This document shows positions 1 through 64,000 of a stretch of 64,000 nucleotides of DNA, one piece after another. Numbering within the stretch: position 1 is the first letter of the stretch; the number at the start of each line of letters is the position of its first letter. Location of the stretch: NCBI GenBank assembly GCA_048882045.1, contig JBHLRZ010000007.1, forward strand, positions 32,001 to 96,000, written 5' to 3'. A program made the position numbers and the translations under genes. Below the pieces are notes generated by a model. That model had not been told where the DNA came from, searched no databases, and was given only the letters and a program-made list of their open reading frames with translations. The stretch comes from Candidatus Thorarchaeota archaeon (GTDB taxonomy: Archaea; Asgardarchaeota; Thorarchaeia; Thorarchaeales; Thorarchaeaceae).

Positions 1-1
1 C

Positions 2-73
2 ATGCATGACGGAGAGATCTATGCTGGAGATGAGCTAATCTACAGCAAGGGCAAGTACTTCTATGAGATGTAA
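2..73 (+). CDS. 3' end of an M29 aminopeptidase paralog (partial, runs off the window)
   Basis: Translates as MHDGEIYAGDELIYSKGKYFYEM*, nearly identical to the C-terminus of the next gene (MHEGEIYAEEELIYSKGKYFFEM). Confidence 0.9.
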   Translation: MHDGEIYAGDELIYSKGKYFYEM

Positions 74-78
74 AACAC

Positions 79-1158
79 GTGGAGATGATTACAATGGACC
101 CAAGAATTGTGGATCATGCAAAGATACTGGTAAACTATAGCACCGAGGTGAAGAAGGGAGACAAGGTCGTAATTTCCGCGAATCCTGACGCTCATGAGTT
201 GGCTGTAGCTGTTACTCGACTTGTTGCTGAAGCTGGTGGAACAGCAATCACATTGATGAGAAGTGAAGAAATCAAACGTGCCACATATGATGGAGCGGAT
301 GATGAGACCCTTGAGGTCTTTCCTGCTCATCTAAATGCCTTGGCTGAGAAATCAGACGTTTACATAAGCCTAAGTTCTCCAGACAACATCAAAGCTTTAG
401 CTAATGTAGACCCTAGGAGAAAGATGATACGTGCAAAGACGGAAAAGCCAATTTGGGATCTCTTGACGACGAAGAGATGGGTAACAACTGTTCATCCTAA
501 TGCATCTCTTGCACAACAGGGCAATATGAGCTTGGAAGAGTATCGCGAGTTTGTATACAGTGCTTGTTTGGTCGATTGGGAAAAAGAGAGTAAGAATATT
601 TACCTAATGAAAGAGCACCTTGAGAAGCAAAAGGACATCAGATTCATCGGTCCAGAAACTGATCTCTATGCTTCAACTGAAGGAAGGCTTTGGGAAGCAG
701 CTGACGGTAAGTTCAACATGCCAGATGGTGAAGTGTTCACTGCGCCTGTTGAAGATACTGTTGAGGGTATGATCTATTTTGATGTTCCACTTCTTCAGGA
801 AGGGAAGGTATTGGATGGGATCAGACTGACCTTTGAGAAGGGGGAGGTTGTTGATTATTCAGCAGAAAAAGAAGAGCCAACACTAAAACAACTTCTAGAG
901 GTTGATGAGGGAGCTCGACGCCTTGGTGAGATGGCAATAGGCACAAATCGAGGCATCAAACAGTACACATTGAACATGCTATTCGATGAGAAACTGGGAG
1001 ATACAGTTCATTGTGCGTTAGGTATGGCATACCCAGAGTGCAATGGTGTCAATGAGAGCGCGATACATGTTGACATAATAAAGAAGATGCATGAAGGAGA
1101 GATTTATGCTGAAGAGGAACTGATCTACAGCAAAGGTAAGTACTTCTTTGAAATGTGA
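79..1158 (+). CDS. Aminopeptidase, M29 family (AmpS/AmpT-like); true start possibly ATG at 85 or 94
   Basis: NMPDGEVFTAP, LGEMAIG, LFDEKLGDTVHCALG and SAIHVD motifs. Confidence 0.92.
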   Translation: MEMITMDPRIVDHAKILVNYSTEVKKGDKVVISANPDAHELAVAVTRLVAEAGGTAITLMRSEEIKRATYDGADDETLEVFPAHLNALAEKSDVYISLSSPDNIKALANVDPRRKMIRAKTEKPIWDLLTTKRWVTTVHPNASLAQQGNMSLEEYREFVYSACLVDWEKESKNIYLMKEHLEKQKDIRFIGPETDLYASTEGRLWEAADGKFNMPDGEVFTAPVEDTVEGMIYFDVPLLQEGKVLDGIRLTFEKGEVVDYSAEKEEPTLKQLLEVDEGARRLGEMAIGTNRGIKQYTLNMLFDEKLGDTVHCALGMAYPECNGVNESAIHVDIIKKMHEGEIYAEEELIYSKGKYFFEM

Positions 1159-1240
1159 TACGATTAGAGATAGAGTACGGTATCTTCATATCATACAATG
1201 GGTTTCCACTCATAACCAGCACCAGGATGAATGCTGTATA

Positions 1241-2155
1241 ATGGACTCAGTTGACCGAAAACTCATGGACCTTCTAGCTATCAACTGCAGAATGAGTCTT
1301 CAGGACCTTTCAGAGAAGACAGGGATTTCTGCAAATGAGGTCAAAAGACGAATTGATTCCCTCGTAGAATCAGACATCATTCATAACTTCACAACTGTGT
1401 TCAGTCCTATAATGACAGATGAGGATCTTTCAATAGCTATCCTTGAGTTTAATTTGGTACCGAATGAGAAAGAAGTCCTTGAAGCATTGTCAAGAAACCC
1501 ATCAGTCTGGAAAGTCCACAGAGCCCTGGATGACAAGTATGTTGCTTTTGGAGTTGTCTATAGCGATGATGAACTGGCAAGACTAGGTATGACTTATCGC
1601 AGTCTCAGAGGAGTGGGCCGAGTAGACATCTTCACGAGTTTCATGCGTTACTGGGGTGGAGAGATACAACTGACTGGAGCACATAAGAAGGTTCTCAAAT
1701 GCCTGGCGACAGATGCACGTATGAGTGTGGCTGACATCGCAAAAAAGACACGATTAGAAACTAGTATGGTCATACAAACTATAGACCATCTTCGAGAGAG
1801 TGAAGCTGTTTTGTTTTCAATCAATGCTACAGACTACCTTAAGGACTCAAGAATCGAAATCCTCGCTAAAGTGCATTGGAATGTTGGAAAGACCAACCAA
1901 GAACAGGTCTCATCCTGGCTTCAGACGACATTCCCGACCATCTACCTTAGAGAGTTTGTATCAGTTGTAGAACCCACCCTGTTTTTCAACTTCACTGTGA
2001 ATCACGTTCGTGAAGTGGATATAGTGAAGAAACAGGTCATCGAGGCAGGTCTCATTTCTGTTTTCGAGCCGCTAATCCTATTCCCTGCTACAGTCCTATC
2101 AGATCCTCGGGTACGAAAGACAGACGAAGTCTTGACCGAAACTGGGTTCTCTTAG
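1241..2155 (+). CDS. Lrp/AsnC-family regulator with a duplicated HTH-RAM architecture
   Basis: Two Lrp-type HTHs (MDSVDRKLMDLLAINCRMSLQDLSEKTGIS; KKVLKCLATDARMSVADIAKKT). ATG at 1241 preferred over 1148. Confidence 0.8.
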   Translation: MDSVDRKLMDLLAINCRMSLQDLSEKTGISANEVKRRIDSLVESDIIHNFTTVFSPIMTDEDLSIAILEFNLVPNEKEVLEALSRNPSVWKVHRALDDKYVAFGVVYSDDELARLGMTYRSLRGVGRVDIFTSFMRYWGGEIQLTGAHKKVLKCLATDARMSVADIAKKTRLETSMVIQTIDHLRESEAVLFSINATDYLKDSRIEILAKVHWNVGKTNQEQVSSWLQTTFPTIYLREFVSVVEPTLFFNFTVNHVREVDIVKKQVIEAGLISVFEPLILFPATVLSDPRVRKTDEVLTETGFS

Positions 2156-2168
2156 CAAAATATAGTGA

Positions 2169-2192
2169 AGTGACGGGGAGTAGACCGTCACT
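2169..2192. terminator. Stem-loop between convergent genes
   Basis: AGTGACGG-N8-CCGTCACT. Confidence 0.45.
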
Positions 2193-2329
2193 CCAGGTGT
2201 ACTACAATGACGCTTCGAACAATCCTTCCAATTCTTGGAGGAGATTGACATGAATATAATGTAAATTTCTAATATAACTCAAGTAGTTACAGATTTGGAA
2301 TCTACTTACCATCTGGTAAGTAAGGATTT

Positions 2330-2357
2330 GGAGTGATGGGGATCAACCCATCACTCC
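2330..2357 (-). terminator. Stem-loop overlapping the MFS stop codon
   Basis: 11-bp perfect inverted repeat GGAGTGATGGG-N6-CCCATCACTCC. Confidence 0.55.
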
Positions 2358-3877
2358 GTGTTCGAAGTCACAACATGCTCTAGTTCATCAAGAAGATCAT
2401 CTGCAAGAGATATTTCACGCAGTTCTTCTTGTTGCTCAACATCTTTTGAAGCATCAGCTGATACAGCCTCATATTCTACGACCGGTTTCTCCAAAGTGAG
2501 AGCATACCTGATGATCATTGCTCCTATCAAGGATATACCAGCACAGATGAGAAGCGTCACTGGAAAACCGAGGATTGGAATCACCCACCCGAGTATTGCG
2601 ATTTGGGGTGTCGCAAGGATAAGCAGTATAGTTGGTTGAAGCGAATAGAGGGAGTTCCTGTTTCTATTTGGTATCGCGTCAAGGAGTTCTCGCTGAGTAA
2701 GTATCTCAGCAAACCCGCCAAAGAACATTGTCACTGTGAAGAGAGAGAATAGCATTATAATCGGGATAACATGCTGGACCGGTAACTCGATGAGTACTAT
2801 GGATGTGAAGGGCATCATTACCGTGACCATATCAGTAGCATTTGGTATCGGTGGGAAGAAGTACATCATTGCAGCGAGTATCACATAGAACGCAAATCCA
2901 CAGGCCTGCAGGAGCCTGAAACGAGGTATCCACTTCTTTGGTTCAAACTTCTGACTCCATACTCCAGACCGTTCATTAGCTGCTACTCCGGGAATGAACG
3001 CGATAGTGCGGTACGAAGCAACTGCGACATCTGTTATTAGATAGCTGAAATAGAGAGGGAATAGTATCAATTGGCCCCAAACGGAGATAGTGCTTGCACA
3101 CAGCATCGAACCAATAACAAGGAACTTGACGTATGGAGTATTCCAAAGATAACTCACTCCTTCCTTAAGCAATGAGGTGTATTCACTCATTGAGGGGTTT
3201 TCCTCCCTCATAGCTTCAACTTCTGGAAAATCACGAATGTATCGCATGACAAGTGCAGCAAAGAAGACCGCACCAAATGCCTCAATCTGAAAGACAGATG
3301 GTCGATTGAAAGCTGTTGCGAGAATACTTCCTGGAATCAAAGCAGCTGTCGAGGCAATCTGAGCGATCATTCCCATGCGTCCCCAGAATACTCCATACTG
3401 CTTCCGCTGTGTGTCTTGAGGCATTGCCACTCTGTAGTTATTGTCGAACCAAGCGTTCCAGGCTCCACTGATCTGAGACTGGGCAATCCCTTGAATCATG
3501 AATATTGCGACAAGATAGAGGAACGGAGTCGAAGAGTTCACGAAAGAGACCATGAAGAAGACAACTCCATAGAGTACGTTGCCAATAGCGATGACATATC
3601 TTTGTCCGATAGCATCACCAAGAGCGCCACTGGGATAATCGAGAATGGTCTGAGTAACCATCTCAATGGAAACGAGGATTCCAAGAAAACCCAGTCCTTG
3701 GATGAAATCTCCGCCACCCAGAGCCTCAGCAATGAAGATTGTATAGAAGGTCGTACTCAGTGTAAAGATGATATTTGCAGTTGGTAGGAGCAGCAGGAGA
3801 ATCTTGCCAAGATGGATGGCTTTCTCGTCTGCCTCGCTGAATCCCATGAAACTTGATGTTCGACTCATCGGTGCCAA
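2351..3877 (-). CDS. MFS transporter
   Basis: About 12 TM segments; motif A-like DYPSGALGDAIGQR; acidic C-terminal tail. Confidence 0.85.
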   Translation of the reverse strand: MAPMSRTSSFMGFSEADEKAIHLGKILLLLLPTANIIFTLSTTFYTIFIAEALGGGDFIQGLGFLGILVSIEMVTQTILDYPSGALGDAIGQRYVIAIGNVLYGVVFFMVSFVNSSTPFLYLVAIFMIQGIAQSQISGAWNAWFDNNYRVAMPQDTQRKQYGVFWGRMGMIAQIASTAALIPGSILATAFNRPSVFQIEAFGAVFFAALVMRYIRDFPEVEAMREENPSMSEYTSLLKEGVSYLWNTPYVKFLVIGSMLCASTISVWGQLILFPLYFSYLITDVAVASYRTIAFIPGVAANERSGVWSQKFEPKKWIPRFRLLQACGFAFYVILAAMMYFFPPIPNATDMVTVMMPFTSIVLIELPVQHVIPIIMLFSLFTVTMFFGGFAEILTQRELLDAIPNRNRNSLYSLQPTILLILATPQIAILGWVIPILGFPVTLLICAGISLIGAMIIRYALTLEKPVVEYEAVSADASKDVEQQEELREISLADDLLDELEHVVTSNTE

Positions 3878-4286
3878 ATCCTAACCAGAATTGAATAAGA
3901 ACTAACGGAAGTACGTAGGAATTCTGTATATAATGGAAAGGCACTACTCAGGGTCGCCTCTCGTGGTCACCTGTTGTGTCTTTTTACCTAACGTTTTTGG
4001 CTCGGATTTGGATAGTATATCAGTAGGCAAGGCTGTCAAGTATGCGAACAGCTTACGGGAACTCAGTACTCTCAGCAATGAAGTTAGGGACTAAATGTGA
4101 ACAATCAAACCTTTCTAGAATCGAACAGACAATGAAAGACTTGAGTATCGACATAGAAATCAAGCGTTCACGAGAACTTCGTTTAGCACCGATATGCTTA
4201 AGCAAATGGAAGATTACATTTTGAAGCTTGCAGATTTCAAACAGAAGTACAGTTGATGATAATCGAATCCTTTTTCGGTCACCAAG

Positions 4287-5039
4287 ATGTCAGTGACAAC
4301 CATGACTGACACCTTTGGGAAGATAATGAGAGACGTAGTCGAAGGAAAGGACTCCAGTTATATCATCGAGAGAGATGATGGATTCATTCGTTACACATCT
4401 GGGGATTCCTATATCAAACCAATCGATGAATGGAATGAATCTGAAAGGAAGGCAATGGAGGGAATTAAAGGTCCTGTCCTGGATGTTGGATGCGGAGTTG
4501 GACGTGTCGGTGACTACGTGAAGAGTATTGGTCTCGAATACTATGGCGTTGATCTCTCGCCATTGGCGGTAGAAATGTGTCATAAGCGGGGACATAGCAA
4601 AACCTACGTCATGTCTGCGGATGACATTAAACTGGACTGCTCGGACTTCAGAACAGTTATTCTCTTTGGCAACAACTTTGGTATCATGGGGGATCCAAAA
4701 GGAGTAGTTAGGATGCTGAAGGGATTCCATCATGTCACTACGAATGATTCGGTGATTCTGGCTGGTTCATTAGATCCGTTCAAGACGGACGATGAAATGC
4801 ATCTGGCATATCATGAGAAGAACAGAGCTGAAGGGAAACCGCCGGGACTTCTCAGACTGAGGAACAAATACAGAGGTGAGGTTGATGATTGGTGGTACCT
4901 CCTTATTGCAGACATAGATTTGATGTCCGAGTTGACAGAAGAAGCTGGGTGGTACCTCGATCATATAGTTGGCGCTCCGACAAAGCGTCGGAGGTTGGAA
5001 ACCTACAATGTTGGAGTATTGAAGAAGAAGAGGTCATGA
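4287..5039 (+). CDS. Class I SAM-dependent methyltransferase
   Basis: VLDVGCGVG motif I, GVDLSP. Confidence 0.88.
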   Translation: MSVTTMTDTFGKIMRDVVEGKDSSYIIERDDGFIRYTSGDSYIKPIDEWNESERKAMEGIKGPVLDVGCGVGRVGDYVKSIGLEYYGVDLSPLAVEMCHKRGHSKTYVMSADDIKLDCSDFRTVILFGNNFGIMGDPKGVVRMLKGFHHVTTNDSVILAGSLDPFKTDDEMHLAYHEKNRAEGKPPGLLRLRNKYRGEVDDWWYLLIADIDLMSELTEEAGWYLDHIVGAPTKRRRLETYNVGVLKKKRS

Positions 5040-5045
5040 AGAAGG

Positions 5046-6020
5046 ATGTCGGAGAGTCCAATCTTAGAGATCAATAAAAGTGTTCAATTATTCATCCCCC
5101 CGCCCGATAAAATAGCTGGATGGCGAAGGTCTGGTAACATAGTCTTCCTCAGTGATTCTGAAGCACTGTACGTCATTGATAGTGGGGGTCCTTCGGTCAA
5201 GAAGCAATTGATTCGGATCGTGAATAACCTTGAGGCAAACGACAAGAATCCTGTTCACTGCATACACACACACGGGCATATCGATCATATGGCAGGTGCC
5301 CAAACATTATTGACAGAGTTCAAGGCCGAGATTTGGGCATCTGAAGCTGCCATTCCATTTGTTGAGAATCAGTCTCCAATTTATATGGAAAAAGAAAAGG
5401 AATCAATCATAGTATCACATCGTGAGCTCTTTACAGCTCCATCCTGGTTCGTAAAAGCTGCAATGCTAGTCGCAATAGGCAGGAGTAAGCCACTTTCATC
5501 CGTCAAACCGATTGATGAAAAATCAAACATTGGAACAACTGGTTTCCATCCCATTGAACTGCCAGGACATCATCAGGGTCATTTTGGGTTCTACAATGAA
5601 GACAGTGGGATTCTCATCAGTGGCGACCTGATTGATCCACGTCATAGAATGAAACCCAGTCTCACATCACCGTCATCAGACTTTGAAGGGATGATGAGGT
5701 CAATGGATATTGTACTGAAGCTTGAACCGGAAATCATTCTTCCTGGACACGGAGAGCCAGTCAACGGAAAAGAAACAGTCATGGATTCAATCCTAATAGC
5801 AAAAGATACAATGCAAACTGCTAGTGACCGAGTAATCGAGATTCTTGAAACACAACCATCGACACTACCAGAACTCTCTCGCCTGATGCAGAGGATGGGT
5901 CTCGGTCCTGGTGATGTCTTCAGAAGGATGTTCATCCACAGTATCCTTCATCATCTTGTGAACATTGGCAAAGTCAATGCAAGAAAAATATCTCGTGGAA
6001 GAACAGAATTTTCAATCTAG
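5046..6020 (+). CDS. MBL-fold metallo-hydrolase with a C-terminal wHTH-like segment
   Basis: THGHIDH, PGH, SGD and PGHG motifs. Confidence 0.88.
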   Translation: MSESPILEINKSVQLFIPPPDKIAGWRRSGNIVFLSDSEALYVIDSGGPSVKKQLIRIVNNLEANDKNPVHCIHTHGHIDHMAGAQTLLTEFKAEIWASEAAIPFVENQSPIYMEKEKESIIVSHRELFTAPSWFVKAAMLVAIGRSKPLSSVKPIDEKSNIGTTGFHPIELPGHHQGHFGFYNEDSGILISGDLIDPRHRMKPSLTSPSSDFEGMMRSMDIVLKLEPEIILPGHGEPVNGKETVMDSILIAKDTMQTASDRVIEILETQPSTLPELSRLMQRMGLGPGDVFRRMFIHSILHHLVNIGKVNARKISRGRTEFSI

Positions 6021-7645
6021 TTGCTTTCCACATCCAGGTCCTTCAAGACTGTTCTTAATATCTTCCCATCTTCAGCAACGGGTAGTGATTTCTTTATAAC
6101 AATGTCACGAGGTTTTTTGTAAGAAGCCATTTTACCAGCACACCACTCGCTGACCTCGTCAGGTGTGATTTCTTTTCCAGCCACAGGAACAATGAAGGCT
6201 CTTACTGCTTCACCCCACACACGGTCCTGAATTCCTACAACAACAGCAGTGTCAATCTTGGGGTGTTGACACAAAATGTCCTCAACCTCTGCAGGAAAGA
6301 CTTTCTCGCCTCCAGTAAATATGATTTCGCTCTTTCTTTCGACATAGTAGTAATTGCCTTCTTCATCAACACGAAACAAATCACCAGTATAGAACCATTG
6401 CCCATCGAATGACTCCCTTGTTCTAGAGTCGTCACCATGATATCCACGCATGAGAGACGGACTCCTATAGATAGCTTCACCGACTTCACCAGGTTCCACA
6501 TCTTTCCCCTTGTCATTTACAACCCGCATCTCAACGCCACTAATGGGCTTTCCAATGTATCCTTCAGTGATCTTGGGAATATCATCCACAGTGAGGAACG
6601 AATAGATAGCTGCACCGATGTTCTCTGTCTGGCCATATCCATCAACGAGAACAGTGTTTGGAAACCGATGGAGTATCTCTTTCTTCATGGAGGCAGGCAT
6701 CTTCGATCCTCCTGAAGAGAGGAGAGTCACAGAGCTCAGATCGTATGAATCCAAGTCTGGATAGTCAAGGAAGATCCTGAACTGTGTTGGGACCATAAAG
6801 ATGGTTGTGACTTTCTCGCGCTCAACAATCTCAACAATCTCCTTTGGTTCAAAACTCAAAGATTTTGGAAAGACAACAGGTCTCTTCATTGCAGTCATGA
6901 TAATAGCAGGCATGAATCCTGACAGATGGTATAAGGGAGTTGGTACAAGGAATTTCAACTCATGTTTGGTAGGAAGAAGGGCAGACTCAGGAACCTCTCC
7001 TTCAAAAATGAGTTTAAGACCGTGGTCTGGAATTAATGTGCATGCATCTAGGAGGGCTTTGTGTGTGAAGTCTGTACCCTTGGGCAGACCAGTAGTCCCC
7101 CCTGTAAAGAGCTGGACTCCGAGAGCATCGTCAGAAACCGAGATGTTTGGATGTTTGGACGAAACCCCTTCTGTGAAGTCCTTCCAAGATCGAGTATTGG
7201 TCTTTGTATCAGTCTCGCCACCGACAACAATCATCGGTAGTCTCTTTTTAGCGTCAGGAAACGCATCAATGGTCTGCTGCTGATGATGAGTGCTACATAT
7301 GCAAACACCAGGTTTGCCGGTGTTAAAGACATGGCGGATTTCTCGTCCAACGAACCTCGTGCTGATCGGAGCTGGAACCAATCCAGCTCTTTGGGACCCA
7401 TATAATGAGGCAAGATACTCTGGTCTATTTTCCATAATTATTGCTACTCGCATACCTGAAGAATCAGGAAAAAACTTCAACAGAGCATTGGCGACAATGG
7501 AAATGGAGTCATCCAAATCTGACCAAGTCAGGTGACTATCACCATATACGACTGCCAACATGTCACCATAATCCAGTGCATTTCTCCTTAAGAGATCACA
7601 GAATGCTCTTAACGGAGCATCCTCTTCTCCATCTGAAGGACTCAT
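6017..7645 (-). CDS. Acyl-CoA synthetase (AMP-binding, long-chain fatty acid-CoA ligase-like)
   Basis: FTGGTTGLPKG, GYGQTE, WFYTGD, GKILR. Confidence 0.92.
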   Translation of the reverse strand: MSPSDGEEDAPLRAFCDLLRRNALDYGDMLAVVYGDSHLTWSDLDDSISIVANALLKFFPDSSGMRVAIIMENRPEYLASLYGSQRAGLVPAPISTRFVGREIRHVFNTGKPGVCICSTHHQQQTIDAFPDAKKRLPMIVVGGETDTKTNTRSWKDFTEGVSSKHPNISVSDDALGVQLFTGGTTGLPKGTDFTHKALLDACTLIPDHGLKLIFEGEVPESALLPTKHELKFLVPTPLYHLSGFMPAIIMTAMKRPVVFPKSLSFEPKEIVEIVEREKVTTIFMVPTQFRIFLDYPDLDSYDLSSVTLLSSGGSKMPASMKKEILHRFPNTVLVDGYGQTENIGAAIYSFLTVDDIPKITEGYIGKPISGVEMRVVNDKGKDVEPGEVGEAIYRSPSLMRGYHGDDSRTRESFDGQWFYTGDLFRVDEEGNYYYVERKSEIIFTGGEKVFPAEVEDILCQHPKIDTAVVVGIQDRVWGEAVRAFIVPVAGKEITPDEVSEWCAGKMASYKKPRDIVIKKSLPVAEDGKILRTVLKDLDVESN

Positions 7646-7980
7646 TTCATCAATGCCTGTAGTTTGATAAGGTCGTTCATTGGACCTTTCGCTTTCACTT
7701 TTCCACCCATGAATGCTCGAGTAGGGCTAAGAGAACCATCCATGATTGCCATAATAGCATCAGTAGTTGTGGTGATAACAAGTTCCGCTGAATCATCAAC
7801 GCCATCTACGATTTTTGCAGATCCTTCCTTAAAGACAATGTGACAGATTGCATCATTATTGTCCGTAAATTCAAATTGGAGGGTCCTGTTGAAGTCTGCA
7901 TAGCGTGCCTTGTATTTAGGATCGTCCATCTTCCCAACCATTTTTTCAAGAGATGAAATCACTTCTTCTTTTGTTGGCAT
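7642..7980 (-). CDS. SCP2 sterol/lipid-binding domain protein
   Basis: GSLSPTRAFMGGKVKAKGPMNDLIKL is an SCP2 signature. ATG at 7980 avoids overlap with the upstream gene. Confidence 0.85.
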   Translation of the reverse strand: MPTKEEVISSLEKMVGKMDDPKYKARYADFNRTLQFEFTDNNDAICHIVFKEGSAKIVDGVDDSAELVITTTTDAIMAIMDGSLSPTRAFMGGKVKAKGPMNDLIKLQALMK

Positions 7981-7997
7981 CAATTCACTTCCTGTTT

Positions 7998-8756
7998 CTA
8001 TTTTCCCTTCCATTCAGCAGGGCGTTTCTCCATCCAAGCTTCAAAGCCCTCAATGACATCCTCTGAGCGGAAGAGCTCATTGAAAGGTTCCCAGAGTGCA
8101 CCTATCTCTCGGATGCCCCTCCTAAGGAACTCCTTTGTGAGCTTCTGTGATAAGGGAGCAACAAGTTTGATGTCTTCACAGAGTTCTGTTACTTCCTTTT
8201 CCAAATCAGCGTGTGGAACAACTTTATTCACGAAACCCATTCGATAAGCCTCATGAGCATTAATTGACTTCCCTGTGAACGTGAGTTCTTTGATGTGTCG
8301 CATGTTATACTCATGGGCTCTGATAATCAAGAGTCCTGACATCAGGCCGCGCCTATTCTCACGAAATGCGAAGATGGCTTGGTCTGATGCAATTGCAATA
8401 TCGCAGAAGAGTGTGAGTTCAAAACCTCCTGCATAAGCATACCCATTGACAGCGGCAATGACTGGTTTTGGATAACGTTGTAGTAGTTCAATCGGATCCA
8501 AGATGACACTCAGGAACTCACCGAGACCCTGGAAACCTATTGTACTCATTTCCTTGATGTCAAGCCCAGCACTGAAAGCTGTACCTTCACCAGTGAGTAC
8601 CAATGCTCTCACTGAATAGTCATCATAAGTATCTTGCAAAACTTGCATGAGCTCCATCCACGTTTGACGTGAGAGAGCATTTCTTACCTCGGGTCGATTG
8701 AATGTGATCCAACCAATTCCATCCTTAACTTCATACTTTATACATTCAAAGGTCAA
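7998..8756 (-). CDS. Enoyl-CoA hydratase/isomerase
   Basis: FSAGLDI, KPVIAAVNGYAYAGGFE. Confidence 0.92.
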   Translation of the reverse strand: MTFECIKYEVKDGIGWITFNRPEVRNALSRQTWMELMQVLQDTYDDYSVRALVLTGEGTAFSAGLDIKEMSTIGFQGLGEFLSVILDPIELLQRYPKPVIAAVNGYAYAGGFELTLFCDIAIASDQAIFAFRENRRGLMSGLLIIRAHEYNMRHIKELTFTGKSINAHEAYRMGFVNKVVPHADLEKEVTELCEDIKLVAPLSQKLTKEFLRRGIREIGALWEPFNELFRSEDVIEGFEAWMEKRPAEWKGK

Positions 8757-8768
8757 ATGCTGTTCCTC

Positions 8769-10001
8769 CTATAGTTCATCTGGGTCTACACCTCGTAACA
8801 CTCTGGGAAGTGTATAAGGATTAGGAGTCTGTTTAAACTCCTGTCGTCCAATGAATAGCTTGAGAATATCGTTTCCTCCTCCAGTGACTTTGGTCAGCAA
8901 TGCGTTCTTCAGAATTGAGGAAGCAAGAAACTCCTCTGTGTATCCATCTCCTGAAAGGATGACTAAAGCATCCTGGGCAATATCGATGAGGGCATCTGTT
9001 GAGTAAATCTTGCAGATGGCTGCATCGATACCAAACTGAAACATATCAGCTTCGCCACTATCAAGTTGTGCTGCCAACCCGTAGAGATACGATCGAGCCA
9101 GCTTAAGTCTGATTATCATATCAGCCATTCTCATCTGAATGGTCTGATATCTTGAGATTGGTTCATCGAACTGGACTCTCCGTCGACCGTATGCTTTTGC
9201 AGTTTCAACAAGCATTCGCGCTTGACCTACAGTAGCTGCGATTCCAAGCCGCTCAATGTTTAGACCTGAAGTCATCACAGTCCACCCGTCCCCTTCAAAG
9301 AGGATCATGTTTTCCTCCGGCACACGAACATCTCTGAAGCGAATAACACTATTGAACATTTCAACGTCACCAGTCAGGTCATTCAGCTTCTCAATCGTAA
9401 TCCCTTTTGTTTCTCGAGGGATTAGAAATGCAGAGAGATGAGTGTGAGTAGCCTGAGCCTCAGGAGAAGGATCTGTAAGAGTATATGTCATTAGATAATC
9501 AGCTTTGGCTCCAAGAGTTATGAATCGTTTCCATCCATTGAGTACATACTCATCACCATCTTTCTCAGCAAAGAGTTGAACATTGGAAGCATCATTTCCA
9601 ACATCTGGTTCAGTCACACAGATAGCTGTCCATTTCTCACCATTAAGCATCGGATTGAGAAAGCGTTCTTTCTGTTCAGGAGACCCAAACAAATGGATAG
9701 GTCCGCCGCCAAAGACTGTTGTGAGTAATGGATTGATGTTTAGAAAGCATCTCCCGAATTCTTCATTGAGGATAGTATAACCAGTGTAACCCTCACCTCG
9801 ACCTCCGTGCTCCTCCTCAACTAGCATTGCTAGAGGATGAAAACCCTTGTCCACTACAAACTTGCTGAGTTCCCATTGGACATCCATTGCCTGTCTATAG
9901 TCCATTTTGTCTGCGCGTGGTCTAAGCTCTGAGTTCACAAAATCTTCAACCTCAGATGCAAACTTCTTGTTCCTCTCAGTCCACCATGGAAAAGTTTCCA
10001 A
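8769..10001 (-). CDS. Acyl-CoA dehydrogenase
   Basis: TEPDVGND, LNGWKRFIT, R-x-QF, GDGYTEE. Confidence 0.92.
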   Translation of the reverse strand: METFPWWTERNKKFASEVEDFVNSELRPRADKMDYRQAMDVQWELSKFVVDKGFHPLAMLVEEEHGGRGEGYTGYTILNEEFGRCFLNINPLLTTVFGGGPIHLFGSPEQKERFLNPMLNGEKWTAICVTEPDVGNDASNVQLFAEKDGDEYVLNGWKRFITLGAKADYLMTYTLTDPSPEAQATHTHLSAFLIPRETKGITIEKLNDLTGDVEMFNSVIRFRDVRVPEENMILFEGDGWTVMTSGLNIERLGIAATVGQARMLVETAKAYGRRRVQFDEPISRYQTIQMRMADMIIRLKLARSYLYGLAAQLDSGEADMFQFGIDAAICKIYSTDALIDIAQDALVILSGDGYTEEFLASSILKNALLTKVTGGGNDILKLFIGRQEFKQTPNPYTLPRVLRGVDPDEL

Positions 10002-10002
10002 C

Positions 10003-10281
10003 TTATTTCACCTCCAGGCCATATCGAAGCTTTACATCTCCGATTTCATTGATTCCTCGCCATGTTATCTTAGCTAGCTTGATAATGTTTCGATGATCGA
10101 TCCATATAGTGATGAGACCCTCATGGTCCAGTTCTCGTAGTGCTTCATCAAACACCGTGGTGTCATCCACTCCAAGCTTTCTCATCATGTCTTCTTTCTC
10201 AGAATGGAGAGCTTGAGTATATTCGAACTCACGAACCAGTAGATTTAGGATTCGGCTTCTAAGGTCAGTAGTCATTACCAC
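10003..10281 (-). CDS. Small winged-helix protein heading the beta-oxidation operon
   Basis: wHTH-like pattern (ALRELDHEGLI...AKITWRG); GGAG-type RBS; 1-bp gap to the ACAD gene. Confidence 0.6.
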   Translation of the reverse strand: MVMTTDLRSRILNLLVREFEYTQALHSEKEDMMRKLGVDDTTVFDEALRELDHEGLITIWIDHRNIIKLAKITWRGINEIGDVKLRYGLEVK

Positions 10282-10430
10282 CTCTCCTTAGTTTTTGAAC
10301 AGCAAATGGCCGATTTAAATAATCTGTTGGAAATCTTCTGAATTGAAGTTTGACTGTGTTAGGAAGATGAAACTACTTCAGAGATTTGAAAACGCTCTGT
10401 CTTATATTCCCCCAATGTACATAGTAAGTA

Positions 10431-11075
10431 GTGTTTACATTGAATGACACAAAACAGAGAGAGTTCCATGGAGTTGTTGCAAGGTATAGCTTTCACGACG
10501 CTCGTTGGTTCGCAGTGATTGGCTTTGCACCATACTTCATGGCATTCTTGGGAATGGTCACCTCTAGTGTCAATTATCTGGGGTGGAGTTATGACATCGG
10601 TACGTTCTTCGGACTAGGGTCGTTCATTCTTACTGAGCCTATGTTGATGTTCATCCTCTACTTCATCGTCACCATGTTGTTCTTCGCAGGAGGATTAGAG
10701 TGGTATGTCTTGTGTCGCCATTGCCCTTGTTATGAGCACTCAGGTGGTGAGCATGGCAATGAGAATCGTTTCTATTGTTTAGCTAACTGGGCAAGTCCGA
10801 AACTTTTCAAATACAAACCTGGAAAAATCAGTAGAGGTGGTCAAGCAGTCTTCGTCATATTCGTTGCTTTCTTTCTCTTTTTCCCAATAGTATACTACGT
10901 TGGCAGCTGGGAATTCATCTTCTTCCAATCACTTTATGCACTGTTCTTCTATGTGTCCATAAGACACTGGACCTGTTCATCATGTCCGAATTTTGGTTGT
11001 ATTCTGAATTGTGTGCCTGAGGAGAAGAGGGAGGCATTCCTCAGAGCCATGGAATCAGGCGAAATATACCACTAG
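10431..11075 (+). CDS. Membrane protein with Cys clusters (hypothetical)
   Basis: Four TM segments; CRHCPC...C and CSSCPNFGC. Confidence 0.65.
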   Translation: MFTLNDTKQREFHGVVARYSFHDARWFAVIGFAPYFMAFLGMVTSSVNYLGWSYDIGTFFGLGSFILTEPMLMFILYFIVTMLFFAGGLEWYVLCRHCPCYEHSGGEHGNENRFYCLANWASPKLFKYKPGKISRGGQAVFVIFVAFFLFFPIVYYVGSWEFIFFQSLYALFFYVSIRHWTCSSCPNFGCILNCVPEEKREAFLRAMESGEIYH

Positions 11076-11126
11076 AATGTACCATCAATAACATTTTAGA
11101 CCCGAGGTCCAAGCACAAATTCACAG

Positions 11127-12029
11127 ATGCAACTACAAGCTGAATTTCTTATTGGGAGTCTAATTGGACTACTAGCAGCATTTCTCTGGGCGATGGCAAC
11201 CAATGTCTACAAGTCTCAGAGCGATGAGGCAACCCCTTTAGCTATATCTACATTAAAGACATGGTTGTCCTTGGTCGTTATGGCAGCTTTAGTAATGCTA
11301 CCATTTCGAACAGTTCCCTTCTATGTGTCAATTGATGCTACAATTTTTCTCGCCGCGTCAGTGACGATAGGACTGGTCATAGGAGACCTTGCATTCCTGA
11401 CAGCTCAGGAACGAATCGGAGTTTCGTATGCCTATCCCATTGCTACTACATTTCCTATTTTCACCTACATTATTGCAATATTCCTTGTTGACGAGGTGCT
11501 TCTGCTGACACGTTTCTTTGGCATATTCCTTGCTGTTGGAGGGGTGATGTTGATTACCAGAGCACAAGCCTCCTCACAGAATGAGGAAGGATCTGGTAAT
11601 TTTGATAAGATTGGATTCCTGCTAGCACTCTTCACAGCACTGTGCTGGGCTGTAGGTAGTGTCTTGCTTCAGATCGGGGTCGCTGATGTAGATCCAATAG
11701 ATGCAAACTTTGTGCGTATGGTTTTTGGGGCGGGAGTCATTGCACCTCTGTTTGCAGGGGCAGTGAAACGAGGTATGCCCAAACCTACGCGGAGAGCCAC
11801 AAAGATAGTGCTTGTTGCGGCTTTCTTCGGAATGGCTTGGGGGTCTCTTCTTTACACATATGCTGTGAAGGTGATTGGTGCAGCTGTTGCATCAGTTTTG
11901 GGATCGATCTCTCCTCTGTTTGCTCTCCCAATCTCAATTTTCTTCTTGAAAGAGAAATTCTCACATATGTCAATTCTCGGAGCCCTGATGACTGTATCAG
12001 GTGTCATCATGGTCGTCTTGATCGTCTAA
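11127..12029 (+). CDS. DMT/EamA family transporter
   Basis: Ten TM segments, two EamA repeats (IGVSYAYPI; IGAAVASVLGSISPLFA...LKEK). Confidence 0.88.
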   Translation: MQLQAEFLIGSLIGLLAAFLWAMATNVYKSQSDEATPLAISTLKTWLSLVVMAALVMLPFRTVPFYVSIDATIFLAASVTIGLVIGDLAFLTAQERIGVSYAYPIATTFPIFTYIIAIFLVDEVLLLTRFFGIFLAVGGVMLITRAQASSQNEEGSGNFDKIGFLLALFTALCWAVGSVLLQIGVADVDPIDANFVRMVFGAGVIAPLFAGAVKRGMPKPTRRATKIVLVAAFFGMAWGSLLYTYAVKVIGAAVASVLGSISPLFALPISIFFLKEKFSHMSILGALMTVSGVIMVVLIV

Positions 12030-13099
12030 ATCCACTCTCTCCCTTTGAAATACATCACAAGGAATCCTGTCACCAGAAGTGTAGCAACGAGAAAAACCGG
12101 ATACCCAAAAACGCCCAATACCTCAATCTCTGGAATCCATTGAAAATTCATTCCATAGATACTAGCCATCAGAGTGAGAGGAATGACAATAGTTGACACA
12201 ACTGTCAGGACCTTCATGACCTCGTTCATCTTGTTGTTTACGCTTGAGAGATAGATATCGAGCATCCCTGTTATTGATTCACGATAGGTTTCAACATGGT
12301 CAGTCACACGAATAACATGGTCGTACAGGTCCCTGAGGAAGACCTGAGTTTCCTCAACAACATAGCTAGTGGCATCTCTCTGCATCTTCAGTACAACCTC
12401 TCGTAAAGGCCAGATATGTCTTCTAAACGAAAGGAGGTCTCTTTTGATTCTGTAAATACGATTCAACATCTCAGGAGTAGCGCGTTCGATAAGTTCATCC
12501 TCCAGATCCTCAATCATGTCACCTAATTTTTCTAGAACTACAAAGTACTCGTCAACCAATAAATCAAGGATAGTATATGTCAGATAGTCTGAGCCACTAA
12601 ATCGAATTCGGCTACCTCCACTCCTCGCTCTCATACGAATTTGATCAAAGAGGTCATCAGCAGATTCTTGGAAAGAGAGTACAAAGTTCTTCCCGAATAC
12701 TAAAGAAACCTGTTCTGAATGGAGTCGGAGTTCCTTCTCTTGGAAGTTATATGCTCTAAGTACAATGTAGATACTTTTTGGCATCACTTCAAACTTTGGC
12801 CGCTGTCCCACACTGGGAATATCCTCCATAATTAGTGGATGAAGATTGTAGTAGTTCGATATAGTCTTCACGATTTCTACATCATGAACACCCCGAACGT
12901 GTATCCATTTGGTCACCGATGGATCCTTGGAGGGGCTACAATCATCAAGCGAATCTGCGAAGTACTCCCTCATCTGCCCCTCTGAAAATTCCATCACACT
13001 GATGATGACCTCTTCCACTCGTTCAATTCCAGTATGAATGACTGTTCCTGGTGGAAGTCCAACTTTCTCAGACATATCATCCTGACTCATTTGGACCAC
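12026..13099 (-). CDS. corA: Magnesium/cobalt transporter CorA
   Basis: GLPPG N-terminus, QRPK, MNEVMKVLT, YGMNF, PE. Confidence 0.95.
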   Translation of the reverse strand: MVQMSQDDMSEKVGLPPGTVIHTGIERVEEVIISVMEFSEGQMREYFADSLDDCSPSKDPSVTKWIHVRGVHDVEIVKTISNYYNLHPLIMEDIPSVGQRPKFEVMPKSIYIVLRAYNFQEKELRLHSEQVSLVFGKNFVLSFQESADDLFDQIRMRARSGGSRIRFSGSDYLTYTILDLLVDEYFVVLEKLGDMIEDLEDELIERATPEMLNRIYRIKRDLLSFRRHIWPLREVVLKMQRDATSYVVEETQVFLRDLYDHVIRVTDHVETYRESITGMLDIYLSSVNNKMNEVMKVLTVVSTIVIPLTLMASIYGMNFQWIPEIEVLGVFGYPVFLVATLLVTGFLVMYFKGREWI

Positions 13100-13128
13100 A
13101 CTGGAGAACAGATGAAACGAATATTAGA

Positions 13129-14157
13129 AAGTGAGGATTACCTAAGCGTTACTGAATATAACCTGCTCTATACAATGGTAAAGCATTATGGAATTTTGTT
13201 TTAGGTAAATTAGTCGAAAAAAAAATCGGTATTGGGTTACTTCTTGTTTACGTAATCCAAAAAAGCTTTAACGACCATGTGAAATTTGGGATCTGCGACA
13301 ACAGTAATGTGGTCTTTTCCTTCGATTTGGAATTGACAAGAATCTGGTATTAATTGAGCTCCTGTGGATTTACCTCTTTTAATAACATCGTCATCAGCTC
13401 CGAAAACAGCCATAACTGGCACATTGACTTTAGTAAGAGCTTTTTTCCTTTCAGGATTAGATGGGAGTATACCATCCGGACGTTGAATGTCCCCTTCCAA
13501 AACATACACCAAAGCTTCGAGATCTTGTGAGTCAGATTCAGGATATTCTGAAATTGCTTTTCGGAGTCTCATAGCTGCTTTATCGTTAACATCATCAAGA
13601 TTTGCTTTCTTTAGTCCTTTTATCCATCTTTTCATCATATTTTTTGCAAGGAATTTTGTAGTTCTGCTAGGATAGTAGAGTGGAAATCCTCCAAGAACAG
13701 CACTAAGAAAGCGTTCTTGCTTTTGAAGCAAAATATCTGTAGCTATCCGTGCTCCCATAGAATATCCAAAGAAATTAGCCTTCTTAATAGATAAATGATC
13801 AAGCAATTTAACGATATCATCGTTCATCATTTCTCCATACTGGGCCGAATCTTTCGGTTTATCGCTTTTCCCGTGCCCACGACAATCTACAAGTATTAGT
13901 TTATAATCATCCTTTAGAACATCTACCCAATTAGTAGCTTTCCAATTAGCTTCGATATTTGCGGCAAACCCATGAATCATTATAACAGGTGGCCCATCCC
14001 CTACAATCTCATAGTATATTTTGACTCCTTCATTATCAAAAAATGGCATTGTTATTATTCCTCATTAAATTCTTAGTTTATACATTCATCGTGTTACTTG
14101 TCGAACGCTCTTAAAACAACATTTGTATTCTGTTTGGCTTATCTAAGTGAGGATTAC
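13129..14157. repeat. 13-bp direct repeat flanking the AT-rich hydrolase gene
   Basis: AAGTGAGGATTAC at 13129-13141 and 14145-14157. Confidence 0.7.
13237..14049 (-). CDS. Alpha/beta hydrolase
   Basis: HGF, DCRGHGKSD, GYSMG nucleophile elbow, GKDH. Confidence 0.9.
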   Translation of the reverse strand: MPFFDNEGVKIYYEIVGDGPPVIMIHGFAANIEANWKATNWVDVLKDDYKLILVDCRGHGKSDKPKDSAQYGEMMNDDIVKLLDHLSIKKANFFGYSMGARIATDILLQKQERFLSAVLGGFPLYYPSRTTKFLAKNMMKRWIKGLKKANLDDVNDKAAMRLRKAISEYPESDSQDLEALVYVLEGDIQRPDGILPSNPERKKALTKVNVPVMAVFGADDDVIKRGKSTGAQLIPDSCQFQIEGKDHITVVADPKFHMVVKAFLDYVNKK

Positions 14158-14208
14158 TTTCAAGTCAGATATAAGAAAGGAACCGATTCTTCATTTTCAT
14201 CAGTTGTA

Positions 14209-14796
14209 TTAGTCATTCATTCCTTTTCCGTCGAGAATCTTCTGCATATACTTTTCAATCCTTGACACCCGAGTTTTGGATTGCTTGGGTTGGGAAAAAT
14301 AAAGAAGGTAAGCTCTTTGTCGTCCCGGGGTTAATGCATCAAAGGCAGTTTTCAATGCAGGATTTTCATTTAGTTTGCTTTGAAATTCTTCAGGAATTTT
14401 GTATTCTCTAGTCTTTTTGAAATCCACCTTCAAACCGGATTTTTCCACTTCAATTGCTTTCTTGATGTAATCCTTCAGGATAGGTTCCATCTCGACTATT
14501 TCTTGAAGATTGGTGAAACGGATCTGACGCGCAGCTTGCGTATTCTCTGTCTGTTGAACTAGTATATTCTTGGTATCCTTCAGCAAAGCACCTTTCACAA
14601 AAAGAAATGCACAGTATTCTTTGAATCCATGAATTAAAACTACGTTACTCTTTTGAAATGTGTAACAAGGAACACCCCACTTGAATTCCTCTGTTAATCC
14701 ACAGTCAAGAGTAATCATTCTCAGCCTCTCAAATTCTTCCTGCCATTTTTTGGCTCTGTTTAGAAATGCATCAACCTTGGGATTGGTCTTTGTCAT
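14209..14796 (-). CDS. YdeI/OmpD-associated family protein (DUF1801 plus OmdA domain)
   Basis: KWGVPCY, FVKGALLKD, FDALTPGRQRAY...KQSKTR. Confidence 0.9.
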   Translation of the reverse strand: MTKTNPKVDAFLNRAKKWQEEFERLRMITLDCGLTEEFKWGVPCYTFQKSNVVLIHGFKEYCAFLFVKGALLKDTKNILVQQTENTQAARQIRFTNLQEIVEMEPILKDYIKKAIEVEKSGLKVDFKKTREYKIPEEFQSKLNENPALKTAFDALTPGRQRAYLLYFSQPKQSKTRVSRIEKYMQKILDGKGMND

Positions 14797-14970
14797 GAAA
14801 TGTTATTCGAGATTGTGTGCTTATTTCACTTTGTTTATGCCCGCATCGCCTGATACTCGATGCTGTTTTCACGGAAATTGCAAATTGTCCGGACAAGTCC
14901 ATGGGTTTAGTATTTTTTATTAGGAATGGAGCTATGTTATCATATTCACTCTATTTGGGGGTCGTACGTA

Positions 14971-15537
14971 TTGAGCTCGTCTTTAACCACTGGTGGCACA
15001 TGGAAGACAGTGTTGATTGGTGATGCCGCTGTGGGAAAGACAAGCATCCGCAGGAAGTACTTAGGCGAGGGTTTCATCACCAGTCATATTGCCACTCTTG
15101 GTGTGGATTTCGCGCAGAAGCATATCTATCATGATGGAAGAACCCATCGACTGATCATCTGGGATTTATCAGGTCAGTCCGGTTTTGAAAGAGTCCGGAG
15201 GCATTACTATCATGGATGCAGTTCCATGATTCTCGTCTATTCAATATCTGATCGTGAATCGTTTGACAACGCATCAAAATGGCTTGTTGAAGCATTCAAG
15301 TACATGGGAGAGATTCCTCCAACAATCGTAGTTGGAAACAAAATCGATCTGCGTTCAACATATCCAGAGAAGGAATTCATAACAACTCAAGAAGGTTTGG
15401 ATTTCGCAGAGCGCTTCAAGAAGATACTTAACGTATCAACAATATTCATTGAAACAAGTGCGAAAACAGGAGAGAACATTCAGGACGCGTTTAGGCAATT
15501 GGTTGATCTCATGATAATAGAGGAGTCCAAGGGCTGA
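14971..15537 (+). CDS. Rab-like small GTPase (Ras superfamily)
   Basis: GDAAVGKTS, TLGVDF, WDLSGQ, NKID, ETSAK. TTG start at 14971 aligns with the paralog. Confidence 0.92.
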   Translation: MSSSLTTGGTWKTVLIGDAAVGKTSIRRKYLGEGFITSHIATLGVDFAQKHIYHDGRTHRLIIWDLSGQSGFERVRRHYYHGCSSMILVYSISDRESFDNASKWLVEAFKYMGEIPPTIVVGNKIDLRSTYPEKEFITTQEGLDFAERFKKILNVSTIFIETSAKTGENIQDAFRQLVDLMIIEESKG

Positions 15538-15652
15538 TTAGTTCCAATTAGCAAATCCTAGCTGATTTCAATGATAGAGTATATTTCCGCATGAAATACG
15601 ATTAAAAAGAGAATTTCTATAGAAAACATATTTGAAACAGTGAGGCATTCTA

Positions 15653-16216
15653 GTGAGCTTTCTTACACCTGGTGGAGCCACCTTCAAAACGGTCCTTATA
15701 GGAGATCCAGCAGTAGGTAAGACTAGCATACGTCGGAAGTACTTGGGAAAGGGATTCATCTCAAGTCACATCGCGACTATTGGAGTTGACTTTGCACAGA
15801 AGTATACTCATCATAAGGGAGAAACTCATCGGCTCGTTATTTGGGATTTAGCAGGTCAGTACAGCTTTGAGAGTGTGAGGAGACACTACTATGTGGGGTG
15901 TAGCTCTCTGATATTTGTGTACTCAGTGATAGATCGTGAATCATTTGAGAGGGCGGCACAATGGTTTGTTGAAGTATACAAATATCTTGGTGAAGTACCA
16001 CCGACAGCCATCATCGGGAATAAGGTTGACCTCAAACCAGAGTTTTCTGGGAATGATATTGTCACCACTGAAGAAGGGCGAGCGTTTGCAGAGTATTTCA
16101 CTCAGAAGCTGGGAGTACCATCGGTGTTCACTGAAACATCCGCCAAGACTGGTGAACAAATCCAAGAAGCATTCAGTTCTCTTGTGGGTTTGATGTGTGA
16201 TGCAGCTGGAATCTAG
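15653..16216 (+). CDS. Rab-like small GTPase, tandem paralog
   Basis: GDPAVGKTS, TIGVDF, WDLAGQ, NKVD, ETSAK. Confidence 0.93.
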   Translation: MSFLTPGGATFKTVLIGDPAVGKTSIRRKYLGKGFISSHIATIGVDFAQKYTHHKGETHRLVIWDLAGQYSFESVRRHYYVGCSSLIFVYSVIDRESFERAAQWFVEVYKYLGEVPPTAIIGNKVDLKPEFSGNDIVTTEEGRAFAEYFTQKLGVPSVFTETSAKTGEQIQEAFSSLVGLMCDAAGI

Positions 16217-16525
16217 GCTTTTTCCTCTCTAGAGGCCCAACTAGCCCTCTTTTTCCAAAACTCGAGAATGCTCTTCTTTAGAGGAATCTGTTCACCTATT
16301 CTGCAATCATGACAGAGATTGACTTCCTCTGATCCATGAACCTCATACTTGGCACCGCACGATTCACACTCCTTCATCCCTAAAATCAACCCTGACAGTA
16401 AGTGAGATCTGGAATAATAAGAAACGTCATCAACGCAGCCTTGCTCGAATTTTGGAGAAATTACGTTAAACGTTTCAATATTAAGTCAATAATCCATTCC
16501 TTAGAATCACTGAGGTGATTCGAGA

Positions 16526-17374
16526 TTGCGTCCAGCCAGGTCTGAATTGATTAACAAAATACTCCTGGCATTAGACAAGCAGCCATCATCCATCTATGAT
16601 ATACTCTATTCCTTAACCAACTACTCAGACCCAAGACGGACAAGGCTTCCAAAACTACTGAAATCTATGGAAGATGATGGACTCGTAAAAAGTGCACTTC
16701 AGCCCGGACCATTAGGCCCCTATAGACGTGTGTATGAACTTGGGCCTGAGGCTGAATCAAACATGAGACACAACCTCAAGAACAGTCTTGAAACAATTCT
16801 ACACTTCTATGATGCTTATAGAAAGGAGAACCCTCAGAAGCTGTATGACTTTCCCAATGAGATGCAAAATAAAAGACCTGCTGGAAAAATCCTATTTGCT
16901 GCATTCCCAGCGATGACAACAGATGATGTTGAAACGATCCGAGAAATCCTGACTTCATCTGAGCAGTCTTCTATCTCTATCATAGGCCCTCATCAGATAC
17001 TTACGAAGACTGGCATCAAGTTCGATTATGTTGGTGAAAATGCTACTAAAATTACTTCTGAGAATAAGACCTTCTCCGAAATCTATTTCAACGGAATTCC
17101 AAATCTCGATGATTTGGACAAAGCAATCTCTGAGTGCAAAAGGATAATGGTAAGAAAGGGAGTTTTGAAAATCAATATTCCATTTGCTTATTTCGAGGAT
17201 CCTGTTAGACCAGCAATTGGGGAGTTCATTCAGATCACTGCAACTAACCTATTTCCAGAACTGGGTATTGTTGAAGGAACGAAAGTGAAGGAGGTTCTAG
17301 AGAAGTACTTCCCAAAGAACGGTATGTACGAAACCAGTCTTGGGGAAGTGGTCTTTTGGGCTGTCAAATCATAA
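16526..17374 (+). CDS. PadR-like wHTH fused to a degenerate methyltransferase-like domain
   Basis: N-terminal LKSMEDDGLV...GPYRRVYEL; C-terminal AISECKRIMVRKGVL resembles the MTase E-x-x-R-x-L-K-P-G-G segment. Confidence 0.6.
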   Translation: MRPARSELINKILLALDKQPSSIYDILYSLTNYSDPRRTRLPKLLKSMEDDGLVKSALQPGPLGPYRRVYELGPEAESNMRHNLKNSLETILHFYDAYRKENPQKLYDFPNEMQNKRPAGKILFAAFPAMTTDDVETIREILTSSEQSSISIIGPHQILTKTGIKFDYVGENATKITSENKTFSEIYFNGIPNLDDLDKAISECKRIMVRKGVLKINIPFAYFEDPVRPAIGEFIQITATNLFPELGIVEGTKVKEVLEKYFPKNGMYETSLGEVVFWAVKS

Positions 17375-17413
17375 CCTCAGCACCGAGTACCTGAAGAGCA
17401 AGAAAAATATGGA

Positions 17414-17872
17414 TTGATGCAAAGCGAATCTTTGCGGATAGTGAGGATATTGGCAGAGAAGAAACAGGAGCTAGTCAAGTTTGTGAACGAGGAGAATGTC
17501 AGTGCAATTGTCCTACTTGCAGATATGCTGGATCTCACAAATGATGAAGTAAGGACATTGATTACCGAATCCATAGCAGACGGTTCTCTAAAAGGGTCCA
17601 TCACTGAGGATGGCCAGCGCTTTTTTAAGAATGATATCTCGGTATCGGAGGCTCCTGTCATTCATAGCGATGAATCGCTTCCTGCTTTCATGGAGTTCGA
17701 TACAAGACCAGGGAGAATCACATCATTCATCGGACTCATTATCATTACAATTGGAGTCATCTTTTTTTCTGGAATGGGACAGCAGGATATAGGCGCAATC
17801 GTTCTCTTCGTTGGTGTTTTTCTCTTGTTCTCTGGGCTCTTCTGTCTGGCGAGAAGGAAGACTCCCTCTTAG
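17414..17872 (+). CDS. Hypothetical protein: wHTH/PCI-like N-terminus and two C-terminal TM helices
   Basis: LADMLDLTNDEVRTLITESIADGSLKGSI followed by two hydrophobic helices. Confidence 0.6.
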   Translation: MMQSESLRIVRILAEKKQELVKFVNEENVSAIVLLADMLDLTNDEVRTLITESIADGSLKGSITEDGQRFFKNDISVSEAPVIHSDESLPAFMEFDTRPGRITSFIGLIIITIGVIFFSGMGQQDIGAIVLFVGVFLLFSGLFCLARRKTPS

Positions 17873-17946
17873 GGAGTATCATAGTCTGCAATGACATCCC
17901 TTAAGTAGCGGTCTGTTCGCGAAGCCGCTACGGGAAATGATCTACT

Positions 17947-18927
17947 ATGCAAGAGATGTTTATGGTAGCTGCGTTTATTGCTGCATATGCTATTGCTGTT
18001 GGTACAATTTCTTCGATGGTCGGAATTGGTGGGGGAATCTTCAACACTCCTCTTCTGATGATTATCTTTCTCCTGAGTGCACAATTTGCTCCTGCGACAT
18101 CGCTTGTGGCAGCATTGTTTCTCGCGGTTGCAAGTAGTATCTCATATTGGCAACAGAATCCTAGACCTATAATACCAAGAGTAGGACTGTTTCTTGCTGT
18201 AACAACAGCCCCCGGGTCAATCCTTGGTGTATTGCTCCGAACTATGATTACTGACGATTATGTTCTCCGCCTTATCTTTGGAATCTCGCTAATGCCTGTG
18301 GCAATCAAAATGCTGTTCGCTACACGGAGAGAGAAGGGAGACATCGCATCAGAACTTGCTGGTTACGATATGTCAACTCTCACTCAAAAGCGGCTGGTTA
18401 TCTCCCTCTTGGGTGGCTTTATTGGTGGTGTGTCAGCAGGTCTTCTTGGGATTGGAGGCGGGGCAGTGGTCGTTCCGGTACTTTCAATCCTCATGGGCTT
18501 ACCAATGCATGCTGCAGTGGCAACGAGTATGTTTACAATGATGGTCACTGCTTCTGCTGGAACTGCTATGAACTACATCAATGGGTTCATCAATCCGTAC
18601 TATGCAATATCACTCGGGATAGGAATGGTTGTAGGTGGTCAGATCGGTGCAAGGTTGGCATCAAGAGTGAACTCGGTCCAATTAAAGAGGGTTTTCGGTC
18701 TCATCCTTGTCTTTCCCCTCGTAAAGATGATGAAACTCGGACAGTTCTGGCTCGACCCAGCTGGTTCAAGCATACTAATCACTACGGTAGGGGACATCAT
18801 TATCTGGTTGTGCATTGTAATTCCCATTGGACTTCTAAGGTTATACCAAGTTAGAAAACAATCTCAACGGTCACAAGAACTCGAAATGACAGGTGATTCA
18901 ATAATCACAGAGAGTATGGATACTTAA
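17947..18927 (+). CDS. Sulfite exporter TauE/SafE family
   Basis: Two GxxGIGGG...P repeats, AVATS. Confidence 0.9.
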   Translation: MQEMFMVAAFIAAYAIAVGTISSMVGIGGGIFNTPLLMIIFLLSAQFAPATSLVAALFLAVASSISYWQQNPRPIIPRVGLFLAVTTAPGSILGVLLRTMITDDYVLRLIFGISLMPVAIKMLFATRREKGDIASELAGYDMSTLTQKRLVISLLGGFIGGVSAGLLGIGGGAVVVPVLSILMGLPMHAAVATSMFTMMVTASAGTAMNYINGFINPYYAISLGIGMVVGGQIGARLASRVNSVQLKRVFGLILVFPLVKMMKLGQFWLDPAGSSILITTVGDIIIWLCIVIPIGLLRLYQVRKQSQRSQELEMTGDSIITESMDT

Positions 18928-18957
18928 TAGGGAGATTGCACTTGACTCTCAACCAAA

Positions 18958-19746
18958 GTGTTGCGTCAGGTGTACAAGATGGTCAAATACAATTTGGATG
19001 GACAAGCAGTCATAATCACAGGAGCCTCTGCGGGTCTGGGCGAACAGTTTGCCCATGCATTTGCAGAGTCTGGTGCGAACGTAGTTCTCGGAGCTAGACG
19101 TGATGAGCTGCTAAAGAGAGTTGCAGATGATGTCACAGACAAATATTCGGTCAAAGCAATACCGATAAAGACCGATGTGAGAAGAGAGAAGGACATCATC
19201 AACCTAGTTGATAGAACAGTTAAGGAATTTGGAACAGTAGACGTGCTGGTCAACAACGCAGGTATGTACATAGTCAAACCTCTCATAGAACAAACATTGG
19301 ACGATTGGAATAAGGTGATGGATGTCAATCTGACCTCTGCATTTCTGGCGACTCGTGAGGTTGCTAAGGTCATGATACCAAAGAGATCGGGATCAATCAT
19401 CAATATCTCGTCCACCTTTGGTTTTGGAGGCACCGAGTTCACTGAGGTGAGCTATTACACTTCAAAAGGCGGTATGGTGACCATGACCAAAGCACTTGCA
19501 GTCGAACTCGGGAAGTATAACATTCGTGTGAATGCGATTGCACCTGGATTCTTCCCAACTGCAATGTCAATTGGAGCTATGGAAGACAAGAAGATCAGTG
19601 AATCCATGATCAAGCCTCGGACAGCCCTTCCAATGTTTGCAGAAAATGAGTGGATCCGAGGAGCAGCGTGCTTCTTGGCTAGCGAGGATGCCAAGTACAT
19701 AACTGGTCATACATTAGCCGTAGATGGTGGATGGTTAGCATACTAG
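18958..19746 (+). CDS. SDR family oxidoreductase
   Basis: TGASAGLG, NNAG, YYTSK, VNAIAPG, VDGG. Confidence 0.93.
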   Translation: MLRQVYKMVKYNLDGQAVIITGASAGLGEQFAHAFAESGANVVLGARRDELLKRVADDVTDKYSVKAIPIKTDVRREKDIINLVDRTVKEFGTVDVLVNNAGMYIVKPLIEQTLDDWNKVMDVNLTSAFLATREVAKVMIPKRSGSIINISSTFGFGGTEFTEVSYYTSKGGMVTMTKALAVELGKYNIRVNAIAPGFFPTAMSIGAMEDKKISESMIKPRTALPMFAENEWIRGAACFLASEDAKYITGHTLAVDGGWLAY

Positions 19747-19797
19747 AAAAAGAAAGAGAAGAAAGGCAGGAGGTCCCACCTTTCCTGTATTCTAGAT

Positions 19798-20895
19798 TTA
19801 GTCATCCCAGTCCATAGCTTCAAAGTCTCGGTATTTCTTCCACTGAGCTCCACCGCTGACTGCAGCAATGATTAGAAGAGAAACAAGGAATATTGCGAAG
19901 TTCTGGTATGGGGTGAAAGGTTCAGCAAAGAACCAGAACCAGATCGAGAGTGCAATAACCCAAGCAAATGCGAGTCCTATTGACCACCAATTCTCAGGTC
20001 CTTCACCACGCTTACGTGCCCAGGGTAGCCATGCTGCTACTACTAATGCACAGAAGATAGCGAATGAGAACAATGTAATCGCTATGTTTTGATTTCCTGT
20101 AATTCCTGGACTTCCAGCAAAAAACCACGACCAGATGTCAATGAATATCAACCAAAGCACGAAAAATCCTAGAGTGCCTCGGACCCTGTTATAGAGACCT
20201 GGATCTGCATCAATTTCAACTCGAATTTGACCTCTCCAAGGCGCGATGACTACTGCAATCATCAGAAGGAATGATGTCATGATGATCGAGAAATTCTGAT
20301 ACGGATTTATTGGATACACTAGTTCGCTGAAGTTATTGGCGAATGGGAGCCACAAGACAATGAAAATCAACCAGAATATGCCACCAAGGGCACTAATTCG
20401 ACCTCCTCCTTCTTCACCATGTTTTGGAACCCACAATCCAACATTGATAGCTCCAACAAACAAAAGCGATGCAAGAGCGATTCCAATATTCTCATAGAAT
20501 CCAAATCCACTAGCGAGGAAAATTATCCACACTATCAGAAATATCAACCATGCAACTCCACTCACTGCACTTGACCGTGCTCTCCATCCTCCTTCATAAG
20601 TTGGAATCCAGATAAGGGCATTCATAGCCATGACAATGAGCAGTGACACCAAAGCAATTGCGATGTTCTCAAAAATCCCGAAGCCACTTGCAAAGAAGAA
20701 CAACCAGATAATAACGAAACCAATCCAAGCGGCGAAACTCGCCATTGACCCGTACTGCTTTCCTTTTGATCTTCGTCGTCCCCTTCTGCCTCGAACATGA
20801 GTCGTAATCTCTTCTTCTATGTCATACTCCTCTTCTGCATCCTCATCCTCAGATGAATCATCAGTGGGAGTATCATCCTCATCAAATGGTTTCAT
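19798..20895 (-). CDS. Membrane protein with five internal helical-hairpin repeats
   Basis: Five units of WxxFxxxWxxF(F)A...[E/Q]N[IF]xIxxxS; acidic then Arg-rich N-terminus. Confidence 0.75.
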   Translation of the reverse strand: MKPFDEDDTPTDDSSEDEDAEEEYDIEEEITTHVRGRRGRRRSKGKQYGSMASFAAWIGFVIIWLFFFASGFGIFENIAIALVSLLIVMAMNALIWIPTYEGGWRARSSAVSGVAWLIFLIVWIIFLASGFGFYENIGIALASLLFVGAINVGLWVPKHGEEGGGRISALGGIFWLIFIVLWLPFANNFSELVYPINPYQNFSIIMTSFLLMIAVVIAPWRGQIRVEIDADPGLYNRVRGTLGFFVLWLIFIDIWSWFFAGSPGITGNQNIAITLFSFAIFCALVVAAWLPWARKRGEGPENWWSIGLAFAWVIALSIWFWFFAEPFTPYQNFAIFLVSLLIIAAVSGGAQWKKYRDFEAMDWDD

Positions 20896-21098
20896 TGTAT
20901 AGTCTCCAATCCAACGCTTACAACTCGTACGGAAAATGTATCCTCCTTAAGCGGTTTGCGCTGCATTTTCTAGTTAATAATTGATAATTCCTCTATATAA
21001 AGAAGAATCACAAATCAGGGTCACATTATGTTACTATCTGTAACTGGATAACAATAGTTAAATATTTCCTTTGGTTTCTATTTGATATATTTTCGGAG

Positions 21099-21587
21099 AT
21101 GAGAAAGATGTCCGATGAAGAAAAGATGACTCTGAAGGAATTCCACAAGAAAATAGCAGTACAATCAAACAATGGAATTTGGCCAACTCTGGATAAAGAC
21201 AATCCCACTAAGGAAGAACTAGAAGACGTCATGCATATGGCGCATACAGCAAGATATCATTGGAGCAAGGTCGGTACAATCGTTAATGCAGTCAGAGGAG
21301 AATACATGCTTGCAAGAGTCTATGCTCATATGAAGAGGGCTGAACCTGCTTTATATCATGCTAATAGAGGACTCGAGTTAGCCAAAGAGGCTGAGAAGAC
21401 TGATGAGAACTGGAAGGATTGGGATATGCCTTTCATTTACGAAGCTCTTGCTCGAGCACATGCTGTAGCTGGCAATAAAAAAGAGTGTATGGAATACAAG
21501 GAAACAGCTCAGAAAGCGATTGACAAAATAGCAGGAAAAGAGGACAAAGAGATCTGCCAGGGTGAACTCGACAAGGTCAAGTGCTAA
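21099..21587 (+). CDS. Conserved hypothetical alpha-helical (TPR-like) protein
   Basis: AHTARYHW...EYMLARVYA...WDMPFIYEALARAHAVAG. Confidence 0.7.
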   Translation: MRKMSDEEKMTLKEFHKKIAVQSNNGIWPTLDKDNPTKEELEDVMHMAHTARYHWSKVGTIVNAVRGEYMLARVYAHMKRAEPALYHANRGLELAKEAEKTDENWKDWDMPFIYEALARAHAVAGNKKECMEYKETAQKAIDKIAGKEDKEICQGELDKVKC

Positions 21588-21640
21588 TCCAACTCGCTGA
21601 GACCAAAACAAGAATAAGAAGAGTTTCTCGCAGTTAACTC

Positions 21641-22537
21641 ATGCGTGAGATACCATACGTTCAAACCAGTGTATTTGTTGACGAAAGGAAATCCTTCGGC
21701 GGCAACCAACTGGCAACATATTGGAATATAGAGAAGAATGCATCTCTCACTCAAGAAGAGATGCAGGGCATGACTCTCGAAATGAACTTCTCAGAATCGA
21801 CTTTCATCGAGAAACCTACCATCGATGGATGTACTGCCAAGGTCAGAATCTTCACTCCTGCCCTAGAGATTTCCTTTGCCGGTCACCCAACTTTAGGAAC
21901 CGCTTATGTAATGAAAAACAAGGGTCTGATCAAAGAGCACCAAGAAACAGCTCTACTCCAGCTGGGTATAGGTCCAACTCCTGTTGAAATTCTCGACGAA
22001 GATCTAATTCAGATGACGCAACAGAAACCTGAATTCAAAAGATCTAATGACAGTGAAGACAAGATAGCTAGCGCAATTGGTTTGACAACCGACGACATCA
22101 ATTCAAAGTATCCAATACAGATCGTGTCTACAGGGTTTCCATATCTGATTGTTCCCATAACGAATCTTGAGTCATTGAAGAAAGCACATCCACCAATAGC
22201 CCAAGAATTACGGAATCTCTCACATCATGAAATCCTCGCGTTTTCGACAGAAACTGAATTTTCTGACTCACATGTGCATGCGAGAATGTTCGCACCTGAT
22301 GCTGGAGTCCCTGAAGATCCTGCTACTGGAAGTGCAGCAGGACCACTGGGCGCCTACGTTGAGAAACATCGGATACTTGAGAATCACCGGATTGGAGAGC
22401 CAATTCTGATCGAGCAAGGCTTTGAAATCAAGCGTCCAAGTCAGCTTGTTGCGAAAGTACCGGATAAGAACATGTCTGCAGTCCTTGTATCAGGAAAGGT
22501 CCGACTCATTGCAGAAGGTGCGTTTTATCTCCCCTAG
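21641..22537 (+). CDS. PhzF family epimerase/isomerase
   Basis: GGNQLA, EMNFSESTF, FAGHPTLG, EDPATGSAAG. Confidence 0.92.
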   Translation: MREIPYVQTSVFVDERKSFGGNQLATYWNIEKNASLTQEEMQGMTLEMNFSESTFIEKPTIDGCTAKVRIFTPALEISFAGHPTLGTAYVMKNKGLIKEHQETALLQLGIGPTPVEILDEDLIQMTQQKPEFKRSNDSEDKIASAIGLTTDDINSKYPIQIVSTGFPYLIVPITNLESLKKAHPPIAQELRNLSHHEILAFSTETEFSDSHVHARMFAPDAGVPEDPATGSAAGPLGAYVEKHRILENHRIGEPILIEQGFEIKRPSQLVAKVPDKNMSAVLVSGKVRLIAEGAFYLP

Positions 22538-22599
22538 TCTACTATCGACCAAGTAACTTCTTATGCCGAATTAAGGCTGAAACATCGGAGCTGCGGTGC

Positions 22600-23118
22600 T
22601 TGAGTACAATAAGACCCGTCTTCAAGACGGTCCTCATAGGAGAAGGCGGCGTTGGGAAAACCAGCTTAGCTGTGCGATACACCGAAGACCGTTTCGACCA
22701 GCAAATGAAGATGACCATTGGCGTGAATTTTGCTACCAAAACTCTAACTGCCGGTGGGAGAAAGATCACACTTCTTCTATGGGATCTTGGGGGACAACCA
22801 CGTTTCCAAGATGTCATCTCAGACTACTTCAAAGGGTCTAAACTAGCCATTGCTGTATATGAAGTGAATCGAGTCTTCACTTTGTATAGACTTGATGATT
22901 GGATAAATAGGCTACATACAAGTGTCCCGAACTGCAGAATCTTCTTTGTAGGAAACAAGATTGATGAGAGGATGGACACCATGGGAGTATCTCTTGATGA
23001 GGCCGATGAGTTTGCAGCCAAATATGATGCAAAGGTTTTCGAGGTCAGTGCAAAGACTGGCGAAGGCGTCTTTGAGATGTTCGATGCTGTGGGAGAACAT
23101 CTTCTCCAATACTTTTGA
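22600..23118 (+). CDS. Rab-like small GTPase
   Basis: GEGGVGKTS, TIGVNF, WDLGGQ, NKID, EVSAK. Confidence 0.92.
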   Translation: MSTIRPVFKTVLIGEGGVGKTSLAVRYTEDRFDQQMKMTIGVNFATKTLTAGGRKITLLLWDLGGQPRFQDVISDYFKGSKLAIAVYEVNRVFTLYRLDDWINRLHTSVPNCRIFFVGNKIDERMDTMGVSLDEADEFAAKYDAKVFEVSAKTGEGVFEMFDAVGEHLLQYF

Positions 23119-23195
23119 ATTGTTGATATTGGGAAATTATTAAATGACAAGCGAAGTATCCTTGTCTGAACGAAAAGGAAGAGGGAATTCAAGAC

Positions 23196-23420
23196 TTGGT
23201 GAAGGTCAAGCTGACACCATTCACATGTCCAGCCTGCGGTGATGGTACTCAGATTTCTCTTGAGATCGAAAAGAAGAAGATAACTCAGGCCAGGAGACAT
23301 CCAGCTTTATTCACGTTTAGGTGTAAGAAAGACCATTCGCTTGTTGTATTTGTCGATCTTAACTTCAAGATTCGAGATGTGGAAGTAGCCACAGATGCAA
23401 CTGTGAAAACGGTCAAGTAA
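23196..23420 (+). CDS. Small Zn-ribbon protein
   Basis: CPAC...CKKDH...FVDLNFKIRD. Confidence 0.7.
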   Translation: MVKVKLTPFTCPACGDGTQISLEIEKKKITQARRHPALFTFRCKKDHSLVVFVDLNFKIRDVEVATDATVKTVK

Positions 23421-23457
23421 GAACATATTTCTATCATGACCTCATAGTTCCCGTGCT

Positions 23458-24171
23458 ATGCAGTTTGAGAGCATTGTGATACGAGTTTTCGATGTAGACT
23501 TCATGTTCCTTGACTTAGCATTCACAATATTCTGGATTGCACTCCTTTATAGACGAGGTTACATCAAGCCCTTGCTGTTTGGTGTCTTGGGCATCATCTT
23601 GAACTTCATCATAGACTATGGAATCTGGTACAGTGTCATGGGAATTCGAACACTTGAGGGACTTCCAATCTGGATGTCACCTCTCTCCTTCTTCGTGTAC
23701 TTCTCAATAACATATGGTATGGTCCAGTACTCATATGTGCAAGTGATGTTCTCATTCCAAAGTACAGACGAGAATAGTGAGAGGTGGAGGAGATATAGAT
23801 GGTCAGCCCTCCTCTTCGGCGGATGGTTGGTCATTGGCTTCATCTCATTCTTCTGGTCTTTCATGGATTCAGAAGTGACCGTCATCAGATACATGAACGA
23901 ACAGCGATTCATCGAGGTCGCGGTCGTCATTGCAATGTACGCGCTCTTGGCATATCTTGCATCGAGGAAGAAGTTCGACCTCAATCTCAGACGAATTGCA
24001 TACATATTCTCGGTTGGATTCTTCGTTCACTTCTCAATGGAATTCACATTGCTACTAAGTGGTATTCGAAAGTCGGGAGTATTCGACCTTGTCTTCAACA
24101 GTTTCTTAGAGTTCAATATGGGCACACCTCTCCTCTATCTGATGCTTGTTGGACTTGTCCCAATCATCTAA
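23458..24171 (+). CDS. Polytopic membrane protein (hypothetical)
   Basis: About seven hydrophobic segments. Confidence 0.7.
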   Translation: MQFESIVIRVFDVDFMFLDLAFTIFWIALLYRRGYIKPLLFGVLGIILNFIIDYGIWYSVMGIRTLEGLPIWMSPLSFFVYFSITYGMVQYSYVQVMFSFQSTDENSERWRRYRWSALLFGGWLVIGFISFFWSFMDSEVTVIRYMNEQRFIEVAVVIAMYALLAYLASRKKFDLNLRRIAYIFSVGFFVHFSMEFTLLLSGIRKSGVFDLVFNSFLEFNMGTPLLYLMLVGLVPII

Positions 24172-24195
24172 AGAAAGTTCAAGAGAAATGGGTAA

Positions 24196-24627
24196 CTACA
24201 GGGATTTCCGAAAGAAAACCTCTCCTATTCCTCCCTCATTGATTCCAGATATAATCCCACATTCTTCAAACCCAATTGAGCGGTGCCAAGCCTGAGGTTC
24301 AGGTTCGTTTGCTTGGGAAGAGCTATACAACTGATCATGTCCCCGGCTCTTCAAGTATTTCTCTAAGAAAGAGATTATCTTCTGACCGATTCCTTCATGT
24401 CTATAGAGTTCGATGACAAAGATGACTCCGATATACGGTATATTAGACCAGAGATACTCTAGTCTCAGATACCCAATTGGTTCACCATCGAGTTCTGCTA
24501 TGATGATCTCATCCTGGACTATCTTGTTGCGGATCACCTGTTCCGTCACATAGTCATCTTCTACTACACACCATTCAAGGTCTTCAGGTCCAGCAAACCT
24601 CACAACGACCCTATCATACACACTCAT
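24196..24627 (-). CDS. GNAT N-acetyltransferase
   Basis: YRHEGIG motif A, WHRSIGF. Confidence 0.88.
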   Translation of the reverse strand: MSVYDRVVVRFAGPEDLEWCVVEDDYVTEQVIRNKIVQDEIIIAELDGEPIGYLRLEYLWSNIPYIGVIFVIELYRHEGIGQKIISFLEKYLKSRGHDQLYSSSQANEPEPQAWHRSIGFEECGIISGINEGGIGEVFFRKSL

Positions 24628-24787
24628 CCTAACTCACTGTTCCAAATCTAGGATGTCAATGCATCTGAAGTAGGTTTCGAATTCATTGTTCAGAAAATGA
24701 TATATCGAGAATGGAAGTTAGAAATTGTAATTTCAGTGGTCTAGGAGTGTGAGATAAGAGACCATTCTAGGTGTAGGTGGCTGAATC

Positions 24788-26749
24788 TTGCGAAGAAAGA
24801 TCCTAATTGTCATCATTTTCCTCCTGTCTACTCTAATCCCCTCTCCAATGTTTGACTCAAAATTAGGAAAGGTTGCAGAGGGAGTATCAGGAACCATAGA
24901 GTATCATACCATTGCATATACTCGACATGATCCCATCTACATTGCATCAGACGCAGAATTCATTGCACAGGCTGCTTTAGAAGGGTGGCCTGGGGACGGT
25001 TCAGAGTCCAATCCCTACAGAATTGAAGGCTACAACATTACTCACACGGGATTCATCATCCAAATTGAAAATGTCACTATGTTTTTTGAAATTAGGAACT
25101 GCTACCTGGCTTCAAATTCGTCAGGGGTGCACATCGAAAGCTCCTCAGACTGTGAAGTATATTCCAACGATTTCGATAATGCAAGTATTGAGATATGTGA
25201 CAGCGGTAATTGTGAAATCTATTCAAATGAATTCTATAATGGATCTGAGATACGAATTAACTGTTGTTTTCAAGTTTCGGTATCAGACGTTAGAGTCATT
25301 GCACCATCTGACCAGGGGATACTTGTTAGCAACTCAAGTCACTGCAATATCTCTAATTCCATATTATATTCATCACCAATAGCCGGGATTGTTGCAATGG
25401 ATTCGCTCTCCTGCTCCTTTACTTCCAACACCATATCACATTGTCAGAATGGCATACTAATTTGCAACGATACCTCCTCATCTCTATTTACTAACAACTA
25501 CATATTCAATCAATCAGAGTATGGAATAAAAGTTGAAAGTGGTTCTGATAACTGGATATATGCGAACATCGTAGCTAGTGAAGGAACAGGATTTTTCCTG
25601 GACGATGGTGTTCAGAATCACTGGGATGATGGATTTTTCCTAGGAAACTTTTTGCCTGGAATAACTGAAGGAATCTTTCCCATAGACGGTTCTGCTGGGA
25701 GCGAGGATCAATTTGCAAGGCCAGTAGACCCAGAGCCAGTTGAAGAGCCAGTAATCTGTTCAGATCCGATACTGGTGAAACTCGGTGATTTTGATGGAAT
25801 TCTAGCTTGTGTGGTTTGGCTGAGAGAAGAAACTCGTCTGTATAGGTTTGAGATTATCAGAAACAGATTCTACATAAATGGAGCGTTTGATCGAGATATT
25901 GAATGGTCAGGTCCATGTACTATTGTGATTGATGTAGAGGGTTTGGCTCCAGGTATTTACGAATTCAGCCTATTCCAAGATCTCTGGGTTCCCCCCTTCG
26001 ATGAGGGGGAAATACATCTGTTTGATTTTACAACCTACCTTCCCGGATTTTATTCTCCTATTGATAATGATGCTGATGACATGTTTGATGAATGGGAGAT
26101 TGAGCATGGTCTGGATCCTTTGAGCAATGATAGTGAAGATGATCCCGATAGTGATGATCTCTCCAATCTTCATGAATTTATGTGGAACACTGATCCACAA
26201 AATCCCGATACGGACTCAGACCTCATGCCAGACGGATGGGAAGCTCACTACGACCTGCGACCATGGGTCGATGACTCGGGATTGGATAAAGACTCAGATG
26301 GTTTGTGCAACCTCGATGAGTATCTTCATGGAACGGACCCAGAGGATAGCGACTCAGATTCCGATTCGATAACGGACGGATGGGAGGTGACCTTTGGTCA
26401 AAATCCATTGGATCCCTCTGATGCATTGATAGATTCCGATGCTGATACTCTAACAAATCTCCAAGAGTTTCTACTTGGAACCAATCCAACTAGTCCAGAT
26501 TCTGACTTCGATTCTTATCCTGATGCTTGGGAGGTGCGCTATGGATTCGATCCACTTACCCCTCCTGATACAATGTATGAAGAGATCGCATATTTTGCAC
26601 CTTTCATTATCACTGGATATCTGACTCTTAGTGCCATATCTGTGGTGACAATAGTCATGAATCGAATGGGAAAGATGCTCCTAAAAGAGCAGAGCCAACT
26701 TGATGAAGAGGAAGAGATCAAGCGTCAACTTCAAGCTCTGATGTCTTGA
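24788..26749 (+). CDS. Surface protein: signal peptide, NosD-like parallel beta-helix, TSP3-like Ca-binding repeats, C-terminal TM
   Basis: [16 protein letters not shown], Asn-rich PbH1-like repeats, repeated D-x-D-x-D-x-x-x-[DN]-x-x-E-x-x-x-G-[TL]-[DN]-P. Confidence 0.8.
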
Positions 26750-29361
26750 TCTCTATATTCCTCAGGATTCTTGTCGAAGGTTTCTTTACAGTAAGGATTG
26801 CAGAAGTAGTACCTCTTTCCTTCATAGTCAGAGTAGAGATCAGCGGATGCAATGTCGACTTTCATGTTACAGATTGGGTCGATTGCTACATCTCCCTCAA
26901 GGTAGGCTGCAGGAGGAACTCCTTCTTCCTTTAATTCCACAACCTTAGGCTTAAACCTATTCAGTGTAAGAGCGTTTGCTACAACACTGACACTTGATAG
27001 TGCCATTGCTAGTCCTGCAAATTGCGGCTGAAGATAGAGACCGAGAGTAGGGAAGAGAAGTCCTGCGGCTACTGGAAGGAGAATGATGTTATAGATAAGT
27101 GCCCAGAAGAATCCCTGTTTGATCTTTGTCATTGTCTTCTGACCAAGTTGAATTCCTGTGACAACATCCATGAGGTCATCCTTTACTAGGACAATGTCCC
27201 CTGATTCCACAGAAACATCGGTGCCTGAGCCTAGCGCAATGCCAACATCAGCTTGAGCTAGAGCTATCGCATCATTGACACCATCGCCTGTCATTGCGAC
27301 AATCTTTCCCTGAGCTTGAAGTTTCTTGATTTGTTCTGCCTTCTGATCAGGAAGGACCTCGGCCAATGCATGTTCAATACCAACAGATTCTCCAATCGCT
27401 TTGGCGGTTATCTCCCTGTCACCTGTAATCATCCAGACATCGATACCCATACCTTTGAGTGTACTCACAGCCTCTACCGAGCTTGGTTTCAGATCGTCAG
27501 CAATTGCCAAGACTGCAAGCTGCTTTCCATTGACAGACGCATAGATTACTGTCTTCCCTAGTTGCTGGAATATTTCTGATTGGTCATCAATGTTGGAAAA
27601 GTCCACTCCGAGATCTTTCATGAACTGTTGACTGCCAACAGAAACAGTTTCTCCCTCAACAACTGCACTCACTCCTTTCCCAGTAGTGTATTGGAAATCT
27701 TCTGATTGTGGAAAAGCAATTCCCCTTTCATTGACATAGTAAACAACTGCTTCTGCCAAAGGATGTTCGCTGTTCTTTTCCACCGATGCAATGAGTCGAA
27801 GAGATTCCTCTTCTTTATAGCTCCCCACAGTGATGACATCGGTCACAGTCGGTCTTCCTATGGTGAGAGTTCCAGTCTTATCGAAAACAATTGTATCGAT
27901 TTCTGGGATTATTTCAAGACCATCTCCTGTCTTGATTAGGATTCCATGCTGAGCTCCCTTTCCTATACCAACCATAATTGCAGTAGGAGTGGCGAGTCCC
28001 AGTGCACACGGACAAGCTGCGACCAGAACTGCAATTGTAAAGTTGAGTGCAAGGTCCCATTGAACGTTCATGACGAAGACCCAGAACAGGTATGTGGCAA
28101 TCGAGATGACCAGAACAATGGGCGTAAACACCTCTGCGATTGAGTCTGCCTTTCGCTGGATGGCTGGCTTGTTCGTCTGAGCCTCTTCCACCATTCTGAC
28201 AATCTGTGAGAGGACAGTGTCCTGACCTACCTTGGTAGCCTTGACTCTAAGAACTCCATTCTTATTGACTGTGCCACCTACAACAGAATCGCCCACTGTC
28301 TTATCAACAGCAACCGACTCTCCAGTGATCATCGACTCATCAACCGAGGACTTCCCTTCTAGAACACTTCCATCAACAGGTACTCGATCACCCGGACGAA
28401 CTAGGACAAGATCATCAACTTCGACATCTTCAATGGGTAGAATCAGTTCTTCTCCATTGCGAATCACAGTTGCAACTTTAGCCTGAAGATCCATCAATCC
28501 TCTAATGGCCTTTGATGTGCGTCCTTTTGCAACCGATTCTAATGTGCGACCCAGTAGTATGAATGAGATCAGCAAGACAGCAGCATCATAGAAGGGGGCA
28601 TAGCCAGAAAGGACGAATGTTGTTGCAACCGAGTAACCATAGGCTGCAGTTGTACCCAGCATTACAAGAGTGTCCATATTTGTCTTGAAATGTCGTAATC
28701 CTCTGAGTGCTGCTTTGTAGAACGGGTATCCTCCAATGAACTGAACAGGAGTTGAGAGGAAGAACATCAGTAGCATTTTCGTACTTTCTAGAGGAATCAG
28801 CGCATTAAGTACTCCAAAGTGGATTAGAACTACAGGAATCGTTAGTATCACTGAGAATGTTAAGAGTGTAGCATAATATCGGATTTCTTTTTCTCTTGCG
28901 AGGGATTCTCTATCTCTCTCCACACCCTCACTAGACTCTAATTTGAAACCCAGACTCAGAATTGTCTTCCGAACAATCTTGAAGGTGACCAAATCCTCGT
29001 CGTATTCGATTAGTAGACGTTTTGAATCAGGATAGCTCCTCGCTGTTATTACTCCTTTTATCTGACTAACTGCAGTGGTAATCTCATCCCATTGAGACTC
29101 ACTAGGACTTTCAGAAAGCGTTAAAGTCATCGATGCTCTTCGAGCGCGATAACCAACGGAATCCACAGCCATTTCCAACACAGACCGATCTACTGAATCT
29201 GCGTAATATTCGACAACAGCTTTCTCATCGAGAAGACTTACACTAGCTTTAATCACACCATCTTGAGAAAGCAGTGACTTCTCAATTGTGGCAACACAGG
29301 AAGCACAATGCATTCCTTCAATTTTCATCGAAAGTCTTTCGGGAGTTTCATTTTTGGTCAT
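26731..29361 (-). CDS. copA: Copper-translocating P1B-type ATPase with an N-terminal HMA and a C-terminal YHS/TRASH domain
   Basis: GMHCASC, TGES, CPC, DKTGT, SEHP, GDGVND, YN, MALSS; C-terminal DPICNM...YYFCNPYC. Confidence 0.95.
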
Positions 29362-29387
29362 CTATTTTACAATCCTTTATGCAATAT

Positions 29388-29437
29388 ATTATATCGTTGT
29401 AGATATATAGACGTAGATATATCGGTGTCGATATATA
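29388..29437. promoter_or_regulatory. Operator array upstream of copA: four GATATATC-like boxes at 14-bp period
   Basis: ATTATATC 29388, GATATATA 29402, GATATATC 29416, GATATATA 29430. Confidence 0.75.
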
Positions 29438-29480
29438 AGTTTTTTGATTGGGCGGGTTTGGAAGGAAACCATATTGTCAA

Positions 29481-29951
29481 TTATAAACTCTGTTTGAACG
29501 CTTTTGCACAATGAACACAACAAAAAGTAAGATTTGTTCCATTGACTTCTTCGTAGTGCGCGCCTTCGAAAACCCTAGCTCCACAACTTGCACAAACCTC
29601 TAGGCTGGACCCGAGGGCAGATACTGTGATCGCAGCAAAACGTTTGAATAACTGGTTGCTAAATCGCTCTCCTTTCTTCGTCATTGAATAGACAATCTTA
29701 CGTTTCTTCCCTATGTCTTCTTGCTTCTGGGTGACCAGCTTCTTTTCTTCGAGTTCCTGCAAAAATGGGTATAGTGTTCCTGGACTTAATTTCTTCCCAG
29801 TTCGTTTTTCATAACTTTTCATAAGACCATAACCATGCAATGGCTTTTCGTTCAACATCAACAAGATATAGAAATGCGAGAAATCAGCTAGTATTTCCTG
29901 AATGTCAGGATGGGGCACTTTCATGTCTTGAATTGTTTTTTCATTCGTCAT
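29481..29951 (-). CDS. PadR-family regulator with a C-terminal TRASH metal-binding domain
   Basis: PLHGYGLMK, LSPGTLYPFLQELEEKKLV; CASC...FCCVHC. Confidence 0.9.
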   Translation of the reverse strand: MTNEKTIQDMKVPHPDIQEILADFSHFYILLMLNEKPLHGYGLMKSYEKRTGKKLSPGTLYPFLQELEEKKLVTQKQEDIGKKRKIVYSMTKKGERFSNQLFKRFAAITVSALGSSLEVCASCGARVFEGAHYEEVNGTNLTFCCVHCAKAFKQSL

Positions 29952-30140
29952 TTTTGTGTCAACCCAAGGAAGCTCGAATATTTTGAGTCACACAGATAAG
30001 GAATAAAGAAGTTCCCGTGTGTGACATATAATCCAATCCACGAAGCATTTTCCTATAATAGTTGCCTATTTGATTAAACTCTTCCCGATCATGCCGAGAA
30101 ATGGACTACATTATATGAGATTTTGATGAGTAGCAATATA

Positions 30141-30322
30141 AATGTATCTTAAGGGATATATCCATAGGGATAATTAATGCCTGCTCTCAGGAATCCCACC
30201 GGGGCTCTATCAATGTTAGAAACAGATTTCGGATAAGAAAAGCCAATATAGGGTGCCCGACAGAATATTTATATATATCGAGTGGGATATATCTGATTGG
30301 ATACTATTGTTTGCGATATATC
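30141..30322. promoter_or_regulatory. GATATATC operator arrays in the divergent regulator/YHS-lon intergenic region
   Basis: AATGTATC 30141, GATATATC 30155, GATAATTA 30169; TATATATC 30272, GATATATC 30286, GATACTAT 30300, GATATATC 30315. Confidence 0.72.
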
Positions 30323-30355
30323 TGAAGAGATTTACATAAAGCAGAGGCAAAGGAA

Positions 30356-30511
30356 ATGGCTAGAGACCCAATATGTGGAATGATAGTAGATGAGAACACA
30401 ACCAAGCTAAAGACAGTTCATAAAGGAGAAACTTTCTACTTCTGTATGATGAGCTGCAAGAAAGCCTTTGACAGTGATCCAGATCGCTTTGCCATCGAAT
30501 CCACAAATTAA
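30356..30511 (+). CDS. YHS/TRASH metallochaperone, 51 aa (not in the ORF track)
   Basis: MARDPICGMIVDENTTKLKTVHKGETFYFCMMSCKKAFDSDPDRFAIESTN. Confidence 0.9.
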   Translation: MARDPICGMIVDENTTKLKTVHKGETFYFCMMSCKKAFDSDPDRFAIESTN

Positions 30512-30532
30512 TAATAGAGCAGGAGATTATCT

Positions 30533-32986
30533 ATGAAAAAACTGACACCAGAAGAAATTCGGGTTCGTTGTGATGATAGGGAGTTTGCATGCAGAACTAG
30601 TGCAGAGCTTTTTCCCCTAGATAATATCGTTGGACAGAAACGTGCTCTTGAATCATTGCGATTCGGACTAATGATAAAGGATAAGGGATTCAATGTCTTT
30701 GTTGCGGGTATTCCAGGAACTGGTCGCACCACTGCAGTTTCAAAATTCCTTCAAAATCTTGCAACAAACGAATCGAATGCATCAGATTGGTGCTATGTAA
30801 CCAATTTCGAGAATCAGTATCACCCACGGGCTCTTGAGCTTCCATCAAGTAGAGGGATGCAATTAGAGCAGCAAATGGAGAGCTTCATTGAACTTGCTCA
30901 AATGACGCTTTCTGAGATGCTGGAAAGTGAGGAATATATTATACAAAGAAATCAACTTCTGAAGGTTTTCAAAGACAAACAGCAGGAAATAAGCAATCAA
31001 ATGGAAAATGAAGCACGAAAAAACGGGTTCATATTGCAAGGTTCTAAGACGCGACTACTCTTACTTCCAATAATCAATGGTGAGCCTCTCGATCCTGAAG
31101 CAAACGTCCACCTGCCCAAGGAAATCGAAGAGAAAATCGCAGAAAATCGTGAAGTCGTGGAAAAGCAAATGCGAGTGCTTTTCCGCAAGTTACGTCTTAT
31201 TGAACGTGAACTTCGTGAAGCTCTTCAGAATAAAGAACGAGAAGCTGTGCTTTACGCCCTCTCCCCACTTATTGATGACCTTAAGGAGAACTTCAGGGAT
31301 CTGCCAAGGGTTACACAGTGGATTCAGGAAGTAGCTGAGGATATCACCGAACATCTTCAGGAATTCATCGGACTCTCAGAAGTTGATTCATCAGATGAGC
31401 TGGATTTATCGCAATCGGGATCAATCACACGGGAAGATTTCACTCATAGATATAGAGTGAATCTGTTCGTTGATAATTTGGGAGCAGATGGCGCTCCTGT
31501 TGTAATCCTTGCAAATCCTTCTTATAACAACTTATTTGGTGTAATAGAGAAAGAACCACGATATAGCGGACTTAGAACAGACTTTTCTATGATTCGCCCA
31601 GGAGCCCTGCATAAGGCAAATGGTGGTTATCTAGTTGTTCCAGCACTGGAACTTCTAACTTCTCCACATGTCTATCAATCTTTGAAGAGGGCCCTTGAAC
31701 ATAGCGAGATAGTTATCGAAGAACCTCAGGAATCAAGCAACTTCTTTACTGTGAAGAGTTTACGTCCGGAACCAATCCCATTGGATGTGCAAGTAATTCT
31801 AATTGGCGAGGAAGAGATTTACCAAGAGCTTTACAATAAGGACCCCGAATTTCGGCAACTTTTCAAGGTAAAGGCAGAATTTGACATTTCGATGGATCGC
31901 ACGCCTGAAAACATCCATGTATTTGGCTCGTTCATTTGTATGATTCACTCAAGGGAAGGGCTGAACCCTTTGAAAGCAGACGCCATTGCAGAAGTAATCG
32001 ATTATAGCTCCCGCCTAGCGGAGAATCAAAACAAGCTCTCTATAAGATTTGACATAATAACTGACATCATTCGCGAAGCAAACTTCTATGCGAGCGAAGA
32101 AAAAAGCATCACCATAGAAAGAGATCATATCGAAAAAGCCATCCGTCAAAGATTATACCGATTGAATCTTTATTCAGAGAAGGTTCGTGAGCTCATTAAG
32201 AAGAATATCATTTTTATCGATCTTGAGGGGGAAACTGTAGGACAAGTAAATGGACTTTCGGTGGTCACTCTTGCAGGTCATACTTTTGGACAAACATCTC
32301 GAGTTACAGCTAGTATATCCCCAGGGCACCAGGTTGTAATAGATATTGAACGTGAATCAAATCTTGGTGGTCCGATTCATACAAAAGGAGTACTCATACT
32401 TGCGGGATATCTTGCTAATCGATACGGAAGAGAAAAACCACTTAGTCTTTCTGCGCGGATTGTCTTTGAGCAGAGTTATGGAGGCGTTGAGGGAGATAGT
32501 GCAAGTAGCACAGAACTGTTTGCAATTTTATCTGCTCTTTCAGGAGTACCTATCCAACAGAGATTTGCTGTAACTGGCTCCGTCGATCAACATGGACGAA
32601 TTCAAGCTGTGGGAGGAATTAATGAAAAGATTGAAGGATTTTACGAACTCTGTAAAGCAAAAGGTTTGACCGGGCATCAAGGAGTCTTGATACCAAAAAC
32701 CAATATTCAGAATTTAATGTTATCAGATGAAGTAGTTGAAGCTGTTAGGATGGACTCATTCCACATTTATGCAATAGAAAATGTGGATGAAGGCATTGAA
32801 TTGTTAACTGGTGTACCAGCAGGCAGAAGTCAAGAGAATGGAAACTATTTGCCAGGATCAATTAATGCAATGGTGGATGAGTTTCTGGTTCGAATGGCCA
32901 AAATTATGGAAAAGTATTCTACTGAGAATCACAGCAAACATGAAATCTCTACTACACCACAACAAGTGACGTTCTCTGGAGGCTGA
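30533..32986 (+). CDS. Lon-family S16 protease, LonC/AAA_32 type
   Basis: GIPGTGRTT (Walker A Lys to Arg), GALHKANGGYL, FEQSYGGVEGDSAS (catalytic Ser), GGINEKIEG (catalytic Lys). Confidence 0.92.
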   Translation: MKKLTPEEIRVRCDDREFACRTSAELFPLDNIVGQKRALESLRFGLMIKDKGFNVFVAGIPGTGRTTAVSKFLQNLATNESNASDWCYVTNFENQYHPRALELPSSRGMQLEQQMESFIELAQMTLSEMLESEEYIIQRNQLLKVFKDKQQEISNQMENEARKNGFILQGSKTRLLLLPIINGEPLDPEANVHLPKEIEEKIAENREVVEKQMRVLFRKLRLIERELREALQNKEREAVLYALSPLIDDLKENFRDLPRVTQWIQEVAEDITEHLQEFIGLSEVDSSDELDLSQSGSITREDFTHRYRVNLFVDNLGADGAPVVILANPSYNNLFGVIEKEPRYSGLRTDFSMIRPGALHKANGGYLVVPALELLTSPHVYQSLKRALEHSEIVIEEPQESSNFFTVKSLRPEPIPLDVQVILIGEEEIYQELYNKDPEFRQLFKVKAEFDISMDRTPENIHVFGSFICMIHSREGLNPLKADAIAEVIDYSSRLAENQNKLSIRFDIITDIIREANFYASEEKSITIERDHIEKAIRQRLYRLNLYSEKVRELIKKNIIFIDLEGETVGQVNGLSVVTLAGHTFGQTSRVTASISPGHQVVIDIERESNLGGPIHTKGVLILAGYLANRYGREKPLSLSARIVFEQSYGGVEGDSASSTELFAILSALSGVPIQQRFAVTGSVDQHGRIQAVGGINEKIEGFYELCKAKGLTGHQGVLIPKTNIQNLMLSDEVVEAVRMDSFHIYAIENVDEGIELLTGVPAGRSQENGNYLPGSINAMVDEFLVRMAKIMEKYSTENHSKHEISTTPQQVTFSGG

Positions 32987-33885
32987 TGAGTATGACTAAG
33001 CAAAATATCCTCATCAAGAATCTGGAGGGATTGAACAAATCCATCTTCTTTAGAACAATGATAGCCCCATTAGAACCTCAGATAATAAAGCAGGAAGTAG
33101 TACAATCTGAGCACTTCATAGATTCCGACATCATCGTCGAGTTTCTAGAAAATCGTACATACTTGCCTGAGTTTGACTATATCGGTTATGAAGTAAAAAC
33201 TGTTGATCGTGTTAACGCAGTATATTTAATGATAAATCCAGATCCATTGAATCTTGATTATGTACCAAAAAACAGTCTGGTTATTTGCCATCACAAAATT
33301 TCTACTCACAATAATCGTATCTACAAAAAAATGCTTGACCACGCAAGAAATTCAAAATTCAACATTTACAACTTCCACCTGGGGTGGGATATTATGGAAG
33401 GTGGAATCTTAGATTCATTTCTGTTTGACTTTGGATTATCTCATCATGATTTCGAAAAGGTTGATCTTACATATCGAGGTTATCTAATTCCTCAATTAGG
33501 AGCTATATTCAAAAAAAGGTTAACAATGGAGGACATAATTAACAGACTTTACATGATGAATGTCCAGCTATCAGTTATCATTAATCCACAATGCAAGGCA
33601 TCCAAGGTTGGATACATACCTGGTGGTGGTTTTGTTGATGATATGGTCATAGAAATGGCGGATTTAGGTGTCGATGTTCTCATTTCATCAGACCATAATT
33701 GGGTAGTTGAAACTATTGCCAGAGAGGAAAGGATGACCCTAATTGAGATTGACCATTATCGCAGTGAACGTCATGGTTTACGAACAATGAAGAACCTCCT
33801 TGAGAACTCATTTTCAAACATTCCCATCAATATCCTAGAGAATGTTGATGGAATGGAACGAGCTCCATGCGATTGTAATTCTTGA
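32986..33885 (+). CDS. Nif3-like dinuclear metal-centre protein (divergent)
   Basis: CHH, FHLGWD, PGGG, IDHYRSE; start overlaps the lon stop. Confidence 0.75.
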   Translation: MSMTKQNILIKNLEGLNKSIFFRTMIAPLEPQIIKQEVVQSEHFIDSDIIVEFLENRTYLPEFDYIGYEVKTVDRVNAVYLMINPDPLNLDYVPKNSLVICHHKISTHNNRIYKKMLDHARNSKFNIYNFHLGWDIMEGGILDSFLFDFGLSHHDFEKVDLTYRGYLIPQLGAIFKKRLTMEDIINRLYMMNVQLSVIINPQCKASKVGYIPGGGFVDDMVIEMADLGVDVLISSDHNWVVETIAREERMTLIEIDHYRSERHGLRTMKNLLENSFSNIPINILENVDGMERAPCDCNS

Positions 33886-34003
33886 GGAATAAACATCCAA
33901 GAAGAACTGTCGTTGGTTAGAATTTAGTGTTAAATAGCGAAGTCTTGTTGCATGTTGGCTCAAACATACCTCTTCTATGATCGTTTCTTCAATTTACTCA
34001 TTT

Positions 34004-34903
34004 CTAATCCATCTTTGATTGAACTCTCTTCGCCCGAACGATCTTTACATTAACAATAATGTGGCTAGGGTTGATACGTTCCTGATTCTTGGTTTTAATG
34101 TAATAGAGTAAAATCAACAAGATATATCCAACATATGCAATGACCTCAATGGCTGAAGGATTCCCATTGTAACCGAATAGAGCTTTTGCGAGTCCACCAA
34201 TAAGACCTTTCTCATGCAAAAGTGGATAACTGCCATCTGGTAATAATGGAGGATTGATGTTCCAAAGTTCACTTGGACCTAAGGCTAAGAAACCTACTTC
34301 TTGAAGCTCATGAATACCATAGGCAATCATTCCAGCGGCAAATAATACCAAAAGGAAAGAAGTTGAATTGAAGAATGATTTTAGACTGATTCGTAATGAG
34401 CCTTGATAGATTCCAAATCCGACGAAGGCTGCGAATATTAACCCCAAGGCTACTGCAATAAAAGTCGTATAGCCTTCTTGGATTGCTAATGCAGCTGAGA
34501 ACAGGACTAATTCAACGCCCTCCCGCAAAACAAGAGCAAAAGCAAGAATGGGTAGACCGAGTTTCCCTCCCACAGTCCTCTCCTCAACGGATTGTCTGAT
34601 TTCTGTGGTTAGGTTTGTACTCGCCTTTCTCATCCAGAATATCATAGAAGTCAGGAGAAATGCAGCAAATAAAACAAGTGACCCCTCAAAGACCTCCAGC
34701 ATTGGTCCTTCAAATGACCCCCAAATCACCCCCAGCACAGAAGCTAATCCGATACTTGTGATTATTGCAAGTAATGTGCCGCTGATGATGCTACGATTCA
34801 TATTCTCTCTGCCAGTCTTGCGAAGATAAGAGAACATTATTGCAATGACAAGAGCAGCTTCAATACCTTCACGCAGTGCAACAATGAATGGTGCAATGAA
34901 CAT
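34004..34903 (-). CDS. FTR1/EfeU family iron permease
   Basis: Two RExxE motifs (LREGIE, LREGVE), GIHELQE, LFGY. Confidence 0.92.
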   Translation of the reverse strand: MFIAPFIVALREGIEAALVIAIMFSYLRKTGRENMNRSIISGTLLAIITSIGLASVLGVIWGSFEGPMLEVFEGSLVLFAAFLLTSMIFWMRKASTNLTTEIRQSVEERTVGGKLGLPILAFALVLREGVELVLFSAALAIQEGYTTFIAVALGLIFAAFVGFGIYQGSLRISLKSFFNSTSFLLVLFAAGMIAYGIHELQEVGFLALGPSELWNINPPLLPDGSYPLLHEKGLIGGLAKALFGYNGNPSAIEVIAYVGYILLILLYYIKTKNQERINPSHIIVNVKIVRAKRVQSKMD

Positions 34904-35062
34904 TATAGAATCCCCCTATCATGGAATATTCCTACTCGTCTAGCAGAAATTGACTTCGGAGAATGCCACATAACATAATGTCTATGCTTCTCTAGTCTAT
35001 AGATAAACGATATAGAAGACCCATTGATTTCCTTTTTTGGATCCACAACTCTGCTCATGAGT

Positions 35063-35455
35063 TCAACCTCCTCCTGTACCAACCAAAAATACGATTGTGT
35101 CACCTTCATCGAGTCTTCTATTCATTTTTTCTTTTGAATCGAGTCCCATTCTTAGTTTCCAACCCGTTACGATTATTTTCCCATTAACTATGATTATTGT
35201 TTCATTACTGAGGGTTTTGCTTTTCTTCTCGTCTAGATACGCATCCAATGAATAAACAAACTCACTCATCAAGTGATCAATGAGATCAGTGAGCGAAGTT
35301 CCTTCTTGAATATGAAGTGGAAATTTGTTATAGTTTGATTCTCTTAGGCCCCTATTCAACAGCTTAATGAAGACTTGAATCACTGAGTTTTTCCCCTTCG
35401 ATAGTTTTTGTCTAGAATACAACTTTGGCTTGTTGTAAATTTTCGAGAGTGTCAT
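35063..35455 (-). CDS. MoaD/ThiS/SAMP ubiquitin-like beta-grasp protein
   Basis: IIIVNG...LDEGDTIVFLVGTGGG with terminal GG; basic N-terminal extension. Confidence 0.8.
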   Translation of the reverse strand: MTLSKIYNKPKLYSRQKLSKGKNSVIQVFIKLLNRGLRESNYNKFPLHIQEGTSLTDLIDHLMSEFVYSLDAYLDEKKSKTLSNETIIIVNGKIIVTGWKLRMGLDSKEKMNRRLDEGDTIVFLVGTGGG

Positions 35456-35486
35456 ATTGTAGAATTCCTTCTTTGATATGCATCTC

Positions 35487-35672
35487 TTAGCCGCAGCAAC
35501 CTCGTCGGGGTATTGCTACTATTCTACGCTGTGAATAGAAATCGGGGGAATCATCAAAACTTGTTTTGCATGACTGCTTGCAGAAATAGTATCTTTTTCC
35601 CATGTAGTCAGAATAATACTTAGTTACGTTTTCGTTAACCTCTAATCCACAAACTGGATCTTTTACCATCAT
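35487..35672 (-). CDS. YHS/TRASH protein with a C-terminal GCCG tail
   Basis: KDPVCGLEV...YMGKRYYFCKQSCK...RRGCCG. Confidence 0.9.
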   Translation of the reverse strand: MMVKDPVCGLEVNENVTKYYSDYMGKRYYFCKQSCKTSFDDSPDFYSQRRIVAIPRRGCCG

Positions 35673-35793
35673 TATATCACCTTCAGTTCCAGTTCTACTC
35701 TTGTGCTTTCAATATTCAAGATCTTGGTTAACGAGCATTGCCATCAAATAGGCCAATTGTTCACCCAATCTCTTGATTCTATATTACCACAAG

Positions 35794-35871
35794 GATATAT
35801 CGGAACTGTATTATTATGGCACGCTTCAGCTTATAAATATATCGTGTTAGATATATCTTGCATGATATATA
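35794..35871. promoter_or_regulatory. GATATATC operator array upstream of the YHS-SAMP-FTR1 genes
   Basis: GATATATC 35794, AATATATC 35836, GATATATC 35850, GATATATA 35864; all in 14-bp phase. Confidence 0.75.
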
Positions 35872-35964
35872 ATTGCGTTAGTAATTCAAAAGAAAAAAGA
35901 GAGAGAAGTGGGAATCTTCTCCCGCCCATTTAAAAATTGCACAATAATCCTTAGGCTAAGGTCC

Positions 35965-36117
35965 TTACTCTTCAATTCCCACTTCTAGATTGTATTTCTC
36001 AGGATTGGCATCAAACATCTTCTTATGCTCTGAGTTCATAAAGTAGTAGGTCTTGCCCTTATAGACAGATTTGATGTTTGGTTTACCCATCATACCGCAA
36101 ACGGGACATTTTGACAT
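35965..36117 (-). CDS. YHS/TRASH variant, 50 aa (not in the ORF track)
   Basis: MSKCPVCGMMGKPNIKSVYKGKTYYFMNSEHKKMFDANPEKYNLEVGIEE; GGTGA RBS upstream. Confidence 0.88.
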   Translation of the reverse strand: MSKCPVCGMMGKPNIKSVYKGKTYYFMNSEHKKMFDANPEKYNLEVGIEE

Positions 36118-36193
36118 TTTTTCTTCACCATGTGTCCAGATCATCTATTCCCATTCAGGATATAGAGTACCCACCAATTGGAGGGCACTCCCA

Positions 36194-36285
36194 TTTATAT
36201 CCATAGAGATATATCGTAGACGACTATGTCAATGCCACAAGCAAATATAAATCTATCGTACTAGATATATCCAAGCGGATTTATT
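36194..36285. promoter_or_regulatory. GATATATC operator array upstream of the variant YHS gene
   Basis: TTTATATC 36194, GATATATC 36208, GACTATGT 36222, AATCTATC 36250, GATATATC 36264, GATTTATT 36278; all in 14-bp phase. Confidence 0.75.
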
Positions 36286-36378
36286 CAAGTTGATTATAAA
36301 TTAGTAGTTCATCTATTCTTTTGGTATGAGTTGTATTGAAGACATTCGAGTTCATTGGAACTCAAAATCGTCTCATTA

Positions 36379-36966
36379 CTAGCCAACGAAGTATTCGCTT
36401 TCCTTCTCATTCGCAGCTTCACTCATCATTCTTAGAAGCTCATGAAAGGTGTCCTGAATATTAGCCCCAGTCCTTGCAGAGGTTTCTCGGAATATTGCTG
36501 GGACTCCGAGTTTGTTGATGAAGTACTGTGTGAATGCCTGACCTTCTTCTGGAGTTACATACTTTTTCTTGTCGAGACTCGTTCTCAGATCTATCTTGTT
36601 ACCGATAATTACAGTTGGTGGAAGTGGCCCCATGTTCCTAAAAGCTTCAACCAGCCATTTAGAGGCATTATCAAATGACTCACGATCGATTACAGAATAC
36701 ACAAGTAGGATTCCGTTGCAGCCAGCATAATAATGACCTCGCACTTTCTCGAAAGTCGGCTGACCTGCCAGGTCCCAAATGATGAACTTGACAACATCCT
36801 GCTCGAACAACACACGCTTGGTAGCGAGGTCGACACCGATTGTGGCAAGGTGTCCCTCGATGAAGTCCTCTCCAAGATAATTGCGTCTGATACTTGTCTT
36901 TCCGACAGCTCCGTCTCCAATAAGGACTGCTTTCATGATTTTGCTGCCGTCGTCTTGGTCTCGCAT
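36379..36966 (-). CDS. Rab-like small GTPase
   Basis: GDGAVGKTS, TIGVDL, WDLAGQ, NKID, ETSAR. Confidence 0.93.
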   Translation of the reverse strand: MRDQDDGSKIMKAVLIGDGAVGKTSIRRNYLGEDFIEGHLATIGVDLATKRVLFEQDVVKFIIWDLAGQPTFEKVRGHYYAGCNGILLVYSVIDRESFDNASKWLVEAFRNMGPLPPTVIIGNKIDLRTSLDKKKYVTPEEGQAFTQYFINKLGVPAIFRETSARTGANIQDTFHELLRMMSEAANEKESEYFVG

Positions 36967-37125
36967 GTCGTGGATCTCCTCAGTACCTTGTTGGCGTGAT
37001 GTAGTTCACAAGCCCTCCCGAATAATGTGACTACAGAAAATGCAAAGCTTGGTGCAAGATAAGGTTAATGTTCTAGAACCAAAAAGAGCTTGTGATAGGA
37101 ATCCCCATCAAACATCATGTGATGG

Positions 37126-38352
37126 TCACTCAAATAGAGAACGTATTATCTTAGTCATCTTTCGAGGACTAACAGATCCAATCTTAATTCTTTCACAAGA
37201 ATGAAACGTAGCAAAATCAGAAACACCTTGCCTGAGTCGCTCTAAACCATCGCGAGACTGCAATGATTCTTCTTCCAAGTAGAGTGATTTAATCTCAAGT
37301 ACTCCCTCTTTTCTATGAACCTTAGCATCTAATCTGCCAGCCAACTGGATCCCATCTAGAATGGGAAGCACAAAGTATCCATAGATGCGTTTTGAAGCAG
37401 GAACATAACACTCGATTGTGTATTCAAAGTTCCAAATTTGTTGAGGAAAGTGCCTCTCACGAAGAATGTTGTCAAACGGTGTAAGAATCTTGATAGGCGC
37501 TTCATCAGAAACAACATTCTGATTGAGTAGAGCATCAACAGAACTCTGGAGTATGTAGTATTTACCCTTCACACCCTCAATGGAAACGGTCTCGAGAGCA
37601 CCATCAGAAACCTTTTCATCCAAGAACGCTTCAACCTCGGTCTTCTTGCCGTTCCAGAGTTTTTGCGCAGGAAGGCGTCCGAGGTATGTACGAATGTCCT
37701 GATAGTTTCCCAGACCCAACGAACCAAGGGTTGTCTCAACTATGAATCTTGCAGCCTCATCATTCGAAAGTGGTTCTGTATCAATCCCGGGAGGGATTAC
37801 TCGTTCTGCGAGGTCGTACTGCTTCTGGAAGTTCTCCCTGTAGGCAACCATCAGTCTTCCAGTTGTATACAGATATTCCAATGCTCGTTTCTCAACCTTC
37901 CAGTCCCACCAACCATCTGACTTTGTCTTTCGCTCTCCAACAGAGGCACTGTTTGTAATCCCCTCCTTCTTAACTTTCTTGTAGACTTGCTCGATGAGAC
38001 CCTTGTTCTCTTTGCCCCACTTTCGGAACGACGCCCAGAGTTCCTCGGGGTAGAAAGATCGCCTCCACGCATAGAAGGGGTAGGTCGCTATAGGCATCAG
38101 ACAGGCAGAATGGGACCAATACTCGAAGAGCTTGCCCTCCTTCTGCAGTTCCCAGATGTCACCCTCTCGATAATTGGGATAGCGATTGAATGAGATGAGG
38201 TTGTGACTTCTTGACACTACTGATATCGTATCGATCTGGATGCTGTGGATCCGATTGGCTACATCCAACGTGGACTTGCTTGGCTTGTCGGTTCTGAGAC
38301 CCTGTGCATCAAGAACCAGTCTCCTTACGTCCTCGATGGATGCTTCAATCAT
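37126..38352 (-). CDS. ycaQ: YcaQ/AlkZ-family DNA crosslink-repair glycosylase
   Basis: IQIDTISVVSRSH (QxD motif), LFEYWSH, WWDWK, PFDN, ECYVPASKRIYGYFVLPIL. Confidence 0.88.
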   Translation of the reverse strand: MIEASIEDVRRLVLDAQGLRTDKPSKSTLDVANRIHSIQIDTISVVSRSHNLISFNRYPNYREGDIWELQKEGKLFEYWSHSACLMPIATYPFYAWRRSFYPEELWASFRKWGKENKGLIEQVYKKVKKEGITNSASVGERKTKSDGWWDWKVEKRALEYLYTTGRLMVAYRENFQKQYDLAERVIPPGIDTEPLSNDEAARFIVETTLGSLGLGNYQDIRTYLGRLPAQKLWNGKKTEVEAFLDEKVSDGALETVSIEGVKGKYYILQSSVDALLNQNVVSDEAPIKILTPFDNILRERHFPQQIWNFEYTIECYVPASKRIYGYFVLPILDGIQLAGRLDAKVHRKEGVLEIKSLYLEEESLQSRDGLERLRQGVSDFATFHSCERIKIGSVSPRKMTKIIRSLFE

Positions 38353-38548
38353 GATTGAGTATCCAGATAGCGCCCCCTGATAATTTCATCCCTCAAAGAA
38401 AACGAGGATATCAGATGCAGATAAAGCCTCAGTCAAATTCCTCGTTCAACATAATTGGCTACGCGGTCAGCACGAGAGGCATCCCCTCCCTCCCCAGCTG
38501 ATGGGAGTGTAGATATTATAAACAAGCTATCACATTGGAATATCAATT

Positions 38549-39469
38549 ATGTGTGGGGAAATGATAATGGTGATTGTTGACGCTCATTGCCATATATGGG
38601 AAAAGAAACACCAAGGGTCAGTGTTTATCAAAGACTTTCAAAGCCTCGCTAAAATGCGGGGTTGGGATCTAGAACTGATGATGGATGGGACGGCGAACCG
38701 CTTAATTTGCGAGATGGATGAGGCCGGAATCGATCAAGCGGTAGTCTTGGCGTTAGATACTGAATTTATGACTACGGACGGGGCGACAGCGAAGGAGTAC
38801 AATGATTACGTCGCTCAACAGCTTCGAGCGTATCCCGATCGGTTTATTGGGTTCTGTGGGATCGACCCGCGGAGAGGGAAGGGAGCCATCCGCGAGTTGG
38901 AGCGCTGTGTCGGGGATCACGGGTTCCGCGGAGTAAAACTGTGGCCTCTCACCGGGTTCTATCCCGACGATCCTGCATTTTATTCATTTTATGAAAGGGT
39001 GGAGGAAATGGGCATCCCGATCCTGTGCCATACAGGCCGGGGCTCGACTTCCACGTACTTGAAGTATAATCGCCCGGTGTATGTCGACACCATCGCAGTG
39101 GATTTTCCCCATATTCCCATTATCATGGCGCACATTGGGATCCCATGGACGCAGGAAGCCTTCACCGTGGCTGGGAAAAATCCCAATGTCTATGTTGATC
39201 TTTCTTCGGTTCAACCTCTGTTCAAACAAGCGCCTGTGTCGTTTTTCCAAACCCTTAGCGAGGCGAAAATGACGTGCGGGGTGGAAAAGATTCTGTTTGG
39301 GAGCGACTGGCCGATCTTTACGCCACTCTGTCCCCAACGCGAGTGGGTAGAAGCCATCCAAACCATGGCCCTCCCACCACCCCTTCAAGCAATGGGGTTT
39401 CAGGAGTTTACGGAGGCCGAGAAACGTCTGATTCTCGGAGGTAACGCCAAAAAAGCTTTGGGGATATAG
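38549..39469 (+). CDS. Amidohydrolase_2 family metal-dependent hydrolase
   Basis: DAHCH, GVKL, CHTG, MAHIG, NVYVDLS, LFGSDWP. Confidence 0.9.
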   Translation: MCGEMIMVIVDAHCHIWEKKHQGSVFIKDFQSLAKMRGWDLELMMDGTANRLICEMDEAGIDQAVVLALDTEFMTTDGATAKEYNDYVAQQLRAYPDRFIGFCGIDPRRGKGAIRELERCVGDHGFRGVKLWPLTGFYPDDPAFYSFYERVEEMGIPILCHTGRGSTSTYLKYNRPVYVDTIAVDFPHIPIIMAHIGIPWTQEAFTVAGKNPNVYVDLSSVQPLFKQAPVSFFQTLSEAKMTCGVEKILFGSDWPIFTPLCPQREWVEAIQTMALPPPLQAMGFQEFTEAEKRLILGGNAKKALGI

Positions 39470-39631
39470 AGTGGGAAGCCAATCACTTTGAACTACCATC
39501 AAGGATATGTCGATGGTGATAAAATCAAAAAGGTTCGAAAAAAGGTGGAGGAGATTCTCAGAGGTCTGATCTAGTAGCAACAAGAACTTAAGGCATCACA
39601 GTCATACCGGAAAATTCTGGAGTCACAGGAT

Positions 39632-40414
39632 ATGAGTCAGCAGAGTGAAGCAGAGTCCAATACTCAAGAGTTGACCAAGTACTTCCAGGAACTACTGGAA
39701 GAAGAAGGTGAGCAGGGAGATATTGGAGTCACTAGCTTTCACATCGTCTTTGATAATTTGTTGGATGTACAGAAGGACAAGCTCCGCGAAACCGCAGGAG
39801 ATCAATTCGAAAACCTCTATGAATCTGGATCAATCATCTGTTTTGCAGTGAGCTACAAAGATCCAGCGATTGACTATATCGATGACAGAGAGAACGGAAA
39901 ACCAGATTATAAGCTCTGGAACGAGTATGCAATGGAATATCATAGAATCAATCAGGTTCTCAACAAAATGGCTGAATCAATAGCTTCTCGTTTCGAGGGC
40001 ATTCCTCTCAAAGCGACCATTGGCGGAGAGATTGGACATATAGACCATGTCCACGATTATTTCCCAATGGTGGTCTCTCATAGAGTTGTTGCTGAAAACG
40101 CTGGTATAGGTTGGCGAGGGAAGAACCAACTTGTCATTCATGAGAAGTATAGCTGTGCCCTTCGCTTTTCGTCGGTTCTCGTGAACCTACCATTGATACA
40201 CGGAGAGAAAATGGAATCAAAGTGTGGTGAATGCACTGCGTGTGAGGATGTATGTGGATACATCAGGCATCGAGAGAAGCTTCCGGACTATCGGGAGAAC
40301 TGCAGAAGGTACATTCTGTTCTTGAAGTCAAATGGGATTGAGAAAGACATCTGTGGTAAGTGCATAAAAGCTTGCTACCGCAAAAGTGACTTCAGCAAAC
40401 AGTTTTCGCTCTAG
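39632..40414 (+). CDS. Epoxyqueuosine reductase (QueG)-like Fe-S protein
   Basis: SHRVVAENAGIGWRGKNQL, CGECTACEDVC, C...CGKCIKAC. Confidence 0.78.
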   Translation: MSQQSEAESNTQELTKYFQELLEEEGEQGDIGVTSFHIVFDNLLDVQKDKLRETAGDQFENLYESGSIICFAVSYKDPAIDYIDDRENGKPDYKLWNEYAMEYHRINQVLNKMAESIASRFEGIPLKATIGGEIGHIDHVHDYFPMVVSHRVVAENAGIGWRGKNQLVIHEKYSCALRFSSVLVNLPLIHGEKMESKCGECTACEDVCGYIRHREKLPDYRENCRRYILFLKSNGIEKDICGKCIKACYRKSDFSKQFSL

Positions 40415-40980
40415 GCGCTGAAGCTTTCCTTCGATTCGCTCCACCAAGACCTCCAACTGTCAAACATTCGAATATAATCAGGTTCTTGGAGACCCCCAAC
40501 GAATGTAGGTCCGGGATTCCCAATTGCCTTTCGGATCAAGACAATCTGCCCAACATGACCCAAGTAATGCAGGGCAATTCGTTGAATGCTCTCCTCAAGT
40601 GTTTCGTTGATCTCAGGAAACAAAATTTCCGGATACGCGTCGTCATCCAGTGAATCGAGATAAGAGAATCCTTTCTCGGAAACCCCCAGATACTCATCGA
40701 CGAGTTCATCAAAGGAAAAGGGAGGACTTACTGTATCAATCTCCTCCTTTGTCGTCGCATATCGATAGTAGTGCATCACATCTTTTGAAAACAGACGTGT
40801 GTCTTGACAGGTCAAACACAGCACCATATGAAAATGGACAAAGCAATGTCCAACAATCCAACTGATGCTGTTGAATTCTGGTTGGGGTCGTATGGTTACT
40901 TCATCTGGCTGTATGCCTTTGAATGAGTTGAGAAGGTTTACCTCTGCAGCTCGGAGTAGGTTGATTGCGGATTTCTTCAT
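40411..40980 (-). CDS. DinB/DUF664 family protein
   Basis: NSISWIVGH...HYLGHVGQI; GGAG just upstream of ATG 40980. Confidence 0.82.
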   Translation of the reverse strand: MKKSAINLLRAAEVNLLNSFKGIQPDEVTIRPQPEFNSISWIVGHCFVHFHMVLCLTCQDTRLFSKDVMHYYRYATTKEEIDTVSPPFSFDELVDEYLGVSEKGFSYLDSLDDDAYPEILFPEINETLEESIQRIALHYLGHVGQIVLIRKAIGNPGPTFVGGLQEPDYIRMFDSWRSWWSESKESFSA

Positions 40981-41091
40981 CTCCTTCACGCACTCGATTG
41001 ATTGGGCATCCCTGAAATAAATCCTGACATCTAAGAAAAAGCGATGATGTAAAAAGGAAGGATATCTGTGTTCAGAATAAGAGGGAGATAG

Positions 41092-41514
41092 TTGAAGAAT
41101 CAAACACCATTCGCGCTATGTATCATTGGGGGTCTGTTTCTTATTGCTGCCGGATACAACCATGGGATAGCCACAATATTCTTGATCTATGCTTTTGTGC
41201 ATGCAATCGCCGCATTAGCTCCATATTATGTCATCATTGATTTTGTATTGCTTCTTTTGGGTGTCATTGCGTGGACTGGCGGTTATGCGGTCATTCTCGG
41301 AGGATACCTTCTCACAACCTCACATGTCAGAATGGGCAAGTTCATTATCGCAATAGCTGCAGGATTTGGACTCATCAGCTTCATCCTGACGATAGTGTGG
41401 GTGTATCTTGCCTTTGGAATCACTGGACTCCTTGTTCTCACATGGTTGATCATGAACTCAATCTGGGCGATAGGACTGATTCTGACGATAATTGCGAGAA
41501 GCACCGCGAAATGA
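41092..41514 (+). CDS. Small four-TM membrane protein
   Basis: Hydrophobic ORF with GGGAG RBS. Confidence 0.65.
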   Translation: MKNQTPFALCIIGGLFLIAAGYNHGIATIFLIYAFVHAIAALAPYYVIIDFVLLLLGVIAWTGGYAVILGGYLLTTSHVRMGKFIIAIAAGFGLISFILTIVWVYLAFGITGLLVLTWLIMNSIWAIGLILTIIARSTAK

Positions 41515-41569
41515 CTTTGCAATCATTTTTCAGATGGCTTGTTTGCGATATATGGGAGAGGTTTCACAT

Positions 41570-41890
41570 ATGAGTTTGCAAAACAAGTTCGAAGAGGAGA
41601 TGAAGGACATCTGCGAGGAGTACGCCAACTTACTCAGACAGAAGAAACTCGTTGAACAACAACTTGATACATTGCATGACTATCTTGAGGTGACTATGCG
41701 AAAATATGACAAGGACGAATATGACGATCCCAATGTCCCTGTAAAGGTTGACAAGATAGTCTATACAAGTGAGCGAATGAGAAAGGGTGCTAAGGACAAA
41801 CTCAAAAAGATGCTTAGTGAAAAACAGTGGTCCGAGATCTACAGAGAGAAAGAAGTCACAGCATATCGAGTGACCCCTCGGGAAGACTGA
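41570..41890 (+). CDS. Hypothetical coiled-coil protein
   Basis: Charged helical ORF; GAGG upstream of ATG 41570. Confidence 0.6.
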   Translation: MSLQNKFEEEMKDICEEYANLLRQKKLVEQQLDTLHDYLEVTMRKYDKDEYDDPNVPVKVDKIVYTSERMRKGAKDKLKKMLSEKQWSEIYREKEVTAYRVTPRED

Positions 41891-41933
41891 TTGCTTCTAA
41901 TTGCCGCTGAGTTGTACCATTTCAGAGGAAAAT

Positions 41934-44165
41934 CTAACTGTCACCACTACGAAGAAGGATTGTGAACAACCTACCGTCACATTTCCCAACACGACTGTAT
42001 TGTTCCATTTCGAATTCACCATTCAATGAAGTTGTCATCAGTTCTGCGGCAGTCAGGTTTAGAGTTCCACTGCCGTAATCGTCTTCTTCATCGATGGATT
42101 TCCCAGGAGCTAATATTGTTATCTGCCAGTAGGCCTCATTTGCTTTTCGAATGGATTCGAGGTCAATCGTAACAACCTCACCACGTAGTCTGCACTCCAA
42201 CGCACTGTATAGGATGTTCAAGAAGATGTGTACCAACAAATCATTAGCCATCACGATAGCTTGACTGGTTTCAGGTTTGAACTCAACCTTAAGCTCGTCC
42301 GTACCAACTCTCTGGGTGAAGGTATCGAGTGCAGACACAATCGTTGACACAATGTTGGTTGGTTCCAATCGAGTGGTATCAAGCTGGTCTGTTTCACTGA
42401 GTAGACGTACATTAGAAATCAATTGTTCCGAAAATGAGATAGCTGAGAAACCATCATCCGCTAATCTTTTTCTCTGTTCGTTTGACAAATCCTCAGAGCC
42501 TAGTAGCTCTAGTGTTGTCATTACCATCTGGTTGTAATTTGAAATATCGTGCATCAATATATCAGCATATAATCCTGCTCGTTTGTGGGATTCTTGTTCA
42601 TCACGAATAGCTCTGACATAGAGCCAGATCAAGAGTGGTGGTCCAATCAATAGTCCGACGAAGAGGAGAATTTCTGAAATCCACCATGCAGTTCTCCAAG
42701 TTTCATTGTAACTCTTCAATATATTTGGCAAAATCCACAAGCCTAAGTAGAATGCAACGACCATCTCCACAGGAGGTTTTCCTCTCGAATTCTCAGCTAG
42801 GAGAAAGATGAGATACGTAAGGGCGAACATGATCACAAGATTCAATCCAAGAAGTACTATCGCACCATACGGGCTGTACACTAGACCAGGTTCCGTGTTC
42901 AATACGATTTGATTTAGAAGCTCCCCAAGAACTACTAGTATCACAAAGAAAACTGTATGTACAGTATAATTAAGAAGTGAAGGACTTTCACGTCGGGGTC
43001 GAGGTTTCACAGTCCATCGAACAGTTATAATCAGTAAGGCCAGAGTAATTGCACTGCCAACAATTATAGGAGTCGTCAACTCACCACGAAGAGAAGGAAT
43101 AGGGAATGCAATTGCCAGTAGAATGGAGAGAAATCCCCAGAGAATGAATATCAGAATTAGAGGGACGTGATTCCATATTGGTTTTCGCTTGGGATAAAGA
43201 TACAGCAATATCGCCAACATCAAAGAAAGAGATGCGGCTCCGACGTGGATTATTGAATATGCCAGGAAATTAGATGATTCAATAATGAGATTGAGATTCA
43301 TCGTTTCAAGCAGGATTGTAAGCATGAAGGGGAGATATGCCATAAGAATAAGCCCGATAACAATACCATAGGCGATACCACGGTGATAGCCTGATCTTCT
43401 GAGGAATGGAACTCCAAACGCCACACAAAGCAAAAGGAAAGCCGCCATCTGAAGTGTTTCAGCATATTCCCAGTTCATAGATGGATCAGCGATATTCAGT
43501 ATTGTACTAACTGAGGCTACTAAAAGAAGAAGAACTGCACTGACCATATATCCTATGTTGACCGGGAAGAACTCCTTAGTGATTCGTGGAATCAGGAGAG
43601 CCGCGATGACGAAGCTGACAACAGAGATCCCTCCAAGCACCCAGCACATGTAAACGAGAACTTCTTGACTGAGCAAATGCAATGAATATTGCACGATTCC
43701 GTAAAATGCAGAGGGAATAACGACAGCAAGAGAAAAGAAGAATCGTTTTGGGATTCTCTGTTCCTCCGTTGAGAGTCTTTTCAATACACAAAGACTCGCA
43801 CCAACAATCAGAACTCCGAAGATTGCAAACTCAAGTAAATCACCAACAGTATTCTCCAGAGTCCGGATGATATCGATATTATTTGGGAGGGACCTGTTCT
43901 GTATCGCACTCCCAATATGCAAGATGATCGAGAATACCAGTGCAGAAAGGATGAGTATATTCGAACGGTGCGGTTTCCGTTGATATGCTAAAACGAGTAA
44001 AGCAGCAGCTATAGATATCCAGAACGCTTGAAGAGTGTGAACTGCTATTCTCGTAGATGGTCTATATGAAACGAGACCACCAGGACCAACCGCAAAGAAA
44101 GCTGCGAAGACTGCAAGTGGGACTAATACGAGAACCTTCACTGCATCTCTTCTCAGTCCTTGCAT
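41934..44165 (-). CDS. Multi-TM sensor with a HisKA domain and a degenerate HATPase domain
   Basis: About 14 TM segments, DILMHDISNYNQ H-box, eroded N/G boxes. Confidence 0.75.
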   Translation of the reverse strand: MQGLRRDAVKVLVLVPLAVFAAFFAVGPGGLVSYRPSTRIAVHTLQAFWISIAAALLVLAYQRKPHRSNILILSALVFSIILHIGSAIQNRSLPNNIDIIRTLENTVGDLLEFAIFGVLIVGASLCVLKRLSTEEQRIPKRFFFSLAVVIPSAFYGIVQYSLHLLSQEVLVYMCWVLGGISVVSFVIAALLIPRITKEFFPVNIGYMVSAVLLLLVASVSTILNIADPSMNWEYAETLQMAAFLLLCVAFGVPFLRRSGYHRGIAYGIVIGLILMAYLPFMLTILLETMNLNLIIESSNFLAYSIIHVGAASLSLMLAILLYLYPKRKPIWNHVPLILIFILWGFLSILLAIAFPIPSLRGELTTPIIVGSAITLALLIITVRWTVKPRPRRESPSLLNYTVHTVFFVILVVLGELLNQIVLNTEPGLVYSPYGAIVLLGLNLVIMFALTYLIFLLAENSRGKPPVEMVVAFYLGLWILPNILKSYNETWRTAWWISEILLFVGLLIGPPLLIWLYVRAIRDEQESHKRAGLYADILMHDISNYNQMVMTTLELLGSEDLSNEQRKRLADDGFSAISFSEQLISNVRLLSETDQLDTTRLEPTNIVSTIVSALDTFTQRVGTDELKVEFKPETSQAIVMANDLLVHIFLNILYSALECRLRGEVVTIDLESIRKANEAYWQITILAPGKSIDEEDDYGSGTLNLTAAELMTTSLNGEFEMEQYSRVGKCDGRLFTILLRSGDS

Positions 44166-44221
44166 TGTTACTCAATTCCAAGGCTTATTTAAACGCAGAT
44201 TACGTGAAAAGCGTTTCTTGG

Positions 44222-45460
44222 TCATAATGTTGATTCTGTAGCGATTTGTCGATAAAGAATTGATAGAAAGACTGTGAGAACAATAGAAATTGTCAACAGC
44301 CCCAGATAGACTGTATTCATCCCCAACATGAACAAGGGTTCGAATGCTGAAGGCACGATAGCAACGCCAAAGAATGATGCAGATGTGACAATCCCTGCAA
44401 GGACACCACGTCGTTCAGGTGAGATCACCTGACCAATCGTGATCATAAGTGGGAACAAGACACCTCCTGCCCATCCTACTAGAGCTAGACTGATCCCCAC
44501 AAGTAGAATCGAACTACCCGCCGTAATGTCTATCAGCAGGAGAGTAATGATAGACATGAAGAGAGTCACCAATCCAATGACAATTGAGATACCATATCCT
44601 ATAGATTTAACCATTCTACCTAACACCCCTCCAGCTGCTGCACCACAGATACCAGCGAACAGCAACAAAAGTCCGAGTAGTGTTGGATCCATGACTTCTG
44701 TCAGTCCACGAGAAGTCCATACCATTGTCCCAAGGTATGTCAGTGTGATGAAGAATGTGCTAGCCAGCATAAGGAGGACTAGAGGTTTTCTCAGCTCAAT
44801 ACGGAGGTTATTGATCAGAGCTTTGACACCAGTTTCGCCTTCTATTCTTCTCTCCGGACTCTTGGCCTTCAGAATTGCTATCAAACCAAAGAACATGATC
44901 ACAAGGACTAGTAAGTAATGATATTGCCAACCGATGGTAGCTATTTGTCCTGCAACGAATGGGCCTAATCCAACACCAAGTGATGCTAGACCAGAAGCGA
45001 TACCCATTCTCTTCGGAATGTCATTTGGAGCTGCGCAGTCTGATAGTAAAGCCAGAATGACTGGATTGACGAATCCAAAACCAATCCCTGCTACAAGATT
45101 TCCCAAAGCGAAAATCTCTATTGAAGTTGCAAAAGAGATCAGAAAAAGTCCTGCGATGAAACCAACAAGCCCTCCTGCTATCACCTTGGTCCTTCCATAG
45201 ATGTCTGATATAGCTCCAGCAAACAACTGAAAGGTCGCAAATGGAATCATGAACGCAGGAAGTGCAATCAAGACTGCAGTTGCGTTCACTGAAAAATCAG
45301 AGGAAATAGCTTCGAGAAGAGTCAATACAGCATTTCCTACAAAGGGTCCTAATCCAAACAGGATATAGGAAGTGGTTTCTATGAACCTGAAAGACTTGGG
45401 AGTTTTAGATGGTTCTACTGTTTGCCCATTCATTAGTTTCTGACCACGTTTGAAATTCAT
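44222..45460 (-). CDS. MFS transporter
   Basis: GAISDIYGRTK motif A, 12 TM segments. Confidence 0.9.
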   Translation of the reverse strand: MNFKRGQKLMNGQTVEPSKTPKSFRFIETTSYILFGLGPFVGNAVLTLLEAISSDFSVNATAVLIALPAFMIPFATFQLFAGAISDIYGRTKVIAGGLVGFIAGLFLISFATSIEIFALGNLVAGIGFGFVNPVILALLSDCAAPNDIPKRMGIASGLASLGVGLGPFVAGQIATIGWQYHYLLVLVIMFFGLIAILKAKSPERRIEGETGVKALINNLRIELRKPLVLLMLASTFFITLTYLGTMVWTSRGLTEVMDPTLLGLLLLFAGICGAAAGGVLGRMVKSIGYGISIVIGLVTLFMSIITLLLIDITAGSSILLVGISLALVGWAGGVLFPLMITIGQVISPERRGVLAGIVTSASFFGVAIVPSAFEPLFMLGMNTVYLGLLTISIVLTVFLSILYRQIATESTL

Positions 45461-45609
45461 TAACCATAGTTAAATACTTGGGTCTGCATAAGACCGAATA
45501 GCCTATCAGTAGGCTTTTCCAATGCACTCAATTGCGTGTGAGAGGTGTATCCTATTCTGCATGTAAGTGCTCATTTCGTATTCATAGCGTTCATTCTCTC
45601 AGGGCAGTC

Positions 45610-45870
45610 CTATTCTTCTAGCAGCCTGTTGATTTCGTCTACTTTCATCTCAAGTCCTGATAATCTCTCTCCCAGGTTCTCCATCTTTGCCCTCATCTCA
45701 GCTCCCATTTCTCCTCCCGGATCTTGTTTCATAATAGTTCCAGTGAGGACAAGGGTCAATACGATGACTGGTATGGAAAATCCAGCATAATCCCCGAAAT
45801 AGCTAAGGACACCGATGATGATAGCACTTCCTATCCAGACACCAGCTATCGCTGTTCCTCTATAATCCAT
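45610..45870 (-). CDS. Small two-TM protein with a C-terminal coiled coil
   Basis: Overlaps the ArsR stop; ends KVDEINRLLEE. Confidence 0.7.
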   Translation of the reverse strand: MDYRGTAIAGVWIGSAIIIGVLSYFGDYAGFSIPVIVLTLVLTGTIMKQDPGGEMGAEMRAKMENLGERLSGLEMKVDEINRLLEE

Positions 45871-46174
45871 TCATTTCTTTTCTCCTTTTTAATTCACTAG
45901 GTGATATTTCGATGTGGAATTCCTTCAGCTTGTAGTATCTCAGGGCTCTGGCTTCGTCTTCTAGAAGTACGGTTCTTGTTTCGACTAGATCTGCTTTGTG
46001 GAGTTTGTTAAGGTGAACCTTGGCGAGTGCTCTGCTTATACCGACCTCCTTAGCTATTTCGCTGAGATATTTCTCACCATCTATCAGGGAGGCGAGTATC
46101 TTGAGTCGATGCTCGTGTCCCAACGCTCTCAGCTTTTCTATGAGGTCTGTGTATTCCACATTCTTCACCGACAA
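45860..46174 (-). CDS. ArsR-family regulator
   Basis: LRALGHEHRLKIL...YLSEIAKEVGISRALAKVHLNKL. Confidence 0.88.
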   Translation of the reverse strand: MSVKNVEYTDLIEKLRALGHEHRLKILASLIDGEKYLSEIAKEVGISRALAKVHLNKLHKADLVETRTVLLEDEARALRYYKLKEFHIEISPSELKRRKEMNGL

Positions 46175-46198
46175 TTACATGTAATTAAAATATTACAT
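46173..46198. promoter_or_regulatory. Palindromic operator over the ArsR start codon
   Basis: AATTACATGTAATT (46173-46186) overlapping ATGTAA-N8-TTACAT (46179-46198). Confidence 0.6.
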
Positions 46199-46379
46199 AT
46201 AAGTGTCATTAACTCAGCAATGGATTCCTTCTTCAAGGCAACAGTAGTCTTCTAACTTGGAGTTAATTCCCAGGGCTACAATCTATCCATATGATCGATA
46301 GGAAGGATTAAATAATACACAATTGTTAAGATTGGGACCGCTTTTGAGCGGTTGAAATAAGGAGAGTAAGAGAAAATAG

Positions 46380-48314
46380 ATGATTTCAGCAAAAGCTAGG
46401 AAAGCATCAACAACTCTGGGAATAGTTTTAGTCATCCTCCTGCCCTTGAGCGCACAGCTTGTTGCTGTTCAGGCAGCACCACCAGTGCCGATTGGGCTTC
46501 TTGATCCAACAACGATTCCCAAGTTTGTAAATCAATTGAACGGACCTCCGCCTGTCTATGAAACGACAGATGTTCTGGATTCAAGCGGAAACCTAGTAAA
46601 ACAGACAGCGATAGTGGATATGACTGAATTTTATCAACAAGTTTTGCCTTTGCCTTTTCCTCAGACACCAGTCTGGGGTTATGGAGGCCTAGCGCATGAT
46701 GCGCTTACAGGCAATTTCTTGGGATATGTGCATAATCAACCAGGACCAACATTCGAGGCAATTCGTGGTATTCCAATAGAAGTTGAATACCAAAACAAAA
46801 TCGTTTCACCTCATATGTTTCCAGTAGACCCTACATTGCACTGGGCCAATCCAAACAATGTTCCCATGGGCACCTATGTGCCTCCATTTACGCCATATCC
46901 TCCAGGGTATACCGAAGCCCAATCGCCTGTGCCTTTAGTTCCTCATCTTCATGGAGGTGAGGTACAGTCAACTTCAGATGGTCATCCGGAGGCATGGTTC
47001 ACAGCCTCAGGTATTCATGGACCAGAATATAATACAGAAAGCCCAACAGCCGACTCATCAGCAATCTTCAACTATCCCAACGCGCAGCCTGCGACAACCC
47101 TTTGGTATCATGATCATGCTCTTGGAATCACGAGAATTAATGTAATGTCCGGTCTTGCAGGGTTCTATCTCCTCCGCGACCCAAATGATGCCATTGCACC
47201 ATTACTTCCTGCAGGGAAATATGAAATGCCACTGGTGCTTCAAGATCGAACTTTCAATGCAGACGGCAGTTTCTGGTTCCCAGAAGTCGGTGTGGATCCT
47301 AATGTGCATCCATACTGGCAACCTGAATTCTTTGGCAATGTAATTATGGTTAACGGACTGGCATGGCCTAACATGAATGTAGACCAAGGACAATATCGGT
47401 TCCGCCTTCTAGATGGATCCAATGCGCGTTTCTACACACTCAAATTTTGGGTTCCCTCTTTGGACCTATTCCTACCATTCACTCAGATTGGAAGTGATGG
47501 AGGATATCTTCAGACTGCAGCAGCACTGACCGAGTTGACAATTGCTCCGGGTGAACGAGCAGATGTTCTTGTTGATTTCTCGGGATTACCCACAGGGACC
47601 AAAGTGATTTTGAAAAACACTGCAAAGACTCCTTTTCCCAAAGGAACTCCAGCAGATCCTAAAACAGTTGGTCAATGCATGCAATTTACTGTAGGTCCTA
47701 GCCCAGGTCCAGCTCCCGCGGTCCTACCTCCATTATTGAATCCTACCCTTTCAGGAGTTTATCCTACCCTGCCACTCACCAATTTACAGCGCACACTTGC
47801 ATTATTTGAAGTGATGGGACCTTTAGGTCCATTAATGGTCACTTTAAATGGACAGCTATGGTCTGGAGTTATTACCGAAACTCCTACTTTAGGGACGACG
47901 GAAGAGTGGGTAATTGTGAATCCAACAGCGGATGCACACCCCATACACCTACACTTGACGCAATTCCAAGTGATTAGCCGGCAAAACATGCAAACTGCTA
48001 AATACGCTGCGGATTGGATGGCTCTAAATGGTATGCCACCGTTGCCTGAAGATGCGGTGCCCACGGAAATTCCAATTGGACCATACCTCAATGGCCAACC
48101 TTATGCACCACCATTGAATGAGCAAGGATGGAAAGACACAATACAAGTGTATCCAGGTCAGGTAACAATTATTCGCGTCAGGTTCGCACCCATTGATGGG
48201 AGCCCTGCTTATCCGTTTGATGCGACATCTGGACCCGGGTATGTTTGGCATTGCCATATCCTAGACCATGAAGACAATGAGATGATGCGGCCATACATCG
48301 TCATAAATCCCTAA
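46380..48314 (+). CDS. Secreted multicopper oxidase (CotA/bilirubin oxidase-like)
   Basis: Signal peptide; HLHG, WYHDH, HPIHLH, WHCHILDHEDNEMM. Confidence 0.95.
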   Translation: MISAKARKASTTLGIVLVILLPLSAQLVAVQAAPPVPIGLLDPTTIPKFVNQLNGPPPVYETTDVLDSSGNLVKQTAIVDMTEFYQQVLPLPFPQTPVWGYGGLAHDALTGNFLGYVHNQPGPTFEAIRGIPIEVEYQNKIVSPHMFPVDPTLHWANPNNVPMGTYVPPFTPYPPGYTEAQSPVPLVPHLHGGEVQSTSDGHPEAWFTASGIHGPEYNTESPTADSSAIFNYPNAQPATTLWYHDHALGITRINVMSGLAGFYLLRDPNDAIAPLLPAGKYEMPLVLQDRTFNADGSFWFPEVGVDPNVHPYWQPEFFGNVIMVNGLAWPNMNVDQGQYRFRLLDGSNARFYTLKFWVPSLDLFLPFTQIGSDGGYLQTAAALTELTIAPGERADVLVDFSGLPTGTKVILKNTAKTPFPKGTPADPKTVGQCMQFTVGPSPGPAPAVLPPLLNPTLSGVYPTLPLTNLQRTLALFEVMGPLGPLMVTLNGQLWSGVITETPTLGTTEEWVIVNPTADAHPIHLHLTQFQVISRQNMQTAKYAADWMALNGMPPLPEDAVPTEIPIGPYLNGQPYAPPLNEQGWKDTIQVYPGQVTIIRVRFAPIDGSPAYPFDATSGPGYVWHCHILDHEDNEMMRPYIVINP

Positions 48315-48321
48315 CATCACC

Positions 48322-48373
48322 TTTCTTTTTAGCTGGAGTGGAGGGGAGATTAAACCCCTCCAATCTTTTCTTT
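48322..48373 (+). terminator. Hairpin with flanking T-tracts after the multicopper oxidase
   Basis: GGAGGGG-N8-CCCCTCC flanked by TTTCTTTTT and TCTTTTCTTT. Confidence 0.6.
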
Positions 48374-48541
48374 ATACAATTCGAAGATTGATGCCTTTTC
48401 CCTCTTGAGGAACCGGAGCCTTTCTCTGAGGAGAAACAGTTTGTAGAGATGGAAAATCTCTAGTGCCCACAAACGGGGGTACCAACGAGCTTATCTGAAA
48501 CCTCTACATTTGTCATCCGTTCAGTGTAAGAGGTTAGGAGT

Positions 48542-51500
48542 GTGTACAAGCACTACGAGTCTTCCGACAAGATATTCGTAGATAGAGAAGAGTACATTGA
48601 ATGGATGGACAATGCGCTCAAGAGATGCAAAGATAAGAGTGTCGTGATGCATCTTCATGGCATTGGAGGAATTGGCAAAAGCTCGTTGTTAGACTATTGG
48701 ACAAGCACAATCGAGTCCACAATAAGACTGGACTGCGAGCAGTATTCTGATTTCTACGACAGACTCAATGTCCTCGCTAAGGGTGCAGTCTATCTCGGAG
48801 TCAAGTTGGAGCGGTTTGATGTCTTATGGCAAATACGCCAGCGTTTTGTGGAAGGAGTGGAACCTGTACGGGAGGAGGGTCGAGAGTGGGCTAAGGAGGT
48901 GGTAATGGCTATTCCTTTCATAGGGTCTCTCGCAAGTATTGGATCTGCAATCAGTGCAGTGGGAACCAAAGTTACACCGAAGTTGAAAGGTAAATATGGG
49001 ACAGTGGGTAAATGGTTACAAGAAACACTTGGTAAGAATCATATCGAACAGCTTCTTCAGATTCTTTGGAAAGATCCTCGACGTGCTGAGTTCTTGTATT
49101 TGGATGCGCTCCTCGAGGATATCAATAACAGAAAGAACTCAGACCAAGCGATTCTTTTCTTGATGGACCATTTCGAATATGTTGACAGTGAAAAGCATCG
49201 GTGGCGATATGGCGGTAAAAACATTACAGAAAATGAGCTCTGGCGTGTCTTTCTGTGTTCTCTCTCCAACTGCGTGGGAATTATGGCCAGCAGGAAAGGT
49301 GTCGATGGTCATGCAAAGCAGGAAGTTGAGGAGTCCGAGCTCTTAGAACTTGATAGGGATAGCTGCATTGAACTCATGAATCTGAATGAGATTACAGATT
49401 CCGAGCTCCAAGAAGAAATTGTGAGTGTGAGTGGAGGCAATCCATTCGTCATTGGGACACTATGCGACATGGCTGAATCTGGTTCACTTACTCCTGAATC
49501 TGTCGAGAGTTTCCGTTCAGATACACTTGAAGGTGTTCGATTGAAGACATGGAGGAGACTGTTCAATCATGTTCAAGATCTTCAAGAGCTAGTAAATAGA
49601 GCAGGTTTACTCCCATATTTCAACCGAAATGTCATGAATACTATAGCTCCGACCATGAATACAGATCAATGGTCAAGAATGCTAAATCTCAGCTATATCA
49701 AGGATAGAGGTGACGGGAATCATGTAATGCACGAGCTAGCTAGAAACCTCGTGGTTGCAGAGCTTGGTGACCGGTTTCACAAATTAGCAAACGAAGTCGC
49801 TGAACTCCTTGAGAAGGATGCTGAAGAGCAAGAGGACATGAAACTACTTGGGCTTTCTATTTCCGTGAAAGGTCTCGATTCTCCTGAATCAGCCTTACAG
49901 AGTCTAATTGATATTACTGACAAACATAGTTGGAGGGGGCAATTTCGATCAGCCGTAGAATTACTTGACTCAGTTAGTTTTGCCAATCTGAAGGATCAAA
50001 CAATCGTTTCTTTGATGAAGACTCACCACCTTAATGGTCTGGATAGAATTGCAGAGGCGGAACATCTGTTAAAAGAAGCGATTGTTGTGTTAGAGACGCT
50101 TGTAGAGCAAGACCCGAAAAACAACAGGATCTATCTAGTTCAATATTATAGAGCTTATGGTTGGTTGTTACAAAGGCTTGGACAGCCAGTTGAAGCTGAA
50201 GCAATGTATGAAAAAGCCCTTGAAATAGCAAAAGAAACAGATACCTTGAGTCTATGGAAAAATACCTATGCCTTCAGCATATTCTCATTTTATAGTGTAT
50301 TCTTAATGGACTTGTATCGATTGAATAAAGCAGCAGAGCTCTTACAAATGGCTCTGAGAATAATAGAGCAAGTGAAGGTTCCGGTAGAAGACCAGAATTA
50401 CCGTGTGTTTCATCTGAATTTTCTTGGTATGACATTTCTGAAGTCGGGAAGACTGGATGAGGCTGAAACGGTCTTTAGGGATATGCTTGATATCAAAACT
50501 ATAGATGTTAATCTGTTGAATAGTACTAATGGTCTTGGAGAGATTTTGAAACGGACCTCAAGACTTCTTGAAGCCGAAGAGGTCTATCGTCAAGGTTTGG
50601 AAACAACTCGGAGATTGTCAAATCAAGAAGAAGATAGTGCGTTTCTCAAAAATTTTGTGTCAGGATATCTCAGACTTAATGCAGTGATATTTAGATTCAA
50701 TGGTAAATACATAGATGCAGAAAAGAAATACAAAGAATCTTTACAAATAGCTAGAGAATGTGTTTCTAAACAACCTGAGCTCTATCTATTTCCTCTCTCT
50801 TTGGTGCTTAATGATTTTGGAGTTTTTTGTTATGAGATGGGTCAATACTCCAAAGCAAAAGAATTCTATGAGGAGGCTATAGAGAACTACGAACAACTAG
50901 CACAAGATTGGCCTGATCGCAACGAGAAGTATCTAGCTATGGTATTGAATAATCATTCAATCCTCCTACGTGAAACTGGTAAGTCGAGTGAAGCTCGCAA
51001 ATCCTATCGTAGAGCAATTGGTATCACTCGAGAACTGGTTCGGAAATACCCAGAACCTATATTCCATTCATTGCTCCTGGGAAATCTATTGAACAATCTA
51101 GGAGTCTTACATAGGAGAATGAATGAAAATATCGAAGCAGAAGAAGCCCTACGTGAGGCTCTTGAAGTTCGAGAAATCTTGACTGAGAAGTCTCCTGATG
51201 CTTTTCTCAATAGTGTTGCTACAACCCTCAATAATCTTGGAGTTGTACTATCTGTAACGAAAAGGTTGCCAGAGGCTAAGGAAATATCTGAAAGAGGATT
51301 AGAAATTCGGAGATCACTAGTCAAGAAATCACCAGAAATGCACAATTGTCGTTTGGGGTTTGCCCTGAACAATCTAGGTAACATCTACAAACTGTCTGAT
51401 GGGCAATCGAAAGCCAAGAGCTGCTATGAAGAAGCTCTCGAAATCATGGAGATGTTGGTTGAGAGAAACCCTGAAGTGTATGAACGATATTTCAAGGTGA

Positions 51501-51652
51501 TTCTATCCAACCTTATTCTCTATCATAGTCAACAAGAAGAAGATGAGAGTGTAGAAATCATTAGAAGAAGACTTGATGAGCTCGGAACCAGAGAGGCCCA
51601 TAAGCAAGAAATATGGCTAGATGAAGAGGACACTGAAGCAGATCCATTCTAA
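48542..51652 (+). CDS. STAND/NB-ARC-like NTPase with TPR repeats (NLR-like), copy 1
   Basis: FVDRE, GIGGIGKS, FLMDHFE, GGNPF, MHEL; TPR repeats LNNLG; acidic tail. Confidence 0.85.
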   Translation: MYKHYESSDKIFVDREEYIEWMDNALKRCKDKSVVMHLHGIGGIGKSSLLDYWTSTIESTIRLDCEQYSDFYDRLNVLAKGAVYLGVKLERFDVLWQIRQRFVEGVEPVREEGREWAKEVVMAIPFIGSLASIGSAISAVGTKVTPKLKGKYGTVGKWLQETLGKNHIEQLLQILWKDPRRAEFLYLDALLEDINNRKNSDQAILFLMDHFEYVDSEKHRWRYGGKNITENELWRVFLCSLSNCVGIMASRKGVDGHAKQEVEESELLELDRDSCIELMNLNEITDSELQEEIVSVSGGNPFVIGTLCDMAESGSLTPESVESFRSDTLEGVRLKTWRRLFNHVQDLQELVNRAGLLPYFNRNVMNTIAPTMNTDQWSRMLNLSYIKDRGDGNHVMHELARNLVVAELGDRFHKLANEVAELLEKDAEEQEDMKLLGLSISVKGLDSPESALQSLIDITDKHSWRGQFRSAVELLDSVSFANLKDQTIVSLMKTHHLNGLDRIAEAEHLLKEAIVVLETLVEQDPKNNRIYLVQYYRAYGWLLQRLGQPVEAEAMYEKALEIAKETDTLSLWKNTYAFSIFSFYSVFLMDLYRLNKAAELLQMALRIIEQVKVPVEDQNYRVFHLNFLGMTFLKSGRLDEAETVFRDMLDIKTIDVNLLNSTNGLGEILKRTSRLLEAEEVYRQGLETTRRLSNQEEDSAFLKNFVSGYLRLNAVIFRFNGKYIDAEKKYKESLQIARECVSKQPELYLFPLSLVLNDFGVFCYEMGQYSKAKEFYEEAIENYEQLAQDWPDRNEKYLAMVLNNHSILLRETGKSSEARKSYRRAIGITRELVRKYPEPIFHSLLLGNLLNNLGVLHRRMNENIEAEEALREALEVREILTEKSPDAFLNSVATTLNNLGVVLSVTKRLPEAKEISERGLEIRRSLVKKSPEMHNCRLGFALNNLGNIYKLSDGQSKAKSCYEEALEIMEMLVERNPEVYERYFKVILSNLILYHSQQEEDESVEIIRRRLDELGTREAHKQEIWLDEEDTEADPF

Positions 51653-51719
51653 ATAGGCTGACCGACTAGCTTATCTGTTGCAATCACCATGGCTCACCAC
51701 TGCGTGTGAGGTCAGGAGT

Positions 51720-54700
51720 GTGTACAAGCACTACGAAACATCCGACGATGTGTTCGTGGACAGAGAGGAATACATCGAGTGGATGGACAAAGCACTTGTC
51801 GACTGCAAGAAGAAGAGCGTAGTGCTGCATCTCAAGGGGATTGGTGGGATAGGAAAGAGCTCACTCATAAAGCAATGGATAAAAACCATGGAAAAGACAG
51901 TGCGTGTCGACTGTGAGCAATACTCAACGTTCTACAATCGACTCAACATAATAGCAAAGGGTGCAGTCCTGCATGGAGTGAACCTGCAGAGGTTTGATGT
52001 GCTCTGGCAGATTCGTCAACGCTTCGTGGAAGGAGTTGAACCTGTAAAAGAGGAGGGTCGGGAGTGGGCGAAGGACATTGTGATGGCTATCCCTTTCATT
52101 GGCTCTCTAGCAACCATTGGTACAGCGATTTCTGCAGTTGGTTCGAAAGTGACTCCGAAACTCAAGGGCAGATACAGCATAGTAGGGAAGTGGTTGCAAG
52201 AGAGACTGGGGAAGAACCACATCGAACGTCTCCTTGAAGTCCTCTGGAAGGAACCTCATCACGCAGAATTCCTCTACCTTGATGCACTCCTTGAAGACAT
52301 AAACAACAGGAAGGATGAAACACCGATTGTGTTTCTCATGGATCATTTTGAGTATGTTGACAGTGACACTGCGCATTGGCGATATCAGGGCAGTAAGATT
52401 AACGAGGTGGAACTATGGTCAATTTTCCTCTGTTCACTGAAGAACTGTGTCAGTGTAATGGCTGGTAGAAAACCTCCTTTCAAACGGGAGGATTTAGAGT
52501 TTGAAGAGAACGAATTGACTGAACTGGACTGTGAAAGCTGCGAAGAGATGCTAGACTTGCAGGGTGTCACTGACAAGAAACTCCAAGAGAAGATAATTAG
52601 CGTAGCTGGAGGAAATCCCTTCGTAATTGATGCTATCTGCGATATGAGAAATGCGGGTACAATTGTTCTTGATGATATAGAGAGTCTTCGTGCGGACACT
52701 CTCGAGGAAGTCAGACTGAAGACCTGGCGAAGGCTCTTCAATATGGTCGGAGACCTTCAAGACATAATCAATCGAGCGGGGTTATTGAAATTCTTCAATC
52801 GCAACCTGATGAACATCATCGCACCACCAATGACATCAGATATGTGGGATAGATTGTTGCGATTGAGCTTTGTCAATAAGAGAGATGATGGAACATGGGT
52901 ACTTCATGATCTCGCCCAGGAACTAATTCTTGCAGAGTTAGGGCCACGAGTTAAGAATTTGACCAACGAGGTTTCTCAGTTACTCGAGAAGAGTGCCCAT
53001 GAAGATGACGATATCTCGCTCCTAGGACACGCTCTTTCAGTGGAAGCATTATCCTCTGAAGAAGATGCAATTGCAAAAACAAAGACGTTGATATATCGCC
53101 TTCTCTGGAGAGATTCCACAAAAAAAGCTATTCAGATTTTGAGCAACATTGTGTTTAGAACAGTGCATGGGAGGGCTGAACAAAAAGGACTGCTTGGGTG
53201 GGCTTATGATGGGATAACAAGATATGCAGAAGGTGAAGCTGAACTTAGGGATGCAATTGCTGTGTTTGAAGATTGGGCTATGAAGGATTTTGATAAATAT
53301 GGGTCGAGTTTGGGTTTGTATCTATCAAGATTGGGATACATAATGATATGGACTCAAAAACCTGACGAAGCAAACAAGTATCTAACACGTGCGGTGGAGA
53401 TTCGGAGAAGATTAGCAGAGAGGGATCCTGAAGAACATTCTGAAGCTCTTGCGGAGTCGCTTACAATGTATGGATTTGTACTTGCCAATTCATTCGGTCA
53501 ATTAGAGGAAGCTTATGCATTAGTCAAAGAGGCCGTTGATATTTTCAGGAAATTCGATACGTACAAGCGGTTGGGTTGGGCATTGAATATCCTCGGTGCA
53601 ACACAGACAGTTCCAAACGGAACAGTAGATTATCAACGGGCACTTGAAGTACAACGAGAATTATCCTCTAGTGATCCTGAAAACTTGTTCCTGAATGCTA
53701 TTCACGCTTCAATATGTCACAACTTATCACGTGCACTATATCTTGAAGGAAGAATATCTGAGGCAGAAGAAATTCACAATGAAGGGATTGCAATAAGGAG
53801 AGAACTAAGCGCTCTTAATCCTGATGCATATGAATGGCGTTTGGCATTGGCACTAGATAATTATGGAGAGTTTCTATGGCGAACACGTCAGCTCAGCAAG
53901 GCAGGTAGATGGATTGATGAATGTCTGCAAATTTCTGAAAAGTTAATGGAGAAAGAACCAGATGCATGGATGTTCAGGATGATTGACATCTTAATTGACA
54001 AGGCATGTATACTCACAATCTTCGGAAGAATTTCGGAAGCTGAGTCTATAATTAATAGAGCAATTAGTTTGGGAAGGGAATATGTTAACCAAACTGGGAA
54101 CTCTTTTTCAGCAAGAAGGCTCCTATCAACATGTTTAACTCTAACTTCACCATTTTACGCAAAAACCTTCAGAATGATAGAAGCAGAAAATAATCTAAAT
54201 GAGGCAATAGAAATCCGAAGAGAGTACAAAGATCGATTTTTCCCGGAGGAGTACCTACTTGGTCTTGCCCTGAATAATGGTGGTGCTCAGTATCTTGTGA
54301 TGGGTAACGAGTTTGAAGCAAGGACATCTCTTGATGAAGCAACTGACTTACTAGAGAAACAGAAAGATAAATTCATGTTAATGTCACATAATTCGTTCGC
54401 AATTTCTCTTTCTAATCTAGCTATCCTTTGCAAGAGAGAAGGACAAATGCAAAAAGCATGTGAACTCTTTGAGAAATCATTGAGTCTCTTTGAGGAAATA
54501 GTGCAGAAGATACCTATCAGATATCAATACGATAATACTGTCGTGCTCAATAACTTCTCAATCCTTCTCAAGGAATTGGACCGTCCTAAGGTTGCTGAAT
54601 CACATCTATCAAAGGCAATTGAAATCCAAAGACATTTTATCAAGATTGAACCTCAATACTTTGAACCTATACTCGCGTTATCGCTTAACAACTTGGGTAT

Positions 54701-55109
54701 CCTGTATTCAGAAATGAACAGACTATCTCAAGCAGAAGAATCACTAAAGGAAGCAATTAAGATTAGAAGAAAACTCAGCAAGCAGACACCTGAGATGTAC
54801 CAAGTTGGATTAGCCTCATCACTTCATAACTATGGAGTTCTCCAAAAGAAGGTCGGGAAGTCACAAGAAGCTAAGCAATCACTTAGGGAATCGCTTGAGA
54901 TTTGGGAACAGCTGGTGACAAAGATCCCTGAAGTAATTAACCCTAGGATTGCCAGAACACTTCATCATTTACGGAGATCTTTGTTGGAAAAGGAATCCCA
55001 AAAGGATGAAGTAGAAGAACTCAAACTGCGTATCTCAACACTGAATTTCGATTTCTCGGAAGACGAAGACCTATGGATTGAGGAAGAAGAGCCGCTATAT
55101 ATCTGGTAG
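51720..55109 (+). CDS. STAND/NB-ARC-like NTPase with TPR repeats (NLR-like), copy 2
   Basis: Same motifs (GIGGIGKS, FLMDHFE, GGNPF, LHDL). GTG at 51720 matches the copy 1 start and RBS. Confidence 0.85.
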   Translation: MYKHYETSDDVFVDREEYIEWMDKALVDCKKKSVVLHLKGIGGIGKSSLIKQWIKTMEKTVRVDCEQYSTFYNRLNIIAKGAVLHGVNLQRFDVLWQIRQRFVEGVEPVKEEGREWAKDIVMAIPFIGSLATIGTAISAVGSKVTPKLKGRYSIVGKWLQERLGKNHIERLLEVLWKEPHHAEFLYLDALLEDINNRKDETPIVFLMDHFEYVDSDTAHWRYQGSKINEVELWSIFLCSLKNCVSVMAGRKPPFKREDLEFEENELTELDCESCEEMLDLQGVTDKKLQEKIISVAGGNPFVIDAICDMRNAGTIVLDDIESLRADTLEEVRLKTWRRLFNMVGDLQDIINRAGLLKFFNRNLMNIIAPPMTSDMWDRLLRLSFVNKRDDGTWVLHDLAQELILAELGPRVKNLTNEVSQLLEKSAHEDDDISLLGHALSVEALSSEEDAIAKTKTLIYRLLWRDSTKKAIQILSNIVFRTVHGRAEQKGLLGWAYDGITRYAEGEAELRDAIAVFEDWAMKDFDKYGSSLGLYLSRLGYIMIWTQKPDEANKYLTRAVEIRRRLAERDPEEHSEALAESLTMYGFVLANSFGQLEEAYALVKEAVDIFRKFDTYKRLGWALNILGATQTVPNGTVDYQRALEVQRELSSSDPENLFLNAIHASICHNLSRALYLEGRISEAEEIHNEGIAIRRELSALNPDAYEWRLALALDNYGEFLWRTRQLSKAGRWIDECLQISEKLMEKEPDAWMFRMIDILIDKACILTIFGRISEAESIINRAISLGREYVNQTGNSFSARRLLSTCLTLTSPFYAKTFRMIEAENNLNEAIEIRREYKDRFFPEEYLLGLALNNGGAQYLVMGNEFEARTSLDEATDLLEKQKDKFMLMSHNSFAISLSNLAILCKREGQMQKACELFEKSLSLFEEIVQKIPIRYQYDNTVVLNNFSILLKELDRPKVAESHLSKAIEIQRHFIKIEPQYFEPILALSLNNLGILYSEMNRLSQAEESLKEAIKIRRKLSKQTPEMYQVGLASSLHNYGVLQKKVGKSQEAKQSLRESLEIWEQLVTKIPEVINPRIARTLHHLRRSLLEKESQKDEVEELKLRISTLNFDFSEDEDLWIEEEEPLYIW

Positions 55110-55269
55110 TTCTGTCAATCTTTTCTTATTCTCAAGGAGTTGGATGCTGAAAGTCTCGCCTTGGAAGAGATCAGGTTTGAAGATGATGAGGATTTCTAGA
55201 CAATCAAAGTAAATCTCTTGCACACTAATTCTGTTGGTGGCCTGGGTCATCAATTCTTGGAGTCTATGC

Positions 55270-55914
55270 TCACCATAATCTTACCCTGAGATGCGCTCTC
55301 TCATTTGCGGGCCTCTCGCGTGCCTCCTTGACTTCAGGATTTTCGAGCGCGTTGTCCATTGTGAGCTTGAGATCATCTTTCGATACATCGAGGACAATCT
55401 TGCCCCTGATAGCAGTGATATGACCACTGGGCAACAGAATGTCGACATCAGACTTCAGACCGACATCCTCGAGTGTTTCTTCTATGATACCGCCACCCAC
55501 GATAAGACAGGCGGTACCATCAATATCAAACTCCACATCTACAGCTCGACCGACCTTGACATCATCCTTATCGAAAATGTCCATCTTTGTCAAGTTCGAC
55601 CATCGGATTTCGTCCAATTCAAAAGCTCCCTCATCAAGTGTAGTCTTCAGAGAGTTAACATTTGCATTCAACCGAATTGTGTCGCCCAGAATTTCTATGA
55701 GGGACGCATCCAGAACTGGGTCCTTGTCGGGTTTGGCCTTTATAGTTTCAAGCAACTCCTCCCATCTCGAACCGCCAAGTATGAACTGAGAAAGCCTGAG
55801 TGCTCCATCGAATTTGAAGGTCAGGTCGTTGATCTTCCCAACCCTCTCGCCATCAGAGTCTACTACATCGGACTCTCTCAATCGTTTGCAGTTCATTGGT
55901 TTCTTAACATCCAC
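55270..55914 (-). CDS. Tandem PRC-barrel domain protein
   Basis: Two repeats: DVVDSDGERVGKINDL and DIFDKDDVKVGRAVDV. Confidence 0.8.
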   Translation of the reverse strand: MDVKKPMNCKRLRESDVVDSDGERVGKINDLTFKFDGALRLSQFILGGSRWEELLETIKAKPDKDPVLDASLIEILGDTIRLNANVNSLKTTLDEGAFELDEIRWSNLTKMDIFDKDDVKVGRAVDVEFDIDGTACLIVGGGIIEETLEDVGLKSDVDILLPSGHITAIRGKIVLDVSKDDLKLTMDNALENPEVKEARERPANERAHLRVRLW

Positions 55915-56088
55915 GGAAATCACACCAACTGTGGTGGTGTTCTGAGTCCAAATTAAACCCTTCGGCAAATGTAAAGAAAAGAGAATGAGGTCTAAGTATT
56001 CGATGGTAACTATCGATTAATTATTGCGCTGAACAAAGAGCTATATAATCAAAGTTTCATCTATTTATCAACGCGTGGTGATATTACA

Positions 56089-56442
56089 GTGGAAAAGATA
56101 CAGCATTCCAAAGCTACTCCGGAACAACTGAAGTATGTCATGGTACCAAAGCCCCTCCTCAACCGCTTCATACTCTTTAGGGCAATCCGTTGTGCAGTGT
56201 GTATTGCACTAGCAGGATTGCTGCTTGTACCTCTCACTGTACTCCCGGGACTCATTCTATTAGTACTCCCTGCTGAAGTCGCAGTGGTATCCAAAATTCG
56301 CGATGAGACTGAACTGATTCAATGGGTCAGGTGCAATATGGTCTCAGGGGATTGTAACATTGATGATGCAGAGGCTGGGACTGAGATGGCCCGATTGATG
56401 GCTCATGACAGGCCAGGAGCCCTACAAGGTTATACTCGTTAG
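56089..56442 (+). CDS. Small membrane protein (paralog of the next gene)
   Basis: TM hairpin with PGL; K-x-x-DE; TEMARLMAHD. Confidence 0.65.
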   Translation: MEKIQHSKATPEQLKYVMVPKPLLNRFILFRAIRCAVCIALAGLLLVPLTVLPGLILLVLPAEVAVVSKIRDETELIQWVRCNMVSGDCNIDDAEAGTEMARLMAHDRPGALQGYTR

Positions 56443-56555
56443 ACTATGTTTTCAAAGCACGGGAGAACATATCTCCTGTGCTGATCTCATTTTGGGGCTC
56501 ACCTAAGAATACCGAGTCCGTTCACTGATACAATCGCAATGTCGTGCTGTTTCTG

Positions 56556-56635
56556 TCTAACGTTCGGCGCTGACCGAACACCTTAAATACATTCGAACGT
56601 TAGATATTAACGTAACGTTCCGGAATAACGGAACG
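56556..56635. promoter_or_regulatory. Paired palindromic operators flanking a TATA-like element
   Basis: GTTCGG-N6-CCGAAC (56562-56579) and CGTTCCG-N6-CGGAACG (56616-56635); TTAAATA at 56583. Confidence 0.6.
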
Positions 56636-56653
56636 ATATTCGGTATTCGCAAG

Positions 56654-57016
56654 GTGCAAACAATGCTAAAACCAGGATTTGAAACGGACACGGAAGTAAG
56701 AATACACCCAGCAGCTATAGAGCCAGTATTTTCACTCGACAGAGTGATAGCAGGTAGAACTGCACGCCTACTGGCGGCGCTCGGAGGAACAAGTGTGCTT
56801 GTGTATCTGGGCGTCTTGGTACCGGGTCTGTTCTTTCTATTCCTTCCCTTGACTGTGGCATCACTCGGAAAGGTGTACGATGAGGCTCGCATTATCAAAT
56901 TTCTCAGATATGGCGAGCCTCTAAAGCCAGGTCAGTGGGAGAAGGTCGAAACTTCAACTGAGAGTGCACGGATCAAGGCATTCGACATTCGTCATGCCCA
57001 GGAGTTCTCAAGGTGA
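56654..57016 (+). CDS. Small membrane protein (paralog of the previous gene)
   Basis: PGLFFLFLP...GKVYDE...TESARIKAFD. Confidence 0.7.
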   Translation: MQTMLKPGFETDTEVRIHPAAIEPVFSLDRVIAGRTARLLAALGGTSVLVYLGVLVPGLFFLFLPLTVASLGKVYDEARIIKFLRYGEPLKPGQWEKVETSTESARIKAFDIRHAQEFSR

Positions 57017-57107
57017 GAATGAGTGTTTCTCTCTATTGTATTGTCTATCTCCACGGTGGCCTCACCCACTCCGAGTGGGGCCACCCCCAATCTTTTGAGG
57101 TGAAATC

Positions 57108-58067
57108 ATGAGTTGGCCAAATAACTATCCCGACACACCAGACGAACAGCCAGAGAAGAAAGCCCCCTCGAGGCCGATGCAACCCGGAGGAATTCTGAAA
57201 GACTTTGCGGTCGGATTCAAACTTGCTGCAACGAACTTTCTCTCGTACGCACTGGCTATGTTCGGTGTCATCTTTGTAACAATTGTACTTCTGATAATCA
57301 TTCTGCTCTTCATATTCATACCACTGCTCATCACCCTGGGTCTTCCATTCCTCATCAGCTTTGCCATCTATATTGAGGAAACATTCACAACCGCAACATC
57401 GCTGTCTCTGGTGACGTTGATCCTACTCCTAGTACTACCAATACTAGGTCCATTCTTCGTAGCACTTGGATCACTCTTTGGAATGTCACGCGAGGTCGTT
57501 GAGAGTGATGGTACTTACGCAGAGTCAGTGTTCTCATGGTATAGGAAGAAAGGTCTTTCACTATTAGGTGGAGGAGCACTTCACTTCATAGTCACACTAG
57601 CTCCGTTCATAATTGCCTTCATTGGAATTACCTACCCAACATGGAATCCTCCGAGTAACGAGGTGCTTCAATTGATCATTCCCCTGGGAGTCCTTTGGGT
57701 CTTCCTGATCAATGGCATGCTATCACTGACATTCCCCGCAATCATTGATGGATATTCGGTGGTCAGAGCAGCCGCACGCTCAGTGAGACTGACTGCTCAG
57801 TTTCCAGGAAGGGTACTGGGAGCATGGACGATTATGTTCTTGATAGTCGGACTTCCAATCACATCGATAATTAGTGAACTGGCTTTCCTCTTCCCCTCAT
57901 TCATTCCAGTACATTGGTTTGAACCATATGCAGGAGCTATAATTCTCCTCCTGATATTCTATGTGATCCCAGCCTTCTCAATTGTACTCACTAGGATCTA
58001 CATGATACTAACAGCACGTGTGGATGCAACATACACTCTCGATGACTCAGGAGGCGATACTCTATGA
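57108..58067 (+). CDS. Polytopic membrane protein (hypothetical)
   Basis: About six TM segments; FPAIIDGYSVVRAAARS; GAGGTGA RBS. Confidence 0.72.
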   Translation: MSWPNNYPDTPDEQPEKKAPSRPMQPGGILKDFAVGFKLAATNFLSYALAMFGVIFVTIVLLIIILLFIFIPLLITLGLPFLISFAIYIEETFTTATSLSLVTLILLLVLPILGPFFVALGSLFGMSREVVESDGTYAESVFSWYRKKGLSLLGGGALHFIVTLAPFIIAFIGITYPTWNPPSNEVLQLIIPLGVLWVFLINGMLSLTFPAIIDGYSVVRAAARSVRLTAQFPGRVLGAWTIMFLIVGLPITSIISELAFLFPSFIPVHWFEPYAGAIILLLIFYVIPAFSIVLTRIYMILTARVDATYTLDDSGGDTL

Positions 58068-58708
58068 ATCCAAAAATATCAACTAAACCAATCAAGGAAT
58101 TTGTGGTTGTCACAAATCCGAAAATCATCAAACTGCTATTAGATGACACAAGAAAGGAAATTGTGTTTACCTATCTTGTCATTCAACCAATGACAGTGAA
58201 GCAGCTGGCAGACGCGATGGGTAAGAAACCAGGTACTGTGCTGCATCATGTGCAGAAACTGAAGAACGCCAAAGTCATTGAGCTAGTAGAAACTCGTGAA
58301 ACTATAAGAGGTATCGTCGAGCGCTATTACAGAGCTGTTGCAAGAGAGTACAGACTCGGAATCAGTGAACGAATGAGCGCATATGAGGAGTCCCCAGTAA
58401 TGAAGGACAGAGTGAGATCTGCTCTTCTCGCGATGTCGACGTTAGGTGTACACATCCCTGAGAAAGACCTTGACCGGGCAGGAGTCTTGCTGAAAAAGAT
58501 GTGGGACATCGAAGAACAGGTCTATCGAGCCTACAATAATCCTGACAATCATGCCTATCAGAGCCTGCCTCCAGCTACTCGAGACGATGTTTCAGAGAGG
58601 ATGTCACAATACCTACTCTCAAAGAATGCTACATATCAGGAAACTCTCAGAGAGTGGTACGAGATTCTTGGATATCATCTCAAGAAGCTCACAGTAGTCG
58701 AGGGGTAG
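58064..58708 (+). CDS. ArsR/HTH_20-type winged-helix regulator
   Basis: PMTVKQLADAMGKKPGTVLHHVQKL...GIVERYYRAVA. Confidence 0.85.
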   Translation: MNPKISTKPIKEFVVVTNPKIIKLLLDDTRKEIVFTYLVIQPMTVKQLADAMGKKPGTVLHHVQKLKNAKVIELVETRETIRGIVERYYRAVAREYRLGISERMSAYEESPVMKDRVRSALLAMSTLGVHIPEKDLDRAGVLLKKMWDIEEQVYRAYNNPDNHAYQSLPPATRDDVSERMSQYLLSKNATYQETLREWYEILGYHLKKLTVVEG

Positions 58709-59947
58709 GTGATGGCAACAAGGCGATCATTGGTAATCATAGGTTGCCTCATACTATTAATGGCGGCAGTCAGTCCCGTTGAGGGATTGGCTGCAAAGCC
58801 AAGTCAAGGAGTCGTAGCTCGGGACTATTGGCCCACAGATGAATGGAGGACTTCAAGCCCTGAGGACCAAGGAATGGACTCAGTTCGCTTTAATGATTTG
58901 ATGATGAGAATTGAGGAGCATGACATAGCAATTGACTCCCTCCTGATTGCGCGACATGGATATCTCGTCTTTGAGAAGTACCCAAGGCATTATACGAACA
59001 ACTCCCGACACATCATCCATTCATGCACAAAGAGCTACACCTCAGCCCTCGTAGGTATAGCGATTGAACAGGGATACATCAACAGCACAGATGATAGAAT
59101 GGTCGATCTATTACCAAACCGAACAATAGCCAATCTTGATGAGAGAAAAGAGGCTATTACGTTAGATCATCTTCTCAGAATGACCTCAGGTCTGGAGTGG
59201 GACGAATGGTCATATCCCTACAGCTCAAGTCAGAATAGTAATTACCAGATGTGGATATCCAGTGATCAGGTGCAGTTTGTACTAAATCGCCCAATGGTTG
59301 CAGATCCAGGAGAAGTCTGGACTTATAGCTCAGGAGGGTCACATGTACTGGGTGCGATTGTTGCTGAAGCAACTGGTAGGACACTCCTTGATTTTGCCAT
59401 TGAGAACCTGTTCACGCCTCTTGGTATCTCACCCTCTGACATTAATTGGCCTCTAGATAATCAAGGATACTATACTGCCTCGGGGGGTGCATCAATGCTC
59501 CCTCGAGACATGTTGAAATTCGGCTATCTCTACCTTAACAATGGGTCATGGGATGGTGAGCAAATTGTTCCCGTTAGTTGGGTTCAAACATCCTCGGAAA
59601 CCCTCACCTACTTCAACGATTTCAGTGGATACTCCTACCAATGGTGGACATATCCAACCGATATAGTGAACGTATATGCGGCACAGGGCTACCAGGGACA
59701 ATTCATCTTTGTGATTCCTGAACTAGATATGGTAGTCGTATTCACATCGAGTGTCCCGCCAGATGAGGTGGGGCAACATCCCGCTATGCTGTTTGAATAC
59801 ATCATTCCTGCGGCTATGGGTGAAGACTCTCAACCATACTCAGCTTCGTATGCAATCACCTTGGTCACATTAGCTATTATTCCTCTACCTGGGCTCATAG
59901 CTGGATTTCAATATGCGGTTAGCAAAAGGAGGATTGGGACGAGTTGA
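58709..59947 (+). CDS. Membrane-anchored serine hydrolase (beta-lactamase/AmpC-like family)
   Basis: SCTK (SxxK), LLRMTSGL, YSS, signal peptide and C-terminal TM. Confidence 0.9.
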   Translation: MMATRRSLVIIGCLILLMAAVSPVEGLAAKPSQGVVARDYWPTDEWRTSSPEDQGMDSVRFNDLMMRIEEHDIAIDSLLIARHGYLVFEKYPRHYTNNSRHIIHSCTKSYTSALVGIAIEQGYINSTDDRMVDLLPNRTIANLDERKEAITLDHLLRMTSGLEWDEWSYPYSSSQNSNYQMWISSDQVQFVLNRPMVADPGEVWTYSSGGSHVLGAIVAEATGRTLLDFAIENLFTPLGISPSDINWPLDNQGYYTASGGASMLPRDMLKFGYLYLNNGSWDGEQIVPVSWVQTSSETLTYFNDFSGYSYQWWTYPTDIVNVYAAQGYQGQFIFVIPELDMVVVFTSSVPPDEVGQHPAMLFEYIIPAAMGEDSQPYSASYAITLVTLAIIPLPGLIAGFQYAVSKRRIGTS

Positions 59948-60843
59948 TTGAAATATCGGTGGATCTAGCTATAATAATAGGAATCGTCCTACCTATCGTT
60001 CTTCCAAGCCTTCTATACATCGGGGTAAGACGAGTCAACACTGAAGGGAATCTCTACAAATACTTGGTTAGACCTCCCCAATTTCAATCAGAAAATTCCA
60101 ACAGTTTGGAAAACTCAGATATGTGGACACAAATCAAAATCAAACTTGGTTTCATCTATCTGGGGATGGCACTGTTCTTAGTCAGTTTTGTGTTGAGTGA
60201 ATTCTACGAAGTCATATTTGATATTACACTACCCGTGAACCAAGGAAGTACTGGTGAGATGAGAACAATCTCAAGTCTTGCCTTTCTTAGCCTCTTCAAC
60301 GCAGGATGGGTTGGATCTCTGCCTTGGTATGGATGGCTTCCAGCACCTGCAGGTTTTGGCAACTACCATGATCCGTGGGGTTGGATCTTTACGACAGCAG
60401 CGTATACAGACAATCCAAACTTCCTTGGTACAATCGTATCTGTTCTTTTCATCACATCGGTCATGGTTGGCACAGTGTTCCTACTGCCTCTAGTCAGTAG
60501 GAGAATCAGAGAATCCTTCGTTCCATCATTGATCGTGTTCACAACTGGAATGGCTGTCTTTACTAAGACAATAGTGGGAGGTCTTGGTCATGCGATCGCT
60601 CTGGCACTTGGAGCTCAGATTCCATTTGGAATTCGTATAGTGACAGGTAATCTCGTTCCAGATTTGAACGAAGTAGTGGTCGTTGGATTTCTATTCTTCA
60701 TCGGGCTTTATTTTCTGTTCTTGATTATTGGTCAAAGGCTTTGGAAAATACATTACGATGACAGAAGGTCCCGTCTTGGCTTTCTACTCTACATCACCAT
60801 CATCTATTGGATAGGTCTGGTGTTAACAATAATGGTCGTGTAA
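59944..60843 (+). CDS. Uncharacterised membrane protein B
   Basis: About six TM segments; LPVNQGSTGEMR, FNAGWVGSLPW, AAYTDNP. Confidence 0.75.
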   Translation: MIEISVDLAIIIGIVLPIVLPSLLYIGVRRVNTEGNLYKYLVRPPQFQSENSNSLENSDMWTQIKIKLGFIYLGMALFLVSFVLSEFYEVIFDITLPVNQGSTGEMRTISSLAFLSLFNAGWVGSLPWYGWLPAPAGFGNYHDPWGWIFTTAAYTDNPNFLGTIVSVLFITSVMVGTVFLLPLVSRRIRESFVPSLIVFTTGMAVFTKTIVGGLGHAIALALGAQIPFGIRIVTGNLVPDLNEVVVVGFLFFIGLYFLFLIIGQRLWKIHYDDRRSRLGFLLYITIIYWIGLVLTIMVV

Positions 60844-60846
60844 ACA

Positions 60847-61743
60847 ATGATTCAGATACTTGAGATTTCAGCACTTTTGGCAAATATAGCGGCAATAGGT
60901 ATTCCAGTTGTGCTCTTGTGCTTGTTTCTATTATTGATACCATCATTAAGCGATGGTTCCAAAAGCAAGGCACGTAGATATCTTTCATACTTGGTGAAAC
61001 CTCCTAAGTTAAGTTTGGAGTCCCGCGAAGAGCCATCTTCAAGAGAAGACAAGATCAGGATTTTCTTCTACTACCTAGGGATTCTTCTGTTTCTGATTGG
61101 TTTCATGATAGGTGAGTTGTATGAGGTCGTTCTAGACCTAGCACTCCCAGTGACTCAAGGAAGTACTGGTGAGATGAGAGATATTGTGTCTGTCATCTTC
61201 CTTAGTCCGTTCAATGCAGGATGGTATGGATCCTTGCCATGGATGAGTGGACTGAACACCTTTCATGAAACATGGCAATGGGTCTACTGGACAGCGGCAT
61301 TTACAGATAATCCTGGTTTTCTGAGTCAAATGAATGAAACATTGATACTATTCTCAATGGGTGTGGGACTTGTATTTTTGATTCCTCTGGGGATCAAGAG
61401 GATTCGACAATCCTTCATGCCTTCATTGTTCTTCTTCATGACAGCCACGATGATTTTCTCCAAGGCGGCGATAAGCTCCTTGGCATATGCTATCGCCTTA
61501 GCATATGGTGGAGTCGAGTTGGAGATTAGTTTAATATCAGCCACCGGTGCCATGATTCCAGGTCTGACAGACTTTGTGCTAGTCTTGCTATTAATGACAC
61601 TCGGAATGTTCGGATTGTTCACATTTCTTGGTCGTAGACTGTGGAAGTGGTTCTATACAGACGCCGCATCAAGAAAATGGTTCACTGTTTACATTGCATT
61701 GAGTTTCTGGTTGTCACTTGTGTTGACAATTCTGGTGGTGTGA
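60847..61743 (+). CDS. Uncharacterised membrane protein B' (paralog)
   Basis: LPVTQGSTGEMR, FNAGWYGSLPW, AAFTDNP. Confidence 0.75.
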   Translation: MIQILEISALLANIAAIGIPVVLLCLFLLLIPSLSDGSKSKARRYLSYLVKPPKLSLESREEPSSREDKIRIFFYYLGILLFLIGFMIGELYEVVLDLALPVTQGSTGEMRDIVSVIFLSPFNAGWYGSLPWMSGLNTFHETWQWVYWTAAFTDNPGFLSQMNETLILFSMGVGLVFLIPLGIKRIRQSFMPSLFFFMTATMIFSKAAISSLAYAIALAYGGVELEISLISATGAMIPGLTDFVLVLLLMTLGMFGLFTFLGRRLWKWFYTDAASRKWFTVYIALSFWLSLVLTILVV

Positions 61744-61748
61744 ATAAA

Positions 61749-62939
61749 ATGAATAAACGAATTACAGTTACTCTGGCAATAATTCTAGCCATCTTATGTA
61801 CTGTTCAGATGATTCCGACACATGCACAAACTGAGATAGTTAGAGACTACTGGCCTACAGACGAATGGCGGGTCACGACGCCAGAAGAACAAGGGCTCGA
61901 CTTCAACACGCTCAACCGTATTGATGAAGTGATAGATGAGAATGACATAGAAGTCGACTCAGTCATAATTGTGAAAGGTGGATACATTGTCTATGAGAAA
62001 TACTACAATTACTGGACCCAGTACATGGCACATACTATCCAGTCATGCACAAAGAGTTTCATGTCGGCGCTCATCGGGATAGCCATAGACAAGGGATACA
62101 TCAACAATGTGAGTCAACCGATTCTCGATTTCTTCCCAAACTATACTATTGACAACTGGGACTCAAGAAAGGAGAACATCACACTCTTCCATTGCATAAC
62201 CATGTCAACAGGACTAGAATTTCATGAGGTCGACATTCCCTATGAAGACCCTGCAAATGACCTCTTTGAGATGTATCGAAGGCCGGACATGTGGGAATAT
62301 GTTCTGGACAGACCCATGCAGTATGATCCTGGTACACACTGGTCATATAACTCAGGAGGCATAGAGCTTCTCGGAGGAGTCATCGAACAGGCAACAGGTT
62401 ACAGTGTGGCAGACTTCGCAGAGGAGTTCTTGTTTGATCCCATTGGAATTGATTACTTCAGTTGGTGGACAGTGCCTGCAAGTGGTCAATATGGATGTGG
62501 AGGAGGCCTCCACCTACAGCCCAGAGATATGGCTCGCTTTGGATACCTCTATCTCAATGAAGGAAACTGGAATGGAACTCAAGTTGTTTCATTAGAATGG
62601 GTGAACGAATCAACTCAGATGTATTTTGACACTGGAGGGTGGTATCAATACGGATACACTTGGTGGGGTGTTCCTGAACAACCATTCTACGAAGCAACAG
62701 GACACTACGAACAGAAAATCTACATACTTCCTGAACAGGACATTGTCTGTGTTTTCACAGGTGATATCGCAGATGAGGACTGGCACCCTACGGACCATTT
62801 CGTGATGGAGTACGTTCTCAATGCAGATGTTGGTGAAAACAGTAGAGGAAATAACCTGCTACTGGTGAACATAGTAATCCTAGCACTACTAGTTGCGCCG
62901 ATGCCATATTTCTTGCTAAGGCATAAGCTCCGAAGGTGA
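61749..62939 (+). CDS. Membrane-anchored serine hydrolase, paralog
   Basis: MNKR signal peptide from ATG 61749; RDYWPTDEWR, SCTK, YNS, C-terminal TM. Confidence 0.9.
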   Translation: MNKRITVTLAIILAILCTVQMIPTHAQTEIVRDYWPTDEWRVTTPEEQGLDFNTLNRIDEVIDENDIEVDSVIIVKGGYIVYEKYYNYWTQYMAHTIQSCTKSFMSALIGIAIDKGYINNVSQPILDFFPNYTIDNWDSRKENITLFHCITMSTGLEFHEVDIPYEDPANDLFEMYRRPDMWEYVLDRPMQYDPGTHWSYNSGGIELLGGVIEQATGYSVADFAEEFLFDPIGIDYFSWWTVPASGQYGCGGGLHLQPRDMARFGYLYLNEGNWNGTQVVSLEWVNESTQMYFDTGGWYQYGYTWWGVPEQPFYEATGHYEQKIYILPEQDIVCVFTGDIADEDWHPTDHFVMEYVLNADVGENSRGNNLLLVNIVILALLVAPMPYFLLRHKLRR

Positions 62940-63560
62940 AGAATCAGTTTGATGTTGACGTTTCTGAGTGTAGTATGAAACGAGTCCTACGAAGACTAAT
63001 GCACTGAAGACAGTGAACCACTCGACTAGAGGACCTCCAAAGGAAATTACAAACACAAGACTAAGTACTGTAATCAGCAGACCGTAGAGGGCTGTCGGTT
63101 TTGAGAATCTAGGATGAATCAGCAATGCTAAACAGATCAGGATGAGAGTAAAGAAGTTCAGTATAAAGAAGATTGATGATGCTTGCATATGAGGATCTCC
63201 AAGGTTCTCAGAAAAGACACCAATCATGATCAGTGCAACAGCAGATGCAATGCCAACTAGTTGACCAATCATGAGGATATACTTGGCTGCAATCCGACTA
63301 TCAGTGTACCAGTCCCTCAGTCCTATGAAGAAAGGAACAAGAGCGATACCAGTCAGTATACAGCCCCAATTGTAGAAATATGCACCAATGGGGTTGTTGT
63401 TGAAATTACCAAGACGGCTGAGATAATGTGTTGCAGGCCCATATGGGTCTGGGTAAAGAGCCCATGAAATCATTGTGAAACCACAATATAGTACGATAAC
63501 CAGAATCCCACTCAGAGTTGACAATGGCTTTCGTGTAGGTATTTCCATCATCTTTCTCAA
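62916..63560 (-). CDS. DUF998-like membrane protein
   Basis: YLSRLG, IGVFSE...H, EW; about six TM segments. Confidence 0.7.
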   Translation of the reverse strand: MRKMMEIPTRKPLSTLSGILVIVLYCGFTMISWALYPDPYGPATHYLSRLGNFNNNPIGAYFYNWGCILTGIALVPFFIGLRDWYTDSRIAAKYILMIGQLVGIASAVALIMIGVFSENLGDPHMQASSIFFILNFFTLILICLALLIHPRFSKPTALYGLLITVLSLVFVISFGGPLVEWFTVFSALVFVGLVSYYTQKRQHQTDSSPSELMP

Positions 63561-63635
63561 CTTACATCATATGATATCCATCTCTTATGGATACTGGTTG
63601 AAGGAATAACAATAATTCTCTCTAAGGTGAATCAT

Positions 63636-63682
63636 GAATAGAAAAAGAGAGAAACACGGGTCCTGTCAAAAAAGGGACCCGT
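63636..63682 (-). terminator. Stem-loop plus pyrimidine tract after ssb
   Basis: ACGGGTCC-N11-GGACCCGT (63656-63682) followed on the minus strand by TTTCTCTCTTTTTC. Confidence 0.65.
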
Positions 63683-63705
63683 TTCATAATTTAATTTTGA
63701 ATGAA

Positions 63706-63999
63706 TCAGTATCTGCGACGCCTGTCGCGGTTGCCGTAGCCGCCGCCACCACCACGTCGATCTCTGCGGTCTCGGCCACCATAGCCACCACCGCCACCGC
63801 CATAGCCACCGCCGCCACCACCGTAGCCGCCACCTCCGCCGTATCCACGACCTCCACCACCGCCATAGCTTCTGCGGCGTCGAGTGTCCTCGTGCTCTTC
63901 GGCGCTCATGTCGACTTCTTCGTTGATTTCATCAATGGCCTCCTCAGCCTCAGCAATCTCACCGTACTTGCCGATGTTAAGTCTGAGGTTGTTACGGAA
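63706..63999 (-). CDS. ssb: Single-OB-fold single-stranded DNA-binding protein, C-terminal part (partial)
   Basis: The frame stays open to the window edge: FRNNLRLNIGKYGEI (last OB strands of TACK-type SSB), acidic linker, Gly/Tyr/Arg tail. Confidence 0.7.
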   Translation of the reverse strand, partial: FRNNLRLNIGKYGEIAEAEEAIDEINEEVDMSAEEHEDTRRRRSYGGGGGRGYGGGGGYGGGGGGYGGGGGGYGGRDRRDRRGGGGGYGNRDRRRRY

Positions 64000-64000
64000 G

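Follow-up and report, generated by a model that had tools for sequence, protein, structure and literature searches.

Gene content of the island

The analysed stretch of 64,000 nt from the genome of an uncultured Asgard archaeon, Candidatus Thorarchaeota (the window), contains an island encoding a CopA exporter, a PadR-TRASH regulator, three stand-alone YHS proteins, a LonC-type protease, a NIF3/DUF34-like protein, a weakly MoaD/ThiS-like protein and an FTR1/EfeU-family permease (Table 1). All genes named in the first-pass annotation were recovered by Pfam, with the exception of that for the GG-ended protein, which has no Pfam match.

Table 1. Features of the island, with positions in the window
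Feature	Position	Strand	Basis or remarks
CopA, P1B-1 Cu(I)/Ag(I) exporter	26731..29361	-	Pfam: N-terminal HMA (CxxC), E1-E2, HAD, C-terminal YHS; NCBIfam
Operator array, copA promoter	29388..29437		four boxes in 14-bp phase, overlapping TATA-like sequence
PadR-TRASH regulator	29481..29951	-	Pfam; PadR winged helix at residues 29-97
Operator array, padR side of divergent region	30141..30176		position conserved in relatives
Operator array, YHS1-lonC-nif3 promoter	30272..30322		overlaps TATA-like TTTATATATATC
YHS1, 51-aa stand-alone YHS/TRASH protein	30356..30511	+	Pfam; orthologue alignment
LonC-type Lon-like protease	30533..32986	+	Pfam LonC_helical, AAA_32, LID, Lon_C; motifs; alignment
NIF3/DUF34-like protein	32986..33885	+	Pfam; ligand residues; homologues
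FTR1/EfeU-family permease	34004..34903	-	Pfam; two REXXE motifs
Candidate MoaD/ThiS-like beta-grasp protein, end GTGGG	35063..35455	-	no Pfam match; weak MoaD-likeness
YHS2, 61-aa YHS protein, C-terminal GCCG tail	35487..35672	-	Pfam
Operator arrays upstream of YHS2	35780..35871		110-200 bp before YHS2 ATG
Terminator-like hairpin and T-run	35901..35923	-	3' of YHS3, sets YHS3 apart from YHS2 unit
YHS3, 59-aa divergent YHS protein (CPVCGMM ... YYFMNSEH)	35965..36144	-	Pfam
Operator arrays, YHS3 promoter	36194..36285		GATATATC boxes

CopA carries the Cu(I) signature CPC/YN/MxxSS (CPC 450, YN 757, MALSS 786), which places it among P1B-1 ATPases, as well as the phosphorylation site DKTGT 494 and, for the HMA domain, CASC 19, and it scored 615.9 bits against TIGR01511 (NCBIfam; cut-off 397). 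In the regulator, the PadR domain (PF03551) scored 58.1 bits (cut-off 27, E 9e-16) and the tail matched the TRASH-like Pfam family Ta0938 at 27.5 bits (cut-off 27); its match to TRASH_HVO_1752_C in Pfam was below the cut-off. The tail contains the residues C120-x2-C123 ... C144-C145-x-H147-C148, of which C120-x2-C123-x20-C144-x3-C148 is invariant in 11 orthologues and fits the pattern C-x2-C-x19-22-C-x3-C. The tail could have a ligand other than Cu, such as Zn, Cd or an Fe-S cluster. Solved structures (PDB 3elk, 5dym, 5zhc) match only the PadR part, and none of them covers the tail. No Lrp/AsnC domain was found in the regulator with Pfam and NCBIfam, and the literature searched yielded no paper combining “TRASH domain” and “PadR”.

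The stand-alone YHS proteins scored 47.7, 54.8 and 33.4 bits against PF04945 (cut-off 30.3), and all four YHS domains of the genome are located within the island. The lonC gene begins 21 bp downstream of YHS1 and its stop codon is overlapped by the nif3 start (32986), while YHS2 is the first gene of the YHS2-moaD-like-FTR1 unit and YHS3 is part of the conserved core island.

The protease was matched by PF20437 (48.6 bits), PF13654, PF20436 and PF05362. Its Walker A motif is GTGRT (Lys replaced by Arg) and the Ser656/Lys699 dyad is intact; the helical insertion, the AAA-like module with its degenerate Walker motifs and the Ser-Lys dyad assign it to subfamily C (MEROPS S16). The NIF3-like protein (PF01784, 67.6 bits, cut-off 23.4) retains the dinuclear-site ligands HH, D, H and E (HH102-103, DHYRSE 256-261) and scored 57 bits against TIGR00486, below the equivalog cut-off of 130. 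Its rhodanese-NIF3 clade is Asgard-centred and otherwise made up mostly of proteins with an N-terminal rhodanese domain, which the island form lacks. FTR1 (PF03239, 163.8 bits; REGIE at 11, REGVE at 127) scored 213.6 against the EfeU equivalog, below the cut-off of 255, and is a second paralogue, the housekeeping copy lying on contig C68. In the general Pfam annotation of the island and its flanks, no gene stood out as a ferroxidase, P19 or EfeO/EfeB partner of this permease.

The predicted AF2 model of the remaining protein (mean pLDDT 59) has a bb-a-bb-b topology, and its best Foldseek match is MoaD 6jbz_B (E 6.7e-4), followed by SUMO, ubiquitin and SAMP1. Its atlas score to a MoaD/ThiS cluster is 0.89, the match to TIGR01687 (E 0.002) is below the cut-off, and orthologues give faint ThiS matches. 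A GGG C-terminus is present in all five orthologues. Translation may in fact begin with the GTG at 35383, which would give 106 aa, the length of the called orthologues. The protein had at first been labelled a SAMP; a MoaD/ThiS-like fold and a C-terminal GGG are indicated, but SAMP identity is not established. The genome contains one ThiF-family gene, on contig C8, outside the island.

Predicted operator arrays and the PadR-TRASH regulator

The window contains 11 copies of the palindrome GATATATC versus 1.16 expected, a number matched by 0/100 shuffles, and eight of these boxes lie in intergenic regions of the island. Genome-wide, 14 box pairs are spaced by 14 bp, versus 0-4 pairs at any other spacing between 10 and 19 bp, and nine of the 14 are found in the island of this 3.6-Mb genome. 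The 14-bp spacing within arrays differs from one helical turn. An operator motif common to four promoter regions had been reported previously; the shared motif is confirmed, but there are five promoter regions with 14-bp-phased arrays, since padR has its own. This padR-side array likely serves autoregulation. Comparison of copA promoters from six genomes revealed that only TTATATATCG-N4-CGATATATC is invariant, while the flanks diverge.

The association between boxes and regulator was assessed in 80 padR-TRASH loci from Thorarchaeota, Hermodarchaeota, Bathyarchaeia and Brockarchaeota. In 57 of them an exact box lies at most 400 bp upstream of the PadR-TRASH gene (background 0.05 per 400 bp), and the extended consensus TATATC-N6-GATATATC is retained down to regulators of 43-50% identity. 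The copA gene adjoins padR-TRASH in most of these loci, and padR-copA, with or without YHS genes, is a core module shared by several archaeal phyla.

The boxes are rich in A/T and lie over TATA-like sequence, as would also be expected of strong elements of the basal promoter (TATA/BRE variants) or of sites for another factor. We regard this as highly improbable, given that phased pairs are almost confined to the island, that boxes precede the regulator gene in distant phyla, and that the 20-bp palindromic footprint is of the kind usually left by a dimeric winged-helix protein. The PadR-TRASH regulator thus probably reads the shared operator, which, as predicted from sequence, precedes every transcription unit of the island.

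A PadR-TRASH dimer is predicted to bind the inverted repeat TATATC-N6-GATATA, overlapping copies of which would yield the GATATATC boxes every 14 bp in Thorarchaeota. The sites overlap TATA-like promoter elements, so a metal-free regulator would block TBP/TFB; metal bound by the Cys/His TRASH tail would then release the regulator and activate all units at once. Most characterised PadR proteins are repressors, and P. furiosus CopR is both a repressor and an activator; for the present regulator we infer copper as the signal and repression as the mode. The predicted core regulon comprises padR itself, copA and the YHS mini-proteins, to which the accessory genes described below would add two operator-controlled operons in the present lineage. 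On the basis of gene content and predicted sites, we consider it quite probable that the locus is a metal-resistance island under PadR-TRASH control, with Cu(I)/Ag(I) as the most likely signal.

Distribution and possible roles of the accessory block

The accessory block (5.8 kb) consists of the YHS1-lonC-nif3 and YHS2-moaD-like-FTR1 operons, inserted in the gene order between padR and YHS3. It was identified in ten Thorarchaeota loci including the present one, always within the island and always behind operator arrays; in the nine other loci, too, lonC, nif3, FTR1 and the gene of the GG-ended protein accompany both regulator and motif, contrary to the absence of co-occurrence that would have refuted the first-pass proposal. 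Three of the block-bearing loci are metagenomic, with the same gene order and 11-12 intergenic boxes each. The block was found in Thorarchaeota loci only (one Asgard family where genomes carry family codes), so the accessory genes are not general to PadR-TRASH loci. The earlier proposal that a single regulator co-controls all these genes is partly supported in silico, by the shared, regulator-linked operator at every unit, but not as a general PadR-TRASH feature.

The block is also dispensable, because most same-genus genomes that keep padR-copA lack it and a deletion remnant is present in one genome (L024/L060); G026 has lost it by deletion. These losses, together with the array-bearing YHS gene that opens each accessory operon and the existence of LonC, FTR1 and NIF3 paralogues in unrelated, box-less contexts elsewhere in these genomes, would fit another explanation, in which the core cop regulon is real and LonC, NIF3, the MoaD-like protein and FTR1 are unrelated passengers behind duplicated “operator plus YHS” cassettes and take no part in the metal-stress response. 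As both operons are YHS-led, the promoter sharing could in part reflect copying of an array together with its YHS gene, and not selection on the genes that follow. However, in five of the ten loci (L139, L065, L155, L156, L157) nif3 stands behind arrays of its own, with no YHS gene, and the block is intact across genera at 66-70% protein identity. Moreover, other lineages show independent links of FTR1 and LonC to padR-TRASH/copA: in four loci of the Bathyarchaeia/Brockarchaeota type (L095, L129, L130, L137) the gene immediately after padR-TRASH encodes FTR1, with both REXXE motifs in the three whose complete gene was read (L095, L129, L137), and in genome G102, of another family, a second LonC gene lies directly after copA between two padR-TRASH genes (L085). 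The island copies are also specialised, island-only paralogues, the island-type LonC (67-91% identity) being confined to cop islands in 6/6 genomes of three genera. In view of this evidence the passenger explanation appears unlikely.

If the accessory genes do take part in the metal response, they would most likely handle the consequences of copper poisoning. LonC would degrade or hold damaged proteins without ATP, NIF3 and the MoaD-like protein would re-insert metal and sulfur, and FTR1 would provide additional uptake of iron-type cations. It is conceivable, though doubtful as a complete scheme, that the island is a dedicated copper-damage repair regulon. Under copper stress PadR-TRASH would then turn on, beside the pump, LonC as a protease-chaperone working without ATP, the rhodanese-less NIF3 as a metal insertase, the MoaD-like protein as a sulfur carrier and FTR1 as an additional iron permease; these would jointly clear and rebuild Fe-S or other metal centres.

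Alternatively, LonC may be tied to the P-type pump itself, for example by checking, turning over or helping to assemble the ATPase or its chaperones, instead of removing mis-metallated proteins in general, and FTR1 may carry a metal other than iron. In the Asgard family f12, LonC (52-58% identity) adjoins a P2-type cation ATPase in 7/7 examined loci (L043, L044, L141-L145), the second LonC of G102 directly follows copA, and relatives of FTR1 include the lead-uptake protein PbrT. On the other hand, no ATPase gene adjoins the LonC copies of 45-49% identity, the island lonC is transcribed away from copA together with YHS1 and nif3, and both iron-type REXXE motifs are kept in FTR1, so we judge this alternative rather unlikely.

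Comparison with known systems and significance

The island resembles the CopR/CopT regulons (P. furiosus CopR PF0739, with copA, copZ and a 28-kb copper-induced region; Saccharolobus copR/T-copM-copA) in having a TRASH-type Cys domain joined to a DNA-binding domain, encoded beside copA, and several target promoters. In those regulators the DNA-binding part is an Lrp/AsnC HTH, whereas here it is PadR, without a RAM/oligomerisation domain; the P. furiosus CopR site, TTNNCAWWWTGNNAA, is located upstream of BRE (PMC7830388), while TATATC-N6-GATATA lies over the TATA box. Copper shock in P. furiosus induces CopA/CopZ together with iron transporters, ferritin and Fe-S assembly genes (PMC7830388), and a TRASH regulator that links copper export with iron genes, at first presented as part of a candidate undescribed regulon, has thus already been published in the case of CopR. 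LonC, NIF3 and MoaD-like members have not been reported for CopR regulons. What is new relative to CopR is the PadR DNA-binding domain, the different operator and these members. Membership of the CopR/CopT class was rejected on the basis of the first two, the predicted function being CopR-like.

With the PadR family (B. subtilis/L. lactis PadR, LmrR, M. tuberculosis Rv3488, Halobacterium RosR) the regulator has in common the winged-helix fold and an operator palindrome whose half-sites are separated by roughly one helical turn, but known members sense phenolic acids, drugs or oxidative stress, whereas this one has a TRASH tail. LonC of Meiothermus taiwanensis has the same LonC_helical, AAA-like, LID and S16 domains, degenerate Walker A and intact Ser-Lys dyad. 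The abstracts on published LonC describe a lack of ATPase activity and a dual chaperone-protease function, and mention no physiological context or regulon (PMC3391209, PMC13069640); here and in relatives, LonC is associated with a metal-sensor operator or P-type ATPase neighbours. For NIF3/DUF34 a role as metal insertase or chaperone has been put forward (PMC8469502), and the island form, although rhodanese-less and of an Asgard-centred clade, has PF01784 and the dinuclear-site ligands in common with YbgI and HcgD. FTR1 shares PF03239 and two REXXE motifs with the FTR1/EfeU permeases (yeast Ftr1-Fet3, EfeUOB, FtrABCD), but it is a second paralogue behind a copper-type operator.

The characterised archaeal copper sensors are Lrp/AsnC-TRASH proteins. 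PadR-TRASH, present across Asgard, Bathyarchaeia and Brockarchaeota, would form a second, widespread class whose operator is sharply defined. The repeated joining of FTR1 to this sensor in two phyla fits the view of copper toxicity as mainly an iron/Fe-S problem. LonC and NIF3/DUF34 are conserved, and to our knowledge neither has an agreed physiological role; specialised copies behind a predicted metal-sensor operator, in the case of NIF3 even one of its own, suggest a concrete stress context for both. If the repair regulon is real, LonC and an archaeal NIF3 clade would for the first time have a physiological role and a regulatory setting.

Gene content of the cop island

The cop island belongs to a Thorarchaeota (Asgard) metagenome-assembled genome of 3.6 Mb. 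The first-pass annotation had proposed here a metal-responsive regulon joining copper export, iron uptake and proteostasis. The observation behind it is real with respect to both genes and box statistics, and Pfam and NCBIfam searches found every gene that it had named.

CopA contains an HMA domain at the N-terminus and a YHS domain at the C-terminus (Pfam/NCBIfam), and a motif check identified its Cu(I) signature CPC/YN/MxxSS. The PadR-TRASH regulator (156 aa) consists of a PadR winged helix and a tail whose cysteines follow the TRASH pattern C-x2-C-x20-CC-x-HC, without variation among 11 aligned orthologues. The island encodes three YHS mini-proteins (51, 61 and 59 aa), and all four YHS domains revealed by a genome search are located within it. 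LonC has a degenerate Walker A motif (GTGRT) and an intact Ser-Lys dyad (motif check), the NIF3/DUF34 protein retains its metal ligands, and both REXXE motifs are present in the FTR1 permease. The predicted-complex score for YHS1 and LonC (0.03) is neutral, neither for nor against contact.

The structure model of the GTGGG-ended protein is weak (pLDDT 59) and has beta-grasp topology. MoaD was its top Foldseek match, followed by SUMO, ubiquitin and SAMP1, and TIGR01687, an Atlas search and faint ThiS matches in orthologues point the same way. The protein appears MoaD/ThiS-like; its earlier designation as a SAMP is unjustified. The genome's one ThiF-type E1 gene is on contig C8, outside the island.

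The 68-aa reading frame orf68, which fills the 160-bp gap that separates the MoaD-like gene from FTR1, is doubtful and probably not a gene: it is poorly conserved, overlaps with the MoaD-like gene, carries a frameshift in genome G002 and was undetected in orthologous islands of 66-70% identity, although in metagenomic locus L156 a 73-aa gene was called there. Next to the island, nearly every genome of the genus has a Ras/Arf-family small GTPase gene, which is tripled in metagenomic locus L155; it has no evident functional link to the island. No Rfam match was found in window 24000-37500. A sigma-70 promoter scan gave 22 matches versus 24 expected, with a bacterial consensus that is uninformative for an archaeal host.

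Coordinates of features in the window and in other loci
Feature	Location	Position	Strand
Single box upstream of NosD-like gene	window	24699	
NosD-like beta-helix gene	window	24788-26749	+
Convergent 19-bp overlap of NosD-like gene (+) and copA (-)	window	26731-26749	
Intragenic box (FTR1)	window	34121	
orf68	window	34903-35109	
Conserved leader before YHS2	window	35673-35780	
Ras/Arf-family GTPase	window	36379-36966	
Intragenic box (1143-aa ORF)	window	53090	
Phased array	contig C75 (L001)	3161-3222	
MarR-like gene	L065	6502-6756	
MarR-like gene	L155	7365-7622	opposite to nif3
MarR-like gene	L157	7313-7654	opposite to nif3
Rhodanese-NIF3 example	L054 (G012)	4869-6068	
MacB-like ABC permease and ABC ATPase	L084 (G029)	11176-13182	
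Array before DUF6114 gene	L084 (G029)	near 14609	

Predicted operator boxes and the PadR-TRASH regulator

The window contains 11 copies of the palindromic box GATATATC versus 1.16 expected. Genome-wide, 14 box pairs are spaced at 14 bp, compared with 0-4 pairs at each of the other spacings between 10 and 19 bp; nine of the 14 fall in the island and two on contig C75. Boxes in this phase form five arrays, located before copA, padR, YHS1-lonC-nif3, YHS2-moaD-like-FTR1 and YHS3. The motif shared among promoter regions, as first described, is confirmed, and its number of sites is corrected from four to five, padR having an array of its own. The boxes overlap TATA-like elements. In the six copA promoters compared, only TTATATATCG-N4-CGATATATC is invariant. 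TATATC-N6-GATATA, an inverted repeat, is the probable binding unit and would suit a dimeric winged-helix protein.

The YHS2 arrays lie 110-200 bp upstream of the ATG, as they do in metagenomic loci L155-L157, and are separated from it by a long conserved leader lacking an Rfam match. Two single intragenic boxes, one inside FTR1 and one inside a 1143-aa ORF, are probably due to chance or carry-over. The NosD-like gene convergent with copA, a candidate on account of the single box at 24699, was rejected as a regulon member, that box being missing upstream of its orthologues in genomes G002 and G004.

Relatives of the regulator were sought in 185,579 species genomes; 324 were found, and the best 80 loci were examined. 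These come from Thorarchaeota, Hermodarchaeota, Bathyarchaeia, Brockarchaeota and Borrarchaeum, and in them CopA nearly always adjoins the regulator, with or without YHS genes. In 57 of these 80 loci an exact box lies no more than 400 bp upstream of the regulator (versus a background of 0.05), and the extended consensus is retained even at regulator identities of 43-50%. It is mainly on account of this co-occurrence that we predict the box to be the PadR-TRASH operator. A regulon sharing one operator, as initially claimed, is well supported in silico.

Distribution of the accessory block

Genomes of the same genus mostly have just Ras-[YHS3]-padR-copA-YHS, and YHS1-lonC-nif3 plus YHS2-moaD-like-FTR1 constitute an inserted segment of 5.8 kb that separates padR from YHS3. 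This accessory block was seen in six genomes of three genera. It is whole in the source genome (G000), G002, G216 and G239; at the G029 locus no copA was detected adjoining its padR, and the G230 locus is truncated at a contig edge, with only lonC, YHS, padR and copA visible. The block was also found at metagenomic loci L155, L156 and L157 and at one further genome locus, L058. It always lies within an island, with 9-13 exact boxes, nearly all in gaps between mapped genes. The association of the accessory genes with the regulator and boxes, on which the original proposal depended, therefore recurs in nine other loci. Homologue searches found no island-type LonC or island-type NIF3 outside islands.

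In five loci (L139, L065 and L155-L157) nif3 stands apart from lonC behind arrays of its own, so it is not merely an operon passenger. A small MarR-like gene was observed between lonC and nif3 in L065, L155 and L157 (islands at 66-72% identity), and the intervening regions contain operator arrays. In L024/L060, from one genome, YHS2 and a moaD-like fragment are fused and adjoin padR, apparently the trace of a deletion.

The regulator and accessory genes of the G216 island (L138) show 85-91% protein identity, and this genome is assigned to another genus. Its island has a different neighbourhood (MsrA, APH, B12-binding, MFS and flavodoxin genes), and a stretch of 5 kb around it showed no integrase. 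This suggests that the island was transferred or relocated as a unit.

Related genes elsewhere and known copper systems

The other phased array of the source genome, on contig C75, is the only one besides those of the island and precedes genes for a 78-aa membrane protein and a PEMT/ICMT-like methyltransferase. In the second cop locus of G029 (L084) an array precedes a DUF6114 membrane protein gene and a PEMT-like gene, and such a pair may be a recurrent regulon member. Also in L084, an ABC ATPase whose C-terminal part is a YHS domain and a MacB-like ABC permease are encoded immediately behind an array. Independently of the accessory block, padR-TRASH is directly followed by FTR1 in L095, L130 and L137 (Bathyarchaeia/Brockarchaeota) and in L129 (a record labelled Firmicutes); both REXXE motifs are present in L095, L129 and L137, where the complete gene was read.

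In G102, from another Asgard family (f12), copA is followed by a second LonC gene, placed between two padR-TRASH genes (L085). The main LonC of this family (52-58% identity) adjoins a P2-type cation ATPase gene transcribed in the same direction in all seven loci examined (L043, L044 and L141-L145). As an alternative, this pairing suggests a connection of LonC with P-type pumps; it is conserved and has no relation to copper.

Most NIF3 homologues from outside islands (50-61% identity; set P0020-P0068) have an N-terminal rhodanese domain. Taken with the MoaD-like protein, these fusions hint at a possible role in sulfur transfer, but they occur in genomic contexts unrelated to metals. A Fer4-MtrA-like gene lies beside rhodanese-NIF3 homologues in two Thorarchaeota loci. 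Neither boxes nor metal genes were found around these homologues, the housekeeping FTR1 (contig C68) or LonC copies of 45-49% identity.

For the shared-operator regulon, which metal is sensed, how the regulator acts and what the accessory genes do are inferences. NIF3 has been proposed to be a metal insertase (PMC8469502), and in two reports LonC is characterised solely in biochemical terms (PMC3391209, PMC13069640). A literature search, with most subscription journals outside its scope, found no paper combining "TRASH domain" and "PadR".

Copper shock in Pyrococcus furiosus induces CopA/CopZ together with genes for iron transporters, ferritin and Fe-S assembly, and a 28-kb region contains the 14 genes with the strongest induction (PMC7830388). 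Copper-iron coupling is therefore not conceptually new. The CopR protein of that organism is an Lrp/AsnC-TRASH protein with the motif TTNNCAWWWTGNNAA (PMC7830388), whereas the island regulator has a PadR domain and is predicted to act at GATATATC boxes. Compared with CopR, the new features are a DNA-binding domain of the PadR type, the predicted operator, and LonC, NIF3 and the MoaD-like protein as members.

Follow-up and report, generated by a model that had tools for sequence, protein, structure and literature searches.

What reads a short palindrome that recurs, at steps of 14 bp, along the promoters of one gene island? The question arises from a 64,000-nucleotide stretch of a Candidatus Thorarchaeota genome (contig JBHLRZ010000007.1, positions 32,001 to 96,000; hereafter the window, to which all coordinates refer), in which boxes of the form GATATATC accompany a copper ATPase gene, several small YHS-domain genes and the gene for a regulator that joins a PadR domain to a TRASH domain. 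To our knowledge there is hardly any transcription factor with a known site in the Asgard and Bathyarchaeia archaea, almost all of which are uncultured. On sequence grounds we judge, with a probability of about three in four, that it is the PadR-TRASH regulator encoded in the island itself that docks on these boxes, the two forming a regulator-operator pair that is defined by sequence and by conservation in two phyla, well enough for direct testing.

The island and its regulator

The regulator gene (29481–29951, minus strand; 156 aa) is present in a single copy in the genome, and its product was characterised by Pfam, by alignment, by an AF2 model and by Foldseek. A winged helix-turn-helix (residues 15–90) is followed by a long helix (92–112) and a Cys-rich domain, C120-x2-C123-x20-C144-C145-x-H147-C148. 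The Pfam PadR profile (PF03551) matches residues 29–97 at 58.1 bits (cut-off 27), Ta0938 scores 27.5 against 27, and TRASH_HVO_1752_C, at 20.6, falls below its cut-off of 27. The TRASH signature itself – C120-x2-C123-x20-C144-x3-C148 – is invariant in 25 homologues and fits C-X2-C-X19-22-C-X3-C. The AF2 model (pLDDT 81) places helices at 15–35, 40–51, 57–69 and 92–112 and strands at 73–80 and 83–90, and matches LmrR, Rv3488 and TA0346 in Foldseek with TM scores (target) of about 0.8: as modelled, the fold is that of PadR subfamily 2, a winged helix-turn-helix with a single long C-terminal helix that putatively serves dimerisation. The regulator gave no Lrp/AsnC match, its helix-turn-helix matches all being to PadR or other winged-helix models, and a sequence search of solved structures returned plain PadR proteins and no TRASH fusion. 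Binding of Cu(I) or another metal is suggested by the TRASH signature and by analogy with the CopR literature.

Also on the minus strand is copA (26731–29361), whose product, a P1B-1 Cu(I)/Ag(I) ATPase of the CopA type, begins with an HMA domain, ends with a YHS domain and shows the signatures CPC, YN and MALSS (MxxSS). A putative plus-strand operon (30356–33885) comprises YHS1 (30356–30511), a gene for a LonB/LonC-like AAA protease (30533–32986) and NIF3 (32986–33885). A second, on the minus strand (34004–35672), would comprise YHS2 (35487–35672), a gene for a 130-aa protein (35063–35455) and one for an FTR1 permease (34004–34903), the last being its least certain member because a box-free gap of 159 bp precedes it. 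YHS3 (35965–36144, minus strand) encodes a small YHS-domain protein and has arrays of its own.

Boxes and arrays

Exact copies of GATATATC number 11 in the window against 1.16 expected, a count reached in none of 100 shuffles; across the 3.6-Mb genome the count is 90 where 83 would be expected, which makes the enrichment a local one. In the island exact copies stand at 29416, 30155, 30286, 30315, 35794, 35850, 36208 and 36264, boxes with one mismatch at 29402, 29430, 30272, 35836 and 35864, and boxes with two at 29388, 30141, 36194, 36250 and 36278. These make up most of the boxes that the earlier note had listed. Three others fall away: 30169 and 30300 have 3 and 4 mismatches, respectively, and retain only the inner GATA, and 36222, with 6, is no box.

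Leaving aside a 2-bp AT-shift, 14 bp is the commonest box-to-box spacing genome-wide (7 pairs), and five of the seven pairs in the 3.6-Mb genome lie within four intergenic regions of the island. In these 1049 bp taken together there are 13 boxes and 5 fourteen-bp pairs, where first-order Markov resamples yield 2.06 boxes and 0.001 pairs, and a 14-bp pair occurs in none of 2149 AT-rich control windows (120 bp, AT 62% or more, outside the island). A comparison of this kind had been proposed in the earlier note, and by it the enrichment of the motif and its 14-bp phasing is local to the island. With their TATATA core, and in arrays that overlap TATA-like elements, the boxes might be taken for ordinary AT-rich promoter DNA – TATA boxes in repeat – or for the work of chance; but their G/C ends are conserved, as is their exact spacing, and the genome count, the spacing and the control windows refute this reading. 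Two pairs elsewhere, one of 14 bp (contig C2, 43507) and one of 42 bp (contig C5, 145604), fall within long ORFs and seem to be fortuitous.

The claim that every promoter of the island carries boxes stands for all five inferred transcription units (copA, padR, YHS1-Lon-NIF3, YHS2-p130-(FTR1) and YHS3). The copA promoter (Array A, 29388–29437) has four boxes, ATTATATC, GATATATA, GATATATC and GATATATA, which form three overlapping dyads starting at 29391, 29405 and 29419; on the gene strand the array runs from −76 to −27 relative to the copA ATG, with a TATA-like sequence at each end, and orthologous arrays lie 31–47 bp from the copA start (loci L004–L012). Upstream of padR, Array B1 (30141–30176) reads AATTATC-N6-GATATATC-N6-GATAC on the minus strand, the strand of padR, where the TATA-like ATTTATATT follows it directly. 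It lies some 190–225 bp upstream of the padR ATG, and array and TATA are invariant in nine orthologous promoters (the window and L001–L008) while leader and flanks diverge. The plus-strand promoter of YHS1-Lon-NIF3 (30272–30322) carries Array B2, TTTATATATATC-N6-GATATATC-N6-GATAC, in which TTTATATATATC is a TATA-like element fused to the first arm, and then, at a distance of 29 bp from the central box, an extra GATATATC (30315); L001, L002 and L004 keep this 29 + 14 pattern. On the minus strand, the YHS2 operon has Array C (35794–35871), with AATTATATATC-N6-GATATATC-N6-GATATATTTATAAG at 35836–35871 and, 42 bp away from 35836, a single perfect box standing alone at 35794, and YHS3 has two arrays (36194–36285): D1 (36194–36215), a single perfect dyad, and D2 (36250–36285), two dyads followed by ATTTATATT on the gene strand. 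The central boxes of D1 and D2 are 56 bp apart in the window against 54–55 in orthologues.

TATA-like elements in the window abut or overlap every array, either fused to the first arm or placed after the last; at padR, YHS2 and YHS3 the array is upstream of the best such element. Leaderless transcripts, considered when these elements were placed, are contradicted by a strong genome-wide Shine-Dalgarno peak at −11 to −13 and by TATA-like words that start at −35 to −65, and leadered mRNAs are thus the rule. A search of the long padR, YHS2 and YHS3 leaders for small ORFs yielded none that convinced. Orthologues of copA, YHS, Lon and NIF3 have arrays upstream too, those of Lon and NIF3 lying within about 260 bp of the starts in L001, L002, L004 and L008, where the array probably reaches Lon by way of the intervening YHS1 gene. 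The conserved core of the regulon, as predicted from the arrays, is copA and YHS.

The unit of recognition

Of central concern is the entity within an array that would be bound. Adjacent boxes had been noted to create an overlapping dyad, ATATC-N6-GATAT, and the island arrays bear this out: typically three boxes amount to two dyads with one perfect central GATATATC in common, and the copA array to three dyads. We regard this inverted repeat, whose geometry resembles that of PadR operators, as probably the operator unit. Around 99 perfect boxes the box at +14 is conserved (G 87%); anchored in this way, with neighbours unselected, the +14 box keeps GATATAT and loses its outer C (A 41%). An earlier test for asymmetry of terminal boxes was biased by selection on the inner arms and was repeated with anchoring on perfect boxes only, whereupon the asymmetry held for the outer C/G and not for the AT part.

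The earlier note had gone further, proposing that PadR-TRASH dimers polymerise cooperatively on in-phase boxes and coat whole promoters as a filament, with phase kept across gaps. The step between adjacent N6 dyads is indeed 14 bp in 69 of 75 pairs, the copA array has four boxes, and the gaps of 42 and 56 bp in the window are multiples of 14. Yet the same 99 perfect boxes show no periodic signal at +28; the modal chain is of two dyads (52 chains, against 10 of three and 1 of four), and most Bathyarchaeia loci have a single dyad. Other arrangements are tolerated, namely steps of 16 bp and a 28-bp distance between two N6 dyads that leaves a gap of N4. Phase across gaps, which holds for those two distances in the window, is not conserved: orthologues have 41/42 and 54–56 bp, and the 29-bp gap is itself conserved off-phase. 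We consider a filament improbable; the lack of a +28 signal and the variable cross-gap distances among orthologues are better fitted by a pair or trio of dimers. Within the shared central box the half-sites are 3 bp apart, and simultaneous occupants may clash sterically.

The identity of the binder

That the dyad travels with the regulator is seen directly in other genomes. Of 80 homologous loci, 65 carry a dyad in the 300 bp upstream of the PadR-TRASH gene, where chance would supply 0.054 per locus, and these loci belong to Thor-, Hermod-, Prometh- and Heimdallarchaeota and to Bathyarchaeia, that is, to two phyla. The spacer follows clade, with N6 (32 loci) in Asgard archaea and N7 (also 32) mainly in Bathyarchaeia. 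Loci with N7 have a left arm that is fused to a TATA box (ATATAAATATATC), 34–57 bp from the ATG, a geometry that suits a repressor. Their box on the right is fully palindromic even at loci that lack a clear third box after it, so the 8-mer itself may matter. From the association in these 65 loci we infer that PadR-TRASH is likely to be the binder and padR likely to be autoregulated, as the earlier note had supposed.

A different factor might nonetheless read the boxes, for instance a PadR paralogue without TRASH, the link to PadR-TRASH then being one of synteny only. Three such paralogues in the same genome have ATATC-N6-GATAT upstream of their own genes (as a single dyad, at step 12 and at step 22). 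These differing juxtapositions favour the dyad as the unit, but they also mean that PadR-TRASH shares its half-site with the paralogues and that cross-binding is possible. Genome-wide, 10 of 19 perfect dyads are PadR-linked, and base-composition arithmetic predicts about 6.5 perfect dyads by chance in the whole genome. Another of the box pairs outside the island, on contig C35 (12782), proved to be the promoter of a TRASH-less PadR paralogue. Against a different reader stands the dyad's constancy beside the PadR-TRASH gene, in two phyla and in that gene's own promoter. The double-dyad architecture, moreover, occurs just seven times in the genome, six times in the island and once on contig C75 (3164), and it is in these two places alone that triple boxes with extended arms occur. 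This explanation strikes us as very unlikely, and the island's own PadR-TRASH protein remains our candidate.

Regulation and mechanism

Most likely, the PadR-TRASH protein is a copper-released repressor of copA, the three YHS genes, LonC-NIF3, padR itself and probably FTR1, both the sign of regulation and the metal being deduced. Its unit would be a 16–20-bp inverted repeat, (AT)ATATC-N6-GATAT(AT), occupied by one PadR dimer whose two recognition helices would enter successive major grooves of the dyad. In Thorarchaeota two, sometimes three, such dyads would overlap at a 14-bp step, and the overlap would account for the perfect central GATATATC palindrome and the half-degenerate outer boxes. 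Without metal, two or three dimers on each array would block TBP/TFB or RNA polymerase and hence repress copA, the YHS genes (which appear chaperone-like), LonC-NIF3, padR and probably the FTR1 operon; Cu(I) or Ag(I) on the C-terminal TRASH cysteines would lower the affinity for DNA and derepress the regulon. Copper is suggested by the signatures of CopA and by the copA and YHS core of the regulon. FTR1, Lon and NIF3 do not belong to the usual copper repertoire, however, and a different thiophilic metal, or a redox signal, could be the effector instead.

The sign could also be the reverse. Like CopR, the regulator might be an activator, or act in both directions, so that when loaded with metal and bound just upstream of BRE/TATA it would recruit TBP/TFB at the copA and YHS promoters, and would repress where the array is downstream of TATA. 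The padR, YHS2 and YHS3 arrays end 0–2 bp before a canonical TTTATA(T/A)T, a placement kept in L001–L008, and CopR of P. furiosus (PF0739), an Lrp/AsnC-type helix-turn-helix with a TRASH domain, likewise binds directly upstream of the BRE and activates copA (PMC7830388). However, the last arm here overlaps the BRE position instead of preceding it, and at copA and YHS1 the first arm itself is the TATA-like element, with the array downstream of it, as is also the case for the majority of padR promoters in other genomes. PadR proteins are, as a family, known as repressors. Activation thus seems to us unlikely, and we retain repression relieved by metal.

Membership of the predicted regulon offers a first clue to the function of LonC-type proteases, NIF3 and the small YHS proteins. 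A search of the literature available to us, on PadR with a TRASH domain (also with archaea and metal) and on the word GATATATC, found nothing relevant. We tentatively suggest, at somewhat less than even odds, that PadR-TRASH proteins form a widespread and experimentally unstudied class of archaeal metal sensors in Asgard archaea and Bathyarchaeia, which bind overlapping dyads at a fixed step of 14 or 15 bp, with successive dimers about 120 degrees apart around the helix and one palindromic box shared, metal on the TRASH tails switching the compact multi-dimer complex on or off TATA/BRE. In Thorarchaeota such a switch would also tie the LonC protease, NIF3 and an FTR1 permease to copper stress. 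PadR with TRASH would be a second architecture for archaeal copper sensors, of which a single type (Lrp with TRASH) has been characterised, and its operators a compact natural example of overlapping dyads on an archaeal TATA/BRE promoter.

Relation to known systems

As with archaeal CopR, the gene for a TRASH-bearing transcription factor adjoins copA. CopR responds to copper, regulates its own gene and binds at the core promoters of copR and copA (PMC7830388); the island regulator has predicted sites at the copA promoter and at its own. The proteins differ, CopR having an Lrp helix-turn-helix and an octamer-forming RAM domain whereas the island regulator is a PadR winged helix without RAM; so do the sites, CopR having the motif TTNNCAWWWTGNNAA and some 150 bp of wrapped DNA, and the island short overlapping ATATC-N6-GATAT dyads.

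With the PadR subfamily-2 repressors (LmrR, bcPadR1/2, Rv3488; PMC3506622) the island regulator would share fold, C-terminal dimerisation helix, an operator whose inverted arms span some 16 bp and are spaced by one turn of the helix, and an autoregulated gene. The canonical PadR operator is the inverted repeat ATGT-N8-ACAT (PMC3506622), the family spacer being N8-10, and its geometry equals the 5-6-5, 16-bp arrangement found here (16–17 bp overall with N6 or N7). The island nevertheless departs from this pattern in its arms, which are ATATC/GATAT with N6 or N7 and not ATGT/ACAT, in the appended TRASH metal domain, in the arraying of dyads with shared arms, and in an archaeal TATA/BRE context in place of −35/−10.

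Overlapping inverted repeats are also found in Fur-box and DtxR/IdeR-type operators, where two dimers can fit together on one compact stretch, each on its own face of the double helix. Those proteins are of an unrelated family, their offset is about 6 bp against 14 here, and metal promotes their binding, whereas release by metal is proposed for PadR-TRASH. MetJ, for its part, reads tandem 8-bp palindromes, the met boxes, cooperatively and in two to five copies; met boxes abut, with one ribbon-helix-helix dimer on each, whereas the boxes of the island are N6 apart and the dyad between them is the likely unit.

Boxes of the copper-handling island

The island lies in a 3.6-Mb genome in 93 contigs (window, C7:32001-96000). 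Its minus strand encodes a P1B ATPase that combines HMA and YHS domains with the CPC/YN/MALSS Cu(I)/Ag(I) signature (26731-29361), the PadR-TRASH regulator (29481-29951), an FTR1 permease (34004-34903), a 130-aa protein (35063-35455), YHS2 (35487-35672) and YHS3 (35965-36144); its plus strand encodes YHS1 (30356-30511), a LonB/LonC-like protease (30533-32986) and NIF3 (32986-33885). A Ras-family small GTPase gene directly adjoins the island (36379-36966), which agrees with an Asgard origin; the interval upstream of this gene (36967-37125) contains no boxes.

The box coordinates reported in the earlier note held apart from three: at 30169 and 30300 the inner GATA alone is retained, and at 36222 there is no match. 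Eight matches are exact, five carry one mismatch and five carry two. The window has 11 exact copies of GATATATC (1.16 expected) and the whole genome 90 (83 expected): enrichment is local. When boxes with up to one mismatch were counted, and the AT-shift at 2 bp set aside, the top spacing was 14 bp (7 pairs), with five of the genome's seven such pairs falling in the island. Four island intergenic regions hold 13 boxes and 5 fourteen-bp pairs, against 2.06 and 0.001 in first-order Markov resamples, and none of 2149 AT-rich 120-bp windows outside the island contained a 14-bp pair. The spacing is not due to chance, and the objection that the earlier note raised against itself – that motif and phasing might be equally frequent in AT-rich DNA – thus falls away.

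The dyad and the PadR-TRASH gene

The regulator passes the PadR model, its fold resembles LmrR, Rv3488 and TA0346, with a long C-terminal helix, and it carries an invariant TRASH signature, C-x2-C-x20-C-x3-C. It is the only PadR-TRASH protein of its genome; its closest homologues (88-92% identity) are from Thorarchaeota MAGs. An ATATC-N6-GATAT dyad, or its N7 counterpart, accompanies the PadR-TRASH gene: a dyad lies within 300 bp upstream in 65 of 80 homologue loci, where background density predicts 0.054 per locus. The N6 spacer is found in 32 loci, all from Asgard or unclassified archaeal MAGs, and the N7 spacer in 32, mostly Bathyarchaeia. Arrays lie upstream of orthologues of PadR (36), CopA (25), YHS (15), Lon (3) and NIF3 (2).

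Two PadR-TRASH paralogues are encoded in one MAG, LCG1B.521 (loci L003 and L009); they share 88% and 61% identity with the window's protein, and each has its own arrays. PadR-TRASH also occurs on two contigs (L076 and L079) that carry the labels Firmicutes bacterium UBA3567 and Latescibacterota; in L076 a predicted N7 operator of the Bathyarchaeia type precedes the gene. Both contigs are probably archaeal and were placed in bacterial MAGs by binning.

Architecture of the arrays

Dyad chains gathered from the window and the 80 related loci comprised two dyads in 52 cases, three in 10 and four in one, the step between adjacent N6 dyad pairs being 14 bp in 69 of 75 and 16 bp in five. A second test was anchored on 99 perfect boxes, with neighbours left unconditioned: at +14 stood GATATAT (G at 87%), the outer C of that box was unconserved (A being commonest, at 41%), and at +28 there was no conservation. 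The usual element is therefore (AT)ATATC-N6-GATATATC-N6-GATAT(AT), two inverted repeats with one perfect palindrome in common. Arrays are not open-ended. In the window this two-dyad pattern stands at 30141-30176, 30272-30307, 35836-35871 and 36250-36285, with three dyads at copA (29388-29437) and a single perfect dyad at 36194-36215. Some central boxes in clade-2 Thorarchaeota are GATATATATC, with abutting arms, and pairs of N6 dyads at a distance of 28 bp, separated by an N4 gap, also occur. The claim that phase is kept across gaps fared less well: inter-array gaps vary among orthologues (54-56 and 41/42, beside a conserved 29), so that long-range phase is unconserved. Half-site centres within the shared central box are 3 bp apart, so that two overlapping dyads may not both be filled at the same time; the full 8-mer may have its own role, because N7 loci have a fully palindromic right-hand box.

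The canonical PadR operator, ATGT-N8-ACAT, which helices contact in successive major grooves, has the same geometry as the 5-6-5 island dyad (PMC3506622). Three TRASH-less PadR paralogues in the same genome also have the dyad in their own upstream regions (C35:12785-12800, C50:16404-16443 and C13:9771-9808): one layout is single, one a tandem with a 12-bp step around GATATC boxes, and one a pair 22 bp apart. Genome-wide, 10 of 19 perfect dyads are PadR-linked, base-composition arithmetic giving a chance expectation of ~6.5 per genome. The ATATC/GATAT half-site seems to be common to a PadR clade of this lineage.

No paper on PadR-TRASH regulators or the GATATATC motif was found in the literature collection searched. 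New here are unbiased evidence favouring dyads over the filament-like binding proposed earlier, the N6/N7 split, the paralogues' own-promoter dyads and the promoter context of each array.

Promoter context and mode of action

Genes in this genome have Shine-Dalgarno leaders, and TATA-like words begin 35-65 bp ahead of the start codon. Loci of the N7 group have a left arm that merges with a TATA box (ATATAAATATATC) at a distance of 34-57 bp from the start of padR, so the dyad covers the TATA-to-start region. In the window, TATA-like first arms stand at copA (CTTATATATC) and YHS1 (TTTATATATATC), while at padR, YHS2 and YHS3 the last arm continues directly into ATTTATA(T/A); every array thus overlaps a TATA/BRE position. 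Across nine orthologous promoters the padR array and adjoining TATA-like element are invariant and the leaders have diverged.

We suggest that the regulator would repress by occluding the promoter, and that binding of Cu(I) or Ag(I) by the TRASH cysteines would relieve repression. A live rival is that the regulator activates, or has a dual role, at the three arrays placed upstream (padR, YHS2, YHS3), since the characterised Lrp-TRASH protein CopR activates copA from a site immediately upstream of BRE (PMC7830388).

In the window, ~160-190 bp separate the padR array/TATA from the start codon (29952-30135, minus strand). Some blocks here, AGGCAACTATTATAGGAA among them, are conserved across L001-L005, L007 and L008, and the stretch might represent a long leader, harbour a second promoter or form an RNA element. 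A 68-aa ORF (34903-35109), in another frame and overlapping the end of the 130-aa ORF by 47 nt, has no family match and is probably not a gene. If it is discounted, a 159-bp gap without boxes precedes FTR1, and this gene may be driven by an unregulated promoter of its own.

The genome contains seven double-dyad arrays, six of them in the island and one at C75:3164. This sole array outside the island (L081:3164-3222), just 3′ of a TehB/TPMT-like methyltransferase gene, reads ATTATATC-N6-GATATATC-N6-GAGAT, then ATTTATATA, then ATTATC-N6-GATATATC. Downstream lies an operon of a 78-aa membrane protein, a zinc-ribbon protein and a PEMT/ICMT-like methyltransferase, a candidate extra member of the regulon.
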